NCBI GenBank assembly: GCA_028717685.1 | Contig: JAQUNI010000002.1 | Span: 71,903-135,902, forward strand | Source of the DNA: Patescibacteria group bacterium | Lineage (GTDB): Bacteria; Patescibacteriota; JAQUNI01 | Reading direction: 5' to 3' | DNA: 64,000 bases | Shown: piece after piece, positions 1 to 64,000 of the stretch | How the letters are laid out: the number at the start of each line of letters is the position of its first letter | Position numbering within the stretch: position 1 is the stretch's first letter | Position numbers and translations under genes: made by a program | The notes under the pieces: generated by a model | The model's input: the letters and a program-made list of their open reading frames with translations, nothing else | Database searches by the model: none | Told to the model about the DNA's origin: nothing

Positions 1-1407
1 GAAAAATTAGGTGAAAGGGATTTGGAGGATCTTTTGAGAAGACCATATTTAATTAAGCATTTTCGCAGAACAGAGATTTTGATTATTGATGAGATTTCAA
101 TGCTGCATAGTTTTCAGTTTGATTTGGTAGATCAGATTTGTCGGGCGTTCAAAGAGAATGATGAACCTTTCGGCGGCATGCAGGTTGTTTGTTCGGGCGA
201 TTTTTTTCAGTTGCCGCCTGTGCAAAAAATAGGAAAAGCCGCGAAATTCATTACGGAATCCGATGTCTGGCCAAAGATGGACATTAAGGTTTGTTATCTG
301 GAAGAACAACATCGCCATAAGGACGTTGACCTTCTTTCTTTGCTTGGACATATTCGCGATAATAATTTAAAAGAATCGCATAAAATATTATCCAGCAAAC
401 AGCTCGGAAAGACAGTTTTTTCTTTATCGCCGCCCAAGCTTTATACCCATAACGCGGATGTGGACGTGATTAACAATATGGAGTTAACCAAGATTCCGGG
501 GAAGGAGTTTGCCTATTCAATGCGGGGAAGCGGTCCGAAAAAGTTAGTGCAAGCTTTGCAAGCGGGGTGCCTCGCGCCGGAGCGGTTAAGGCTAAAAAAT
601 GGCGCGAAGGTGATGTTTGTGAAAAATAATTTTGAAAAGGGATATGTGAATGGAACATTGGGTAAAATAATTGGCTTTGATGAACATAAATTTCCGATTG
701 TTGAAACTTGCGCGGGCAAAATGGTAATTGCCTTGCCGGCGAGTTGGACTATTGAAGAGGACGGAAAGGAAAGAGCGGCAATTTATCAATTGCCCCTGCG
801 CTTGGCCTGGGCAATCACGGTGCATAAAAGCCAAGGCATGACCTTGGACGCGGCGGAGGTTGACCTTTCCAAATCTTTCGTGGAAGGGATGGGCTATGTC
901 GCTCTTTCGCGGGTGCGGTCTTTTGACGGCCTCAAATTGTTAGGGATCAATGATCTAGCGCTTCAAGTGAATAAGGAAGTTTTAAGCTTGGATAAAAATT
1001 TAAGGCAGATATCGCGAGAGGCGATGGTTTCTTTACGGGAAGAAATAAACCAAAGAATGAAGTTGAAAGATGACGAGATTGAAGAGGATATTAAAAAGGA
1101 GAATAAAGGTCATCTTTCAACTTACGAGAAAACTAGAATGTTGGTGGCGGAAAGATTGCCGCTGGAAGAGATTGCTTCAAGACGCGGTTTGAAACAAGAG
1201 ACTATCGTGAGCCATTTAGAGAAGCTAGCGCAAAATAATAAAATTAAGGAAATGAGCTTAGATTATTTAAAATTGCCGGAGAGCCGTTTTGAAATTATCA
1301 AGATTGCTTTTCAGCAAACTGGGGAGATGTATTTAAAGCCGGTGCGTGAAATATTAGGCAAAGATTTTTCTTATCAAGAATTAAGATTAGCGCGCTTATT
1401 TCTATGA
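1..1407 (+). CDS. SF1 Pif1/RecD-like DNA helicase, 3' portion (5' end outside window)
   Basis: In-frame from base 1. Motifs DEISM (Walker B), GDFFQLPPV (Pif1 motif III), TVHKSQG (motif V), C-terminal HTH-like tail. TGA stop at 1405-1407. Confidence 0.7.
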   Translation, partial: EKLGERDLEDLLRRPYLIKHFRRTEILIIDEISMLHSFQFDLVDQICRAFKENDEPFGGMQVVCSGDFFQLPPVQKIGKAAKFITESDVWPKMDIKVCYLEEQHRHKDVDLLSLLGHIRDNNLKESHKILSSKQLGKTVFSLSPPKLYTHNADVDVINNMELTKIPGKEFAYSMRGSGPKKLVQALQAGCLAPERLRLKNGAKVMFVKNNFEKGYVNGTLGKIIGFDEHKFPIVETCAGKMVIALPASWTIEEDGKERAAIYQLPLRLAWAITVHKSQGMTLDAAEVDLSKSFVEGMGYVALSRVRSFDGLKLLGINDLALQVNKEVLSLDKNLRQISREAMVSLREEINQRMKLKDDEIEEDIKKENKGHLSTYEKTRMLVAERLPLEEIASRRGLKQETIVSHLEKLAQNNKIKEMSLDYLKLPESRFEIIKIAFQQTGEMYLKPVREILGKDFSYQELRLARLFL

Positions 1408-1625
1408 CCATTTCCTGCAAAGTTATTCCTAACGCCAAGCAGAATAAAATAGCCGTTCTTTCAGACGGTTGTTTTAAGACTTATTTAACCGTGCCAGCAG
1501 TGGAAGGTAAGGCGAATAAAGCCTTAATCAAGATTCTGGCGGATTGTTTTGACGTGGCAAAGGGTAAAATCCAGATTATGCGCGGGGAAAGGGGAAGGAA
1601 CAAAATTGTTCGGGTTCAAAAATAG
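1404..1625 (+). CDS. DUF167 (YggU/UPF0235) family small protein
   Basis: 73 aa; PAVEGKANKALIKILA and GKIQIMRGERGRNKIV match the DUF167 pattern. ATGA start/stop overlap with the upstream helicase. Confidence 0.65.
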   Translation: MTISCKVIPNAKQNKIAVLSDGCFKTYLTVPAVEGKANKALIKILADCFDVAKGKIQIMRGERGRNKIVRVQK

Positions 1626-1742
1626 GAGAGATGGGTTTGTGAAGTCTTCATGGGGGTAGTGAGCAGAGACACGAAGTTTTGATATCTCTACATATTTTTT
1701 AAAAAATGTTATAATAAAATTAAGCCATTAAATTTCATTTTT

Positions 1743-2408
1743 ATGCCTTTAGATCAAAACCAAAATCAGGATAAAACATCTGCTCTCCCTGCTTCACCCC
1801 AAACTTTGCAAGAAGTTAGTGAGCAGAGATTAAAAAAACAAGCTCTTGAGGGGCAAAAAATAGCTGAGGGGGGCGCATCCGAACCCCAAAGCCCGCCCGA
1901 GATAAAACCCGAGTTTGAACAATTATCAGAGAGAAAGGCAATAACATCTCCTCCTCCGTCTCCAGAGGAGGCGCAAGCTGCACCCGCAGAGCATCCTTTA
2001 GTAACCATTCAAAGGGAAAAGGCGCGCCGCGCTTTAGAGGAACAAAATGCCGCCGTGGAAAAATTGGAAATGGCGCGGGAAGCAGTCCAGGGCACGCAGG
2101 AAGAAATTGAAAAGGAAAGTGAAAAGACTGCCGCGAAAGCGGAATTATCCGCGGAAAGAATAGAGAAAGGAAGGCCGCAGGGCGTGGAAGCGGCGCGGCA
2201 AACGCAAACCGCGGCAGGCAAGGCAGAAGAAGCGGCAAAAGACTTAAAGCAAGAAGCACGGGAAGCGGTCGCAGAGCAAAAAGAGGTAGCGGGCGCAGAA
2301 AAGAAAGCGCAGGTTGAAGTGCAAAAATTTAAACAATTACAACGTTTGGATCCTTATGCTCAAAAAGATGCTTTAAGCCAGGGTCGTGGGGAAAAGAAAG
2401 CGGCATGA
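1743..2408 (+). CDS. hypothetical E/A/K/Q-rich low-complexity protein
   Basis: 221 aa, charged, coiled-coil-like. Antisense ORFs inside it are artefacts of the GC-rich repeats. Confidence 0.45.
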   Translation: MPLDQNQNQDKTSALPASPQTLQEVSEQRLKKQALEGQKIAEGGASEPQSPPEIKPEFEQLSERKAITSPPPSPEEAQAAPAEHPLVTIQREKARRALEEQNAAVEKLEMAREAVQGTQEEIEKESEKTAAKAELSAERIEKGRPQGVEAARQTQTAAGKAEEAAKDLKQEAREAVAEQKEVAGAEKKAQVEVQKFKQLQRLDPYAQKDALSQGRGEKKAA

Positions 2409-2451
2409 AAATCGTGTAACTTATAACTTGTAACTTATAACCCAAGAGAGA

Positions 2452-2820
2452 ATGGAACGGACAAATCAATTTCATCAGGAATTAAAGAAGTTTATGGATA
2501 TTTATGCAAATAAAGTTTATGATTATACTCAAGATTTCCCTAAGATAGAGCAATTTGGTTTAACATCGCAGTTACGGAGAGCGGCTTTGTCTGTGATCCT
2601 GAATTATATAGAAGGTTATGCCCGACAGAGCAGAAATACTTTAAGGAACTTTTTAGAAATTTCATATGGATCATTAAAAGAAAGTAAGTATCTTATCTAT
2701 TTTTCTCATCACAGGCAATATTTAAATAAAGAGCAATATTGTGAACTAATTAATCTGGCTGAAAAAATAGGAGCAATGCTTTGGGGGATAATTTCAAAAC
2801 TCAAAGTTCATCGCCCGTAA
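2452..2820 (+). CDS. four-helix-bundle protein (TIGR02436 / 23S rRNA IVS protein / Avd-like family)
   Basis: 122 aa; LRRAALSVILNYIEGY and SYGSLKESKYLIY are typical of the family. Flanked by short tandem repeats. Confidence 0.6.
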   Translation: MERTNQFHQELKKFMDIYANKVYDYTQDFPKIEQFGLTSQLRRAALSVILNYIEGYARQSRNTLRNFLEISYGSLKESKYLIYFSHHRQYLNKEQYCELINLAEKIGAMLWGIISKLKVHRP

Positions 2821-2875
2821 TGTGTTTTATAAATCTTGAGTTACACGTTACACGTTACACGTTACGCTATCTTTA

Positions 2876-5397
2876 TGAATGAAACTAATTTTTCCATCAT
2901 CTATCTTTTATGTGGGATGCTTTTTGTTCTATTGCTTATTTTGATTGCTTATTTTTTGATATTGAGCCAGCGTAAGAAATCCAAAGTGCCTAAGGCTTTC
3001 CAAACAACTTTGTTTTCAATTCGGGTGCCCAAAGAAATAGGCAAGGGGGAGAAAGAGGAAAAACAGGAAGAGAAGGAATTGATCGCGGTGGCGGAACAAG
3101 TGTTCGCCGGCTTCGCGCAACTCAATCGCATGAAAAAAGCCAAGCTTTGGGAGGAAAAAGATTTTGTTTCCTTGGAAATTGTGGCGCATCATAATGAAAC
3201 AAGTTTTTACGTTTGCTGTCCGAATAATCTGGTGGGGCTCGTGGAAAAACAAATCCAGGCGGCTTATCCCAGAGCCGAACTGGAAGAGATGAAGGAATAC
3301 AATTTTTATACTCCCGAGAGTGTGGTGCTCGCGACGAATATGGTTTTGGCGCGCGAAAACGTTTTTCCAATCAAGACTTACAAATACTTGGAAAATGATC
3401 CCCTTTCGGCTCTTGCTAATGCTTTAAGTAAGATGGGAGACCAAGAAGGAGGGGGTATAGAATTGATGATTCGTCCCGCTCCCAAAGGCTGGCAGACCAA
3501 GGGTCTTTCCGCGGCGCGCAAGATTCAGCAGGGCGTGAAAACCGCGGAGGCGGTGGGCGCGAAGGGCGTGGCAGGGAAGCTCGCACGCTTTGCCGGCGAG
3601 GTGGTGACGACAGCGGTTCAAGGAGCCGAGAAGAAGAAAAGAGCGCCGGAAGTGGAAGGGGAAAAACAGATTGAAGCGCCGCCTTCCTTAACCCCCCTGC
3701 AGCAGGAAACGGTAAAGCTTTTGGAAGAGAAAGCGAACAAGGTCGCTTTTGAAACCAATATTCGCTTGGCGGCCGCGAGTCCCACGCGCGAGCAAGCCGA
3801 GATTAAATTGTCCAATTTAATTAACGCTTTCCAGCAGTTTACTTACCCCGAATATAATAGTTTCAAGCCAGATAAGAATAAAAAATGGAGCGCCAAAAAA
3901 ACGATTACTAATTTTAACTTTCGTTTTTTTGATGAGGAAAAAGCGAGCATTTTAAATACCGAGGAGCTGGCGAGCATTTTTCATTTGCCTACGGCTTACA
4001 CCGAAACGCCAGAAGTGAAATGGCTTACCGCCAAGAAGGGCGAGGCGCCCGCCAATCTGCCCCAAGAAGGGATTGTGATTGGCAAGAATGTTTTTCGGGG
4101 CGTGGAGAGATTGGTGCGGATTCAAAGAGAAGATCGGCGCCGCCATTTGTATATTATTGGTCAGACCGGAACGGGCAAAACCACCTTGCTTAAAAATATG
4201 GTGGCGCAGGATTTGCAAAGCGGCGAGGGTGTTTGCGTGGTGGATCCCCATGGCGAACTCATTGAAGAATTATTAGGTCTTATGCCGAGAAACAGAGCAG
4301 AAGATGTCGTGGTTTTTGACCCGGGAGATATTGACCGCCCTTTAGGGCTTAATATGTTGGAGTACAACACGCCCGAACAGAAGGACTTTGTAGTTTCCGA
4401 GATGATTGCTATTTTCCATAAGCTTTTTCCGCCGGAGATTGTGGGTCCGATGTTTGAGCACAATATGCGCAATGTGATGCTGACCTTGATGGCGGATCCG
4501 GACAATCCAGGGACGATTACCGAGATTCCGCGGATGTTCACTGATCCGGAATATCAAAAATACAAGATCGCGAAAGTGACGGATACGGTGGTGCGCGATT
4601 TTTGGGAGAAGGAAATGGCAAAGACCACGGATTTTCATAAATCCGAAATGTTGGGCTATCTAATTTCCAAGATTGGGCAGTTTGTGGAGAATACGATGAT
4701 GCGCAATATTATCGGTCAGCAGCGCTCCGCCTTCAATCTCCGCGAGATTATGGACTCCGGCAAAATTTTACTCGTTAATCTGTCTAAAGGCAAAACCGGC
4801 GAGATTAATTCTTCGTTGCTCGGTCTCATCATTGTTTCTAAAATTCAGATGGCGGCAATGGGGCGGGTGGATATCCCCGAGGAAGAGCGGCGCGATTTTT
4901 ATCTTTACATTGATGAGTTCCAAAATTTCACCACGGATAGTATTATGACGATTTTGTCCGAAGCCCGCAAATACCGCCTGAATTTAACCCTCGCCAATCA
5001 ATATATCGCCCAGCTTCCGGAACAGATTCGCGACGCGGTTTTTGGCAATGTCGGCAGCCTTGCTTCTTTCCGGATCGGACCCAATGACGCCGAGTTTGTG
5101 GAAAAACAAACCGAGCCGGTTTTTTCTGCCCACGATTTAATCAATCTTGGCCAATTCCAAACCTATTTGAAACTTACTATAAATAATACGCCTTCCAAAG
5201 CCTTTAGTATGCAGACCTTGCCGCCCGAGCAAAAGCCTGACCGCGATTTGGCGCAAAGAATAAAAAATTTATCGCGCTTGAAATACGGCAAGGAGCGCGC
5301 GGAAGTGGAAGCGAAGACTATGGAGCAGCTTCAGCCGGAAATGGAACCAGGAAGTGGGGACCAGGAATCAGGAGGAATTATTAATTCTTCTGTTTAA
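2876..5397 (+). CDS. VirD4/TraG/TrwB-like coupling ATPase (T4SS DNA-transfer, AAA_10/DUF87-like) with N-terminal TM segment
   Basis: N-terminal hydrophobic helix, Walker A IIGQTGTGKTT, DPHGE, Walker B LYIDEFQNF. An upstream in-frame start at 2836 is possible. Confidence 0.6.
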
Positions 5398-5449
5398 GTT
5401 TTGGCGTTAATTTTTTACCAACATCGTATTTAATAGATCTGCTATATTT

Positions 5450-6910
5450 TTGACTTTTTGTTTGAGTATCATCGGAGGCATATTTGTTGGTGGGTTAATA
5501 CAGGATTTGAGTGGAGATATAATATGTATTATATTGATTGGCTTGGCAGTTTTAGGAATAATTATCACCAGCGTTTTCTGGTCTGAAAGACTAGGGAAAA
5601 TAATAGGACTCGCGATCCTATTTTTTGTTCTGGGCGTATGGCGCTTTGAGATGAGCGCGCCCGAAATTAACGCCGCGCACATTGCTTATTATAATAATCA
5701 GGAAGAAATGAGCTTTTTGGGTATAGTCAATAAAGAGCCAGACGCGCGGGACATAAATACCAAGCTCACAGTGGAAGCCGTGGGCAATTATCAAGGCAAG
5801 ATACTGGTAACAGTTCTAAATTATCCCCAATACCATTACGGGGATAAACTAAAAATCACCTGCAAATTGCAAACCCCAAAAGAGGAAGAAGATTTTTCTT
5901 ACAAAAATTATTTAAGCCTTTTTGGCATTTATTCGGTTTGCTATCCAAAAGAGGGGGGAGTGCAATTACTGTCTTTCAATAACGGCAATTTTATTTACGC
6001 AGCCATTTTGAAACTAAAAGCAGAAACCAGCAATGTGATTAGCAAAATTTTGCCAGAACCGCAAGCATCATTGTTAGCCGGATTAACCTTGGGCGTGCGA
6101 GGTAATTTTCCGCAAAAAGTTTTGGATGATTTTTCCCGCGTGGGTATAACCCATATCATCGCTGTTTCCGGTTTTAACATCACCTTAATTTCTACGATAG
6201 TGATGTCTATCCTTTTAACCTTAGGTTTATGGCGGAAGCATGCTTTTTATTTCGCGGTTTTGTTTTTGATTTTGTATGTCATCTTGGTCGGCGCGCCCGC
6301 TTCTGCGGTAAGGGCGGGGGTAATGGGATTTCTGTTTTTATTGGCGCAACGTTTGGGTCGCCTGAATTATTCCGCCAACGCGATTGTTTTTGCCGCGGCG
6401 GCGATGCTTGCCATTAATCCCAGGCTATTGCCTTATGATGTCGGCTTCCAGCTTTCCTTCGCGGCGATTCTGGGACTTGTTTATGTTTATCCAATTTTTG
6501 TAAAATGGTTCGCGAAATTACCAGAACTTGGCTTGATTAAAAATATCGTCTTGCTTACCCTTGCCGCCCAAGTCGCCACCTTGCCTTTATTGATGTTTCA
6601 TTTCAGCAAGCTTTCATTAATTTCTCCGATTGCTAACATTTTGGTTGTTCCCTTTATTCCCTTAATTACAATTTTAGGTTTCTGCGGCATTATTTTCGGT
6701 TTTGTTTATTGGCTATTTGGCTGGATATTTAGTTGGCTCATCTGGCCGTTTCTAACCTTGATTCTTAAAGTCAGTGATTATCTAGCTCAAATTCCTTATA
6801 GCTTTTTAGAATTAAAGATGCAATGGTGGATGGTGGTCATTTATTATTTAGTTTTAATAGGATTTTTGGTTTGGTATAATAAGATTGGAATTAGGAAGCA
6901 GGAATTATGA
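5450..6910 (+). CDS. comEC: ComEC/Rec2 N-terminal part (DUF4131 + competence channel domain)
   Basis: Polytopic membrane protein; ITHIIAVSGFNITLI is the conserved ComEC competence-domain motif. Ends with TGA. Confidence 0.7.
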   Translation: MTFCLSIIGGIFVGGLIQDLSGDIICIILIGLAVLGIIITSVFWSERLGKIIGLAILFFVLGVWRFEMSAPEINAAHIAYYNNQEEMSFLGIVNKEPDARDINTKLTVEAVGNYQGKILVTVLNYPQYHYGDKLKITCKLQTPKEEEDFSYKNYLSLFGIYSVCYPKEGGVQLLSFNNGNFIYAAILKLKAETSNVISKILPEPQASLLAGLTLGVRGNFPQKVLDDFSRVGITHIIAVSGFNITLISTIVMSILLTLGLWRKHAFYFAVLFLILYVILVGAPASAVRAGVMGFLFLLAQRLGRLNYSANAIVFAAAAMLAINPRLLPYDVGFQLSFAAILGLVYVYPIFVKWFAKLPELGLIKNIVLLTLAAQVATLPLLMFHFSKLSLISPIANILVVPFIPLITILGFCGIIFGFVYWLFGWIFSWLIWPFLTLILKVSDYLAQIPYSFLELKMQWWMVVIYYLVLIGFLVWYNKIGIRKQEL

Positions 6911-6999
6911 ATCAGGGAGTTCCTCCCCTTTGTAGGGGGAGAGATTTCGGAGGGGCTCATTCCTGATTCCTGATTCATTATTCCTAATTCTATTTTTAA

Positions 7000-7824
7000 A
7001 TGTTGTTTCAAAGATATAAATATTATATCCTCGGATTTTTAGCTGTGCTTGCTATACTTGGTTGGTGGGCAGTTTTGGAGGTGAAAAAGCCCGCGCAATT
7101 TCAGGTTGTCTTTTTTGACGTGGGACAGGGAGACAGTATTTTTATTGAAGATGAAGAGCGGCATCAAATCCTAATTGACGGGGGCGAAGGGAAGGCGGTT
7201 TTAGCAAAACTTGGTAAAGCAATGCCGTTCTTTGACCGTTCATTAGACGCGGTTATCCTTACGCATCCGAATAGAGACCATTTGGGGGGCTTGATAGAAG
7301 TTTTAGAAAGGTACAAAGTGGACAGGGTAATTTATAATGGCGTGGAAAGCGACGATGAATATTACAAAAGATTTAAAGAGATTATCGCCAAGAAAAATAT
7401 CGCAGTTTCATTTCCGCGCTATGGCGAGCATATTATACTCGCCAATAACACCCGTCTTGATTTCTTGTTTCCCTTGGAAGGTTTGAGGGATAAAAAGGTG
7501 AAAGATTTGAATAATACTTCCATTATTTGCCGTCTAGCGCGCGGAGAGAAGGAATATCTCTTGATGGGCGACGCGGGACTAGACGAGGAAGCGGAGTTGA
7601 TTTCTAATAATGTATATCTCAAATCCGATGTTTTAAAAGTAGGACATCATGGCTCAAAGAATTCCACAAGCGAAAATTTTTTGAAAGCCGTTGAACCGCA
7701 AGCCGCGATTATCTCCGTTGGCAAAAATACATATGGTCATCCGAACGAGGCTATTTTAGAAAGGCTTCAGGATTTGGGGACTCAAATTTTGAGGACAGAT
7801 GAAAGAGGGGATATCAGTTATTAA
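7000..7824 (+). CDS. ComEC C-terminal metallo-beta-lactamase domain protein (separate ORF)
   Basis: N-terminal TM; FFDVGQGD, HPNRDHLGG, VGHHGS MBL motifs as in the ComEC C-terminal domain. Confidence 0.7.
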   Translation: MLFQRYKYYILGFLAVLAILGWWAVLEVKKPAQFQVVFFDVGQGDSIFIEDEERHQILIDGGEGKAVLAKLGKAMPFFDRSLDAVILTHPNRDHLGGLIEVLERYKVDRVIYNGVESDDEYYKRFKEIIAKKNIAVSFPRYGEHIILANNTRLDFLFPLEGLRDKKVKDLNNTSIICRLARGEKEYLLMGDAGLDEEAELISNNVYLKSDVLKVGHHGSKNSTSENFLKAVEPQAAIISVGKNTYGHPNEAILERLQDLGTQILRTDERGDISY

Positions 7825-7839
7825 TTTTTAATTTTAAAT

Positions 7840-7965
7840 TTTCATTTGTCATTGCGAGGAGGGCATTTAAGCCCGACGAAGCAATCTCCTAAATCTGTAT
7901 CAATGTAGTTCTATGAGATTGCTTCGTCGTCCGCTTGAGGGCGGACTCCTCGCAATGACAGAATT
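7840..7965. repeat. compound palindromic MITE-like element, copy 1
   Basis: GTCATTGCGAGGAG...GACGAAGCAATCTC // GAGATTGCTTCGTCG...CTCCTCGCAATGAC nested inverted repeats. A second copy lies at 27512-27658. Confidence 0.75.
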
Positions 7966-8390
7966 CAATGTCAATGACTAATTTTAAAACATTACAACCA
8001 AGCGGGATATTTTTAAAATTTTATTTATTGCACTTTATAGGCTATAGTATTAGTGTAATTCGACTGGCTATTTATTAGTATCTTAGTATTGGGGGTGGTA
8101 GAACATTAGTCCTCTTGTTGGTCGTGGGCGCGGTAATACCATCGCTGTTGCTGCCGCGGTCTCTAACACTCGCCATCTATAACAAGTGCCCTAATCAACC
8201 CGTAAAATTTTTCGGGGATATGGTTTTGTGGATGGTCAAAACCATAGAGATTAGGAAGTAGGCTATAAGATGGCTAGATAGAGAGGGGATGAATTTTTTG
8301 TTCATAGTCTCCTCTCCATTTTTTTAATTTTGCTTTTTGTAGTTTTTATGCTAGAATTGAAAAAGATGAATTATTAAATTTTCTAAAATT

Positions 8391-9008
8391 ATGGAGGAAA
8401 AAAATAAGATTAGCGCTGATCATCCGAGCCAAGAGCGCACGGTCGTGATTGTTAAACCCGATGCCGTAGTGCGGGGTTTAGTCGGTGAGATTATTTCCCG
8501 CTTTGAAAAGCGGGGGCTCAAGGTCATTGCCCTGAAGATGGTTTGGCCGACAAGAGAGCACGTGGAAAAGCATTATTCAGGCTCCGAAGAATGGCTCCGC
8601 GGTATGGGTCAAAAAACAATTGACGCCTTTAAAGAGTATGGAATGAATGTTAAAGAAAAAATGGGTACTGATGACTCTTTGGAGATCGGTAAACTTGTCC
8701 AAAAATGGAACGTGAGTTATTTATCTATGGCGCCAGTGGTGGCAATGATTTTAAAAGGGATGCACGCCATTTCCACGGTGCGAAAATTAGTGGGCCATAC
8801 TTTACCGATTTTAGCCCAGCCGGGAACAATCCGCGGCGACTACTCTATTGATACCAACACAGCAGCGAACATTGACCAGCGGGCGATCCACAACATCGTT
8901 CACGCTTCGGGCGATCCCGCCGAAGCGGCACATGAAATTGAACACTGGTTCGCGCCCGAAGAAATTCTTGATTATAAACGGGCAGAGGATGATGTGATGT
9001 TCGCTTAA
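8391..9008 (+). CDS. ndk: nucleoside diphosphate kinase (with internal insertion)
   Basis: ERTVVIVKPDAVVRGLVGEIISRFEKRGLKVIALK and NIVHASGDPAEAAHEIEHWF. RBS-like ATGGAGG context. Confidence 0.85.
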   Translation: MEEKNKISADHPSQERTVVIVKPDAVVRGLVGEIISRFEKRGLKVIALKMVWPTREHVEKHYSGSEEWLRGMGQKTIDAFKEYGMNVKEKMGTDDSLEIGKLVQKWNVSYLSMAPVVAMILKGMHAISTVRKLVGHTLPILAQPGTIRGDYSIDTNTAANIDQRAIHNIVHASGDPAEAAHEIEHWFAPEEILDYKRAEDDVMFA

Positions 9009-9256
9009 AAAATCATATAACGTGTAACTTATAACTTATAACTCAAGGAAGAGAGGCGGGGTTCAATGAAACTCCGCTTTTTTTAATGCTCTTTAGTTTT
9101 AAGATCTTTGCCTTTCTATGTTTGGGCGTCATTACGATATGACGCTTCTTTATTTAATGAAATGAATTTTACAATAAAAACCCCGCGCCAAGATTGACTT
9201 AGAATTTTATAATGAAAAAAGTCGCTAAGTGTTTAGCGACTGTTAGCTTTCTTGTT

Positions 9257-10465
9257 CTATTTTTTAGTATTAATATCCCGATCTTCATTATTATCTTCTT
9301 CAATAATCTCGGGATTTTCTACCACAATTTCGTCTTTGTTTTCTTCTTTATTATCATTGTCTCCATCTGCGCCTATAGGTTTTTTTAAGTCTTTATCACT
9401 AATGTCATGATCAGAAAGTTGGACATTAAACATCCTTTCGACTATGGCTTTCATTGCACTATTTTGGCCTGCTTGGAAAGAGCCAAGTAATTTAACACAC
9501 TCCCTATATACCTTTTCTTTTTCACCTAATTGTGCAATTTTCCATTCCTCTATCTTGTCTAATAATTTAAACATCTGATCAGGATATATTGCGATTTTCC
9601 CGGCCTCATCTTTAACGATATCTGCGATTCCTTTCCGGATATTGAGGTCTATTAGAGCCTTTTCTTCTGTTAATCTGTTAAGCATATCTTCTTGCATCAT
9701 TTTCAATGCGAAATTTGCTTCATCGTTCTTTCTTTTTTGTTCGGCCTCTTTATTTTGTATTTCCAATTTATGTACCGCTTCAGCTTTCGCAAGTATCATT
9801 GTTAGTTCGGCATCACGTTGTTTATTTTTCGCTTCATATTCGTTCTGCACATCTTTGATCTCTAAGCTCTGAATTAGTTCTGCCTTTTCAGTTTCTTTCT
9901 GTTGTTTATCCTTTGCTCTTTGTTCAATAAACGCAACCATTTGTTGATTCTCTGGGCGCATTTCATCAATCGCTATACTGATGACTTCAAAGCAAGATTT
10001 TGTATTGACCAAAAAGTTGTTTATTGCTTTTAGAACTTTTTCGTCAAAATCCTGCGATAAAGGAACGATATCTAAGTAATTAAACAGAGCGATGTTTTTT
10101 CTTAAAACATCACATATCTGATCAGTAAGTGATATTTCTTCTTGTTGGGAATTAACAACGATTCGTTTAATACTCTCATTATCCTCTTTGATTTTTACTT
10201 GGGCGTTAATTTTGCCTCTTAAAGCAATTTTATCTTGCGTGTGAAAATTGCCCACAAACGTAGCTTCCACATTTTGGGGTGTCATCTTGACAAAAGCCAG
10301 TCTGTCATAATTGCGGTTCCATTTCATTGGTATTGCGACTAACCCAATTTTTGCCACTGTGAGGGGAGTATTCCCATTCATAAATGCTAACCTTAATTCT
10401 TTAGTGGAATAATGTTCTTGAAGCCATTTCGGTTCTTTATAAGAAACCCAATTTATACTTGCCAT
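9257..10465 (-). CDS. SPFH/band-7-like N-terminal domain protein with long EA/K-rich coiled coil and acidic tail
   Basis: 402 aa; the N-terminal ~150 aa loosely resemble an SPFH fold, the central part is flotillin-like coiled coil. Weak assignment. Confidence 0.35.
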   Translation of the reverse strand: MASINWVSYKEPKWLQEHYSTKELRLAFMNGNTPLTVAKIGLVAIPMKWNRNYDRLAFVKMTPQNVEATFVGNFHTQDKIALRGKINAQVKIKEDNESIKRIVVNSQQEEISLTDQICDVLRKNIALFNYLDIVPLSQDFDEKVLKAINNFLVNTKSCFEVISIAIDEMRPENQQMVAFIEQRAKDKQQKETEKAELIQSLEIKDVQNEYEAKNKQRDAELTMILAKAEAVHKLEIQNKEAEQKRKNDEANFALKMMQEDMLNRLTEEKALIDLNIRKGIADIVKDEAGKIAIYPDQMFKLLDKIEEWKIAQLGEKEKVYRECVKLLGSFQAGQNSAMKAIVERMFNVQLSDHDISDKDLKKPIGADGDNDNKEENKDEIVVENPEIIEEDNNEDRDINTKK

Positions 10466-10694
10466 CTGAATTTCCTCCTTTTAAGTTGTGAAATGTACGA
10501 TCTATTCTATGCCTTATCAAACTTTAGCGTTTTTCTAGTTTACATGGAATTATAAGACATATATTTAAATTAGTCAATGATTTATATTTGACATAAGTAA
10601 TTTTCTATTATAATATCTAATGAAATCAGATCAAGATGGCACTTTATATAAAATAATATATTTTACTGACGTTTTCAAACTGGAGGTATAGACT

Positions 10695-11246
10695 ATGTCT
10701 GAACAAGATTTAGAGATTCGGGGTATCCACTATATTAAGCGGCCGAGAAGGCAAAAAATTCTTGCCACAATAATACTGCTATTTTGCTCCTTCGCATTTT
10801 TAACAGTGTTCATTTTGGCTAAAAATGTCTATAACAGACTGCATCGGGTTAATCGTCCAAGCACTATATCCTTAGAAAAGCCGGCGAGCTATGTCCCAGA
10901 AGAGGTTAAGGTTATCAGTTTTTCATTAACACCCACAACTAAGGAGGAATTGAAAGCAGAAGTTTATCCGAATAAGAAACTATATACCAAGCATTCGGGA
11001 AAGCATTTTTATCAAGAAGATGACGTTAAATCTGAAGGAAATATTTCAGAAAATAACTTAGAAGACAACGTCAATCAAGAAGACTCATCAGATAATGCTC
11101 AAGACGATACCCAAATTACAGCAGATTCTGTTGAAAGCTCTGCCTTTGATCCAGAATATCGTTCCAATGTTGAAGACAAAACGCAAAAGATCAATGCTTT
11201 ATTGGAAAGTGTTGACCAAAAGCTTCAAAGCGAAGGAGGAGATTAA
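10695..11246 (+). CDS. hypothetical membrane protein (one TM, acidic C-terminus)
   Basis: 183 aa; TM helix ILATIILLFCSFAFLTVFILA. RBS GGAGG upstream. Confidence 0.45.
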   Translation: MSEQDLEIRGIHYIKRPRRQKILATIILLFCSFAFLTVFILAKNVYNRLHRVNRPSTISLEKPASYVPEEVKVISFSLTPTTKEELKAEVYPNKKLYTKHSGKHFYQEDDVKSEGNISENNLEDNVNQEDSSDNAQDDTQITADSVESSAFDPEYRSNVEDKTQKINALLESVDQKLQSEGGD

Positions 11247-11247
11247 G

Positions 11248-12291
11248 ATGAAAAGAGTAATATGTGTTCTAGCTATTGTTTTTGCCTGTTTAACTTTATT
11301 TATTCCAACGTCCTATAGTGTAACTAATCAAGAATTGCAGAAACAAATCAATGATCTTAGAGAAGCGTTAAATAATCATGTTGCGAATTGCGGCAATAAT
11401 AATGCCCAGTTTAAGAAGGATATGGAGTCAGCGCTTTCCCTACTTGAAAAAGCAATGCAACAGGTTGATACTTCGGCAAGTAACATCCAGTTAGTTCAGA
11501 AAGCCGTAGATGATCAGAGTAGGATTGTGCTCGCAGTGCAAAAAAAACAAGGCGAGCAAGATGCTAATGTTAAGAATATCCAAACCCAATATGTGAATCT
11601 TGAAAGTAAGGTGGATGCGTCTAACAGAAACCAGAAAGTAATTGCTGTGCAGGACCTTTTTGCCAAGAAACAGGAAGCTTTGGAAAAAGGGCAGTATGCT
11701 CTTGCGGAGAAATATGATGCTGCGATAGATGCTGCAACGAAAGAAGTTAGGCGGAAAAACCAAGTTGTGCGTTCATCCGATATTTCAGCAAATGTGGCGA
11801 GGACACGAGAGCGAGCAAAACAAGATAGCTTAAAAACCGAGGCAATAATTAGTCAGGCGTTAACTACGGCTGGTTTGAGAGAAGAGGATAGGGAGCTTCT
11901 TTGCCTTTATGATATTTATTCACAGGGATCTAGTTTGGGTCAATATAAAAGGTATCTTAAGGAAATTGATCAGGAGGCAAAGTTTACTCAGTTTGAACAG
12001 GTAGCAAGGCAACTTACTCAAGCGGGTATATTTAAACCAGGAATAGTGCGAATCAGGCTCGGAGAGAATAGTGGTACCGTAGTAGCGGATCCCCTTGATA
12101 TGCCGAGGATCTGCTCGAGAATGATAGCAAATTATAAAGAGAAAAGACTTACTAAACTCGGAGAGCCATATGTTACAAAAGTATCTCAAAAAGATCCGCC
12201 AAGAACTGCTTATAGAATTCAGCGAAAAGGTGCTGACCTCGATGGTTTCTATACAAAGATAGGTCGGAGCGGCAGAGATGATAGAGATTAG
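11248..12291 (+). CDS. secreted coiled-coil protein
   Basis: ATG at 11248 with GAAGGAGGA RBS. Signal peptide MKRVICVLAIVFACLTLFIPTSYS. The long track ORF from 11095 is an upstream in-frame extension. Confidence 0.5.
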   Translation: MKRVICVLAIVFACLTLFIPTSYSVTNQELQKQINDLREALNNHVANCGNNNAQFKKDMESALSLLEKAMQQVDTSASNIQLVQKAVDDQSRIVLAVQKKQGEQDANVKNIQTQYVNLESKVDASNRNQKVIAVQDLFAKKQEALEKGQYALAEKYDAAIDAATKEVRRKNQVVRSSDISANVARTRERAKQDSLKTEAIISQALTTAGLREEDRELLCLYDIYSQGSSLGQYKRYLKEIDQEAKFTQFEQVARQLTQAGIFKPGIVRIRLGENSGTVVADPLDMPRICSRMIANYKEKRLTKLGEPYVTKVSQKDPPRTAYRIQRKGADLDGFYTKIGRSGRDDRD

Positions 12292-12380
12292 GAGGACAAC
12301 ATATATCCAGGCGTCTCTGTTACCTTAGGCTCTTGATTCAAGGCAATTGATATCAAGAGCTATTTTTTTTAATGTCTTTA

Positions 12381-12514
12381 CCCCGTTAGAAACATGCCCC
12401 GCCCCGTTAGAAAATTTTTTCTAACGGGGCACGCAGCTAGGCTAGCGGTTAATATAGAAATATAGATAACTCGTGCGGTTGGGCTTAATGCCCCGCACGA
12501 GTTTCTAACGGGGT
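12381..12514. repeat. REP-like hairpin repeat cluster (CCCCGTTAGAAA / TTCTAACGGGG) with outward sigma70-like promoter
   Basis: Perfect 13-bp inverted repeat CCCCGTTAGAAAA/TTTTCTAACGGGG, second TTCTAACGGGG at ~12503. Followed by TTGACA-16-TAAAAT. Confidence 0.6.
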
Positions 12515-12758
12515 TGACAACCATTGGGGGTTTGGTAAAATAGAATTAAGTATATGACTAATGTGATTTCTAAGTTTAATAATAGTTCAAAAAACCTAGC
12601 CTTATTGTTGGTGGGCGTTTTGTTGCTGCCACTCGCGGGCTAGGTTTTTTCAATGTTTCAAATATCAGAAAATAAAAATCTAGCCCGGGAAAGGCTAGTT
12701 TTTTGTTTTTGTTTTTTTGGTTCTTTACTTAATCAAATTTTGTGATAGGAGGTATAAT

Positions 12759-13145
12759 ATGTACTCTTTGGAGTATCTGCAGGTCCTTGCCGGAACTCAA
12801 ACACCAGTTGTTGTACTGGGTTTAAAGAATGGAGATGAAGTGTTAAAGGAAGCAGCTTGTTGTGGGGATAATCTGTTGGATGCGGTGTTTAAAGCGGTAA
12901 ATAAGATGACGGATATTAATGCTAAGTTTATTGAGTGTTCTTTAAAGGTTTTAATGAAAGGTAGGGATATGATGGCGGAAGCGGTTATACATATCGCAGT
13001 CAATGGCGGAAAAAGCATTGGTCGTGGCACAAGCAAAGATATTGTAGAAGCAAGCACCAAGGCCTATCTTGCCGCTGTTAATAATCTTAATGGGAATAAA
13101 AATTCCCATAGGGGAAAAGGATTCCCGGCCAACTGCAACAGGTGA
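12759..13145 (+). CDS. standalone LeuA allosteric/dimerisation (LeuA_dimer) domain protein
   Basis: CGDNLLDAVFKAVNKM ... GRGTSKDIVEASTKAYLAAVNNL matches the C-terminal regulatory domain of 2-isopropylmalate/citramalate synthase. No catalytic TIM barrel. Alternative start at 12717. Confidence 0.55.
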   Translation: MYSLEYLQVLAGTQTPVVVLGLKNGDEVLKEAACCGDNLLDAVFKAVNKMTDINAKFIECSLKVLMKGRDMMAEAVIHIAVNGGKSIGRGTSKDIVEASTKAYLAAVNNLNGNKNSHRGKGFPANCNR

Positions 13146-13629
13146 TAAAAGCAGTGTCCACTATTACCCCTTCAAAGTAGCAATCATCAAAGCTCACAAA
13201 GAGCGATCCTCTTTGCGGTGCCTAGAGTGTACCCGAGCAGTTATCCTGCACAATTGGGATAGCAGGTGATTCGCCATGTTAAAGAACTTCGTTCTCTAAC
13301 GGGGTTTGCTGCTTTGGGCAGGTTCGCTAAAAAAGAAGTTTTTTCTTTTTATGAACCTGCCTTTTTATTTTTTAGTTGTGTTCCACACTTTATGTTTTAT
13401 CCACAGTTTTATTTGACAAATATTTTTCTTTTAATTAGACTATTAAAGGTATGAATAACCTCAAGTTTCAAAAATATATCCGCACCATTAAATCCGATTT
13501 TCTGGACCGGCTAGTTTTGTGATGTGAAAACACAAATTAATCGTGAAACTAGCTGGTCTTGAAAAACAAGACCAGTTTTATTTTGTTCATTTTCCGGAAT
13601 AATATAACAAATAGAAAGGAGGAAATGGG

Positions 13630-13854
13630 TTGATGTCTAAAGATCCCCTGGAATCGTATCGTATGCAGATTGGCGAAGCATTGCGTTCTTTGCACATAGG
13701 AGAAATGACAGCAGAAGAATTTCGAAGATCCATTGAGAAGATTATTAATCAGGTATACAGCGATCCAGTAGTGCAGAATAATAGTTCTTTACATGTGGAC
13801 GGTTTAAAGCAATATGCCGCCACAGTATCTTCTTCTTGTGCGCCCGGAGAATAA
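13630..13854 (+). CDS. hypothetical small protein
   Basis: 74 aa; AGGAGG 7 nt upstream. Confidence 0.35.
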   Translation: MMSKDPLESYRMQIGEALRSLHIGEMTAEEFRRSIEKIINQVYSDPVVQNNSSLHVDGLKQYAATVSSSCAPGE

Positions 13855-14010
13855 TTTTTTCTTCGGGTTTTTATTTAATTAAAAAATTTTTTCGTTTTAC
13901 ATTTTCATTTTGTTTTTCTCATTTTACATTTTTGATTTTTATAGTTTATCCACAATTTTTTATTTTAAAAACTTTTTTTTTGTTGTATAATAAAAACATC
14001 AAAGGAGGAA

Positions 14011-14061
14011 ATGAAAATAAAAAGAAAAAAGTTCGCAAAAGTTTTTTACCTTCCTGCCTAA
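14011..14061 (+). CDS. tiny basic peptide (16 aa, MKIKRKKFAKVFYLPA)
   Basis: AAAGGAGGAA RBS 3 nt upstream of ATG; TATAAT-like box upstream. Not in the ORF track because of length. Confidence 0.3.
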   Translation: MKIKRKKFAKVFYLPA

Positions 14062-14198
14062 ATTTTTTAAAAAAACTTTGGTGGGAAAGAGAAAATTTTT
14101 GAGGAAAAGTTTTTGAAGAAAGAAATCCTTTTGATTAAAATTATTTTTTTATTTTTTGTCGCAAAGATAAAAAATAATAAGAAGGGAGGTGATCGCAA

Positions 14199-14273
14199 AT
14201 GGCAAAAAAAAAGAAAGCTACAAAGAAGCGCAAAACCACGAAGAAGAAAACTGCGCGAAAGAAGAAACGTTAG
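14199..14273 (+). CDS. tiny highly basic peptide (24 aa, MAKKKKATKKRKTTKKKTARKKKR)
   Basis: AAGGGAGGTGA RBS 7 nt upstream of ATG. Protamine/histone-tail-like composition. Confidence 0.35.
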   Translation: MAKKKKATKKRKTTKKKTARKKKR

Positions 14274-14413
14274 AAAAAATGAATAAAGGGTGGGCTTATG
14301 GTGAGTATATCTTTTATGGTTGATCCGGGGTCGGGCAATTTCTTACTGTTTTTGCAGGATGATTTTTGGGTTAGAAAAAAAATCAATATCAAGATTTGAT
14401 TAAAGAGAGTCCT

Positions 14414-14443
14414 TGACAATATTTTATGGTGAGTTATAATGCT
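14414..14443 (+). promoter_or_regulatory. sigma70-like promoter (TTGACA-16-TATAAT)
   Basis: TTGACAATATTTTATGGTGAGTTATAAT, followed ~130 bp later by a hairpin + T-tract terminator (GACCGGCTAATTAAGCCGGTTTTTTTT at ~14570-14600). Confidence 0.5.
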
Positions 14444-14679
14444 TTTAAGAGCTATGGAAAATAATATTTCACAAAATAATTTATTTTTTGATTTTTGGTT
14501 TTATAACCGACTTTCGCCGGCCTGATTTTTAGCAGAGACAGGTTTAAAACCTGTCTTACACTAGAAACTAGACCGGCTAATTAAGCCGGTTTTTTTTGTT
14601 CTTTGAATTTAATAACGTTTGCAGGGTTTCGGTGGGTTAGTTTGGTAAAATTGACATTTCCAAAAAAGGAGAGATAAGA

Positions 14680-15963
14680 ATGTTGAATTTAGATTTTTTA
14701 GCGGAAAATTATCTTGGCAAATTCCCTCTGGAATTGAAGCGAGGAAAAAGATGGATTGGTGCGGAGCGCGAGTTTCCGGTTATTGATCAAGATGGCCAAC
14801 CTTTTGATGTGCGGAGTATTTTTCCTGTTTTAGTCCAAGGAGGATGGAAGCCTTATTATGATGATTGTTATTCTGATGTGGTCTTGGGGGTTGAGAAAGA
14901 CGGCGTAAACATTACGACCGACGCAGGCTATTGCACTTTAGAAGTTAGCCTTCCTCCTCTCCCAGACTTATGGAAGGTAGTAGGAGCCTTTAATGATTGC
15001 ATGCGCTATATTTGCAAAGTCATTTATAGGCATGGTGGGCTGGTGCTCGGATATGGCATTCAACCTTGCGCTGTTCCCAGTGATCTTTATTGGGTTAAGA
15101 AAGGGCGGCATGAAGTCGTGCGCACAAATTATCCAGAAAGTATTAATAATGTAACGATAACTGCGGCTCATCAAACCCATATTGATATTACGCAGGCGGA
15201 GGTTGTCCAGTTTACAAATGCATATAATGCTTTAGCTGGGTTAATGATTATTTTGTGCGCTAATTCGCCTGTTTGGTCAGGGGGTATTGATAAGAAGGGC
15301 CGACTAGCAGTGAGGGAGGACCATTGGAGTTTTTCTAATGGCGGCAGAGTGGGTGTGCCATATGAAAAGTTTCGGGATATAAATCACCTTATGAGTTATG
15401 TATGCGGTTTAAAGATGCTAGTTACTCAACGAGGCAAGGGCGAATATTTTGCTCCGGGAGTTAATTTTGGACAATATCTTTCTAATGACGGGGGAATAGA
15501 GTCTTTTGAATCTCGTTATCTTTTGCATGAAGGGACAGTTTGGTTTTGCGCGCGGCCGCGCGTGCCTTATGGAACCATAGAGGTGCGTCCTTGCTGCGCT
15601 CAGCCCCAGCAAGAAAACATGACAGTAGATGCTCTGACGCTTGGTATTGCAGAATTGATTGATGAGACAGAACGAGAGATTATTAACGACTTTTCCTGGC
15701 AGGACTGGCGGGCATTAAGAGAAGACGCCATCTTTTCCGGCTTTGACGCTAAGATAGGTGGCAGATCGGTTGTTCCATACCTGTCTAAACTTCTGGATTT
15801 AGCCGCAGAAGGGTTAGCCAAGAGAGGTTTATACGAGAAAAGTTTTTTAGCTCCTCTTTATGGAAGATTGGCAGCGAAACGTAATCCTGCTCACCAAGCA
15901 GTGGCTCTTTTTTCAACTGGCGGGACAAAGGTTTTAATTGATAAGCTTTGTTACCGTTTTTAG
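14680..15963 (+). CDS. glutamate--cysteine ligase-like carboxylate-amine ligase (GCS/glutamine-synthetase fold)
   Basis: IGAEREFPVID, CTLEVSLPP, TIEVRPCCAQP resemble gamma-GCS/YbdK motifs. AAGGAG RBS. Confidence 0.5.
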   Translation: MLNLDFLAENYLGKFPLELKRGKRWIGAEREFPVIDQDGQPFDVRSIFPVLVQGGWKPYYDDCYSDVVLGVEKDGVNITTDAGYCTLEVSLPPLPDLWKVVGAFNDCMRYICKVIYRHGGLVLGYGIQPCAVPSDLYWVKKGRHEVVRTNYPESINNVTITAAHQTHIDITQAEVVQFTNAYNALAGLMIILCANSPVWSGGIDKKGRLAVREDHWSFSNGGRVGVPYEKFRDINHLMSYVCGLKMLVTQRGKGEYFAPGVNFGQYLSNDGGIESFESRYLLHEGTVWFCARPRVPYGTIEVRPCCAQPQQENMTVDALTLGIAELIDETEREIINDFSWQDWRALREDAIFSGFDAKIGGRSVVPYLSKLLDLAAEGLAKRGLYEKSFLAPLYGRLAAKRNPAHQAVALFSTGGTKVLIDKLCYRF

Positions 15964-16058
15964 TAGATGGGGATTTGTTGGGTTATTTTTTCAAGGCAAC
16001 AAATCCCCCTATTTTTAAAAATATTTATTTTTATATATTTAGATTTTATCTTAGTAAC

Positions 16059-17132
16059 ATGGTAAATCCAAAAAGATTACGCAATATATTTTTTAAGCTA
16101 GTTCGTATTGATAGCCCAACAGGCGAAGAGAATGAAGCGATTCGCGAGGTTTTAGATTATTTGCGAAGATTGCGTTTACGTCCGGTAAAAGATAAGGCGG
16201 GTAATATTTTTGTTTCCGTGCCGGGTCGAGGCACGCCTCTGCTTTTAGAAGCGCATTTAGATACAGTAGAGCCGGGACGAGGAATCATTCCTTATCAAAG
16301 GGACGAGTATTTTTATTCCGAGGGCGATAATATCTTGGGTGCGGATGATAAAGCCAGTGTAGCAATAATTTTAGAACTGTTAAATTTAATCCGCGAAAAT
16401 AATTTAAAGTGTCGACCTTTGGAAATTGTTTTTTCCACGGGAGAGGAGGGAGGATCGGTTGGAATTAGCAAATTTAATTTCCGTAAGATAAAAGCGCGGG
16501 AAGCAATTGGTATGGATAGGGCAAAAAGAGTGGGGATTATTACTTCCGCTTCGCCACACATCAAATCTTTTGAATTAACTATTATAGGTAAGTCCTCTCA
16601 TGCCGGAGCGGAGCCAGAAAAAGGGATCAATGCAATTGTACTCGCAGCCAAAGTAATCAGTCGGTTAGTAGTCGGTAGAATTGATCAGGAAACAACTTTT
16701 AATATTGGTTTAATTTCCGGCGGGCAAGGGACGAATATTGTTCCCGAGCAAGTGGTTTTTAAGGGAGATATTCGCAGCTTTAGTAGAGCCAAACTTGAGC
16801 GATCGATAAAGAAAATGAAGAAAGCAGCACAAGATGAATGTATTAAAGAGAAAGCACGCTATAAGTTAAAAATTGTTAGAGAGGTCGCGGGGTACAAACA
16901 CCGACCCTCCGATTCTTTAGTAAAACAAGTTTGTAAAGCGATGCGCAAAGTGGGAATTACTTCTGAACTTACTATTTCTACTGGCGCCTCTGATTTAAAT
17001 ATTATTAACGAGCATCAGATTAAAGCAGTAGAAATTGCAAACGGCGTCAGGGACGCTCATACTAAAAAAGAGCGAGTCAGAATTAAAGATTTAATCAAGA
17101 TAACGGAAATTTTATTAGAAATTATCAAGTGA
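16059..17132 (+). CDS. M20 family metallopeptidase (PepT/ArgE/DapE-like)
   Basis: LLEAHLDTVEPG, GADDKASVA, STGEEGG metal-binding motifs. Start taken at MVNPKRL; the track ORF begins 111 nt upstream. Confidence 0.65.
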   Translation: MVNPKRLRNIFFKLVRIDSPTGEENEAIREVLDYLRRLRLRPVKDKAGNIFVSVPGRGTPLLLEAHLDTVEPGRGIIPYQRDEYFYSEGDNILGADDKASVAIILELLNLIRENNLKCRPLEIVFSTGEEGGSVGISKFNFRKIKAREAIGMDRAKRVGIITSASPHIKSFELTIIGKSSHAGAEPEKGINAIVLAAKVISRLVVGRIDQETTFNIGLISGGQGTNIVPEQVVFKGDIRSFSRAKLERSIKKMKKAAQDECIKEKARYKLKIVREVAGYKHRPSDSLVKQVCKAMRKVGITSELTISTGASDLNIINEHQIKAVEIANGVRDAHTKKERVRIKDLIKITEILLEIIK

Positions 17133-17278
17133 TTTTTGCAAAAAATCATTAGTATTTTAGCTTGGTTTTATTTCCCTTATAAAATAAAAAAGACTCGGCG
17201 CAGATATTGATTTTTTTGAGCCAAGTCTCTATATGAAGTTATTGGACGAGGAGCGGTATTTTTTATGTATCAAAGTTT

Positions 17279-18046
17279 TTATTGTAAAGATTTAATAAAT
17301 TCCTTGGCGATTTTTTCTTGACCCTGCAGGTTGGGGTGCAAGCAGTCATAATCACTGACGTCGTTCTGATTTAAAATAGGATAGAGATCAATAAGGGTGC
17401 AATTATACTCTTCCGCCACATCTTTGATGGTTTGATTCCAAGCTTCAAGATTTTGGGGTGTAAAATTTTCCAGCCTCAAACCAATTTTATTTGTTTGGCA
17501 AGCAGGTCCTCCTCCTTTACGCATTTGATTTATATTCGGTATAGTGGCGAGAAGGATCATAATATCTTCTTTTTTTAACTGCGAAACAATCTGGCGCAGA
17601 TTATTTTTAAATACAGCTAAAGAAACATTGCTCCCTAAATCCGGACCGCCGGTTAATAAAGTAATATAGCGAGGGTGGTAGCTTGAGGCATTGGGCACTT
17701 GTTTTGCGAGAATATCTTTACTGGTGGCGCCTGAAGAGGCTAAGTTGACAGCGGTCAAGTTTTCACCTTTTTCTTTTAAATATTGATAAGCACTATTAAT
17801 TTGCGCGCCTGTAGAAAAACTGTATTCTTCGTGATCTCCTTGAAGAGCGCTGGAAAGATTGTTAGCTTTGGTCATACTGTCACCCAAAGCCACAAATTTA
17901 CGTTCTTGTTCTGGGGTTTGGGTCTGGGGTTTTTCTGAAGGAGGAAGTGAAGTAGGGGTCTGATTTTTAGAGACGCAGCCAGTAAAAAACAAAACGCTTA
18001 CTAGAAAGCAAGATAGAAGCAGAATAGAGGAGAAAATTTTTTTCAT
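17279..18046 (-). CDS. SGNH/GDSL hydrolase family lipoprotein
   Basis: Signal + lipobox FTGC; ALGDS (GDS block), GG block, DCLHPN (DxxH). Confidence 0.65.
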   Translation of the reverse strand: MKKIFSSILLLSCFLVSVLFFTGCVSKNQTPTSLPPSEKPQTQTPEQERKFVALGDSMTKANNLSSALQGDHEEYSFSTGAQINSAYQYLKEKGENLTAVNLASSGATSKDILAKQVPNASSYHPRYITLLTGGPDLGSNVSLAVFKNNLRQIVSQLKKEDIMILLATIPNINQMRKGGGPACQTNKIGLRLENFTPQNLEAWNQTIKDVAEEYNCTLIDLYPILNQNDVSDYDCLHPNLQGQEKIAKEFIKSLQ

Positions 18047-18194
18047 ATTTTTATGTTTCTTTAATATACTGATATTCTGTATATTTCTTGATAGTGAATC
18101 TTAAAGGAAATTCAACGAGAGATCTGTCGGATAGTTTTATTTTACCACAAATTAAGTACTCTTGACACGATTTTAGTCATCAGTTAAGATTGTA

Positions 18195-18223
18195 GTATAC
18201 CCATACCTATGGTATAGGTATAC
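18195..18223. promoter_or_regulatory. candidate CsoR operator (near-palindrome ATACCCATACC/TATGGTATAGGTAT)
   Basis: GTATACCCATACCTATGGTATAGGTATAC located 29 nt upstream of the csoR ATG. CsoR-family operators are ATACC-type pseudo-palindromes. Confidence 0.45.
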
Positions 18224-18251
18224 AGAGAATTTAAAATATTAAATTAAAAAT

Positions 18252-18524
18252 ATGGAGAATATGAAACAGAAAACCCTTATTAACTTTAAAAAGGCACAAA
18301 GCCTTTTGGCAAAAATCGCTCAAATGGTCGAGCAAGATCAATATTGCATTGATATTATGCAGCAGAATTTAGCCGTAATTGGTCTTTTAAGGTCAGCCCA
18401 TGAGATGCTGATGGAAAATCATCTGAACACTTGCTTTAAAAAGGCAATGGAAACCAAAAATGAGGCAAGAAAGCAGGAAATGATTCAGGAGATTTTGAAA
18501 GTCACTAAATTATTCAATAAATAA
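18252..18524 (+). CDS. csoR: CsoR/RcnR/FrmR-family metal-sensing transcriptional repressor
   Basis: 90 aa; DQYCIDIMQQ ... HEMLMENHLNTC carries the C-H-C metal-ligand pattern (DUF156). Confidence 0.75.
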   Translation: MENMKQKTLINFKKAQSLLAKIAQMVEQDQYCIDIMQQNLAVIGLLRSAHEMLMENHLNTCFKKAMETKNEARKQEMIQEILKVTKLFNK

Positions 18525-18556
18525 ATCTCGGGCTAGCCGAGGATAAATAAAAAGAT

Positions 18557-20017
18557 ATGCTTCAAAAAATCAAAATAAAGATTGAGGGTCTGCACTGTTC
18601 AAGCTGTAAAACTTTAATTGAAACCAGGGTTGCCACCTTGCCGGGGGTCAAGAGTATTAATGTAGATTATCAAGCGGGTAGGGGTTATGTTGAATTTAGG
18701 GAAGATGAGATTTCTCAAGAGATTATTTTTAAAACAATTAAACAATTAAATTACAAAGTTAGCGAAGAATTTAATTCTGAAGAATCTTCAGAGCCAAAGA
18801 GAGTAAAAGGGTCTTGGTTTAAAAAATTAACACTCGCTTCGCTTTTTTTGATTCTGTTTTTGTTAGGATATTTTTTAGTCCAAAAATTCGGCGGATGGGA
18901 GCTATTAGCCCGGTTGAATGAAAAAAATTTAAGTTATGGTTTGATTTTTCTGATTGGATTTCTCGCTAGTTTTCATTGCATAGGGATGTGCGGAGGGCTG
19001 GTGGTTGCTTACACGACTCACCAAATCGCTAAAAGCGAAAACCGCAGATTGTCCTCGTCCCATTTACAATATAATTTAGGCAGGTTGATTTCTTACACCG
19101 CAATTGGCGCTATTCTGGGCGGCTTCGGTTCATTTTTCGGTATCAATCCTACTTTCACGGGAATAATGACTTTATCGGCGGCAGGGTTTATGATTATAAT
19201 GGGTTTGTCTTTATTGACTAATTTTCGGTGGCTCCAAAGAGTGAAACTAAAAACCCCTGCTTTTATCGCCAGATTTCTATACCGCCAGAATCAAAGCCGC
19301 AGACCTAAAGGACCTTTTATAATTGGGCTTTTAAATGGTTTAATGCCTTGCGGACCTTTGCAAGCAATGCAACTTTACGCTTTAGCTTCGGGCAGCGCGG
19401 CTAGAGGGGCTTTGAGTCTTGGAATTTATGCTTTGGGTACAATCCCTTTAATGTTTGGCTTGGGAAGTTTTGTTTCTCTTCTTAATCAAGAAAAGATCAA
19501 ATGGATGATGAAATTTTCCGGAGTGGTCGTGATTATTTTAGGCCTTCTGATGTTTAATCGGGGTTTGGCTGGTTTTGGCAAGGAAGTTTCCACGCCGAAT
19601 TCTTCCTCCCCGCTTCAGGAGCCTAAAGTAATGAGTGAAAAGGAAGGGTATCAGACTGTGAAAATGGATTTAACTTACCGCGGCTATGTGCCTAATGTTC
19701 TATATGTTCAAGCCGGTGTCCCTGTGCGTTGGGTAATTGATGTGAAACAAATGAGCGGCTGCACGAAGGAAATTTTGGTAGAAAAGTTAGGCATTAGCAG
19801 AGAATTGCAATATGGTGAGAATGTGATTGAATTTACTCCCCGAGAGGTGGGGGAAATTAAATTTAGTTGCGGGATGAAAATGGTTTGGGGGAAATTTATA
19901 GTAACAAAAGAAGCGGGAGGGGGAGTAAATAGTCCTGATCCCGCAAAAAGCGTAGAAGGAGAATCTTCGGACAATCCCAGGGGGACAGGGGGAGGATGTG
20001 GATGTGGATCTCAATAA
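18557..20017 (+). CDS. copper-handling membrane protein: HMA domain + DsbD_2/TauE-like permease + C-terminal cupredoxin-like domain
   Basis: N-terminal GLHCSSCK (HMA), membrane core with HCIGMCGG and MPCGP motifs, C-terminal beta-rich segment with [13 protein letters not shown]-rich tail. Confidence 0.55.
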
Positions 20018-20075
20018 ATCCAAAATCAATGAAATAAATATTAATATTGCTATTTATAAACCTCACCAAAATATT

Positions 20076-22340
20076 ATGAACAAAAAAATTATTTTGAAAA
20101 TTATAGGGATGCATTGCGCCTCTTGTGTGGCTAAGATTGAGAATACTTTAAAAAAAGAACAGGGGATCACTTCGGCGAGTGTTAATTTTCCTGCAGAAAA
20201 AGCTTATTTAGAATATGATTCCAGCAAGATTGATCTTCGCCAGATTCAAAAAATTATTGAAGGTTTAGGATATCATACCGCGAAAGAGACCGGCGGGGTA
20301 CAGCATAATCATCATCACGCAGTGGAGGCAGGGAACGTCAAAAAACGTTTTTTGCTAGCTCTCATTTTGAGTTTACCCATTCTCTATATGGTGATGGGAG
20401 AGATGCTTCATTGGCCAATGCCGATGGTTTTTGAAAATTATGGAATCTGGATTCAGTTTATTTTAGCCACTGCGATAATTTTGGCTTGTTGGAATATTTG
20501 GGTGAAGGGGTTTGAAGGTTTATTACGTCTTGCTCCCGATATGGATTCCTTGATTTTTATAGGCACAGCTACTGCTTATTTTTATAGCGTGGCGGTTTCT
20601 CTTTTTATCCTTTCAGGCAAAAATGCGGGGGCGCATCTTTATTATGAAAGCGCGGCTTTAATTTTAGTCTTTATCTCTTTAGGTAAATATTTTGAGGCAA
20701 TAACTAAAGGCAGAACCAGCGATGCAATTAAAAAACTAATTGGACTACAACCCCAAGAAGCGACCATTATAAAAGACAACGAGAAAATAAAAATTCCTAT
20801 CTTTAAGGTAAAGGTGGGGGATGTTATTTTGGTTAAACCTGGAGAGAAAATTCCGGTTGATGGAATTGTAGTGGATGGCTATTCCGCAGTTGATGAAAAA
20901 GCGATTACTGGCGAGAGCATTCCCATAGAAAAGAAGAAAGGCGATGAGGTGATTGGCGCCACGATCAATAAAACCGGGGTTTTGAAATTTCGGGCCAGCC
21001 GCGTCGGCAAGGATACAATGCTGGCCCAGATTATTAAAGTTGTGGAGGAAGCAATGGGGGCGAAGGCGCCGATTCAACTTTTAGCAGACAAGGTTGCTTT
21101 ATATTTTGTGCCGGGGGTGATTTGCATCGCCCTGCTGGCATTTATTATTTGGTTTGTGGCGGGACAATCTTTAGCTTTTGCGTTGTCGGTTTTTGTTGCA
21201 GTTTTAATTATTGCTTGCCCTTGTGCCTTGGGTTTAGCCACCCCCACCGCCGTGATGGTGGGCACGGGACTGGCTGCACAAAACGGAATTCTGATAAAAA
21301 GCGCCAAGGCGCTGGAGATGGCGCGCAAAGTCAACGTCGTTGTTTTTGATAAAACCGGCACGCTCACAAAAGGCGAACCGAAAGTGCAAGGAGTAATCAG
21401 TAACCCTAAATATGGTTACCCAGCTGAGAAAATTCTTAAATTGGCGGGGTCTCTCGCACAAAACTCCCATCATCCCTTGTCTAAAGCAGTATTTGAATAT
21501 GCTAGAAAGAAAAATATTGAATTTAAAAAATTAAAAAAATTTCAAGAGTTGCCCGGTAGGGGGATTATTGCAATATGCGAGCATAATTTATACATAGGGC
21601 TTGGCAATAAAAGATTATTATCTGAAAGAAAAATCGACACTTCCTTTGCGGATAGTTTAATGGAAAAAGGAATGGCTAGTATATATTTATTTGTTTTCCA
21701 TCACGATGAGAAAGTTATCGGGGCTATTTTATTAGCGGACGAAATAAAAAATTATACAAAACAAACGATAGAAATGCTCCGGCGCATGGGTAAAAAATCG
21801 GCCATGATTACCGGCGACAATAAGCGGGTGGCGGACGCCGTCGCTAAACAAGTTGGCATTGATTACGTTTTAGCCGAAGTCCTCCCACAAGATAAGGCGG
21901 GAGCAATTAGACAATTGCAAATGGGCGGAAAAATTGGAAATTGGAAATTAGAAATTAGAAATTCCCGCCAAGGGCGGGTTGTGGCTATGGTCGGTGACGG
22001 CATCAATGACGCGCCCGCTTTAGCCCAGGCGGATTTGGGCATCGCTTTGGGGGGCGGCACGGATATAGCAATGGAGACCGGGGAAATAATTTTGATTAAG
22101 GATGATATAAGGGATGTCGTGAAAGCAATTCTTTTGAGCGGATATGTTTTAAAAAAAATCAAGCAAAATTTGTTTTGGGCTTTCTTTTATAATATTGTCA
22201 GTATTCCTATAGCCGCGGGTATTTTTTATCCTTGGACAGGTTGGCTGTTAAACCCCGCGATCGCGGCGGCCGCAATGGCTTTTTCTTCGGTCAGCGTGGT
22301 TTTGAACGCGCTTTCAATGAAGAGATATAAAGCGCGATAG
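20076..22340 (+). CDS. copA: copper-translocating P1B-type ATPase
   Basis: [38 protein letters not shown]. The track ORF is extended upstream to 19998. Confidence 0.9.
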
Positions 22341-22436
22341 AGCCAGGTTTTGAACCAGTTTTAAAAACTTTTCAAAAACAAAAATCTTGTCCCCCGTGAG
22401 GGACAAGATTTTTTATCTTATTGAAGTTCTGATAGA

Positions 22437-22781
22437 TTACCAACCACGGTCTCTGTTGCCGCCGCCATATCCGCCTCTGTCGTCTCCGCGTCCGCCGCCA
22501 AAGCCGCCGCCGCCGCTTCTTCGCGGCCGATCGCTCATTGGTCTCGCTTCATCTATTCTTAGGCTGCGTCCGTCCAACTCTTGGCCATTTAAAGTTTCGA
22601 TCGCTTTCTGCGCGTCTTCGTCGCTTGCCATTTCCACGAATCCGAATCCCTTGGAGCGGCCAGACATTTTGTCTGTGATAATCATCGCTGATTCCACCGC
22701 GCCTGCTTGGGAAAAGAAATCTTTCAAGGTTTCCTCAGTGGTATTGTAGGACAAACCACCGACGTATAATTTTTTTGCCAT
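22437..22781 (-). CDS. RRM-domain glycine-rich RNA-binding protein
   Basis: KLYVGGLSY (RNP2), KGFGFVEM (RNP1), RGG/GGY tail. Shares a bidirectional hairpin terminator with copA at ~22385-22420. Confidence 0.8.
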   Translation of the reverse strand: MAKKLYVGGLSYNTTEETLKDFFSQAGAVESAMIITDKMSGRSKGFGFVEMASDEDAQKAIETLNGQELDGRSLRIDEARPMSDRPRRSGGGGFGGGRGDDRGGYGGGNRDRGW

Positions 22782-22972
22782 TTTGAGATTATTTTGCTTG
22801 ATTAAATTTTCGTAGGACGACTTAACTTCTCACTTGAGGTCTTTTATTTTGGAGAGACGCAAGATTTTACGTCTCTACTACTTTAGAAATACCACTTTGG
22901 AGAAAACCCTACTTATGTTTGTATTATAACATTATGTGTATAAAAAGGCAATAGTTTTTTAGAAACCTGCCT

Positions 22973-23680
22973 TTACTGCATTTCAAGATAATGTTGAATG
23001 CTTTTGCGGCAGCCGTCAGCTAAGTCAAGTTTTAATGCCTTTTCTGGCAGCACCCATTTAGCTTTGGATAATTCGTTTTTCTCTAATTTCAGTTTGCCCC
23101 TGACAAATTCAAAGAGACAATCATAATAAACAACATGGCTGGGACGGTGAAAATCCGGAGAGTTAATAAGTTCGTTGGAATCAATAATCTTAATTGGTTT
23201 TACTTTAAGACCTGTTTCTTCTTCCGCTTCTCTTTGCGCGCTAGCTAAGAGATTTTCGCCGGGCTCCAAATGGCCGCCGGGGAGAGTCCATTTGTTTGAC
23301 CATTTGGGCGAGCGGGCAATCAGGATTTCGCCCTTTTTATTTTTGATAATTGCCGTATTAACTATTTCTACGCCGCGGGGGAAATGATGATGCGAAGACA
23401 CAAGATTTTGCGTTTTCGCGAGTTCAAATTGAATGATTTGCAGACCATATTTTTTAATTTCTGTTTCTGAATGGAAAGGCAAGCCTTTTGTTTTCAAGAC
23501 ATAGGTCGCGCGTGTTTTAATCTCGCGTCCGGTGTATTTTTGAGTCTTTGGATCCCATTCCGCAAGAAGTAAAATATCGCCTTCTTTGATTTTAAAATCC
23601 GCTAAGCGCAATTCAAATTTTTTTCTGCCGCTCGCGATTTTTTCAAAATACGCTGGCCATGTTTTCTTTTTGATGGTCAT
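22973..23680 (-). CDS. DUF3850/ASCH-like domain fused to NUDIX hydrolase
   Basis: N-terminal YFEKIASGRKKFELRLADFKIKEGDILLL (DUF3850); C-terminal NUDIX box GGHLEPGENLLASAQREAEEETGL. Confidence 0.65.
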   Translation of the reverse strand: MTIKKKTWPAYFEKIASGRKKFELRLADFKIKEGDILLLAEWDPKTQKYTGREIKTRATYVLKTKGLPFHSETEIKKYGLQIIQFELAKTQNLVSSHHHFPRGVEIVNTAIIKNKKGEILIARSPKWSNKWTLPGGHLEPGENLLASAQREAEEETGLKVKPIKIIDSNELINSPDFHRPSHVVYYDCLFEFVRGKLKLEKNELSKAKWVLPEKALKLDLADGCRKSIQHYLEMQ

Positions 23681-23684
23681 AGGA

Positions 23685-24272
23685 TTAAATATATAAATTT
23701 TCTATGTTATTTCTATCCTTTTTCCAGTTCGGGGGATTGTCAATAATATATTCTTGAATTTGTTGCAGGGCGTGTTCATTACGAATAATGTGGTCATAGA
23801 AACGGGATTGTCATTGAAAATGTAGATGATTTTGATATTTGTTAATTTCACGTGTGCAAATTGATTTGTATGAACGAATAATAACCGATAGCGATTGTGG
23901 CTTGGGTGATATCATAGACATTTGGTAATTTTTTGGACGTTGTTTATTCCTATGGTAGAGACGTTGCATTGCAACGTCTCTACGCGGATTATTATAATAA
24001 TTGTGGTTGATTATAATAATCCCATGCATATGGTTCGGCATCACAATATATTCGTCCAAAATCGCAAACGGAAAATGTTTGGGAATTTCTCGCCAATATT
24101 TATCCACAACGATTCCTATTCTGGATAATTGTATTACATTATTAATGACCTGGCCAAAGCATTCTTTCCGCTCTTTTGTGCAAACGGTCACGAAATACGC
24201 TCCTTCCATTGAATAATCATATTCTTGCAGTCTGGCCGATTCTGCGCGGAATTTATCTTGAAATAATACCAT
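23685..24272 (-). pseudogene. REP-associated tyrosine transposase (RAYT, Y1 HuH) interrupted by an in-frame TGA at 23811-23813
   Basis: N-terminal ORF (23811-24272) has YFVTVCTKERKECFG and MPNHMHGIII (HuH). After the TGA the same frame continues QSRFYDHIIRNEHALQQIQEYIIDNPPNW (catalytic-Tyr motif) to a TAA at 23685-23687. The TGA sits where RAYTs have a conserved Trp (WQRxFYDH). Confidence 0.65.
23955..23983. repeat. 29-bp perfect palindrome GTAGAGACGTTGCATTGCAACGTCTCTAC (inside RAYT coding sequence)
   Basis: Read directly; encodes RRDVAMQRLY in the RAYT frame. A near-identical copy is at 25007-25031. Confidence 0.8.
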
Positions 24273-24313
24273 TTATTTGATTAGAATTTGCGTTTCATTT
24301 TCCTGACCGTTTA

Positions 24314-24373
24314 CCTCGTTAGAGAAAACCACAGTCAGTGGAAACCGTTGGAGAACGAAGTTCTCTAATGGGG
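24314..24373. repeat. REP-like hairpin (CCTCGTTAGAGAA ... GTTCTCTAATGGGG) immediately 5' of the RAYT gene
   Basis: Inverted repeat arms with a ~35-nt loop. Same family as 12381-12514, 48417-48493 and 39404-39470. Confidence 0.6.
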
Positions 24374-24374
24374 T

Positions 24375-24992
24375 TTATATTTTCCGCACAAAATAGCAAA
24401 GCCAATTTGTATCTTCTTCTTGATGAATATGGTTTCTTAAAATTTTAAATCCATTCTGTTCTAGAATTTTTTGGAATTCTACTTTAGTGTAAAAAGCGAA
24501 ATACCGTTCAATCCCGCCGTGTTTTTTTTCTTTGATGATGCCCTCGTCAAGATGTCTTTTTTCTTTGAGGGCGATAAATCCTATGCCTTGGGATTTGATA
24601 ATTTTTCTGATGGCGCGGAGGACCTTGGCGACGCGGCGTTTGGGGATATGCAGGAGGGAAGCAGCAGCCCAAAAGCCGTCAAAATGATTCTGGGGAAATT
24701 TCAATTTGTAGAAATTCATCAAAATAAATTTGCCGCTTTTTACGAACTTGCGCGCTTCGTGAAGCAATCCAGAAGAGGCATCAATGCCAATATAATCAAA
24801 TTTGTTCTTTATAAACAGCAATGCATCTTTGCCTGACCCGCATCCAATGTCTATAACCCTTTTCCCCGAAATCAATTTTTGAAAAATTTTAAATTCCCTG
24901 TGCCAAAAAAGCGGGTTATTATAACCGCGGGCGGCATATTCTTTGGCGATTTTATTGTATGTTTTAATTGTTCTTTGACTAGGGTTCAACAT
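24375..24992 (-). CDS. class I SAM-dependent methyltransferase
   Basis: VIDIGCGSGKD (motif I), GIDAS. Start taken at MLNPSQ; the track N-terminal extension reads through the palindrome. Confidence 0.7.
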   Translation of the reverse strand: MLNPSQRTIKTYNKIAKEYAARGYNNPLFWHREFKIFQKLISGKRVIDIGCGSGKDALLFIKNKFDYIGIDASSGLLHEARKFVKSGKFILMNFYKLKFPQNHFDGFWAAASLLHIPKRRVAKVLRAIRKIIKSQGIGFIALKEKRHLDEGIIKEKKHGGIERYFAFYTKVEFQKILEQNGFKILRNHIHQEEDTNWLCYFVRKI

Positions 24993-25006
24993 ATATATTG
25001 CCGCAT

Positions 25007-25031
25007 AGAGACGTTGCATTGCAATGTCTCT
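25007..25031. repeat. second copy of the AGAGACGTTGCATTGCAA(C/T)GTCTCT palindrome
   Basis: One mismatch relative to copy 1. Lies between the methyltransferase start and the CYTH gene stop. Confidence 0.75.
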
Positions 25032-25036
25032 GCCAA

Positions 25037-25603
25037 TCATTTCATTTTTTTTAAAAGCAAAACCGGGTATCCAGTTTTAATCTGTTGTTTTTGCCAATCT
25101 TTGATTCCTAATTTTTGGGTTAAAAAGCGAGCACAACCCGCTCTTGCTATTTTAGCATTTAAAAAATTGCCTTGGGCTTCCACTTCTATGAAAAAGCCGA
25201 GATTTTTGACTTGATCCAAAGCAATTTCGAAATCTTCACATTGCCAATATTCTCTTTGTTTATCAACAGTGACGATTTTTTTGAAATCCAAAAATTTTAG
25301 AATTTTTCTAAGGTTCTCGGGTTGTTTTACTTCTACTTCATATTCTTCAGCATAATCTTGGGCGCTATCTTTGCGGCAGACAATAGATTTGTCGTATTCA
25401 AAAATCGCGCTGTCGGGATTTTGCCTTACGCGGAGCCATTCAATGGGACAGGGTTTGCGCGCGAAAAAATCGCGGTGGCAGGGGACATAATATTCATCAA
25501 TTTGGCGCAGAGATTTTTTTAGACTGCCTCCAAGAGTCCTTAATTTTTTGCGCGCCATCTCCAGATTGTCAAATTGAATTTTGATTTCCACTTCAATATT
25601 CAT
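25037..25603 (-). CDS. CYTH-domain protein (CyaB-like class IV adenylate cyclase / triphosphate tunnel metalloenzyme)
   Basis: Starts NIEVEIKIQF (EXEXK signature). ~188 aa. Start taken at the internal Met. Confidence 0.55.
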   Translation of the reverse strand: MNIEVEIKIQFDNLEMARKKLRTLGGSLKKSLRQIDEYYVPCHRDFFARKPCPIEWLRVRQNPDSAIFEYDKSIVCRKDSAQDYAEEYEVEVKQPENLRKILKFLDFKKIVTVDKQREYWQCEDFEIALDQVKNLGFFIEVEAQGNFLNAKIARAGCARFLTQKLGIKDWQKQQIKTGYPVLLLKKMK

Positions 25604-25724
25604 ATGGATTATTATAACAAAAATCATAAAAAAGTGCGATTTTGCAATATTGGCAATGCAGTATATAATAAGAACATCAGACTAGAATTTGTAATGGAAT
25701 AAACTTTCTCTAATGAGGTAAAAT

Positions 25725-26696
25725 ATGAATATTATTGAAGTCCAAAATTTAACCAAGAGATTCGGCGAGGTTACAGCGGTTAACGACCTTTCTTTTAATG
25801 TCCAAAAAGGGGAAATTTTTGGTTTCTTGGGGCCTAATGGCGCGGGCAAGTCCACGACGATTAATATTCTCTCTACGCTCCTTGTTCCTACGAAAGGGAA
25901 GGCGTTTATCAATAATTTTAATGTTCTTTCGGAGAGGGACAAGGTGCGCAAATCCATAGGGCTCGTTTTTCAAGACCCTTCTTTGGACGATCATCTGACC
26001 AGCGAGGAGAATCTGCGTTTTCACGCCAAGCTTTATGGCGTGCCAAAAGAAGAGTATAAAAAACGGATGGAAGAAGTGTTGCGCCTCGTGGACCTTTGGG
26101 ACCGCCGCAAAGAAGTGGTCAAAAATTTTTCCGGGGGAATGAAGCGCCGTTTGGAGATCGCGCGGGGTTTAATCCATTATCCGCAAGTGCTTTTTTTAGA
26201 TGAGCCGACGATAGGTCTTGATCCTCAAACGCGGGCGCATTTTTGGGAATACATTTTGAAATTGAAAAAAGAGCGAGCAATGACCATTTTTATGACCACC
26301 CATTATATGAATGAAGCGGAATATTGCGACCGGATCGGGATTATTGATTATGGCAAGCTGGTGGCTCTAGACACGCCATCCAATTTAAAGAAGAAAGTGG
26401 GATGCGATATTATTGAAATGAAAAGTGGGGATAAAGAGAAATTAAAAGAAGAACTGCAAGCGCGATATCAAGCTAAGATTAAAGAAAAGGATCATATTTT
26501 GCAGATGGAAGTGCAAGACGGCGAAAGATTTTTGCCGCGTCTTTTTAATGAACTCACGACTAAGATTGACGCGATTGCGCTTCGCAAGCCCACTTTGGAG
26601 GATGTTTTTCTGCGCCTGACTGGCCGCGCCATTCGGGAGAGACAAGCATCTTCGCAAGAGCTGATGCGCGCTCGCGGTAGGATGCACAGACATTAA
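25725..26696 (+). CDS. ABC transporter ATP-binding protein (ABC-2 type)
   Basis: GPNGAGKST, LSGGMKRRLEIA, LFLDEPTIGLD. Confidence 0.85.
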   Translation: MNIIEVQNLTKRFGEVTAVNDLSFNVQKGEIFGFLGPNGAGKSTTINILSTLLVPTKGKAFINNFNVLSERDKVRKSIGLVFQDPSLDDHLTSEENLRFHAKLYGVPKEEYKKRMEEVLRLVDLWDRRKEVVKNFSGGMKRRLEIARGLIHYPQVLFLDEPTIGLDPQTRAHFWEYILKLKKERAMTIFMTTHYMNEAEYCDRIGIIDYGKLVALDTPSNLKKKVGCDIIEMKSGDKEKLKEELQARYQAKIKEKDHILQMEVQDGERFLPRLFNELTTKIDAIALRKPTLEDVFLRLTGRAIRERQASSQELMRARGRMHRH

Positions 26697-26722
26697 AAAA
26701 GCCCTATTAAAATAAAGCTTTT

Positions 26723-27505
26723 ATGTATTTTATTCAACCTATCATTACAATTTGGCAGCGCGAAATTATCCGCTATTGGCGGGATAAAACCAGGATTTTT
26801 TCTACTCTTTTCCAGCCTTTGATGTTTTTGGTGATTTTTGGCGCGGGTTTAGGCAGCACTTTGGCGCGGGGAGATTTTGGCGTGGATTTTATCCAGTTTA
26901 TGTATCCGGGGATTATCGCAATGAGCGTAATGGGAGTGGCGTTTTTTTCCACCATTTCCACGGTCTGGGATCGGGAATTTGGTTTTTTAAAAGAGATTTT
27001 GGTCGCTCCGGTTTCGCGCACGGCGATCGCGATTGGCAAAACTTTGGGGGCGACGACCATCGCCGCTTTGCAGGGGCTGATTTTATTGGTGATTGCTCCT
27101 TTCATTGGACTCAATTTGCATCTTGTGATGATTCCCGAGATTTTTTCATTAATGCTTCTTCTTTCTTTTGCCGTGGCGGGGATGGGTTTGTTTATTGCTT
27201 CTTTAATGAAGACTACGGAGAGCTTTGGACTTTTAATGCAGGTCTTGGTTTTCCCGATGTTTTTCCTTTCGGGTGCTTTCTTTCCACTGACGAGCGTGCC
27301 TAGCTGGATGATGGCTTTATCGCGCTTAAATCCCTTAACCTATGGCGTGGACGCGATGCGGCAGATTTTTTTGCATAACCATATCTCGCCCGAGGTCAGC
27401 CATCGCCTTATCCTGCACCCCATTTATATTAATGTATTGTTTTTAGTTGTCTTTTCCGCAGTTTTAGTCTCCGCCGCCGTGATCGCGTTTAACAAGAAGA
27501 ATTGA
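26723..27505 (+). CDS. ABC-2 family transporter permease
   Basis: 6-TM protein directly downstream of the ATPase. Confidence 0.75.
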   Translation: MYFIQPIITIWQREIIRYWRDKTRIFSTLFQPLMFLVIFGAGLGSTLARGDFGVDFIQFMYPGIIAMSVMGVAFFSTISTVWDREFGFLKEILVAPVSRTAIAIGKTLGATTIAALQGLILLVIAPFIGLNLHLVMIPEIFSLMLLLSFAVAGMGLFIASLMKTTESFGLLMQVLVFPMFFLSGAFFPLTSVPSWMMALSRLNPLTYGVDAMRQIFLHNHISPEVSHRLILHPIYINVLFLVVFSAVLVSAAVIAFNKKN

Positions 27506-27511
27506 CCCTAT

Positions 27512-27658
27512 GAATTACGAAATGCATTTTTGTCATTGCGAGGGAGGCATTTGATGCCGACCGAAGCAATCTCCTAAATCTATATAAATACAGCTCGATG
27601 AGATTGCTTCGTCGGGCTTAAAAAGCCCTCCTCGCAATGACGACGCATTTCGTAATTC
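27512..27658. repeat. compound palindromic MITE-like element, copy 2
   Basis: GAATTACGAAATGC...GTCATTGCGAGGGAGG...CCTCCTCGCAATGAC...GCATTTCGTAATTC. Same family as 7840-7965. Confidence 0.75.
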
Positions 27659-27773
27659 AAGGTACATAAAAAACAACCCCCGAGCTTTAGGGAGGTTGTT
27701 TTTTTATTTAAGACAAATCAAACAAAGATATAAAAAAGCGGCTGATGCTTAAGAGCCGCTATAGAGCAATTTA

Positions 27774-29006
27774 TTAATATTGGCATAAGATTTCCGGAGC
27801 GCACCCCATTTTGATATAGGGAAAATTTTTCTGGACAAAATCCATTCGTCTCGGATAATTTTTTTGCAGATAGGATGGGTTTAATGTAGATATCCGTACT
27901 GCTTCAGCTAAATCTTCATTAACAACATTTTCTGGTTTGTTTTTATAAATAACCGCTTGTCTTAAGACATAGTCTGTGACATATTTTTCTCTTAAGGGAC
28001 TGATTTCGGACTCAACAATGTTACTATATTGTCCGGTTGTTGTTTGTTCTAGAATACTGAATAGATGATGTCCAATTTCATGTCCGATGGTACTCAAGAT
28101 ATAAGCTTTCATTTTATCTTCTTCGGATTGAAGAGATATATTTTGCAGATAGTCGAAGTCAATTGATTTTTCTACTCCAAAACTAAGCAATATAATTTTG
28201 TTGTTGTTTGAATGACCAGCATGAGCGCGAGTTTTATAGATATGTTGCAATTTTTCCGGGCTATCCACTTTTTCTAAAATCATTGCCGCTTCTAAATATT
28301 TTTCTTTGCTTTCAGCTATAAATCCGAACTTTTGGTCATGAATTAAAATTCCACGTTCACAGAGATCATCAATTTGATTAAAAAGCTCTTTGTTATAACG
28401 CGTCCAAGCTATCTTGTATTGGTCACTTTTGGTAATTTTTCCCACCTTTAGCAGTCTAAGAATATCGGGAGTGAAGCTTCGCAGAAGAAATTCACGGATT
28501 AAGGAGTTTGGTATGGGATAATCTTGGGTTGTGTCAAATCCTTGAGCAATAGGACCGATGGTGAGTATTTCTTCAGCCTCTTTAAAATTATCTGCGGTGT
28601 TGCTTAGAATTAACTCCTCGACATATTTTTGAATTTCCAATACTCCCAGTGCGGTTTGATTTTGAATTGCAGAAACAATTAACTCAAGTTTTTTTTGTCT
28701 TTTTTCAAAGATTTGAGTTTCTTTATTATTGATTATCTTTAGTTCTGAGAGTATTTTTGCTCGCTTTATTTTTAGGACTAAGTTTTGGGAAGGATTTACC
28801 GAATAGCGATGGCGGAAATTATAGCCATATTTTTTTTCCGCTTCTACGATAGCTTGATAAGATTGGAGTAGGGACAGATTTGGATTCGCCGACATCGTTG
28901 CTTCCGCCATTGTTAAATATTTTTCTAGATCTTCGGTGGTTATATTTCTTTCATTATTTTCGATTGCAGTAATAACTTTCGCTTTTTCATTTTGCTGTTC
29001 GGACAT
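27774..29006 (-). CDS. HExxH zinc-metallopeptidase-like protein (ImmA/IrrE-like motif HEIGHH)
   Basis: 410 aa, cytoplasmic. ILSTIGHEIGHHLFSIL is the only recognisable motif. Confidence 0.45.
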   Translation of the reverse strand: MSEQQNEKAKVITAIENNERNITTEDLEKYLTMAEATMSANPNLSLLQSYQAIVEAEKKYGYNFRHRYSVNPSQNLVLKIKRAKILSELKIINNKETQIFEKRQKKLELIVSAIQNQTALGVLEIQKYVEELILSNTADNFKEAEEILTIGPIAQGFDTTQDYPIPNSLIREFLLRSFTPDILRLLKVGKITKSDQYKIAWTRYNKELFNQIDDLCERGILIHDQKFGFIAESKEKYLEAAMILEKVDSPEKLQHIYKTRAHAGHSNNNKIILLSFGVEKSIDFDYLQNISLQSEEDKMKAYILSTIGHEIGHHLFSILEQTTTGQYSNIVESEISPLREKYVTDYVLRQAVIYKNKPENVVNEDLAEAVRISTLNPSYLQKNYPRRMDFVQKNFPYIKMGCAPEILCQY

Positions 29007-29284
29007 TGTTAGCCTCCTTATGATATTTTTTGGAATTTAAGCCAATTTGGGGTGAGTTGGGAAAAGAACATTAAGAATAAAATGGATGGTTTCAAAACCA
29101 TCCATTTTATTTAACTTGTTTTTTCGTTCTTTGTCAATATTTTGCGAGACTTTAGCGAATAGTTATACGTTGATCTGTCGCAATTGCCAAACCTAAGGCT
29201 TGAGAAATACACTTTTTTCTGCCGTGCTTTTGCAGTATTTTAATCAAATCGTTAATTATTCCTCCCAATCATATTCCTAAAAGT

Positions 29285-31135
29285 TTAAGGCGTCAGAGGC
29301 ACTAGATCGGGTATGCCGTCGCCATTTTGATCACCTTGAGGCGTCAGCGGCACAACATCGGGCAAACCGTCGCCATTCTGATCGTTGCTGGTTGCGGGAT
29401 TTTGATTTCCTTCCGGGGTCAAAGGCACGAGGTCGGGCAAGCCATCGCCGTCCTGGTCGTTGGAGGAGGAAGTGTTATCGCCCGGTTTCCACTCGGAAGT
29501 TAGCACAATGCGCAAGGGTTCTTGTTTATCGCAACTTAAACCCTTAAGATTGCCCTCCGCGTCATAAAGGTTTTTCAACTCCGCCGGCAGATTGTATTGT
29601 TGCGCCATTTCCCGCACTTTTTTGGTTGCTTCCTTGTAAGCGGCCATTCCTTCTTCTGAAGGCTCGAAGGAAATAACGGCTCCATTTTGACCATTATCTC
29701 GGATAAGTTTACCGCTGCCCACCATTTGGATTCCAGGCGCGATCGTTTCCGTGGATTCGGGTGTATAGGTCTCTGACCAGTGCCAGTTGCTATCAGGCGA
29801 AATGTGTAAAGCTTTCGCTGTTTGTTCTGGTCCAGCAAGGCTGGATTGATAATTGCCCGCTCGTGCTGCCCAAATTGGAAAGCTTTCACCCTCGCGAATC
29901 CCCGCTAAAGAAAAGGTGGTCAACATCAGATCCGTGGATTTTCCCTTAACATTATGCATTGGGATGTCAAGTAAGTAATAAGAATCAATCGTACGCGACT
30001 CTTTATGTATCAGGGCATCTAGGTCGGTATCAGTGGTGTAATACTGATAGACGCGCCAATCCGTGCGCCAGGCAGGTTCGCCAACGGCGGCATCGTCCGT
30101 ATGAAGTCCTTCCGAAAGAACCATTGTTTTTGACTGCGCGCTTTCCTGAAAAAATCCGCCGGCTAAGTTCATATTAAAAGTGCAGCCATAAGAGTCTGAT
30201 TGGCGGATGATATATTTTCCTGAAGTCTTTTCCTCTTCGCAATCGTTCGTGAACGCCTTTTCAGTCTTCAGCGCCAAGTCTGGGTAAGGAAAAAATTGCA
30301 TCATCTGCCAAGCCGTAACCAAATCCGTCAAAGCGTCCGGCGTTTCGTTCGGGCAATAATCTTGAATTACTTTATTGGTTAATTCTTCGGCAATTTGGGA
30401 AGCGCGCTCCCAGCTGGCATCGTTATATTGCTTGGCTTTGCCTGTGGCATCATCAACCGCGATTTTGCTCATCTCCGCCTCGAATTCTTGATACATACTT
30501 TGATTTTCAGGATCCTTAAAAGTGAATTCGAACCCATTGGGCGTTCCGCCGCCGACATAACTCGCGTGCGTTAATACGGTTTGATAGACGTTGTTCCCGA
30601 GATTTATCGTCGGCAGCCACTCCCATTCTTTTTTCACAGTATCCCAGTAACCCAAGGCAAAATCCTTTTTTGGCGCTTCATTTAAAGTGATTTTAAAAAT
30701 GAGTCCGCGCTTGAAATCTTTTTCACTAATTGAAATTTCAAATAAACCCCCGATCACCCCTTGGGGCCAGATGGATTCCGCGGCTTCCTTGATTGTGATT
30801 TTCGGTTTTTTTGTAAAAGCCGCTTGGGGAACAATAAGCTCCGCCTTGCCGCCCGCGGCGCTAGCCTGAAGAATATCGGGACGATCCGCCGCGCTTTGTT
30901 CACTAGCGCCCCGTTCCAAGAGGGCGGAAATCATAATCCCCGGATTAGGCAAGAAGAAAAGGAAGGAAGAGGCAACCAGCCAAAGCACAAGGAGCACTCC
31001 GGGTAAACAAAATAAAGCCACCAAGAGAATAATTAATTTTTTGTGGGATTTTTTGGGTGGAGCGGGGGAGGGGGTGTTTGCCACTGGCGGGGCAGGCGGA
31101 TTAGGCGGGACAGGGGGTAAGTTTTGTGTTTCCAT
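29285..31135 (-). CDS. membrane-anchored surface protein with Pro-rich N-terminus and C-terminal thrombospondin-type-3-like Ca-binding repeats
   Basis: PPVPPNPPAPP, a TM helix, and three NDQDGDGLPDLVPLTP-type repeats at the C-terminus. Confidence 0.5.
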   Translation of the reverse strand: METQNLPPVPPNPPAPPVANTPSPAPPKKSHKKLIILLVALFCLPGVLLVLWLVASSFLFFLPNPGIMISALLERGASEQSAADRPDILQASAAGGKAELIVPQAAFTKKPKITIKEAAESIWPQGVIGGLFEISISEKDFKRGLIFKITLNEAPKKDFALGYWDTVKKEWEWLPTINLGNNVYQTVLTHASYVGGGTPNGFEFTFKDPENQSMYQEFEAEMSKIAVDDATGKAKQYNDASWERASQIAEELTNKVIQDYCPNETPDALTDLVTAWQMMQFFPYPDLALKTEKAFTNDCEEEKTSGKYIIRQSDSYGCTFNMNLAGGFFQESAQSKTMVLSEGLHTDDAAVGEPAWRTDWRVYQYYTTDTDLDALIHKESRTIDSYYLLDIPMHNVKGKSTDLMLTTFSLAGIREGESFPIWAARAGNYQSSLAGPEQTAKALHISPDSNWHWSETYTPESTETIAPGIQMVGSGKLIRDNGQNGAVISFEPSEEGMAAYKEATKKVREMAQQYNLPAELKNLYDAEGNLKGLSCDKQEPLRIVLTSEWKPGDNTSSSNDQDGDGLPDLVPLTPEGNQNPATSNDQNGDGLPDVVPLTPQGDQNGDGIPDLVPLTP

Positions 31136-31454
31136 GTTTTTGTGTTTATTTGCTAATTTTATTTTTGTGAAAAGTGCTAAAATTTTTGGATTCTTTTAGA
31201 TTTTATGAATCTTACTTGAACTATTTTCAAGTCCCGCAGTTGAATGCAGGATAAATTCCAGAGCGCGTCAGCTTTGCTGGCACGCCGTTTAAATTCTTAA
31301 TTAAAGAATATCACAATTCGTAAACAATTGCATCTTTTAAAGACTGATTTTTGAAATCTGTCTTTTCTCCTATTTTTTGCCTTCTATTTTAAGCCGGTGG
31401 CATTTTTAGAGATTTCGGAGAGCTTTTGATGAGAATAGATTTTTTTAGTAATAA

Positions 31455-31490
31455 AATAAAAAGGTGAGGGCTGAAAAACCTTCACCTTCG
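31455..31490 (-). terminator. rho-independent terminator of the RT gene
   Basis: Minus strand AAGGTGAAGGTTTTTCAGCCCTCACCTTTTTATTTT, preceded by a second hairpin. Confidence 0.6.
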
Positions 31491-31528
31491 CGTTCTTAAA
31501 CTTACACGGGTTTGACCTGCGTAAGTTT

Positions 31529-32791
31529 TTATTTCTCTTCGGTTTGAATCTCGCGAAGCAACTTATAATAAGGTCCCGTAATTTGTGCTGGTAGATCATT
31601 GTAATTAAAATCAAACGACCCATTGGTGCCAAGCTTTCCATAGATGGGCTTCAATGAAGCAATAAACCCCTTTACTTTGGGTCGCAAAGATAGATCGGAA
31701 ATCGCCCGGTAGATGATTCCCCGCCAGCGGCGCACTGTCTTTTTCGGCAGAACGATTTTACTATTGCCTTCCTTATCTTTGATAATCCGCAGACCGGTAA
31801 TAAGTGGCGCTTCGTGAATAATACCGCGGTGCGACACCTTTTTGGCATTGGGTTTAAAACCGTATTTTTCAATAGTCTCGTAAAATTTTCCTTGAACATC
31901 TTCAGGAATTGGCTTTTGCGCTGACACCACAATATTATCAACATACATTCCCGCTTCAAATCGGAATTTGTCTTGACGTTTATTGTCAGCGAGGAAAACA
32001 AAGAATGGGGACGGACACAGCGAACAAAGTTCGCTAAAAAATCCGCTTTCTGTTAAATAGATATAAAACAGAAAAGGCGCGGTGGGCGTGCCTTGCGGCA
32101 AAATATAGTTCCAGGTTGTCAACTTGATAATGAGCTCGGTGAGCGCCTTGGCAATTTTTGCCTTACCGGCCAGAAGCCACCGGTCATCGTCTTCAAACAG
32201 CCAGCCGTCCAATATACTTGAAGCCCTGTAAAAGAAGGAAAAACTTAAATGTTTCTTTGCGTCTTCAAGGTCCCGAGCATAGGAAGATATTTCATCCTCT
32301 TCTTTTATAAGCTTCATTCTTTCTGTAAGTGCTCGGCAATGGCTAACATCAAGCTCGTATGCTTCTAGTTCGCTGATTATCCGGTTGAAAACAATCTCTT
32401 CTAAATTCCGGACGCTCGTTGACGGAAAGGCATCTGCCAAATCTAACTGCCAAAACCATTTAGCGTCTTTGTGGCGATGAGCATGCCATACGTAAGACGT
32501 TAATTCTCCTCCCGGATACAAGCCATATAGACCATCGTGAAGCATATTCCACATTTTGTGAAGAAATCTTCGGAGGATTTTTTTCTGTATCGCTTTCAGT
32601 TCTTCAGATGGAATAAAAAGAGTGCGAAAACCGTCTGATTTCTTCGGAACTTCAAGTACACGATAATCCGGCGTGAGCAATGATATGCGGCAGACATCTA
32701 CCTTTAATATACTAGCTAAAACCGCTTCAGCCTTTGGCAAGCCAAATTGCTGGAGCATTTCGGCTTCTCTTTCTTCTCGCGATTTTCGCAC
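31529..32791 (-). CDS. stand-alone reverse transcriptase, retron/Abi lineage, with non-canonical YVDN in place of YADD
   Basis: RT domains: FRTLFIPS (1), WFWQLDLADAFPS (3), LPQGTPTAPF (4, QGxxxP type), MYVDNIVV (5), PLITGLRII (VTG-like thumb). GTG start at 32791 with AAGGAGG RBS; the track uses the upstream TTG at 32827. Confidence 0.75.
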   Translation of the reverse strand: MRKSREEREAEMLQQFGLPKAEAVLASILKVDVCRISLLTPDYRVLEVPKKSDGFRTLFIPSEELKAIQKKILRRFLHKMWNMLHDGLYGLYPGGELTSYVWHAHRHKDAKWFWQLDLADAFPSTSVRNLEEIVFNRIISELEAYELDVSHCRALTERMKLIKEEDEISSYARDLEDAKKHLSFSFFYRASSILDGWLFEDDDRWLLAGKAKIAKALTELIIKLTTWNYILPQGTPTAPFLFYIYLTESGFFSELCSLCPSPFFVFLADNKRQDKFRFEAGMYVDNIVVSAQKPIPEDVQGKFYETIEKYGFKPNAKKVSHRGIIHEAPLITGLRIIKDKEGNSKIVLPKKTVRRWRGIIYRAISDLSLRPKVKGFIASLKPIYGKLGTNGSFDFNYNDLPAQITGPYYKLLREIQTEEK

Positions 32792-33170
32792 TTTACTTCC
32801 CTCCTTTTTGAAATTGGGAACGAACAAAAGTGTGGGGACTCATTTTTGCACAGCTTCTTGATTTCCGCTGAAAATAGCGCAATTTTACAACCAGCCGTCA
32901 GATACTGACGACCGCCGTACTTTGGTTGGAGTTAACCGCCCAGCTTGTACGATTTATTCAAGCCGCGTTTGACCCCACTGGTTTCAGCATATCGCTATAA
33001 AGATAATTTGACAAGTAGAAATAAAAAAGGCGGCATATGAAGCGCGTCCCCTGAAGTTTTGGATGGATAATATTATAATTCCCGAAGTAAAGTGATCTGG
33101 TTTGTGGAAAGTTTGGTCAAAGGCAAATGGTTTTATTGGTTTAATTTTAAGAGTTTTTTGTAATTTTAGT

Positions 33171-33695
33171 TTAATCGGTTTTTTCATTCTCTAACTTTTC
33201 TGGCCAAGGATAAGGCATTGACTCTGAAATTGGTATTTGCTTTATTTTCCCTTCTTCTTCCATAATAACCACAACATCTAGTCCTGAGCGCAAGCTGCTT
33301 TCGTAAATCAGTTGCTTGCAGATATGGCAATTTGGTCCGGTAATCGCCACAATATCCTTTTCGCCGTGAATAGCGGCGTGAGCCAACGCCGTTGCTTCCG
33401 AATGCATAGTTAAAGTTTCCGTGTCTGAAAGATAAGAAACGCCAGTATAGATATTTCCTTTTTTTGTCATCAAGGCAACGGCATACCCATCGCCACTTTT
33501 GGGATAAGTATTTTTCAACGCTTCATTGCTTAACCTTAAAAGATTTTTACATTCTTCATCGGTTAGCTCGTAGTATGTTTTGTTGCCTAAAGTTTTTGCT
33601 TTCATAATTGTTTTGCGGCGCTTGTCCGCAGGGAGGAGAGCATAAGTGGGGTGCGGAACAAAGCGGAACAGAGTAGGTTCAGAATGAATCCACAC
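33171..33695 (-). CDS. cytidine/deoxycytidine deaminase family protein (CDA fold)
   Basis: HSEATAL (HxE) and PNCHICKQ (PCxxC) zinc ligands, collinear with tetrameric Cdd over ~125 aa. GTG start 1 nt after the PP2C stop; an internal ATG at 33605 is possible. Confidence 0.65.
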   Translation of the reverse strand: MWIHSEPTLFRFVPHPTYALLPADKRRKTIMKAKTLGNKTYYELTDEECKNLLRLSNEALKNTYPKSGDGYAVALMTKKGNIYTGVSYLSDTETLTMHSEATALAHAAIHGEKDIVAITGPNCHICKQLIYESSLRSGLDVVVIMEEEGKIKQIPISESMPYPWPEKLENEKTD

Positions 33696-33696
33696 A

Positions 33697-34473
33697 TTAG
33701 AATTTAATTATTACTATACTTCTGTCATCCTTGGATTTAGTTGATTTATATTTTTTCCATTTATCTGGATCTTCTTTTTCAACTTTTTCAAAAATTTTTT
33801 CCCATGCTTCAATTGAAACTTCTTGAGGTATATCGAAATAACCATCAGTAAATAGTTCAATTATTTTTATTTTATCTTGATTATATTCAAAAATTTTTAC
33901 AAATTTAGATGGTGTTTTAGTGCCATCAATGACTCCATAACCAAGAAGTTCTTGAGGATTGTTTTGATATTCAAATTGTTTTAAAAGTAAAGGCATTATG
34001 TGCTCTCTGCTCCCTTTAATATCATTTGTTTCTCTAATATATTTTGCTCTTTCTTCTGAATTATCAATATCAATCTGTTTTGTTTCCTGATAAACTTCAG
34101 TTCCATTAATCCTCATGCCTGAATCTCCTAAATAGGTGATTATTATTTTATTATTAATGAGCCTTACGCAAATAAATCCACAGGTAAACCTATGTTTTGG
34201 GTCTTTAGTTTCTTCCAAAATTTTTAATTTGCCATATAATTCCTTGGTTTTTTGGTTAAGATAATTGACTAATTCAATTCCATTTAGATTAGCTGATAAG
34301 CACTCATTTACGACAATTCGAGAAACAAGTTCTCCTCCTGTTTTGTCATTATATTTTTTGCCACTTTTATCTGTGGCGCCATCGGCTATAGCAAAACAAT
34401 TCTTATTATAGGCAAAATAATCTTCATTTCTATCTCTGGTTTTTCCTTTTGAAAAAGTTCGAACTTGCGCCAT
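33697..34473 (-). CDS. PP2C-family (PPM) serine/threonine phosphatase
   Basis: RDRNEDYF, AIADGATD, LGDSGMRI, FTDGYFD, KDDRSIVII correspond to PPM motifs 1, 2, 5, 8 and 11. Confidence 0.6.
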   Translation of the reverse strand: MAQVRTFSKGKTRDRNEDYFAYNKNCFAIADGATDKSGKKYNDKTGGELVSRIVVNECLSANLNGIELVNYLNQKTKELYGKLKILEETKDPKHRFTCGFICVRLINNKIIITYLGDSGMRINGTEVYQETKQIDIDNSEERAKYIRETNDIKGSREHIMPLLLKQFEYQNNPQELLGYGVIDGTKTPSKFVKIFEYNQDKIKIIELFTDGYFDIPQEVSIEAWEKIFEKVEKEDPDKWKKYKSTKSKDDRSIVIIKF

Positions 34474-34756
34474 GATTTTTTGTTTCAGAGAAATGCGATT
34501 AAATTAGAAGCGAGGTTCATTCTCAATTTCACTTAACAATTTTTAAATGCACTTATTTAAAATCCACGCACTAAGGAAAAGCTTAGTGCGGGAAAAACTG
34601 CCCGCAAAATCCGCGATGTTTAGGTTCGTCGGGGATGTCTGCCTTAGGTCATTCAGGCGTTCGTCCCGAGGACTCAGCCCCGAGGGACTCTGATGAGTCT
34701 TTAAGACCCGAAGAGCGGACGGTCTCGCACACCCCCGCCCTCGCTTTCATAAATTA

Positions 34757-35314
34757 CTAAAATTTTAACCTTTTTCTTAACTCCGTAGACGACAAAAGTT
34801 TTTTCGACCATTCTTTGTAATGTCTAGTATCTTCAATTAGTCCACCATGATAAACCTGCATGTAAACAAGATTGTTCTCGTAGAAGATTTTTTCCTCGCC
34901 TTCTACAAATCCTCTTTTTTTTGTAAATCTGTTTCTATACAAAAACTTATTTTCTCGGAAACCGTCTAATCCTCGGTGAGTTGTTTTTCCTGCTCCTGCA
35001 CGCAATGCCTTTTTCAGAAAATCAAAGACCACTTTTGGCCCTAATTTTCTACCTGCGCCTATAAGGATTCCATAGTAGTTAACTCCGTATATAGGATGCT
35101 TCCGATAGAAAGTTATTGTTTGCCCCATATTCAACTCTTCTCCGCTATAGCGGTCAATCACTACATAAGGTCCTTTCCGGTAGGTTATAACCTTAAACCA
35201 AGGCAAAAATGGGTCCAAAAATTTCTGTGGGCTTCCGCCGTAACCTTTGGTTTTATCTTCTCTCAAAGATATTTCTCGTAATTTTTTTAAATGATTTTGT
35301 AGGTTTTTACTCAT
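34757..35314 (-). CDS. hypothetical protein (possible toxin partner of upstream HTH)
   Basis: 186 aa, basic; ATGAGTAA start/stop overlap with the HTH gene. No recognisable domain. Confidence 0.4.
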   Translation of the reverse strand: MSKNLQNHLKKLREISLREDKTKGYGGSPQKFLDPFLPWFKVITYRKGPYVVIDRYSGEELNMGQTITFYRKHPIYGVNYYGILIGAGRKLGPKVVFDFLKKALRAGAGKTTHRGLDGFRENKFLYRNRFTKKRGFVEGEEKIFYENNLVYMQVYHGGLIEDTRHYKEWSKKLLSSTELRKRLKF

Positions 35315-35459
35315 ATTTAAGTAATTCCTTTGGTTCAACACCAAGTGCTTTCGTCATTTTTTTAATAGTGAGTAAGGAAGGGTTTCTCTTACCTCGTTCT
35401 AGTCTGCTTATATATATAACTTTGGTGGACGCTAAGCGTTCTTGCCATGTACTACACAT
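35307..35459 (-). CDS. XRE-family helix-turn-helix fragment (50 aa, lacks helix 1)
   Basis: QERLASTKVIYISRLERGKRNPSLLTIKKMTKALGVEPKELL matches XRE helices 2-3. The ORF starts 14 nt from the tRNA 3' end; the track extension over the tRNA is spurious. Confidence 0.45.
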   Translation of the reverse strand: MCSTWQERLASTKVIYISRLERGKRNPSLLTIKKMTKALGVEPKELLKYE

Positions 35460-35473
35460 ACAGCACTCTTTAG

Positions 35474-35547
35474 TCGGGGATGTGGGACTTGAACCCACGG
35501 CCTCGCGCACCCCATGCGCGCGCGCTAGCCAACTGCGCCAATCCCCG
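35474..35547 (-). tRNA. tRNA-Pro (anticodon GGG)
   Basis: 74-nt cloverleaf: acceptor CGGGGAT/ATCCCCG, D-arm GCGC-AGTTGGCTA-GCGC, anticodon stem CGCGC/GCGCG with loop ATGGGGT, T-arm GTGGG-TTCAAGT-CCCAC, discriminator A, no encoded CCA. Confidence 0.85.
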
Positions 35548-35622
35548 TAATTGTAATTTTCAATTTTTAATTTCTAATTTTCAATCAATTTTTAATAATT
35601 CAATTTTTAATTTCAAAAAGGG

Positions 35623-35877
35623 TTAAATTTTTTTCTTAACCATAAAGTAGTAAATCAGCGCGCCGAGCCAGTAGGTGAACACCAGAACCAAGACCCAGAC
35701 AATTTTTTCATTTTCTTTTGCGGTTGGAAAATCTCTTTTTAGAAGGTCAACGAGCATCCAAATCCAAAAAATCGCTCCGCCGATAAAGAATAGAGCGATT
35801 ACGCTCCAGATGAAGAAGACAAAAATAATTGGTAGGAAGAAAAGGGGGAGGGGGTTGAAGCTTAGAATAGTTTTCAT
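35623..35877 (-). CDS. PLDc_N-domain small membrane protein
   Basis: 84 aa, 2 TM; IWMLVDLLKRDF ... LGALIYYF is the PLD-nuclease N-terminal motif. Confidence 0.6.
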   Translation of the reverse strand: MKTILSFNPLPLFFLPIIFVFFIWSVIALFFIGGAIFWIWMLVDLLKRDFPTAKENEKIVWVLVLVFTYWLGALIYYFMVKKKI

Positions 35878-35980
35878 AAATAAATTGATTTATTTAGAAA
35901 ATTATGATAAGATAAGCTGTTCTTTTGTGTCGTTCCTTGAATCTACATTTTTCTCATTTTTTGCGAAAGGAGTTTTAAGA

Positions 35981-36676
35981 ATGTCAGCGGAATATTTAGA
36001 CTTGGTGGCTACGGGGTTGGTAAGGGAAGAACTGAGCTCTGATTATCGCGATCATCTTCCGGAAGCGCTTCTGGATTTAGTGGAGAAGCCCTTTTATTGT
36101 TTCATTCCCGATGGTTTTGCTTTTGGCAGTGTGGGCGGCGCGGCGGTAATTGACGAAATTTACATTGATTCCGAGCATAATGTCTACATTTTTTCTGAAG
36201 GTTTTTCCACTTGGAGGGGGTTTTTCTTTCCCGCCTTGAAATTTCCCTGTCGCGGGAAGAGATGGCAGTTTGTGTATCATACAAGTCCCTTTGGCGCGGA
36301 AGAGCAGAGGCTTTCTTCAGATGTTCATTTCGGCGATCAGCCAAAGATGGAAATCTATGAATCGAAAGACATTCAGGGATTAGGAAATAATCTTTCTCGG
36401 CGTTATTTCTATTGCCTTTATCGGCTTTCTATTTCGGGTAAAACGATTGCGGGAATGTTCCGAAGCCGCGTGACGCAGGTGGCGTGCGATGGAGAGCATG
36501 GGCATCTGCTCTTAAATTTCGCGCCTAAAATCCAGAAGCCCACAATGTTTTTCCAATATTTAAGTTTATACAAAGGAAGCAATCCTCATATGAGTTTGTG
36601 CTATTATTATTCTCCCTATTTAGAAAAACCTTTTGAGGAGGACGTGGAAATTCATTTTTATACTCTCGCAATTTAA
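35981..36676 (+). CDS. hypothetical protein
   Basis: ATG at 35981 with AAAGGAG RBS; the upstream track extension is unlikely. Hairpin terminator AACCCTAATAAAAATAGGGTTTTTTTT follows. Confidence 0.45.
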   Translation: MSAEYLDLVATGLVREELSSDYRDHLPEALLDLVEKPFYCFIPDGFAFGSVGGAAVIDEIYIDSEHNVYIFSEGFSTWRGFFFPALKFPCRGKRWQFVYHTSPFGAEEQRLSSDVHFGDQPKMEIYESKDIQGLGNNLSRRYFYCLYRLSISGKTIAGMFRSRVTQVACDGEHGHLLLNFAPKIQKPTMFFQYLSLYKGSNPHMSLCYYYSPYLEKPFEEDVEIHFYTLAI

Positions 36677-36814
36677 CCCTAATAAAAATAGGGTTTTTTT
36701 TATCCCGCACCTTTAGAAGAATACCCTGCCAGTCTAGTTAGCGATGATGAATGAGTATCAAAAAGGTCCTTATCTTCCGAGGTCTTTATACTCCGCTAAG
36801 TAAAGGTGCAGGAT

Positions 36815-36985
36815 TTATTTTACCTTTGCCATTGTTTTGACACATTTCGCGCAAGCTAAAATTTGCTTGTCTTTCAAAGTAATTTTTTGCAAATTTAATT
36901 TTTGCATTCTTTTGGTCGCGATATTGGAATGGCTGCGGGTGTAACCCATGCGGGGTTTGCGTCCGCAAATCTGGCAGAACATCAT
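36815..36985 (-). CDS. rpmB: 50S ribosomal protein L28
   Basis: MMFCQICGRKPRMGYTRSHSNIATKRMQKLNLQ...CAKCVK (56 aa), read by hand on the minus strand. The track lists a spurious ORF in another frame here. Confidence 0.75.
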   Translation of the reverse strand: MMFCQICGRKPRMGYTRSHSNIATKRMQKLNLQKITLKDKQILACAKCVKTMAKVK

Positions 36986-37110
36986 AAAATTATTCTTTTA
37001 TAGAGTAAGATACTAAAGTTAAATTAACATTCTTTTGCCCAATTTGCAAGGCTTATTCCTTTATGTTAAAATAAAGACTATCTTTCTTCGCTTTTTAATT
37101 ATTTTTTTAT

Positions 37111-37764
37111 TTGATGTTTTTATTTTCTTTTTTATCTGAACCGATTGTGTTTTTGGCTTGGCTGGTCGCGATGGCAATTTCGGTAACCCTCCATGAATTT
37201 GCCCACGCCCTCTCCGCCTATCTTCAGGGGGACGCAACCGCAAAATACAGCGGACGCTTGAGCCTCAATCCCTTAAAACATCTTGATTTATGGGGGACAT
37301 TGATGCTGCTTTTGGTTGGTTTTGGCTGGGGTAAGCCCGTGCCTTACAATCCTTACAATTTAAGAAACCAGAAGTGGGGACCCTCTATTGTCGCTCTCGC
37401 GGGTCCGGGAGCCAATCTTTTTTTGATTCTTTTTTTTGGTTTGATCCTAAAAATATTGGTGGTGGGCGGAGTTTTAGATGTGGGCAATATGCTCTATATT
37501 TTGATAGAAATGATTATTATTTTAAACGCGGTTTGGTTTACGTTTAATCTTATTCCGATTCCCCCTCTGGATGGTTCTAAATTGCTTTTTGCGATTTTGC
37601 CTCGCCGTTTTGACCATTGGAAAATATTTCTGGCTGTAAGAGGTCCTTTGATTCTAATCTTTTTGATTATTTTGGATCGCCTGCTTAATTTTTCTTTGTT
37701 GGAATCGCTTTTCAATTTGGTAATCCGCGTTGTGGCGGGTATGTTTGGGTTATCTCTATTATAG
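37111..37764 (+). CDS. site-2 protease family (M50B) membrane metalloprotease
   Basis: LHEFAHAL HExxH in TM1, LNPLKHLD, polytopic. Confidence 0.7.
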   Translation: MMFLFSFLSEPIVFLAWLVAMAISVTLHEFAHALSAYLQGDATAKYSGRLSLNPLKHLDLWGTLMLLLVGFGWGKPVPYNPYNLRNQKWGPSIVALAGPGANLFLILFFGLILKILVVGGVLDVGNMLYILIEMIIILNAVWFTFNLIPIPPLDGSKLLFAILPRRFDHWKIFLAVRGPLILIFLIILDRLLNFSLLESLFNLVIRVVAGMFGLSLL

Positions 37765-37871
37765 GATTTGACTCTTATATTTTCTTATGCTATTTTTGAT
37801 ATAGGATTCGCTTTTTTAGCGCAAGGTTTTAGTTTACCTTTTATAATTTTTGAATCCACTATCTATTTTTT

Positions 37872-38306
37872 ATGCCCACCATTTCCCAATTAGTGCGCAA
37901 AGGGCGCAAAACTAAAATAAGGAAATTTAAAACGCCGGCTCTGCATCGGACTTTTAATGCTATTCGCCGTCGGGGAAGAATGGAACCTATTGGCAGTCCA
38001 TTTAAAAGAGGGGTTTGCGTTAAGGTTTTTACCACTACTCCCAAAAAACCAAACTCGGCTTTGCGCAAGGTAGCGAGAGTGCGTTTGACTAATGGAATGG
38101 AAGTGGCCGCTTATATTCCGGGCGAGGGCCATAATCTACAGGAACACTCTATAGTTTTAATCCGCGGCGGCAGAGTGAAAGATTTGCCCGGCGTGCGTTA
38201 TCACGTTGTGCGGGGGATTTTAGACACGGAAGGCGTGCAAGGTCGCAAACAAGGTCGCTCCCGCTACGGCGCCAAGAAGATAAGCGAGACAAAGAAAGAA
38301 GAATAA
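37872..38306 (+). CDS. rpsL: 30S ribosomal protein S12 (with internal insertion)
   Basis: [29 protein letters not shown]. Confidence 0.95.
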
Positions 38307-38342
38307 TCTTAATTCACTTTTTACTTTTAACTTTTTTATATC

Positions 38343-38810
38343 GTGCCTCGGAGAAAAAGAAAATTCAAAAGAGATATTTTACCTGATCCAAAGTATAGCA
38401 GCGTTACGGTCGCGCGCTTTGTTAATCATTTGATGGAGAGAGGAAAGAAATCCGTAGCAGAGGGAATACTTTATCGCGCTTTGGATATTGTGGCGGAGAA
38501 AACCAAGAAAGATTCCTTGGAGATTTTTGATTTAGCGCTTAAAAATGTAGCTCCGGTTTTAGAAGTGAAATCCAAAAGAATTGGAGGGGCGAATTATCAA
38601 ATTCCCGTGGAGGTGAGGATGCCGCGCAAGATGACTCTTGCGATGCGTTGGATTATCGGTGTTGCTCGCTTGCGCAAAGGAAAGCCAATGGCTGAAAAAC
38701 TCGCTGAGGAACTCATTACCGCGTCCAAGCGCGAAGGCGAGGCAATGCGGAAACGGGAAAATATTCAAAGAATGGCCGATGCCAATCGTGCCTTTGCCCA
38801 TTTCGCTTAA
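38343..38810 (+). CDS. rpsG: 30S ribosomal protein S7
   Basis: ILPDPKY ... NRAFAHF. Confidence 0.95.
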   Translation: MPRRKRKFKRDILPDPKYSSVTVARFVNHLMERGKKSVAEGILYRALDIVAEKTKKDSLEIFDLALKNVAPVLEVKSKRIGGANYQIPVEVRMPRKMTLAMRWIIGVARLRKGKPMAEKLAEELITASKREGEAMRKRENIQRMADANRAFAHFA

Positions 38811-38891
38811 TTATTTAAGGTTTCCCGTAAAAGCGAAGCTTTTATGGGTATCTTATAAAAGGGGGATTTTAAAAAAATTAAAAAGAAAAAA

Positions 38892-39305
38892 ATGAAACAG
38901 AGAATCTTATCTTGCCTCTCCGCAAGCGTGGTCGCGCTCGCGGGGAACACTGCCTTAGCGCAATCTACAAGTTATGATTATGAAAATACCGTCGGAAATA
39001 CCGTCGCGACGGGCATGGGTGTTGGACTGATAATTTTCTGGATTGTGGGTATGATTATTGGCTTGTTGCTTTTCATCTTGTGGATTTTGATGCTCATTGA
39101 CTGCATTAAGCGGGATTTTTCCCAAAAGACTTTGTGGATTATTCTCCTCATTGTTTTGGGTTGGATTGGTGCCGTGGCTTACTACTTTGCCGTCAAAAGA
39201 AAGAACATTACTGGCGGACCGGCGACTCCTTCGCAAACTACGCCACCTCAAGCATCTTCTGAACCTCAATCACCACCATCTTCTCCTGCCGCGCCTACGG
39301 TTTAA
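38892..39305 (+). CDS. PLDc_N-domain membrane protein with signal peptide and Pro/Ser-rich tail
   Basis: ILMLIDCIKRDF ... GAVAYYF. Paralog of 35623-35877. Sits between rpsG and fusA. Confidence 0.55.
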   Translation: MKQRILSCLSASVVALAGNTALAQSTSYDYENTVGNTVATGMGVGLIIFWIVGMIIGLLLFILWILMLIDCIKRDFSQKTLWIILLIVLGWIGAVAYYFAVKRKNITGGPATPSQTTPPQASSEPQSPPSSPAAPTV

Positions 39306-39403
39306 TTGATGTTTAAACAGAAAGAGGATAAATTTTGAGGTAATGGCGGGTTTTATAGAATTTTAAAATTCTTGAGTTTTTTGAATTGATTTTCGGATTG
39401 ACC

Positions 39404-39470
39404 TTGTTAGAAACACGCCCCGCAACTGGGCTAGTGGTTGGGTTTTATGTTCCGCATGAGTTTTGATGGG
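39404..39470. repeat. variant copy of the GTTAGAAACAYGCCCCGC repeat family
   Basis: GTTAGAAACACGCCCCGC ... GGGCTAGTGGTTGGG ... CCGCATGAGTTT aligns with 12381-12514. Confidence 0.5.
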
Positions 39471-39471
39471 A

Positions 39472-39499
39472 TTGACTTTTTGGTACTTATCGGTTAAAT
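39472..39499 (+). promoter_or_regulatory. sigma70-like promoter (TTGACT-16-TTAAAT) upstream of fusA
   Basis: Read directly; lies at the end of the repeat element, ~110 nt before the fusA GTG. Confidence 0.4.
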
Positions 39500-39610
39500 T
39501 ATCTTTTGGGTATTTTTGTTTTGCAAAAAATTTAAATTGCAACTTTTAACTTTTTCAGCCCAAGGCTGATCGGCCTCGGGCCGAAACTTTTCACTTTTAA
39601 CTTATCTTTC

Positions 39611-41734
39611 GTGCCTCGTCTGACACCTATAGAGAGAATTCGCAACATCGGCATCATTGCTCATATTGATGCCGGAAAGACAACCGTTTCGGAACGGATT
39701 CTTTATTATACGGGTAAAAAACACAAAGTAGGGGAGGTACATGAAGGAAAAGCAGAAATGGATTGGATGGCGCAAGAAAAAGAAAGGGGTATTACTATTA
39801 CTTCCGCGGCAACTACTTGCGCTTGGAAGGCGGGAGCGAAGGGCGAGATCCATCAGATTAATTTAATTGATACGCCGGGACATATTGATTTCACGGCCGA
39901 GGTGCAACGTTCTTTGCGCGTGTTGGACGGCGGCATTGTGGTTTTTGACGGTGTGGCGGGCGTAGAGCCGCAATCGGAAACCGTTTGGCATCAGGCGGAG
40001 AAATTTCAGGTGCCGCGGATGTGCTTTATTAATAAAATGGACCGCACCGGCGCTGATTTTAAAGCTGACCTTAGTTCCATTCGCGAACGGCTGACCAAAG
40101 ATATTGCCGTGATTCAGATTCCTATCGGAGAGGAAGACAAATTTGAAGGCGTGATTGATTTAATTAAAAATAAAGCCATTTATTTTAAAGGGGACTTGGG
40201 CGAAAAGTTAGAGGAAGGGGAGATTCCCCCTGCTTGGGCAGAGGAGGCTAAACAATATCGGCAAGAGATGGTGGAAAAGATTGCCAGCGAGGATGATGTT
40301 TTAATTGAAAAGTTTTTGGAGGGCGGGGAAATTACAGAAGAAGAATTAAAGAAAACTTTGCGCCAAGCAACAATCGCGGGCAGACTGGTACCGGTGCTTT
40401 GCGGTTCGGCTTTAAAAAATAAAGGGATTCAGCCTCTGCTTGACGCCGTCATCTTTTATCTTCCTTCTCCCTTAGACTTGCCTCCTGTTGCCGGATATGA
40501 GCCTAAGGTATTAATAGAGCAGGGTGAGCGAGCGGAAAAATCCGAAGAGCGCAAGGCGGATGACAACGCACCTTTTGCCGCTCTCGCTTTTAAGATTGCC
40601 AGCGATCCTTTCGTGGGCAAGCTGATCTTTTTTCGCATTTACTCCGGCCATTTAGAGGCTGGATCTTATATTTTAAACACTTCTTCCGGCAAGAAAGAGA
40701 GATTGGGAAGGATTTTAAGAATGCACGCGAATCATCGGGAAGAAGTAAAGGAGATGTTTACCGGCGAAATCGCCGCCGCGGTGGGTTTAAAAGAGACCAC
40801 CACCGGCGATACCTTATGCGATTCTGATCATCCCATTGTCTTGGAAAAGATTACTTTTCCCGAGCCCGTGATTTCCATTGCCATTGAACCAAAGACCAAA
40901 GCCGACCAAGAGAAGATGGGTTTATCCTTGCACACTCTATCGGAAGAGGATCCCACTTTTCGCGTGCGGAGCGACGAAGAGACGGGCCAGACGATTATTT
41001 CAGGAATGGGAGAATTGCATTTGGATATTATTGTGGATCGGATGAAAAGAGAATTTAATGTCGCGGCTAATGTCGGCAAGCCTCAAGTCGCTTATCGCGA
41101 AACCATCCGCAAGAAGGCGGAGGCAGAAGGAAAGTATATCCGTCAGTCAGGAGGCCGCGGTCAATATGGTCATGTTTGGTTGCGCGTGGAGCCCCTCCCA
41201 AGCGGCAAGGGCTTTGAATTTGTGAACGCGATCAAAGGCGGCGTCATTCCTCAAGAATTTATTCCCGCAGTGGGAAAAGGCGTCAAGGAAGCGTTAGGGA
41301 ACGGAGTGCTCGCGGGTTATCCAGCGGTGGATCTTTCGGTTACGCTTTATGACGGTTCATTTCACGAGGTGGACTCTTCGGAAGCCGCTTTTCACATCGC
41401 GGGTTCTATCGCGGTGCAGGAGGCGGTGAGGCGAGCGGATGTTCACCTTTTGGAACCGATTATGAAGATAGAAGTGGTGACGCCAGAGAAATTTATGGGT
41501 GATGTGATTGGCGATTTGAATTCCAGGCGCGCTCATATCGCGGAGATGTCGGACCGCGGGCAGGCAAAGGTTATTGACGCGCTTGTTCCCTTGGCAGAAA
41601 TGTTTGGTTATGCTACGATATTAAGATCTTTAACCCAGGGTCGCGCTAATTACACAATGGAATTTGATCATTACGCGGAGGTGCCGCGCCACGTCGCGGA
41701 ACAGATTATTGGGGAGAAGAGCGAGAAGAAATAA
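39611..41734 (+). CDS. fusA: elongation factor G
   Basis: GTG start; [21 protein letters not shown]. Confidence 0.95.
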
Positions 41735-41736
41735 CT

Positions 41737-42126
41737 ATGTTTAAAAATATGCCTGATTTCAAAAAGATTGCCGAGACGCTCAAGGAAAAAAATACCCGAG
41801 AACGTTATGTAATTGTGGAGAGTGGAGAGCCGAGGTGGGTAGTTTTGAGTATGCAGGATTACGAAGATTTAACCCGAAAAAAAGACGCGGTTCACGATCA
41901 AGAAGATCAAATAGTTGTTGAAGAGAAAATTGAGGAGGAACTTGCCTCTTATCAAGCCGAGACAGAACAAGAAGAAGGAATGATGTCCAAAGGCGCTTCA
42001 GCAGAAATTCAAGAACCCGAGTTTTATTTTGAGATAGTAGAGGAGAAAGAGGTGCCAGGGTGCTCGGATTTATCCACAACTTCGGAAGCAAAGAGGAAAA
42101 TGGAATGGAATGATATTCCATTTTAA
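41737..42126 (+). CDS. hypothetical acidic protein with Phd/YefM-like N-terminus
   Basis: RERYVIVESGEPRWVVLSMQDYEDL resembles the YefM antitoxin fold. No toxin partner follows. Confidence 0.4.
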   Translation: MFKNMPDFKKIAETLKEKNTRERYVIVESGEPRWVVLSMQDYEDLTRKKDAVHDQEDQIVVEEKIEEELASYQAETEQEEGMMSKGASAEIQEPEFYFEIVEEKEVPGCSDLSTTSEAKRKMEWNDIPF

Positions 42127-42355
42127 GGGAAGGGCTAAGATTAGGCAAAAAATAAGAAACTCTTTTTATTTTTGGCTAAAATTAGGCAAAAACAGTTGAA
42201 GATTTAGGATAGAAACAACCCTTCTTGACATTGAGAGCAATTTGGTTTAAAATGATTTTAGATTTGCATCCTTCCAAGTATGGATGGCGGATTTCAAGCC
42301 TCATAAAAAAATTAATACTGCACCCTCTTTCATATTTTTTAAGAAGAGGGCAGAA

Positions 42356-43564
42356 ATGAAACAAATGACGGAAAAATTTGAACGCACTAAACCCCATGTG
42401 AATGTGGGTACGATTGGTCACGTTGACCATGGTAAAACTACCTTGACTGCCGCGATATTGAAATGCCTTGCGGCGGCAGGATTTAAAGCCCAGCAAAAAT
42501 CAGTAGATCAGATTGACAACGCGCCGGAAGAAAAGGAGCGGGGGATTACAATTGCCACCGCCCATGTGGAGTATGAATCAGAGAAAAGGCATTATGCCCA
42601 TGTTGATTGTCCGGGTCATGCTGACTATATTAAAAATATGATTACGGGCGCGGCGCAGATGGATGGAGCAATTTTGGTTGTTTCCGCCGCTGATGGTCCG
42701 ATGCCTCAAACGCGGGAGCATATTTTACTTGCTCGTCAGGTAGGCGTGCCCAATATCGTCGTCTTTTTGAATAAAATAGATATGGTGGATGAAAAGGAAT
42801 TAATAGATCTTGTGGAGGAGGAAGTGCGGGAGCTTTTAACTAAATATGAATTTGATGGGACAAATATATCCGTGATCAGAGGGAGCGGATTGAAAGCTTT
42901 AGAGTGCGGTTGCGGCAAGAAGGAATGCGAGTGGTGCGGTCCTATATTGGAACTGGTAAAAACAATGGATGAAAAAATCCCCGAGCCTGTCCGCGAGACA
43001 GACAAGCCTTTTCTAATGGCTGTGGAAGATGTTTTTTCCATTGAGGGCCGGGGAACGGTGGTGACAGGAAAAATTGAACGCGGTATTGTCAAATTAAACG
43101 ACGAGGTGGAGATAGTAGGCATTAAACCGACCCAGAAGACAGTAGTGACAGGCATTGAGATGTTTAATAAAACTCTAGACGAAGGTCGTGCCGGAGATAA
43201 CGCGGGTATCCTTTTGCGAGGGACCAAGAAAGAAGATGTGGCGCGGGGACAGGTGGTGGCGAAACCGGGCTCAATTACTCCTCATACCGAGTTTGAAGGA
43301 GAGGTTTATGTGCTCACTAAAGAGGAAGGAGGACGGCACACCGCCTTTGCGAAAGGTTACAAACCCCAACTCTATATTCGCACTACTGATGTGACAGGCG
43401 AACTCTTTTTGCCTGAAGGGACGGAGATGGTTATGCCCGGCGATACTATAACCTTGAAGGTAAAACTTATTGCTCCGGTGGCTTTGGAAGAGAAACAACG
43501 TTTCGCAATCCGCGAGGGTGGACATACAGTTGGAGCAGGGTTTGTAATGAAAATTATCAAGTAA
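42356..43564 (+). CDS. tuf: elongation factor Tu (with Cys4 insertion)
   Basis: [29 protein letters not shown]. The track N-terminal extension is unlikely. Insert [15 protein letters not shown]. Confidence 0.95.
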
Positions 43565-43615
43565 TTTTAAAATACCTATTACCCCTCCCATCTTTTGGGG
43601 GTAAGTCCATTTAAA

Positions 43616-43963
43616 ATGGCTACTCAAAGCAGTAGAGAGATAACGGAGGAGGAAGCTTCTTCCCCCAGAATTCGCATTAGGATTAAGGCTTATGACCATA
43701 AGGTAATTGACGAGTCTGCTCGTCAGATTGTGGAAACAGCGGAACGGACAGGGGCTATTGTTTCTGGTCCCGTGCCTTTGCCGATTGAAAAGACACGTTA
43801 CACAGTAATGCGTTCCCCTTTTGTTCATAAAGATTCCCGGGAACAATACGAAATGCGAGTCCACAAAAGATTGATTGATATCAATAAGCCCACACCTAAA
43901 ACAGTAGACGCCTTGATGGATTTGAATTTACCCGCGGGTGTTGATGTAGAGATTAAAATGTAA
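43616..43963 (+). CDS. rpsJ: 30S ribosomal protein S10
   Basis: [17 protein letters not shown] ... VDVEIKM. Confidence 0.9.
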
Positions 43964-44468
43964 GATACTCTTTTTTTCCGCGAATAGAAAGGGGAAGGTA
44001 TTTTCTTTTTTGGGTGTATCTTTTTGGAGACGGATTCTGTTATTCATATCTTTGATTATATTTATAGATCTTTTGCAAAATAATCCTTTCTCCTGTAATT
44101 GCCAGATTTCGGGCAAAAGATTATTTCGCGAAAGGTCTTAAGTTATTTTTTCCATTATTAAAAATAGGAGCTGAATCAAAAGCCAGCTATTTCAATCCTG
44201 CGCGATGGGTTTTTCATGGAGTCCGCAAGCTTTCATGGTATTCCTTTATAGGATACTCTTCTTAACGCGGGGTAAAGGATTTTTTCTCCAGCCACCCTTT
44301 TTTTAAGGAGAAGGGGAAGGGCGAAGAATCTCGAAAACCGGGAGTTTTTTCAAAAACCGGTGAGCTCTTTCACTCCTTACTTTTAAGGTAAAAGTGAAGG
44401 ATGAGGGGGCGAGAACAAAACTGGTTTTTGGCAAAACTTTCGGTTTTTGTTTTAAATTGCCATTCTCT

Positions 44469-45074
44469 ATGCCAAAATTTATCCTAGGACGAAAATTAGG
44501 AATGACTCAGATTTTTGACCAAAAGGGAAAAATAATTCCCGTTACTGTTATAGAAGCGGGTCCTTGTTTTGTATCAGCGATTCGTACACCGGAAAAACAT
44601 GGCTATTCCGCTTTACAGCTTAATTTTACCCTCAAGGTTCATAAAGGGCTTAAAAAGCATCCCAAGAAGAATGATATTCTGCTGCGGGAGTTTCGCTTGC
44701 CAGAAGCAGAAGCAAAGAAGTATAAAGTGGGAGACCAAATCGCGGTTGCGAGTTTTCAAGAGGGGGAACAAGTTAAGACCGCGGGAGTGAGCCATGGGAA
44801 GGGTTTTCAAGGCGTGGTGAAAAGATGGGGATTTAAAGGTTCGCCGGCTACCCATGGCCATAAGCACGATGAGAGAGCGCCAGGTTCAATCGGCGCCACA
44901 TTTCCGGAAAAAGTCATCAAGGGGATGAGGATGGCTGGTCGGATGGGCGGAAAGAGAATTACAGCGAAAGGACTGACCATTATTAATATTGATGCTGGGA
45001 ATAATTTGATGGCGGTAAAGGGGGCGGTGCCGGGCGTTAGGGGAGGTTTAGTGGAAGTGAGGGGCGAGGAATAA
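44469..45074 (+). CDS. rplC: 50S ribosomal protein L3
   Basis: MPKFILGRKLGMTQIFD; the track N-terminal extension is unlikely. Confidence 0.9.
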   Translation: MPKFILGRKLGMTQIFDQKGKIIPVTVIEAGPCFVSAIRTPEKHGYSALQLNFTLKVHKGLKKHPKKNDILLREFRLPEAEAKKYKVGDQIAVASFQEGEQVKTAGVSHGKGFQGVVKRWGFKGSPATHGHKHDERAPGSIGATFPEKVIKGMRMAGRMGGKRITAKGLTIINIDAGNNLMAVKGAVPGVRGGLVEVRGEE

Positions 45075-45084
45075 AGCTAAAATT

Positions 45085-45813
45085 ATGAAATTACCAATTT
45101 ACAATTTAGATGGCAGTAAGTCCGGTAAGTTTGTCAATCTCGCGCCAGAAATTTTTGGCGTGGCAGTGAATCCAGTTTTAGTGAATCAGGCTGTGGTGGC
45201 TCAACGCGCGAAGAGTCGCCATCCTATTGCCCATACGAAGACGCGGTCCGAGCGCCGCGGCGGCGGAGCGAAACCCTGGAAACAGAAAGGAACGGGGCGG
45301 GCGAGAGCAGGTTCCCGCCGCAGTCCCTTATGGCGCAAGGGAGGAATAGTTTTTGGGCCGAGAAATGAAAGAAATTTTACAAAGAGGATCAATAAGAAAG
45401 CAAGACGCAAAGCTATTCTGATGGTTCTTTCCAATCGGGTGAAGACGGGCGATGTTGTTGTCGTTAAAGAGTTGAAGATTCCAGAAGTTCGGACGAAGCA
45501 AATGGCTATCTTCCTTGAAAAATTTCCTTTACAATCCAAGCCCTTGATTTTACTTTCTGAAAAAGACGAAAAAATTCGCAGGGCGAGCCGTAATTTATCC
45601 TCTCTCAAGGTTTTATCCGCGAACAGTTTAAATGTGGTTGACCTTTTGGATCGCAATTGTATTTTAATGCCCCTCGCAGCAGTAAAAATCATTGAGAAAA
45701 CCTACTCTTCAAATATTGCAAATTCCACCCCCCACCTTTTAAAAAAAGCGAGTGACGCTCCACTGGTTCGGCAGGCTTACCATCCTATGGTTCGGCAGGC
45801 ACTTCGGCCATGA
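45085..45813 (+). CDS. rplD: 50S ribosomal protein L4 (C-terminal ~35 aa read into a repeat element)
   Basis: KPWKQKGTGRARAGSRRSPLWRKGG; C-terminal tail ...LVRQAYHPMVRQALRP. Confidence 0.9.
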   Translation: MKLPIYNLDGSKSGKFVNLAPEIFGVAVNPVLVNQAVVAQRAKSRHPIAHTKTRSERRGGGAKPWKQKGTGRARAGSRRSPLWRKGGIVFGPRNERNFTKRINKKARRKAILMVLSNRVKTGDVVVVKELKIPEVRTKQMAIFLEKFPLQSKPLILLSEKDEKIRRASRNLSSLKVLSANSLNVVDLLDRNCILMPLAAVKIIEKTYSSNIANSTPHLLKKASDAPLVRQAYHPMVRQALRP

Positions 45814-45861
45814 GGGCTTCGACTGAGCTCAGCCGAATGTCCTTAGTGCCGAATAGCTCAC
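45786..45861. repeat. ~75-bp repeat, copy 1 (ATGGTTCGGCA..CACTTCGGCCATGAGGGCTTCGACTGAGCTCAGCCGAATGTCCTTAGTGCCGAATAGCTCAC)
   Basis: Near-identical copy at 49965-50040. Confidence 0.75.
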
Positions 45862-45935
45862 TGTTCTAGAAATCCCATTATAAAAAGGATGCCTCGGGTG
45901 TGTGAATCCGTGAAACTTCATAAGTTATAAGAATT

Positions 45936-46337
45936 ATGCCTCTCTCAAGAAGGAAAAAAATTAAAACTCCGGCAGTTAGGAAGGTCCGAGGAAGCAAGGT
46001 TAAAGCTTTCAAGACAACCCCTCATCAGAAGAAAAGACAAGTTTCACCTAGAAACCAAACTTTTAGGGTTTTAAAACAGCCTCGCGTGACAGAGAAAGGG
46101 ACCATCCTTCAAGCCCTCAATCAATATATATTTGAAGTGAATTTAAAGGCGAACAAAAATGAAGTTAAAAAGGCGATTGAAGAATTATATGAAGTGAAGG
46201 TCGTGAAAGTGAATATTATTAATTTTATGGGCAAGCAAAGGAGATATGGCCGTATCCAAGGCAAAACGAGAGCGTGGAAAAAGGCGATTATAACTTTGCG
46301 GCAGGGGGATACGATTAAATTGTTTGAAGGAGTATAA
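45936..46337 (+). CDS. rplW: 50S ribosomal protein L23 (N-terminal ~40-aa basic extension)
   Basis: RVTEKGTILQALNQYIFEVNLKANKNEVKKAIEELYEVKVVKVN. Confidence 0.85.
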   Translation: MPLSRRKKIKTPAVRKVRGSKVKAFKTTPHQKKRQVSPRNQTFRVLKQPRVTEKGTILQALNQYIFEVNLKANKNEVKKAIEELYEVKVVKVNIINFMGKQRRYGRIQGKTRAWKKAIITLRQGDTIKLFEGV

Positions 46338-46370
46338 GGATCAGCAACAAATAACAAGCTTAAAAAGTTT

Positions 46371-47198
46371 ATGAAATTTTATAAACCTACTACGCCGGGG
46401 AGAAGACAAATGACAGGGAGCGATTTTTCCGATCTAACGCGGGGCAGAAAACCGACAAAAAAATTGGCGGCGGGTTTAAAGCAAAAGGCAGGCAGGGATC
46501 GATTGGGTCATATTTCGATTCGGCACCGCGGCGGAGGTCATAAGAGGACATACCGCCTTATTGATTTTAGGCAGGACAAGTTTGATATACCGGGGAGAGT
46601 TGCTTCCATTGAATATGATCCCAACCGTACGGCATGGATTGCTTTGATTCACTATGCCGATGGAGAAAAACGTTATATTCTTGCCCCTCAAAGAATAAAG
46701 GCGGGGGATATGGTTTTAGCAAGCCAGAAAAAGATTGAAGCGCGGGTAGGCAACCGGATGCCTCTTGCTGAAATTCCTGACGCGAGTCCTGTTCACAATT
46801 TAGAGTTAAACCCAGGGCGGGGTGGTCAAATCGTGCGGGCGGCAGGCGGGAGCGCGATCTTAATGGGTAAGGAAGGAAAATACGCCCAGATTAAACTCCC
46901 CTCGGGAGAGATCCGCAATATTTTAAAAACTTGTTTAGCCAGCATGGGTAGTTTAAGCAATCCAGAACATGATAATATTAATATAGGCAAAGCAGGACGC
47001 ACGCGTTGGTTGGGGATCAGACCCACAGTAAGGGGGAAAGCGATGAATCCAGTAGATCATCCTCATGGCGGAGGGGAGGGTAACCAGCCGATTGGTTTAA
47101 AATATCCCAAGACTCCTTGGGGCAGACCAGCTTTGGGGGTGAAAACGCGGCGGAAGAAGAAATACTCGGACAGATTGATTGTGAAGAGGAGAAGATAG
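46371..47198 (+). CDS. rplB: 50S ribosomal protein L2
   Basis: [23 protein letters not shown] core, [10 protein letters not shown]. Confidence 0.95.
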
Positions 47199-47391
47199 TG
47201 TAAAATTTTAAATTCTAAATTTTAATTCAATTTTAAAATCCTAATTTTAAATTTTAAAACCAAGGGAAATAAGAAAGGGTTTTAAAATTAAAAAATTTAA
47301 AATTTGGATTTGATTGAAAATTTCAAATTAGAAATTTTCATAGATAATAGCCCTTGTAATTAAATTTTACCAAAATTCAAGTTCAAAAATT

Positions 47392-47739
47392 ATGTCAAGG
47401 TCTCTTAAAAAGGGTCCCTTCTGCGATCCTAAACTGCTTGCTAAAATCAGAAAGCTGAAAGCCGGAGAAAAAACCATTATTAAAACTTGGTCGCGAGACT
47501 CAATAATTTTTCCAGAGATGGTGGGTTTTACTATTGGAGTGCATAATGGTCGGGAACATATTTCCGTTTTTGTCACCGAAGACATGGTGGGCCATCGCCT
47601 CGGTGAATTCGCGCCCACCCGTAAATTCATCGTGCATGGCGGTCGGATTGCGCGGGAAGAGGCGGCTCAAAGAGCTGAAGCAGATCGTAGCAAGGTAGAA
47701 GCAGGCCAGAAAGAGGCAGTGAAAAAAGAAAATATATAG
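47392..47739 (+). CDS. rpsS: 30S ribosomal protein S19 (C-terminal extension)
   Basis: [22 protein letters not shown]. Confidence 0.95.
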
Positions 47740-47815
47740 CTTGCAAGGAGTGGCTTGCAATTCAAGGAAAATTATCCTTGGGCGGCACGTTACGAGTTTC
47801 AAGTTATAAGAATCC

Positions 47816-48415
47816 ATGGAAGCGAAAGCGAAACTTAGATATTTACATATTGCGCCGCGTAAGGTAAGATTGGTTATTAATTTAATTCGCGGCTTAGAAG
47901 TGGGCAGAGCCTTGGAACAACTTTCTGTAATAAAGCAAAGGGCGGCAAGGCCAGTGTTTAAACTGTTAAAGTCGGCTATTGCGAACGCGGAGCACAATTT
48001 TAACTTAGATAAGAATAATTTATATATCAAAGAAATTCGGGCAGATGAAGGACCAACTTTAAAGCGTTGGCAGCCGCGGGCCTTTGGCCGCGCTTTTCCT
48101 ATAATGAAGAGAGCGAGCCACATATCCATTATTTTAGAGGAAAGGGTTGTTGGTCGCAGAAAGACTAAGTCAGGAGGAGAAGCTCCCGAGCTTATTGCCA
48201 GCCCTAAGATGGCAGGAAAGAGCGCGTTGAAGGTTGGGAAGAGCAGAGTTGTGCCCACTCCGAAGATACCGCAGGGCAGCGAGACAACCCTGAAACCATG
48301 GGATCCTCGCCGAGAAGCCGGTCGCCGAAACAAGCAACATCAGGATAAGAAGAAACTAGCTCAAGGCAAAGCTTTGAGCGGTCTTAAACGTTTTTTCCAA
48401 CGTAAATCGGTGTAA
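47816..48415 (+). CDS. rplV: 50S ribosomal protein L22 (long basic C-terminal extension)
   Basis: MEAKAKLRYLHIAPRKVRLVINLIRG. The long antisense track ORF 47500-48333 is spurious. Confidence 0.9.
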   Translation: MEAKAKLRYLHIAPRKVRLVINLIRGLEVGRALEQLSVIKQRAARPVFKLLKSAIANAEHNFNLDKNNLYIKEIRADEGPTLKRWQPRAFGRAFPIMKRASHISIILEERVVGRRKTKSGGEAPELIASPKMAGKSALKVGKSRVVPTPKIPQGSETTLKPWDPRREAGRRNKQHQDKKKLAQGKALSGLKRFFQRKSV

Positions 48416-48416
48416 A

Positions 48417-48493
48417 CCCCTTTAGAGAACTTTGTTTTCTAACGGTTCTCTCGGCTTATATTCTGCCTGCCGTCAAGCAGGTCTCTAACGGGG
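48417..48493. repeat. REP-like hairpin (CCCCTTTAGAGAAC ... GTCTCTAACGGGG)
   Basis: Same arms as 24314-24373 and 12381-12514. Sits between rplV and rpsC. Confidence 0.6.
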
Positions 48494-48682
48494 TAAAATG
48501 GAGCCCTTCAGGTTGTTCAGGTCGTTCAGACTCTTAAAGAGCTCAAAGAGCTCTGAGAATGACCCCTTTTCAAATCCTTCGCGAGAGGCTGATTTGCGAA
48601 GAGCTCCAAATATAGGACATGAGTCATGAAGCCTGAAACGGGTAAAGTTATAAGTTTAATGTTTTAAGTTTTAAGCAAGCAT

Positions 48683-49348
48683 ATGGGACAAAAAGTTTCA
48701 CCTACTGCGCTACGGTTAGGCTATCTTTATTCTTGGAAGTCTAAGTGGGTAGCGAATAAAAAGAATTACCGAAAATTTCTTGAGGAAGATATCCGTCTGC
48801 GCAATTATATAATGGAAAAATTAAAAGAGATGGGTATTGCCCGCGTTGAGATTGAACGTTCGGCGAATTTGATTAATATCATCATTTTAACTTCGCGTCC
48901 GGGTATGATTATCGGTCGTGGGGGTACGGGTGTTGAGGATTTGAAAAAGGAATTAGCAAAGTTTACCGGGAATAAATCTTTTAAGGTCACGATTGAAGAA
49001 ACCAAAAATCCAGAAGCTAATGCTCAACTTGTGGCGCGGACAATCGCCGAAGCACTAGAGAAAAGGATTCCTTTTCGGCGTGTTGTGAAACAATCTTTGG
49101 AAAGGGTGAAAGAGAATCGGGGAGTTTATGGCGTGAAGATTATGGTGGCAGGGCGTTTGAATGGGGCGACAATGAAGCGGCGCGAGTGGGTTGCCTGGGG
49201 ACAAATCCCATTACATAATTTGAGAGCGGATATTGATTTTGCCCAAGATATTTCCAAAACCACTTATGGAATTATCGGGATCAAGGTTTGGATTTACAAG
49301 GGAGAAGTTTTTGAACAAAAGAAGGAAGACAAAGCAACCAGTAATTAA
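48683..49348 (+). CDS. rpsC: 30S ribosomal protein S3
   Basis: [15 protein letters not shown] domain. Confidence 0.95.
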
Positions 49349-49350
49349 AT

Positions 49351-49755
49351 ATGTTAATTCCTAAAAAGGTAAAACATCGTAAACATCAACGCGGACGTCT
49401 CGCGGGTAAGGCTAAAGGGGGAGATTTTCTTGCCTTTGGCGCTTTTGGTTTAAAGGCGCAGGAGAGTGTTTGGCTTACGTCTCGTCAGATTGAAGCAGCG
49501 CGGCGAGCGATGACTAGGTTTGTCCAGAGGGGGGGCAAGATTTGGATTAGGGTGTTTCCAGATAAGGCTGTGACTAAAAAGGCAGCGGAAGTAGGAATGG
49601 GCGGTGGCAAGGGAGCAGTGGATCACTTTGTCGCCGTCGTCAAACGGGGGCGGATTATTTTTGAAATGGATGGCGTGCCATTGAAGATTGCTCGGGAGGC
49701 TATGCGCTTGGCTAGCCATAAACTGCCTATTAAAACTAAATTCGTGCAGGATTAA
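49351..49755 (+). CDS. rplP: 50S ribosomal protein L16
   Basis: [16 protein letters not shown]. Confidence 0.95.
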
Positions 49756-49773
49756 CCCCACTTAATAAATTTT

Positions 49774-49977
49774 ATGGAAATGAAAGAATTAAAGCAAAAG
49801 AGCATATCAGAATTACAACATGAGCTTGCTTTTCAGAGAGACGAAATGCGAGAGTTTAATTTCAAGTTGGTCCAGGGCGAGGTGAAAAATGTGCGCGCTT
49901 TGCGCAAGGTGAAAAAGGAGATTGCGCGAATTTTAACCCTTTTGAATATTCGCAGAAAAATTAATGGTTCGGCATAG
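49774..49977 (+). CDS. rpmC: 50S ribosomal protein L29
   Basis: ELKQKSISELQHELAFQRDEMREFNFKL. Confidence 0.9.
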   Translation: MEMKELKQKSISELQHELAFQRDEMREFNFKLVQGEVKNVRALRKVKKEIARILTLLNIRRKINGSA

Positions 49978-50040
49978 CACTTCGGCCATGAGGGCTTTGA
50001 CTGAGCTCAGCCAAATGTCCTTAGTGCCGAATGGCTCACC
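49965..50040. repeat. ~75-bp repeat, copy 2
   Basis: ~95% identical to 45786-45861. Overlaps the rpmC stop. Confidence 0.75.
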
Positions 50041-50089
50041 ATTAATCCTTAAGTTTTGCCGAAGGATTAAGCCTTAAATATGCATTATT

Positions 50090-50341
50090 ATGGAAGGTAA
50101 AAAAATAATTAAGCGGATTCTTCAGGGGATCGTTGTTTCGGATAAAATGAATAAAACCAGAGTGGTTGCCGTGGTTCGCACCAAGACCCATTCTAAATAT
50201 CTTAAAAGATATAAGGCGACTCGAAGATATAAGGCGCACGATGAAAAGAATGAGTATCATACGGGAGACAAAGTAATTATTGAAGAGTGCCGACCTCTTT
50301 CACGGGAGAAACGATGGCGGGTGATTAATAAACTCACCTAA
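50090..50341 (+). CDS. rpsQ: 30S ribosomal protein S17
   Basis: GIVVSDKMNKTRVVAVVR ... HDEKNEYHTGDKVIIEECRPLSREKRW. Confidence 0.9.
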   Translation: MEGKKIIKRILQGIVVSDKMNKTRVVAVVRTKTHSKYLKRYKATRRYKAHDEKNEYHTGDKVIIEECRPLSREKRWRVINKLT

Positions 50342-50437
50342 ATTATCATTGTTCAATTGTTTTATTGTCTTGTCCGATTGTGTTTATGGATCAAAATTGA
50401 TCAGAAAAACAATCGAACAATTGAGCAATAGAATTTT

Positions 50438-50812
50438 ATGATCCAGGAACAGACTCGTTTAAAAGTCGCCGATAACACTGGCGCGAGGATAATTAAATGC
50501 ATTAAAGTTTTAGGCGGCTCGTGGCGCCGATTTGGTCGTTTGGGCGATGTGATCATCGCGAGCGTGAAGGTCGCGTTTCCCCATGGCACCGTAAAGGAGC
50601 ATGCCAAGGTTTACGCGGTGATTGTGCGTCAGAGAAAGGAATATCGTCGCGAAGACGGATCTTATATTCGTTTTGATGATAATGCCGCCGTGATTTTACA
50701 GAGCAGAGAGAGCAAGGATCCTTTGGGAACACGGATTTTCGGGCCGATTCCTCGGGAACTCAGAGAGCGTGGTTTTAATAAAATTATTTCTTTAGCCAAA
50801 GAAGTTTTGTAG
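50438..50812 (+). CDS. rplN: 50S ribosomal protein L14
   Basis: [17 protein letters not shown]. Confidence 0.95.
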
Positions 50813-50821
50813 CATAATATT

Positions 50822-51130
50822 ATGAGGCTTAAAAAAGGTGATAATATCATTGTGACGAGCGGCAAGGACCGCGGCAAGAAAGGAAAAATTGTGCGCATTT
50901 TTCCGCAAAGAGATAAGATTATTGTGGAGGGCGCAAATCTTGTGATTCGGTATACGCGGCCTAAAAAGCAGGGCGAAAAAGGGCAACGCGTGGAGGTCAA
51001 CGCGCCGATTCATATTTCTAACGCGAAATTGATTTGTCCAAAGTGCGGCAAGGGGACAAGGGTGGGCGTAAAAATTTCACCGCAAGGTAAAAAAAGGTTG
51101 TGTAAAAAATGCGGAGAAGCCTTCTTATAA
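50822..51130 (+). CDS. rplX: 50S ribosomal protein L24
   Basis: KKGDNIIVTSGKDRGKKGKI (KOW). Confidence 0.9.
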   Translation: MRLKKGDNIIVTSGKDRGKKGKIVRIFPQRDKIIVEGANLVIRYTRPKKQGEKGQRVEVNAPIHISNAKLICPKCGKGTRVGVKISPQGKKRLCKKCGEAFL

Positions 51131-51153
51131 AGACGCATCAGAAATTTAAATCT

Positions 51154-51702
51154 ATGACGCGATTAAGCAAAAAATACAGGGAAGAAGTAATTTTGAAAAT
51201 GAAGGAATTTTTTGATTATAAGAATAATCTGGCAATACCTAAAGTGGATAAGGTAACTATTAATATCGGCACTTCCCGCGCCATTAAAGAACCTAAGCTT
51301 TTGGATATTATGCAAGAAAATCTAGCCAATATCGCCGGACAAAAGCCAGTATTGAGATATGCTCGCAAGTCTGTCTCCGGTTTTAACGTGAAAGAAGGAA
51401 TGGTGGTGGGGCTAAAAGTGACCCTGCGGGGAAAGAGGATGGAAGAATTTTTAGACAAGTTAATTAATATTACCTTGCCGCGGGTGAGGGACTTTCGGGG
51501 GCTGTCTGTCGAGTCTTTTGATAAACAGGGAAATTTGACTATTGGTTTTAAGGAATGTTCGGTTTTTCCGGAGATTGATCCAAATAAAGCGGAAATGATT
51601 CATGGTTTAGAGGTTTGTATCAGCACTACCGCTCGAACGCGCGAAGAAGGGATTAAATTATTAAAGCTATTGGGTTTTCCTCTGGTAGAAAAAGAATCTT
51701 AA
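51154..51702 (+). CDS. rplE: 50S ribosomal protein L5
   Basis: MTRLSKKYREEVILKMKEFFDYKNNLAIPKVDKVTINIG. Confidence 0.9.
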   Translation: MTRLSKKYREEVILKMKEFFDYKNNLAIPKVDKVTINIGTSRAIKEPKLLDIMQENLANIAGQKPVLRYARKSVSGFNVKEGMVVGLKVTLRGKRMEEFLDKLINITLPRVRDFRGLSVESFDKQGNLTIGFKECSVFPEIDPNKAEMIHGLEVCISTTARTREEGIKLLKLLGFPLVEKES

Positions 51703-51800
51703 TCATTTGAAACTTAAAATGTTAAGCATGGGGTTTGCCTGCGAGATGATTATGGTATATGGCAATTATGCATTTTAGGTTTCATATTTTAACGAAGTAT

Positions 51801-51986
51801 ATGGCGAAAAAATCTTGGATCGCTAAAGCAAAAAGGAAACCAAAGTTTAAGACGCGTGTCGTGAGACGTTGTTGGCGTTGCGGTCGGAGACGGGGGTATA
51901 TGCGCGATTTTGGCTTATGCCGGATTTGCTTTAGGGAATTAGCGAATAAAGGAGAGATTCCGGGGATCCGTAAGGCCTCTTGGTAA
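51801..51986 (+). CDS. rpsZ: 30S ribosomal protein S14 type Z (zinc-binding)
   Basis: [16 protein letters not shown] ... [20 protein letters not shown]. Confidence 0.85.
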
Positions 51987-52021
51987 TAAAATTAATTTTT
52001 AATTTTAAGTTTTTAACTATA

Positions 52022-52414
52022 ATGACCGACCCTATAGCTGACCTATTTACTAAAATTCGCAACGCCCTTGCCGCTTCCAGAAAAGAAGTGATTTTAGTGT
52101 CTTCCAAAATGAAGCTCGCGATTGCGGAAATTTTAAAGAGGGAAGGTTATATTACAGATTATGTCACAGAAAATGGTTCTGTCTTTGAAAAATTAAGAAT
52201 AATTTTGAAATATACTGAAGGGAATAAACCGGCAGTTAAAGAGATAGCGCGGGTGAGTAAGCCGGGCCGCCGCATTTATCAAAACTACAAAGATTTAAAA
52301 GCAGTAAAAGGGGGCTTGGGAATCGCGATTGTTTCCACATCGCAGGGTTTAATGACGAGTCGGGAGGCGAGGAAGAAAAGGCTGGGCGGGGAAGTGATCT
52401 GCGAAATATTTTGA
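52022..52414 (+). CDS. rpsH: 30S ribosomal protein S8
   Basis: MTDPIADLFTKIRNA. Confidence 0.9.
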   Translation: MTDPIADLFTKIRNALAASRKEVILVSSKMKLAIAEILKREGYITDYVTENGSVFEKLRIILKYTEGNKPAVKEIARVSKPGRRIYQNYKDLKAVKGGLGIAIVSTSQGLMTSREARKKRLGGEVICEIF

Positions 52415-52490
52415 AAAGGTAGGGCGAAAAGCGTAAAACAACAATATTTAGGTTTTGCACTTTGCGCTTTACACTTTTAGCTTTATTTTT

Positions 52491-53048
52491 ATGTCTCGCG
52501 TGGGTAAAAAATTTATTCTTGTTCCGGAAGGAGTGGAGGTGAATGTTCAAGATAACCATCTGAATATTAAAGGGCCTAGAGGATTTTTAGAGTTAGATTA
52601 TGATTCTCGCTTGAAAGTGGAGAAGCAAGAGAATATGATTTCTGTTTTACGGCGCAATCCCAAGGATAGAGCAAGGCAAACCAAGGCTCTTTGGGGATTG
52701 ACGCGTAATTTGATTAATAATATTATTCTGGGTGTTTCAGAGGGTTTTAAGAAGAAACTGGAAATTCAGGGAGTGGGTTATCGGGCGAATGTTCAGGACA
52801 AGAAGTTAGTTTTAGATTTAGGTTTTTCCCATGCCGCGGAATACCCCATACCCGACGGCATTGAAATCAAGGTAGAGAAGAATATTGTTTCTGTGTCTGG
52901 CATTGATAAACAAGAGGTAGGACAGGTTGCGGCGGAAATTAGGTTTTTGCGCCCGCCTGAGCCTTATAAAGGGAAAGGCATTCGTTATATGGATGAATAT
53001 GTGCGCCGTAAGGTTGGCAAGAAAGCGACTACAGAGGGCAGCAAATAA
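52491..53048 (+). CDS. rplF: 50S ribosomal protein L6
   Basis: MSRVGKKFILVPEGVEV. Confidence 0.9.
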   Translation: MSRVGKKFILVPEGVEVNVQDNHLNIKGPRGFLELDYDSRLKVEKQENMISVLRRNPKDRARQTKALWGLTRNLINNIILGVSEGFKKKLEIQGVGYRANVQDKKLVLDLGFSHAAEYPIPDGIEIKVEKNIVSVSGIDKQEVGQVAAEIRFLRPPEPYKGKGIRYMDEYVRRKVGKKATTEGSK

Positions 53049-53133
53049 ACCCCAAAAAGCTAATGCTTTTTGGGGGATCCCGCTGCCTTCTGGAATAATT
53101 GGATTATTTAAAAATTTATTTTAAGCGCACGCT

Positions 53134-53538
53134 ATGCGGATTAAAGAAAAAAGAGAAAAATTATATCGGCGCCGGATGCGCGTTCGGGCAAAAGTTAAAG
53201 GGACGAGCAAAGTGCCCCGTCTTTCGGTTTATCGCAGTCTGAAGCATATTTACGCTCAAATTATTAATGATGAGAAGGGAATAACCTTAATAAGCGCGAG
53301 TGATCGGGAGGCGAACGTGGACGTCAAGATAGAAAAGAAGAGCAAAGCGAAGGAACAGACAGAGAACAATCAATTTTCAAAAGGATTGATATTGGCTTTT
53401 GCCGTTGGCAAGCTTGTTGCTGAAAAGACTTTAAAGAAAAAAATTAAAAGAGTAGTCTTTGATCGTGGCGGGAGAGTTTATCATGGACAAATTAAGGCTG
53501 TAGCCGAAGGAGCGCGCGCCGGAGGTTTAAAATTTTAA
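53134..53538 (+). CDS. rplR: 50S ribosomal protein L18
   Basis: [18 protein letters not shown]. Confidence 0.9.
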
Positions 53539-53544
53539 ATAGAT

Positions 53545-54147
53545 ATGGCAAAAAGTTTCAACAAAAGAACATCTCAAAGAATCCCAAAAGAGTATGAACA
53601 AAAACTCGTTGATTTAGCGCGGGTTACCAGGGTTGTAGCCGGGGGAAGACGTTTTAGATTTCGCGCCACGGTAGTGATTGGCAATAAGAAGGGGACAGTA
53701 GGAATGGGCGTAGCTAAAGGGGCGGATGTCTCAACAGCCGTGGAGAAAGCGGTTAAGCGGGCGCAAAAGAATTTAATCAATATTCCATTTTCCGGGAGCA
53801 CCATTCCTCATGAGATAGAGGTGAAATATAAGGGAGCGCGGGTTCTGTTAAAACCGGCTCGGGAAGGAACAGGGGTTATTGCTGGCGGTTCTATCCGGGC
53901 TGTAGTAGAGTTGGCAGGAATAAGGGATATCTTAAGCAAGATGTTAGGCAGTCAGAATAAAATCAGCAACGTACGGGCAACACTGCAAGCTTTACAGAAT
54001 TTGGAGACAGCGGACGATATTTTAAAAAGAAGAGGGAAGGAAAGAAGTCCTCAAAATGGAGCCCTTCTCCAGCCCCTCGCGAAGGGCTGGATTCGCGAAG
54101 CCAGCCTCTCCAATCCGAAGAAAGACTCCAAAAAGGCAAAAGAATAA
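53545..54147 (+). CDS. rpsE: 30S ribosomal protein S5 (C-terminal extension)
   Basis: VTRVVAGGRRFRFRATVVIGNKKG. Confidence 0.9.
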   Translation: MAKSFNKRTSQRIPKEYEQKLVDLARVTRVVAGGRRFRFRATVVIGNKKGTVGMGVAKGADVSTAVEKAVKRAQKNLINIPFSGSTIPHEIEVKYKGARVLLKPAREGTGVIAGGSIRAVVELAGIRDILSKMLGSQNKISNVRATLQALQNLETADDILKRRGKERSPQNGALLQPLAKGWIREASLSNPKKDSKKAKE

Positions 54148-54203
54148 TTAAGAAGCGCGTATTGGCGCCTCATTTATCCAGGATGTAATTAAAAGTTATT
54201 TTT

Positions 54204-54746
54204 TTGGTTATGCAGAAGAAAGTTCTAATTATTGTTTCTCCGCGCGATTTTAGAGATGAAGAGTATTTTATCCCGAAGGGTCTTTTTGAAAAGGCAGCCT
54301 TGACCGTAGATACAGCAAGCACGGCTTTAGGTATTGCTTACGGGGTGATGGGGGGCGAGGCGGAAGTGAATCTCCTTTTGGAAAAAGTGGAAGTCAAGGA
54401 TTATGCCGCGGTTGTGTTTATCGGCGGTCCGGGAGCGAGCAGCTATTTCGATCACCCTGAAGTTCATCGAATCGCCCAAGAAGCGGCAAAGATGAAGATG
54501 GTTTTAGCCGCAATTTGTATCGCGCCGGTGATTCTGGCGAGGAGCGGAGTGCTGGCGGGAAGGCGCGCTACTGTCTGGACTTCAGCATTAGACAAAAGCG
54601 CGGTGCGGGATTTAGAGCGGGGAGAGGCTACTTATTCGGCTGAAGAACTGGTGGCAGATGATAATATCTTTACTGCTCAAGGTCCGGCTGCAGCTTCCGA
54701 GTTTGCCGCGGCGATAATCCGTAAATTACAATCTTCTAATTTATAA
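54204..54746 (+). CDS. DJ-1/PfpI family protein
   Basis: VVFIGGPGA ... LAAICIAPVILARSGVLAGRRATVW with the nucleophile-elbow Cys. Inserted between rpsE and rplO where rpmD (L30) normally lies. Confidence 0.7.
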   Translation: MVMQKKVLIIVSPRDFRDEEYFIPKGLFEKAALTVDTASTALGIAYGVMGGEAEVNLLLEKVEVKDYAAVVFIGGPGASSYFDHPEVHRIAQEAAKMKMVLAAICIAPVILARSGVLAGRRATVWTSALDKSAVRDLERGEATYSAEELVADDNIFTAQGPAAASEFAAAIIRKLQSSNL

Positions 54747-54758
54747 TTTTTAAGTTTT

Positions 54759-55205
54759 ATGCCTTTAAATTTGCATAGTTTAAAATCTACTCCTCATAGT
54801 AAGAAAAAGCGCGTAGGTCGCGGCAATGCCTCGGGACACGGCACCTATAGCACGCGGGGAATGAAGGGGCAGCGGGCGCGTTCAGGGGGAAGGCCGCGTC
54901 CCGCTTTTGGTTCACATCTCGCTCACCATTTGCCTAAAATGATAGGATTTAAATCTCAAGTCCCTAAGATGAATATTGTGAATCTTCAAGACATCAATCG
55001 TTTTTTCCAAGACGGAGCGTTGGTTAATCCTCGCACATTGCTGAAAGCCAAATTAGTTGATAATATTAAAAGAGGAGTGAAAATTTTAGGACAAGGGGAA
55101 CTAAAATTGAAGAATCTTAAAGTAGAGGGGTGTCATTTCTCCGCATCGGCGAAAATACAGATTGAGAAAAAGGGAGGGAAAATAAAAAACAAAATTTCTA
55201 ATTAA
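54759..55205 (+). CDS. rplO: 50S ribosomal protein L15
   Basis: KKKRVGRGNASGHGTYSTRGMKGQ. Confidence 0.9.
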   Translation: MPLNLHSLKSTPHSKKKRVGRGNASGHGTYSTRGMKGQRARSGGRPRPAFGSHLAHHLPKMIGFKSQVPKMNIVNLQDINRFFQDGALVNPRTLLKAKLVDNIKRGVKILGQGELKLKNLKVEGCHFSASAKIQIEKKGGKIKNKISN

Positions 55206-55403
55206 CCTATAACAAAATTATTCTAATTAACCTAATTATTCTAATTATTCTAAATAAATCTCCAATGACCAATGTCTAAAAATTAATTTTAGTCATTGGA
55301 ATTTAGTCATTGGTCATTTCTTAGGTTAATTAGGTCAATTAGAATAATTAGAATAATTTTTACTCTGGGTCAATTAGAGCAGTCAGATATTTTTCTTTAT
55401 TTT

Positions 55404-56687
55404 ATGGCTAACAACTGGGAAAAATTGATTTCCATATTTAAAATTCGTGATTTGCGCAAGAAGATTTTTTTTGTCTTAGGCATGCTCGTGCTTTTTCGGG
55501 TCGCCGCGCATATTCCTGTCCCCGGGGTTGATGTGGAGGCGCTGCGCCAATTTTTTACCGGGAACCAGTTTTTTGGTTTATTGGACATTTTTTCCGGTGG
55601 CGGATTGTCCAATTTTTCCGTGGTGATGCTGGGAGTAGGCCCTTATATTACCGCCTCTATCGTTTTCCAACTCCTCACAATGATTATCCCCAGGCTTGAG
55701 GAATTAGCCAAAGAGGGAGAGAGCGGAAGGCAGAAAATTAACCAATGGACCCGTTATTTAACCGTGCCGCTTGCCCTTCTGCAGACTTATAGCACAATTA
55801 ATCTTCTTAATCGCGGAGGGAGAATGATTATTACCGATGTTTCTCCTTTGAATATAGCGACCATAGTCTTGACCGTCACAGCGGGTACATTATTTTTAAT
55901 GTGGATTGGGGAATTGATTTCCGAGAAGGGGATTGGCAATGGTGTCTCTTTAATTATTTTCGCGGGTATCGTAGCGCGTATCCCTAGCGACATCGTCCGC
56001 ACTTTCAAGGTTTTTGACACTTCTCAAATGATTAACCTTGTTGTTTTTTTAGGGATTGCCATTTTAGTAATCGGAGGAATTGTGTTTGTAACGGAGGGAC
56101 AGCGTAATATTCCAGTCGCTTACGCGAAAAGAGTGCGAGGAATGCGGATGTATGGCGGCACTTCCACCCATCTTCCTTTACGGGTAAATCAAGCGGGCGT
56201 AATCCCAATTATTTTTGCTCTTTCTATTATGCTTTTTCCGGGTATGATCGCGAATTTTTTGGTTGGCTCTGGTGTTCTCTGGCTTTCTCATTTTGCGCAG
56301 AGCATCGCTAATCTTTTTCAAAACCAGATTTTCTACGGCAGCCTTTATTTTGTTATGGTCATTCTCTTTACTTATTTTTACACTGCGGTTACTTTTAACC
56401 CTCCCCAGATTGCGGAGAATATTCAAAAACAAGGCGGCTTTGTGCCGGGGATTAGGCCCGGAAGGGCTACCGCGGAGTATCTCCATAAGGTTTTAAATCG
56501 CATTACCTTGGCAGGGGCGTTTTTCTTAGGTTTTGTCGCCATTTTGCCGTTTATTGCCCAAAGTCTTACCAAAATCCAGACCTTAACTATTGGAGGGACG
56601 GGAATTTTGATTGTGGTGAGCGTGGTTTTAGAAACAATGAAACAGATTCGCAGCCAGATGCAGATGAGGGATTATGACGCGTTTTAA
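55404..56687 (+). CDS. secY: preprotein translocase subunit SecY
   Basis: 10-TM protein, MANNWEKLISIFKIRDLRKKIFF. The track N-terminal extension runs into the palindromic spacer. Confidence 0.9.
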   Translation: MANNWEKLISIFKIRDLRKKIFFVLGMLVLFRVAAHIPVPGVDVEALRQFFTGNQFFGLLDIFSGGGLSNFSVVMLGVGPYITASIVFQLLTMIIPRLEELAKEGESGRQKINQWTRYLTVPLALLQTYSTINLLNRGGRMIITDVSPLNIATIVLTVTAGTLFLMWIGELISEKGIGNGVSLIIFAGIVARIPSDIVRTFKVFDTSQMINLVVFLGIAILVIGGIVFVTEGQRNIPVAYAKRVRGMRMYGGTSTHLPLRVNQAGVIPIIFALSIMLFPGMIANFLVGSGVLWLSHFAQSIANLFQNQIFYGSLYFVMVILFTYFYTAVTFNPPQIAENIQKQGGFVPGIRPGRATAEYLHKVLNRITLAGAFFLGFVAILPFIAQSLTKIQTLTIGGTGILIVVSVVLETMKQIRSQMQMRDYDAF

Positions 56688-56767
56688 ATTTCCACGCCGA
56701 CTTGGCAGGCGGTTATACGGAGACGCATAATAATGCATTTTTATTATGGGAATAAACAAGTTTATTT

Positions 56768-57418
56768 ATGTTAAATATTATCATCACCGGTCCGCAAGGC
56801 TCGGGCAAGGGAACACAAGCGAAACTTTTGGCGAAAAGATATAATTTAGAACACATTGAAGCGGGGAAGCTTTTACGCGATTTAGTGAAGATGGGCAATC
56901 CGGCAGGGCAGAAAATTAATCCCTATCTTTTACGAGGCACTCTCGTGCCCACGCGTATTTTGATTGAGGAGGTTCTAAAACCAAGATTAAGTAAAGTACC
57001 TTCGGAAAAAGGCTTGGTTTTTGACGGGATTCCCCGCCGTCTGCGTGAAGCGAAAGCCTTGGAAGAAATTCTTGCCTCCTTAGGGAGAAAAATTAGCTAT
57101 GTGTTCTATATAGAGATATCCGAGAAAGAGACATACAAACGTTTAGGCAAACGATTGACTTGCAAGGGGTGTAGCCGATCCTTTATTTTAGGCGTAGATG
57201 TCGCAGATCCCAAGGAGCAATGTCCTCATTGCGGCAGTGTTTTATACCAAAGGGAGGATGACACAGAAGCGGCGATTAGAAAGCGCCTGGAGATTTTTAA
57301 ATGTGACACAATACCTGTTATTGAGTATTTTCGGAAAAAGAATCTTGTAACTCGGATTAATGGTGAGCAATCTATTAAAAAAGTACACGAGGATATTATA
57401 GCTGTAATTGGTAAGTGA
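56768..57418 (+). CDS. adk: adenylate kinase (zinc-lid type)
   Basis: GPQGSGKGTQA; CKGCSRSF...CPHCG lid. Confidence 0.9.
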   Translation: MLNIIITGPQGSGKGTQAKLLAKRYNLEHIEAGKLLRDLVKMGNPAGQKINPYLLRGTLVPTRILIEEVLKPRLSKVPSEKGLVFDGIPRRLREAKALEEILASLGRKISYVFYIEISEKETYKRLGKRLTCKGCSRSFILGVDVADPKEQCPHCGSVLYQREDDTEAAIRKRLEIFKCDTIPVIEYFRKKNLVTRINGEQSIKKVHEDIIAVIGK

Positions 57419-57454
57419 GCAACGGATATTTTTGCCTATTACTAATTATTATCA

Positions 57455-58204
57455 TTGATGTTTAGTTTGAAGAATCCGGAGGAGATTCGGATTATGCGTG
57501 AAGGAGGAATAATTCTCGCACGCATTTTAAAAAAAATAAGTCGTGAAACGCGAGCCGGCGTTAGCGCCATTTATTTAAATGAGCTTGCGGAATCTGAAAT
57601 TAAGAAAGAGGGAGGAGAGCCTGCCTTTAAAAATTATGAGGGTTTTCCGGCATCGCTTTGTGTTTCCGTAAACAGCGAGGTAGTGCATGGCGTGCCTCAA
57701 GGCAAAGTCATTCGGAAGGGAGACGTGGTTGGTCTGGATTTGGGGTTGAAATACAAGAGTTTACACACAGATGCCGCCGTGACTGTGGTTGTGGGAGAGG
57801 CGAGCAGAGAAATTCAAAAATTCGTGCAGGATTGCCGCCAAGCGCTTTATTTAGGCATTAGGCAGGTAAAAAGCGGTCATCATATCGGTGATATTTCTTC
57901 AGCGGTTCAGAGCTTTGTGGAACAAAACGGGTATTCCGTGGTGAGACAATTAGTGGGCCATGGAATTGGCTACCAAGTTCATGAGGAGCCACGCGTTCCT
58001 AATTATGGAGAGAAGGGCAAGGGTCTGCTCTTGTGTACCGGCATGACTTTTTGCATTGAACCAATGATTAATATGGGAGAAGCGCAAGTGGAAATAAAAG
58101 AGGATGGCCACACCTTTCGGACTGCGGATAGGAGTTTATCGGCGCATTTTGAACACACCGTGGCGATTACAGATAGGGGGTGTCTCATTTTAACAGAAGA
58201 CTAG
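57455..58204 (+). CDS. map: type I methionine aminopeptidase
   Basis: Pita-bread fold motifs: DLGLKYKSLHTDAAVT, HGIGYQVHEEP, FCIEP. Confidence 0.9.
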   Translation: MMFSLKNPEEIRIMREGGIILARILKKISRETRAGVSAIYLNELAESEIKKEGGEPAFKNYEGFPASLCVSVNSEVVHGVPQGKVIRKGDVVGLDLGLKYKSLHTDAAVTVVVGEASREIQKFVQDCRQALYLGIRQVKSGHHIGDISSAVQSFVEQNGYSVVRQLVGHGIGYQVHEEPRVPNYGEKGKGLLLCTGMTFCIEPMINMGEAQVEIKEDGHTFRTADRSLSAHFEHTVAITDRGCLILTED

Positions 58205-58319
58205 CATTCTCCAAAAGAGCGTTTTTAGCTATTTTAGTTATTGTTCGATTGATCGATTGTTCAATTGTTGGCGCAGACTGTTATTTTTTTCAGCAACAGA
58301 GCAATCAAACAATTGAACA

Positions 58320-58724
58320 ATGGAATATATGTCTATTCTCGGTTTAGATTATGGCGAGAAGCGCGTTGGTTTAGCTATTAGCGACCCGGAAGATCGGATT
58401 GCCTTAAAATATAAAACCATTCTTTTAGAAGACGCAAGAGAGCTTTTATTAGAAGAATTGAAAAAAGTTTGCCAAGAAGAAGAGGTAAAGCGCGTTGTTA
58501 TCGGTTTGCCGATTTCTTTATCTGGTCAGGATTCAAAACAAACAAAAGCCGTGCGTGAATTCGCGGAATATGTTAGAATGAAATTAAACTTAGATGTTCA
58601 ATTGGAGGATGAACGTTTAACGAGCGTGGAAGCGGAAAGAACGCAGGCGAAGGACATAGATGAAGAGAGCGCGCGTTTAATTTTACAAACCTATTTAGAC
58701 AGACGAAAAAAATTTCGCAGATAA
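58320..58724 (+). CDS. ruvX: Holliday junction resolvase-like nuclease YqgF/RuvX
   Basis: ILGLDYGEKRVGLAISD. Confidence 0.8.
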   Translation: MEYMSILGLDYGEKRVGLAISDPEDRIALKYKTILLEDARELLLEELKKVCQEEEVKRVVIGLPISLSGQDSKQTKAVREFAEYVRMKLNLDVQLEDERLTSVEAERTQAKDIDEESARLILQTYLDRRKKFRR

Positions 58725-58766
58725 ATTTTCTCCTTGTTAGCTTTATATTAACTAATTTTTTGTTTT

Positions 58767-59486
58767 ATGCCTGAAATCCATCTTTCAGTGATTATTCCCG
58801 CTTATAATGAAGAGAAAAGGATTGCCGCGACCTTGAGAGATATTTATGATTATTTAAAAAAACAGAGCTTTGAAAGTGAAATTTTGCTTTTAGATGATGG
58901 TTCTCGCGATAAGACGGTAGAGGTGGCCCGATCCTTAGATATTCCGAATCTTAAAGTTATTGACAATTCAGAGAATCACGGCAAGGGTTATGTTGTGCGG
59001 CAGGGAATGTTGGAGGCTCGAGGCTCTTATCGTTTGTTTACGGATGCGGATAATTCCACCAAAATTTCCGAATTGGAAAAATTTTGGCCTTATTTTCAAA
59101 ATGGTTTTGATGTCGTGATTGGTTCTATTGAAATTAAAGGCAGCATAGTTCATGAAAGGGCAGCTTGGTATCGCCGGACCTTGGGGAAACTCGCCAAAAT
59201 TTTAATCCGCATGGTTCTGATTTGGGAGATTCACGACACCCAAAGAGGCTTTAAGTGTTTTACAGCCGAGAGCGCTGTGAAGATTTTTCCGAAACAAACA
59301 ATTGAGCGTTGGGGTTTTGATATGGAAATTCTGCAGATTGCCAAAAAGCAGGGGTTTAAAATTAAGGAATTGCCTGTATCTTGGGAGAATCCCGCGGGGA
59401 GCAAGGTAACCTTAGGGTCTTATCTTTCCTCATTTCGAGAGTTAATGAGGATTAAATGGAACAGCTTAAGAGGGAAGTACAAATAA
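58767..59486 (+). CDS. family 2 glycosyltransferase (Dpm1/polyprenol-phosphate sugar transferase-like)
   Basis: VIIPAYNEEKRI, LLDDGSRDKT, DAD. Confidence 0.75.
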   Translation: MPEIHLSVIIPAYNEEKRIAATLRDIYDYLKKQSFESEILLLDDGSRDKTVEVARSLDIPNLKVIDNSENHGKGYVVRQGMLEARGSYRLFTDADNSTKISELEKFWPYFQNGFDVVIGSIEIKGSIVHERAAWYRRTLGKLAKILIRMVLIWEIHDTQRGFKCFTAESAVKIFPKQTIERWGFDMEILQIAKKQGFKIKELPVSWENPAGSKVTLGSYLSSFRELMRIKWNSLRGKYK

Positions 59487-59595
59487 TAATTTCTAATTTT
59501 TAATTTCTAATTTTTATTAAATTTCTAATGACCAAATTTTTAAACCGTTTAGAAATTGATTCATTGAAAATTTAATAAAAATTAAAAATTGATAA

Positions 59596-60624
59596 TTGAA
59601 AATTTCTTTAATGACAGATAAAAATAGAAATCAAATCTTAAAATCAGAACTACGTCAAGATCTAGTGACGGGGGAATGGGTGGTGATTTCGCCTAAAAGG
59701 AAAAAGCGGCCAAGTACACCTTTTATTGAAGCCCATTACCGATATAAAGAACAAGCGGAATGTATATTTTGTGATCCAGTGAAATCAAATCAAGAAAAGG
59801 ATGTTCTGATTTACTATGATAAGAATAAAAGATGGGTTGTTCGGGTTTTTCCCAATAAATATCCTGCTTTTCAGAGGAGAAACAGCTTAAATAAAAAGCT
59901 GCACGGTCCTTACCTTACGGAAGATGCCATTGGTTTTCATGAAGTTGTGGTGACGCGCGACCATAAGCGCTCTTTGGCTTCTCTTAACGTCAGCGAAGTA
60001 GCGGGGGTTTTACGAGCCTATCAGGAGAGATACATTAAATTAATGAACAAGAAATTCGTAGATTATATTCTGGTTTTTTATAATCATGGACGCACTGCCG
60101 GCGCTTCGGTGGCCCATCCCCATTCTCAACTGATTGCTATGCCGTTTGTTTCTATGGATATTCAGAAAGAAATACGGGGAGCAGAGGATTATTTTTTGAG
60201 GAATCGGGAATGCGTTTTTTGCCGGATGGTGGATCAAGAATTAACAGAGAAAAAGAGAATAGTTTTTCAAAATGAGTATTTTGTGGTTTTTTGCCCTTTT
60301 GCCTCCCGAATGGGGTATGAGATGTGGCTCGTGCCCAAAGAACACCATCCTTATTTTGAAAGGTTGGAGCAGGGAGGAAGGGATAAGGCAGCCGAGGCTT
60401 TAAAAGAAGCTCTCTCGCGGCTGGATAAGCTACTAGAAGAACCTGACTACAATTTTTATCTCCACACTTCCCCTTGCGATGGTCACATCCATTCTTATTA
60501 TCATTGGCATATTGAGATCTTGCCTAAATATTCCACTTGGGCAGGGTTTGAACTAGGTACAGGTATAGAGATTAATACCGTATTACCAGAAAATGCAGCA
60601 GAAGAGTTAAGATTGATAGTTTAA
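59596..60624 (+). CDS. galT: galactose-1-phosphate uridylyltransferase-like (GalT/HIT superfamily)
   Basis: CIFCDP zinc site, HPHSQLIAMP (HxHxQ). GC-rich hairpin terminator follows (60640-60700). Confidence 0.7.
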   Translation: MKISLMTDKNRNQILKSELRQDLVTGEWVVISPKRKKRPSTPFIEAHYRYKEQAECIFCDPVKSNQEKDVLIYYDKNKRWVVRVFPNKYPAFQRRNSLNKKLHGPYLTEDAIGFHEVVVTRDHKRSLASLNVSEVAGVLRAYQERYIKLMNKKFVDYILVFYNHGRTAGASVAHPHSQLIAMPFVSMDIQKEIRGAEDYFLRNRECVFCRMVDQELTEKKRIVFQNEYFVVFCPFASRMGYEMWLVPKEHHPYFERLEQGGRDKAAEALKEALSRLDKLLEEPDYNFYLHTSPCDGHIHSYYHWHIEILPKYSTWAGFELGTGIEINTVLPENAAEELRLIV

Positions 60625-60768
60625 AGTTCAAAGTTAGAAGTGCCCGCCCGCCTCGCACTCCCGCGAAGCTTGTGAGCGGGCGCGGCAAAGTTGTAGTTAA
60701 GAGTTAAAAGTTAAAAAATTTTTAATCTTGAACTTAACTTTAAACTTTGAATTTTGAATTTTTAACTA

Positions 60769-61266
60769 ATGTTTAATTATTCCTCTTGGTTTTCCAATTT
60801 TCCTCCTGAGTTGGCGACATTTTTAATTGCCGCATTGCCTATTTCGGAATTGCGCGGCGCGTTGCCTTTGGGTTATACTGTTTATCATTTATCTCTCTGG
60901 TCAGCTTTTTTGTGGTCGCTTTTCGGCAATGTAGCAAGCGCTGTAATTTTTTTGGTTATTTTGGAACCCGTTTCTTCATTCTTGAGCAATCATTTCCGTT
61001 TTTTTCAAAGATTTTTCCGGTGGCTTTTTGAACGCACCCGCAAGAAACACTCCCAAAAATTTGAAAAATGGGGGGCACTTGCTCTTATTACGTTTGTCGC
61101 AATTCCCTTGCCTTTGACCGGCGGTTGGAGCGGGGCAATAGCCGCCTTTGTGTTTAGGATTCCTTTTAAAAAGGCCGCTCTCTCTATATCAATGGGAATT
61201 TTTCTGGCTGGGGTTATTGTGGCGCTTGTAACATTGGGCGGAGTAAGAGGCTGGCAGGCTCTCTAA
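60769..61266 (+). CDS. small membrane protein (COG2426-like)
   Basis: 4 TM; PISELRGALPLG. Confidence 0.5.
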   Translation: MFNYSSWFSNFPPELATFLIAALPISELRGALPLGYTVYHLSLWSAFLWSLFGNVASAVIFLVILEPVSSFLSNHFRFFQRFFRWLFERTRKKHSQKFEKWGALALITFVAIPLPLTGGWSGAIAAFVFRIPFKKAALSISMGIFLAGVIVALVTLGGVRGWQAL

Positions 61267-61317
61267 TTTTAATAATGAAAAGCTATTTTTATAGAGGGGT
61301 GCGGCTTCATCAATTTT

Positions 61318-62073
61318 ATGCCTAATGGCGCGAAAAAAAATCTCATCGTGGGTAATTGGAAAATGCAAACCTTTTTAAAGGAGGGGAGAGAATTAGCGCG
61401 TACGCTAGAGGGTGAAATTACAGGAGAAGAAGGGGAAATTGTGATTTGTCCTCCTTTCACGCAGTTAGCGATTGTAAAGGCGAATATCCATAAAATTCAT
61501 TTGGGCGCGCAGGATCTATTTTGGGAAACAGAGGGGGCTTATACAGGCGAAATTTCCGGGAGGATGCTTCAAGAAATTGGCTGCGAATATGTGATTGTCG
61601 GTCATTCGGAGAGAAGGAAATATCTTGGCGAGACTGACGCAATGATTAACAAAAAGATGCTTGCGGCTTTTGGGAGCGGTTTGGTACCTATTCTGTGCGT
61701 GGGCGAGAGTCTGGAGCAAAAAGAGAAAGACAAAACTTTAGAGATTGTTGAAAAGCAGTTGCTCTTCTCTTTCGCCGGGGTCAATGCGCCCGATAATTTT
61801 GTTATTGCCTATGAGCCGATATGGGCTATTGGCACGGGACAAACGATGGAACCGAAGGAAGCGGAAATAGTCGCGCGCTACCTGCGCCAGCTTATATCCA
61901 AAAGATATAGCGAGAGCGTTGCCAGTCAAGGTAAAATGTTGTACGGAGGCAGTGTGGATGGGCAAAATGTCGTTCACTTCGCGCAACAAGAGAATATTGA
62001 TGGGATTTTAGTAGGGGGCGCCAGCGTGGATGCCGCGGAATTTATTAAGATTGTGAAAGCGGTAGGTAGATAA
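61318..62073 (+). CDS. tpiA: triosephosphate isomerase
   Basis: GNWKM, IVGHSERR, AYEPIWAIGTG, YGGSV. Confidence 0.9.
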   Translation: MPNGAKKNLIVGNWKMQTFLKEGRELARTLEGEITGEEGEIVICPPFTQLAIVKANIHKIHLGAQDLFWETEGAYTGEISGRMLQEIGCEYVIVGHSERRKYLGETDAMINKKMLAAFGSGLVPILCVGESLEQKEKDKTLEIVEKQLLFSFAGVNAPDNFVIAYEPIWAIGTGQTMEPKEAEIVARYLRQLISKRYSESVASQGKMLYGGSVDGQNVVHFAQQENIDGILVGGASVDAAEFIKIVKAVGR

Positions 62074-62343
62074 TGCAGAATGTAAAGATTAAAATGTAAA
62101 ATAACAATATGAAGTTCTAAGAATTCATGGAATACCATGTAGTGTATACCGTTATTGCGCCTATGGCTTTCTGGTGTGTGGGTAAAAAATTCTAAACTCA
62201 AAATCTCAATTTCCAAATAAATTACAATTTTCAAAATCTAAAATTCTAAACACCACTCTATCTCTACATTTTGAATTTTTAAAAATTGGAATTTGGAATT
62301 TATTTAGGATTTGGAATTTTGAATTTGAGATTTACTTAAAATT

Positions 62344-63213
62344 ATGTTAGCCAGACTTAGAGATTTAATTGAAAAAGCGCGGGAGGAGGTTTATGCCTTA
62401 GGTGCGTTTAATACCTGCAATTTGGAGATGACCCAAGGGATTATTCGCGCCGCCTCTAGTATGAAATCTCCCCTTGTGGTTCAGGTTTCTGAAACGACCA
62501 TTAGCTACGCAGGCTTGAAGGCAATTACGCGGATTGTGCGGAGCGTAGTGGAAACGGAGGGGAAGGATGCGCCTATTGCTTTACACCTTGACCATGGTCG
62601 GAGTTTTCGCTCCATCGTGGAATGTATTAAAGCGGGCTTTTCCTCCGTGCAAATTGACGCGGCGGATTTAAGCTTTGAAGAGAATGTGGCTCTCACCCGT
62701 CAGGTGGTGGAATTCGCCCATTCCAAGGATATTTTCGTGCAGGGTGAACTGGGCACTATCCCGGGATTACACGGACAATCAAAGAATAATCATAAGAACC
62801 ATGCTATCGAATATACTGATCCCCTGCAGGCGAAGGAATATGTGCAACGGACAGATATAGATTCTTTGGCTGTTTCCGTGGGCACTTCTCATGGTCTCTA
62901 CCGCACGGAGATCAGATTTGATATTTTGGACGAAATCAGGAGCTTAGTGGATATTCCTTTAGTTTTGCATGGCGCTTCCGGAGAAACGCGTCAAGATGTC
63001 AGGAAGGCAATTCAAAGCGGCGTGAATAATATTAATATTGATACAGAACTTCGTTTTGCTTTCATTAAAGCTTTAAAGGATTTTTTCTTAAAGGATAAAG
63101 AGGAAATTGATCCTCGGAAAGTTCTCGCTTGTGGTCGTGATGCTGTCCAGAAAGTAGTAGAAGAGAAATTGGATTTAGTTGGCAGTGTGGGTCAGGCTCG
63201 TTTAATAGTTTAA
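62344..63213 (+). CDS. fba: class II fructose-bisphosphate aldolase
   Basis: ALGAFN, LHLDHG, LHGASG. Confidence 0.85.
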   Translation: MLARLRDLIEKAREEVYALGAFNTCNLEMTQGIIRAASSMKSPLVVQVSETTISYAGLKAITRIVRSVVETEGKDAPIALHLDHGRSFRSIVECIKAGFSSVQIDAADLSFEENVALTRQVVEFAHSKDIFVQGELGTIPGLHGQSKNNHKNHAIEYTDPLQAKEYVQRTDIDSLAVSVGTSHGLYRTEIRFDILDEIRSLVDIPLVLHGASGETRQDVRKAIQSGVNNINIDTELRFAFIKALKDFFLKDKEEIDPRKVLACGRDAVQKVVEEKLDLVGSVGQARLIV

Positions 63214-63313
63214 CTTGTCTGAAAGATCCTTCTGGACTGAAAGTCCATTAGGATTGAAGTTTTGCAGGCAATATAGCGATACTTTATAATAAGAATCCAT
63301 AAATTTTAAAAAT

Positions 63314-64000
63314 ATGAAACCACAAAATTCTTCCCCAGTTATTGACTCTGCGAAAATCAAAATTGCGATAAATGGTTTTGGAAGAATTGGTCGGGCTGCT
63401 TTTCAGGTCTCTTTAGAAAAGAAAAATTTGGAAGTAGTCGCTATTAACGATTTAGGCGATCCGGAGAACTTAGCCTATCTTTTAAAGTATGATTCGGTTT
63501 ACGGTCGTTATTCAAAAAAAGTGGAAAGAGAAGGAGACCAAATCAAGGTGGATGGCAGGAGATACAGATGTTACAGTGAAAAAGATCCGACAAAGCTTCC
63601 TTGGAAAACTCTGGATGTTGATATTGTTTTGGAATGCACGGGATTTTTCACGGAAAGGGAAGGGGCGGAAAAACATCTCCAAGCGGGAGCTCGAAGGGTG
63701 ATTATTTCGGCTCCCACCAAGTCTGAAGATGTACCCACCTATATTATCGGCGTGAATCATCAAGAATATAAAAAAGAAGACCTGATTATTTCTAACGCTT
63801 CCTGCACAACCAACGCTTTAGCGCCGCTCCTTAAGGTGCTAAACGATTCCGTGGGTGTTGAAAAATCTCTGATGACGACTGTGCATAGCTATACTTCCAC
63901 CCAGAGTTTGGTGGATAGTCCGGCAGCAAAAGATTTTCGGCGTGGTCGGGCAGCGGCTTTAAATATGGCGCCTTCCACGACTGGCGCCGCCATAGCCGCG
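63314..64000 (+). CDS. gap: glyceraldehyde-3-phosphate dehydrogenase (3' end outside window)
   Basis: Hand-translated: INGFGRIGR, SNASCTTNALAP. Open to the window end. The track ORF 63489-63701 is an alternative frame inside it. Confidence 0.9.
   Translation, partial: MKPQNSSPVIDSAKIKIAINGFGRIGRAAFQVSLEKKNLEVVAINDLGDPENLAYLLKYDSVYGRYSKKVEREGDQIKVDGRRYRCYSEKDPTKLPWKTLDVDIVLECTGFFTEREGAEKHLQAGARRVIISAPTKSEDVPTYIIGVNHQEYKKEDLIISNASCTTNALAPLLKVLNDSVGVEKSLMTTVHSYTSTQSLVDSPAAKDFRRGRAAALNMAPSTTGAAIAA

Follow-up and report, generated by a model that had tools for sequence, protein, structure and literature searches.

A candidate effector-less reverse transcriptase-RNA module of retron ancestry in Patescibacteria, with a modified catalytic motif

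We describe a reverse transcriptase (RT) gene and an upstream structured RNA, both encoded in a 64-kb stretch of Patescibacteria DNA (hereafter the window), that together appear to constitute a self-contained, effector-less two-part RT-ncRNA module descended from retrons, a reading to which we give slightly better than even odds (roughly 55%). The module has the appearance of a side branch of the bacterial retrons that is so far undescribed, and in the literature on YVDN/YIDN motifs or on retrons in Patescibacteria no description of this RT family was found. Its structured RNA family is absent from Rfam, and the pair is a rare candidate for a working RT-RNP in CPR bacteria, in whose reduced genomes most RTs were thought to belong to DGRs (PMC8632793).

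A promoter-like site, an RNA closed by a1/a2-like sequences, and the RT gene follow one another on one strand, which is the layout of retrons. The gene and its upstream region comprise these features:

31529-32791, minus strand: retron-lineage reverse transcriptase, 420 aa, with a GTG start and a Pfam RVT_1 domain
31934-31945, minus strand: motif C, YVDN (TAT GTT GAT AAT), where normal RTs have YxDD
32800-32806, minus strand: Shine-Dalgarno sequence AAGGAGG, read directly from the DNA and kept in the related loci L001 and L002
31450-31528, minus strand: two terminator hairpins 3' of the RT stop codon, with the U-run UUUUUAUUUU after the second
32986-33014, minus strand: promoter-like site TTGTCA-17 nt-TATGCT, purely a consensus match from a sigma-70-like scan
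32821-32981, minus strand: conserved structured ncRNA of 161 nt, matched by covariance model R1 (128.8 bits, E 2e-24)

The open reading frame list gives the RT as a TTG-started frame of 432 aa (31529-32827, minus strand). Translation probably begins at the GTG codon 32791-32789, 8 nt past AAGGAGG, yielding 420 aa; the homologue P0001, 87% identical to the window RT, is also 420 aa long and starts at the equivalent position, in agreement with the AAGGAGG-GTG start proposed in the preliminary description of this DNA. The strong intrinsic terminator reported there is likewise real, with a minimum free energy of -28.6 kcal/mol and a folding z-score of -5.27. Pfam finds RVT_1 alone in the RT, with no maturase (domain X) or endonuclease, and a Pfam search for fused domains in the longer family members again gives RVT_1 alone; many members carry a 100-aa helical insertion between RT3 and RT4. 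The AF2 model of the RT has a pLDDT of 91.8.

Judged by sequence profiles and modeled fold, the RT is of the retron lineage, and not of the Abi/UG, DGR or group II lineages, the UG/Abi comparison here consisting of PADLOC models and the DRT2 and DRT9 folds. One UG/Abi group, UG38, is from CPR bacteria, but this RT is retron-like. A search against retron, UG and DRT profiles had been set beforehand as a check, and the best PADLOC matches are retron models: the top single model is RT_VI (1.5e-22), RT_III-A reaches 4e-22, the retron RT models range from 1e-15 to 1e-22, and RT_Ec107-like stands at 1.7e-13. The best 25 of 35 matches consist of retron models plus one Cas-associated RT model, with no UG/DRT model among them. 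A PDB profile search places Ec67 and Ec86 at 1e-26 to 3e-27 and spreads Ec67, Ec86, Ec78 and Ec83 over 1e-16 to 3e-27, with group II RTs far behind and no DRT2, DRT9 or DGR RT at E<0.01. Foldseek ranks retron Eco2, Eco7 and Ec86 first, and its top 17 matches are all retron RTs. The earlier assignment to a retron/Abi lineage thus keeps its first half and loses its second, the best matches in sequence and fold all being retron RTs. Within the retrons, the RT misses the NCBIfam retron family cutoff (72 versus 235 bits); because it scores under these cutoffs, it lies outside every named retron family.

A fragmentary group II intron, DGR or UG/Abi (DRT-type) system is a barely conceivable alternative, even though RVT_1 is common to all of these, a sub-threshold group_II_RT_mat match exists (15.9 bits against a cutoff of 300), and DRT2 and DRT9 likewise pair an RT with an upstream ncRNA. 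Against it stand the absence of maturase and endonuclease domains, an Rfam scan of the whole window at gathering thresholds that returned tRNA-Pro alone and no intron RNA, and Foldseek E-values near 1e-6 for DRT2, DRT9 and DGR RTs versus 5e-12 for retron RTs. A DGR was also considered and rejected: no TR/VR-type repeats lie within 20 kb, and motif B is QGTPTAP (QGxPTAP), not the DGR type. Positions 22000-42000 hold no repeats of at least 35 nt save tandem repeats inside a 616-aa gene. The exclusion of group II and DGR affinities in the preliminary description therefore stands.

The motifs named in that description (QGTPTAP, HAHRH, LITGL and YVDN) are all present in the RT, and YVDN is a genuine reading of the DNA. 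In a profile alignment to retron Ec67, vYvDnfviS faces sYaDDitiS, so that N stands for the second catalytic Asp. The change is a conserved clade character, not a one-off lesion: in an NJ tree, 84 of the 87 clade members have N, G or S in place of the second Asp, and 75 of the 85 relatives outside the clade have D. Among the best 172 relatives, the clade that this loss marks accounts for about 87 protein clusters (50% identity); the wider RT family comprises 388 clusters at E<=1e-30. Invariant throughout the family are R68, D129, F134, Q245/G246, Y295/D297, K330 and G345, F134 occupying the steric-gate position (DxxDAF, compare DVGDAY of HIV RT).

Two further regions bear on ancestry. Retron region X (NAxxH, between RT2 and RT3) and region Y (VTG, in RT7) are defined by motifs whose most conserved residues are His and Gly, respectively (PMC7736814). 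The window RT has HAHRH in region X, with H119 invariant and H115 in place of the Asn in at least 90% of the family; the sister clade with canonical YADD keeps NAxxH. Calling HAHRH degenerate was unwarranted, as the invariant His of the retron motif is retained. Region Y reads LITGL, with T344 at least 90% conserved and G345 invariant.

In several RTs, mutagenesis has shown the second Asp of YxDD to be essential (HIV-1 D186), and for this reason activity is not to be assumed. Nevertheless, the RT is probably an active polymerase with an altered active site, because no other residue for catalysis or dNTP binding varies and the comparison of the window with L002 gives a dN/dS of 0.24; at the level of sequence comparison, the catalytic residues are demonstrably under purifying selection. 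We regard as unlikely the alternative that the RT is a catalytically dead pseudo-enzyme whose sole function is to bind the upstream RNA in an RNP of structural or regulatory kind. One of three catalytic carboxylates is indeed lost clade-wide, and the Gly or Ser found at the second-Asp position in some members cannot bind a metal ion, but pseudo-enzymes usually lose residues needed solely for catalysis or dNTP handling, and here the fingers Arg, motif A Asp, steric-gate Phe, motif B QG, first Asp of motif C and motif D Lys are all invariant. Moreover, polymerases with Asn at the second motif-C position are active in Mononegavirales (GDN) and Birnaviridae, and mutating the second motif-C Asp lowers activity or changes metal use and does not abolish activity (PMC4634563).

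The 343 nt upstream of the RT had been described as a coding-free leader, but the region is a composite of a 36-codon gene remnant, the promoter-like site (33014-32986) and the 161-nt structured RNA (32981-32821). Positions 33187-33080 correspond to codons 1-36 of an HhH-GPD-like gene, of which the closest relative has an intact copy, and the sole ORF within the leader (67 aa, 32984-33187) is a remnant of this deleted gene; a small leader ORF as in type VI retrons was accordingly rejected. The promoter-like site stops 5 nt short of the 5' end of the conserved RNA, and homologous loci have TTGACA or TTTACA and TATAAT-like hexamers at an equal distance from it. The RNA is predicted to run from a closing helix P1 through P2, a variable P3 with a conserved loop, the hairpin P4 and a variable hairpin P5 to a U-rich tail (UUUUGUUCG in the window), with these principal segments:

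32971-32978, minus strand: 5' strand of P1, GUGGGGUC (a1-like), pairing with 32832-32839
32832-32839, minus strand: 3' strand of P1, GUCCCCAC (a2-like), with the RT start codon some 40 nt downstream
32960-32967, minus strand: 5' strand of P2, CGCGGCUU (segment X), pairing with 32849-32856
32849-32856, minus strand: 3' strand of P2, AAGCUGUG (segment Z)
32924-32937, minus strand: conserved loop GGUUAACUCCAACC, family consensus GUUAryyCyAaCC
32893-32913, minus strand: P4 hairpin GGUCGUCAG-UAU-CUGACGGCU, the most conserved element of the RNA

Covariance model R1 finds a match immediately upstream of the RT, in the same orientation, in all family loci whose available upstream DNA is long enough (about 19 distinct sequences); in the window it finds a single copy, in that same position. 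Across these sequences 95.5% of the modeled pairs can form, compared with 24-55% in slid controls, and compensatory changes occur at 15 of the 26, a level reached by none of 500 shuffles; a sequence-only MAFFT alignment gave a similar result to the alignment based on R1. The RNA persists in loci where RT identity has fallen to about 30%. Its copies in the window and in L002 are 89.6% identical, versus 84% for third codon positions of the RT and 75% for the downstream intergenic sequence. By these genome comparisons, RT and RNA co-occur strictly, and the RNA structure is conserved and covarying, which bears out the earlier suggestion that the upstream noncoding DNA encodes an ncRNA and supplies the covariance and conservation analysis proposed with it. 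Rfam gave no match to the leader at E<=10.

Three helices are backed by covariation. P1, 6-10 bp long across the family, has changes on both sides in 6 of 8 modeled pairs (GUGGGG/CCCCAC, AUGGGA/UCCCAU, GGAGCC/GGCUCC), and P2 covaries as CGUGGCUU/AAGCCACG, CGUAGCUU/AAGCUACG, CCGGGCUA/UAGCUUGG and AAGGGCGA/UCGCCCUU. P4 is 98.8% paired, with four compensatory pairs (UCGUCAG/CUGACGG, CGGGCAG/CUGCCCG, UUGGCAG/CUGCCAG), and a P4-like hairpin also lies upstream of the RTs of the canonical-YADD sister clade; the local hairpin singled out in the preliminary description (CGTCAGTATCTGACG, 32910-32896) is real and forms the apex of P4, the core of the family-wide RNA. The loop sequence is conserved throughout the family, and the P3 stem around it shifts register or is remodeled. 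A tertiary pairing of the CAACC loop with GGUAG/GGUUG after P4 was considered: 5 of 5 pairs can form in the window, and we make no claim for it because covariation elsewhere is unconvincing.

Segment X has an alternative partner, CAAGCUG at about 32941-32947, with which it would form a local hairpin. This bears on a second alternative, which we consider rather unlikely, that the RNA is a cis-regulatory 5' leader alone (an RT autoregulation site, an attenuator or an X:Y/X:Z switch) and is never reverse-transcribed. The RNA begins a few nucleotides past the promoter-like site, its 3' strand lies close to the start codon (5-70 nt in most loci), and past the closing helix comes a U-rich tail, UUGUUCUUUU, that is conserved. 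X pairs with either nearby Y (CAAGC) or distant Z (AAGCC), the two being mutually exclusive; Y and Z co-vary with X in diverged members (GCUAG with CUAGU and UAGCC), and in the window clade the energies of both conformers almost coincide (-51.5 versus -51.0 kcal/mol). However, X:Z is 4-10 kcal/mol stabler than X:Y in most members, and X:Y is absent from more distant ones; a bistable switch as a family-wide trait was rejected, near-equal energies being confined to the window clade. Furthermore, retron-lineage RTs typically use an upstream RNA as template, the layout matches theirs, and five helices in 160 nt would be much structure for autoregulation alone. A cis-regulatory role is compatible with the RNA also serving as template. 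The position of the RNA in the 5' UTR, for its part, would suit a purely regulatory leader as well as it suits a retron.

Comparison of neighborhoods gives no candidate for a partner protein. Among ORFs of at least 40 aa within 3 kb, none is shared by more than 2 of 19 RT loci; at the sequence level, it is shown that the RT has no conserved neighbor gene, which upholds the earlier statement that no effector is adjacent. RT-locus neighbors are housekeeping genes such as tRNA synthetases, PolB, ThiI and MurJ, and the RT's neighbors in the window match no PADLOC model. The deaminase and PP2C genes beside the RT were rejected as its partners and are taken as bystanders, because no neighbor is common to more than two loci. 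A defense island in which the effectors are the cytidine-deaminase-like, PP2C-like, 616-aa or 410-aa proteins is highly improbable: these genes adjoin the RT in the window, and the PP2C-deaminase pair and the 616-aa and 410-aa genes lie near it in L002 too, but there three other genes separate the deaminase from the RT, and none of the set is found near the RT in the other 17 loci. Nor is there evidence for the island-like block next to tRNA-Pro that had been suggested, since GC content is unremarkable across the region and a Doudnabacteria MAG has the PP2C, deaminase, RT, 616-aa and 410-aa genes in synteny. On inspection, the ORF list for 27000-38000 showed no integrase-like entry. A phage origin was also rejected, the RNA pattern being absent from IMG/VR, where two distant RT relatives alone are found.

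Under the retron-derived, two-part reading, we infer RNA binding, reverse transcription and a biological role for the module along the following lines. A promoter at about 33014-32986 would drive a single transcript, of which the first ~160 nt would adopt a multi-helix fold, with a terminal helix of 8 bp closing it, the remainder encoding the RT. The RT would bind this upstream RNA, the invariant P4 hairpin and its junction being the likely recognition site for the ITG region of the thumb, and might then copy part of it into a short DNA, by analogy with retron RTs and their msr-msd. The polymerase would probably still be active, with altered metal and active-site chemistry owing to the clade-wide exchange of the second YxDD Asp for N, G or S. 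As no effector is adjacent, the output may be the RNP or cDNA itself, or the module may act with factors encoded elsewhere.

If the enzyme is active, it would broaden RT active-site chemistry and offer a compact RT-RNA pair for biotechnology; a product acting without an effector would be a new operating mode for the retron lineage. More speculatively, and somewhat improbably in our estimation, the family could be a mainly patescibacterial clade of retron-derived RT-RNA particles that have been co-opted, effector-free and perhaps outside defense, with a two-carboxylate (YxDN/G) site of unusual metal or substrate needs; possible roles would be to make a particular small DNA for cellular use or to act as a self-sufficient sensor. 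Such a clade would provide the first retron-lineage RT with a redesigned catalytic center and the first stand-alone RNP kept among the housekeeping genes of minimal genomes.

Among known systems, retrons such as Retron-Eco1/Ec86 (type II-A) and Eco2/Ec67 are closest to the window RT in sequence and fold. Canonical retrons are three-part, toxin-antitoxin-like defense systems combining an effector gene with a YxDD RT. The window RT retains both the region X His and the region Y TG, and the module is like retrons in its structured upstream ncRNA on the same strand, its a1/a2-like terminal inverted repeats and its one promoter. It differs in lacking an effector gene, in the YxD[N/G/S] motif of its clade, in an RNA that matches no Rfam family, in the 100-aa insertion of many members, and in its patescibacterial hosts. 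Retrons also have a long, variable msd hairpin (10-50 bp), which is copied into msDNA, and a branching G beside a1 whose 2'-OH primes synthesis; neither feature is evident in the window RNA: the longest hairpin, P4, is 9-10 bp and the most conserved in sequence, and the variable hairpins P5 and P6, where present, are short. P1 is separated from P2 by an A-rich linker of 1-6 nt, the first conserved G (AAACG) is predicted to be paired, and no invariant unpaired G adjoining the a1-like strand was found.

The branch of Retron-Eco5 (Ec107), the type III-A 'orphan' retrons, consists of RT and ncRNA with no associated effector (PMC7736814). The window module is effector-less in the same way, and RT_III-A is among its best PADLOC models, but the similarity is at the level of the retron superfamily and well under family cutoffs. 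Ec107 itself has a canonical YxDD and produces classical msDNA. Type VI retrons (Retron-Vpa2 hyRNA) yield no detectable msDNA at rest and encode a small toxic protein inside the RNA together with an HTH antitoxin (bioRxiv 10.1101/2025.10.22.683967). As in the window module, their RNA is contiguous with the downstream coding sequence in one transcript and is closed by inverted repeats; in the window family, however, neither toxin nor HTH antitoxin is conserved, and the coding sequence after the RNA is the RT itself.

DRT2 and DRT9 combine a UG/Abi class 2 RT with an upstream ncRNA in effector-less defense systems whose functional output is the cDNA product. The DRT9 template has a long U-tract, and none was noted in the window RNA. 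DRT2-like rolling-circle synthesis of an endless ORF through the repeated AAGC segments Y and Z was considered and gains nothing from their spacing, which varies over 86-103 nt and is not consistently a multiple of 3. The RT lineage of these systems is different, yet like the window module they are two-component and operate with no separate effector.

The reverse transcriptase (RT) of the window belongs to the retron lineage, and not to the Abi/UG, DGR or group II RTs, because retron RTs are its best matches in PADLOC, PDB and Foldseek searches and because H119 and G345 are invariant across its family. Retron RTs are marked by the motifs NAxxH and VTG, with the His and the Gly most conserved (Mestre et al. 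2020, PMC7736814). While RVT_1 is the sole Pfam domain detected, the profile search proposed in the preliminary description puts retron models at the top: all 25 PADLOC matches listed are to retron RT models except one Cas-associated RT model, led by RT_VI (1.5e-22) and RT_III-A (4e-22), with RT_X and RT_II-A next. Against NCBIfam, retron_St85_RT reaches 72 bits where its cutoff is 235, and group_II_RT_mat no more than 15.9 bits. A PDB sequence search with a profile built from 36 family members ranks retrons Ec67 and Ec86 (~1e-26) ahead of Ec78 and Ec83, followed by group II and G2L RTs. The AlphaFold2 model has a mean pLDDT of 91.8, and the top Foldseek matches are the retron RTs Eco2, Eco7 and Ec86 (target-normalised TM 0.69-0.72 for Ec86), DRT2, DRT9 and DGR RTs being worse by 5-6 orders of magnitude. 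The earlier assignment to a 'retron/Abi' lineage, and not to group II introns or DGRs, thus holds except for 'Abi', and HAHRH, which had been called degenerate, contains the invariant His of NAxxH (H119).

The gene and its surroundings comprise the following features, all on the minus strand:

31529-32827, minus: RT open reading frame (ORF), listed as 432 aa with a TTG start
31945-31934, minus: motif C, YVDN (TAT GTT GAT AAT)
32981-32821, minus: conserved RNA, 128.8 bits with covariance model R1, the single R1 match in the 64-kb window
33014-32986, minus: promoter-like TTGTCA-17-TATGCT, a consensus match
33187-33080, minus: HhH-GPD-like gene remnant, first 36 residues, 34/36 identical to the protein of L002, a Doudnabacteria contig

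The probable RT start is the GTG at 32791-32789, 8 nt past AAGGAGG, which gives 420 aa; the homologue P0001 (87% identity, 420 aa) starts at the equivalent position. As first described, this is a stand-alone ORF with YVDN, QGTPTAP, HAHRH and LITGL and a terminator, the stop codon being followed by two hairpins with a U-run after the second (folding z-score -5.3). RT motifs 3 and 4 are separated by a helical insertion of ~100 aa (residues ~139-237; window ~32120-32415, minus); the insertion is modelled at high confidence, varies in length, is missing in some members (P0032, P0034, P0036) and has no counterpart in the retron Ec67 alignment or the retron RT fold matches.

Profile alignment sets vYvDnfviS opposite sYaDDitiS of retron Ec67, and Asn therefore occupies the position of the second catalytic Asp. 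When 1.84 billion cluster representatives were searched exhaustively with an HMM, 388 clusters passed E<=1e-30. Of the 183 best-scoring proteins, almost all of the closest ~70 carry Y-x-D-[N/G/S], and YADD is found in those farther away. In a neighbour-joining tree, one clade carries N, G or S at this position in 84 of 87 representatives, and outside it the residue is D in 75, E in 7 and N in 3. The replacement of YADD by YVDN is accordingly real, and is a clade character. That the RT is catalytically dead and acts as an RNA-binding protein is an explanation weakened by the invariance of the remaining catalytic residues; R68, D129, F134, Q245, G246, Y295, D297, K330 and G345 are all invariant within the family. 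F134, within D-x-x-D-A-F, matches the steric-gate position of HIV-1 RT, which implies dNTP selection, and dN/dS between the window RT and its L002 homologue is 0.24. Asn occurs naturally at this position in active polymerases (Mononegavirales GDN, Birnaviridae), and mutation of the second Asp usually reduces activity or shifts metal preference rather than abolishing activity (PMC4634563). Taken together, the sequence points to a polymerase that probably keeps its activity in an altered form.

Two further motif C and RT variants were seen. A separate, more distant group (P0137, P0151, P0159, P0162, P0166, P0170, P0171, P0175, P0177 and P0182) has RY[VT]DE, with Glu for the second Asp, and forms another non-canonical retron-like RT clade. 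The RT at L001:337-1602, 86% identical, has two in-frame stops (equivalents of window L29 and E76). The RNA upstream of it is intact, and its P3 region has acquired a hairpin of 13 nt, CGGCCGUAAGGCC; the RT may be pseudogenised with its RNA kept, or the stops may be sequencing errors.

The 343 bp upstream of the RT had been taken for a single coding-free leader; a conserved structured RNA does lie there, but the region is composite, holding a gene remnant, a promoter-like site and the RNA. Its 67-aa ORF is the remnant, the 36 N-terminal residues being 94% identical to an HhH-GPD-like protein that is intact (326 aa) in L002, the closest complete relative. The window therefore carries a deletion of ~2 kb relative to L002, comprising the three genes that lie there between the deaminase and the RT cassette (HhH-GPD-like, an 84-aa ORF and DUF711-like). 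In L002, an 86-nt direct repeat (79% identical; 4698-4783, 6461-6546) flanks the whole RNA-RT-terminator cassette; the window retains the downstream copy (~31320-31385, minus), but of the upstream one just the 3' half is left (~33042-33086, minus). The repeat might stem from duplication of a promoter or UTR, or mark a place where the cassette was inserted or recombined.

Alignments place the same core motif directly 5' of the RT in the window, L001 and L002, in L003 and L004, and in L009 and L011, and it recurs in loci from metagenomes and long contigs. Folded one sequence at a time, 20 family leaders share one recurring architecture:

P1, closing helix: GUGGGGYC/GRCCCCAC, followed by an A-rich linker
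P2, helix: CGYGGCUU/AAGCCRCG
P3, variable stem: bears the conserved loop GUUAryyCyAaCC
P4, invariant-looking hairpin: GGyyGyCAG-NNN-CUGrCrrCU, then GGUAGAAA
P5, variable hairpin; P6, optional hairpin
U-rich tail: UUGUUCUUUU, ahead of the SD sequence

RNAalifold, run on a MAFFT alignment, finds P1, P2 and P4 again, and the hairpin CGTCAGTATCTGACG noticed earlier is the apex of P4. R1, with 26 base pairs, gives one same-strand match directly 5' of the RT in each listed locus with enough upstream sequence; these amount to ~19 distinct sequences, whose RTs are as little as ~30% identical to that of the window. When the alignment is guided by the model, the paired fraction is 95.5% of cells, versus 24-55% with partners slid by 1-3 columns, and both sides change in 15 of 26 pairs, values reached by none of 500 shuffles. 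Because this alignment is fitted to R1, pairing was recounted on a sequence-only MAFFT alignment, giving 95.4% versus 28-50% for slid controls and compensatory changes at 5 pairs. Covariation is seen in P4 (UCGUCAG/CUGACGG, CGGGCAG/CUGCCCG, UUGGCAG/CUGCCAG), P2 (CGUAGCUU/AAGCUACG, AAGGGCGA/UCGCCCUU) and P1 (AUGGGACC/GGUCCCAU), and the covariance analysis suggested at the outset has thus found a conserved RNA with covarying helices 5' of the RT across family loci. Rfam gave no match to it even at E<=10. The window and L002 share 89.6% identity over the RNA, 84% over third codon positions of the RT and 75% over the intergenic region downstream.

At window 32941-32967 (minus) and homologous positions, segment X (GGCUUG) can pair with a nearby CAAGC (Y) or a distant AAGCC (Z, forming P2). 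Both partners follow changes in X in diverged members, and for the window clade both folds come out iso-energetic. The alternative may act as a switch or represent an intermediate of co-transcriptional folding. A rival reading, a purely regulatory leader of the RT mRNA, draws support from where the RNA sits (the 5' UTR), from its U-rich tail and from the mutually exclusive X:Y hairpin, which covaries in part of the family, although X:Z is more stable than X:Y by 4-10 kcal/mol in most members. A second promoter-like TTTACA...TATAAAT with a P4-like hairpin, GGUUGGCAGAAACUGCCAGCU, lies ~250-300 nt upstream of the full RNA (L009:1950-2060, with a weak R1 match at 1992-2014; L011:~4380-4480), and suggests that part of the RNA gene was duplicated in tandem.

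A sister clade (L012-L015 and L017; RTs ~25-29% identical to that of the window) has canonical YADD or FADD and NAxxH, with a VTG/ITG triplet in most. A P4-like hairpin, GGCGGUCAG-NNN-CUGGCCGCC, lies upstream of the RT in L012-L015, and the pairing of RT and RNA is therefore older than the loss of the Asp. A few RTs of the family or its sister clade fall in bins outside Patescibacteria: L016 (a Nanoarchaeia MAG, DPANN archaeon), L003 (an Omnitrophota MAG), and L001 and L012 ('Gammaproteobacteria'). These could be mis-binned short contigs, or reflect true spread among ultra-small organisms.

The earlier observation that no known effector is adjacent is borne out. PADLOC gave no match for the deaminase-like or PP2C-like gene, all-against-all BLAST of flanking ORFs found nothing common beyond the closely related window/L002 pair, and among ORFs of at least 40 aa within 3 kb, clustered over 19 loci, none occurs in more than two. 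Neighbours are diverse and many are housekeeping genes (Ile-, Leu- and Arg-tRNA synthetases, PolB, ThiI, dCTP deaminase, MurJ, RecO, LepA), as in the sister clade, where for example EF-P flanks RTs. The RNA-RT module was not found in IMG/VR viral contigs, the GC content is unremarkable, and no evidence emerged for the 'island-like' label; with this, the leader extent, 'Abi' and HAHRH corrected, the preliminary description largely stands. An ORF at 35307-35510 (minus) begins inside the tRNA-Pro gene (35473-35547, minus) and matches only the C-terminal half of XRE-type HTH_3 (positions 25-55 of the 55 in the profile). It resembles an HTH gene cut short against the 3' end of the tRNA, and may be the scar of an old integration. 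In L133, a full-length homologue occurs 290 nt downstream of the RT, probably by coincidence. Downstream of the window RT, ORF 29285-31135 (minus) encodes a 616-aa protein without family match, with a hydrophobic N-terminal segment; a 48-nt unit in three tandem copies (29285-29458) encodes its C-terminal peptide repeat ...NGDGLPDLVPLTP...

The RT-ncRNA module described here is supported with high confidence, and its most economical reading, at somewhat better than even odds (roughly 0.55), is an effector-less retron derivative. A promoter-like site, the RNA with its closing terminal inverted repeats and the RT follow one another on one strand, which is the retron layout; the RT would bind the upstream RNA, likely at P4 and the junction, and would copy part of it. 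That it reverse-transcribes its own RNA is proposed with moderate confidence. We do not call the module a retron, because the window RT lacks YxDD, the locus lacks an effector, and two classical RNA features were not found: no conserved unpaired G was seen adjoining the a1-like strand, and the RNA is without a long variable msd hairpin. A DRT2-like rolling-circle scheme was considered and set aside, as the spacing of repeated segments gives it no support.

In the literature we found neither a description of this RT family nor one of YVDN- or YIDN-type RTs, and databases label its members only 'RNA-directed DNA polymerase'. What is new is the combination of an effector-less retron-lineage RT-ncRNA module, a clade-wide YxD[N/G/S], the RNA family and a mainly Patescibacteria distribution. 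The closest concepts include the orphan retrons of the Ec107 branch (PMC7736814), the type VI retrons, in which a structured RNA is contiguous with coding sequence (bioRxiv 10.1101/2025.10.22.683967), and DRT2 and DRT9, which are effector-less pairs of RT and ncRNA.
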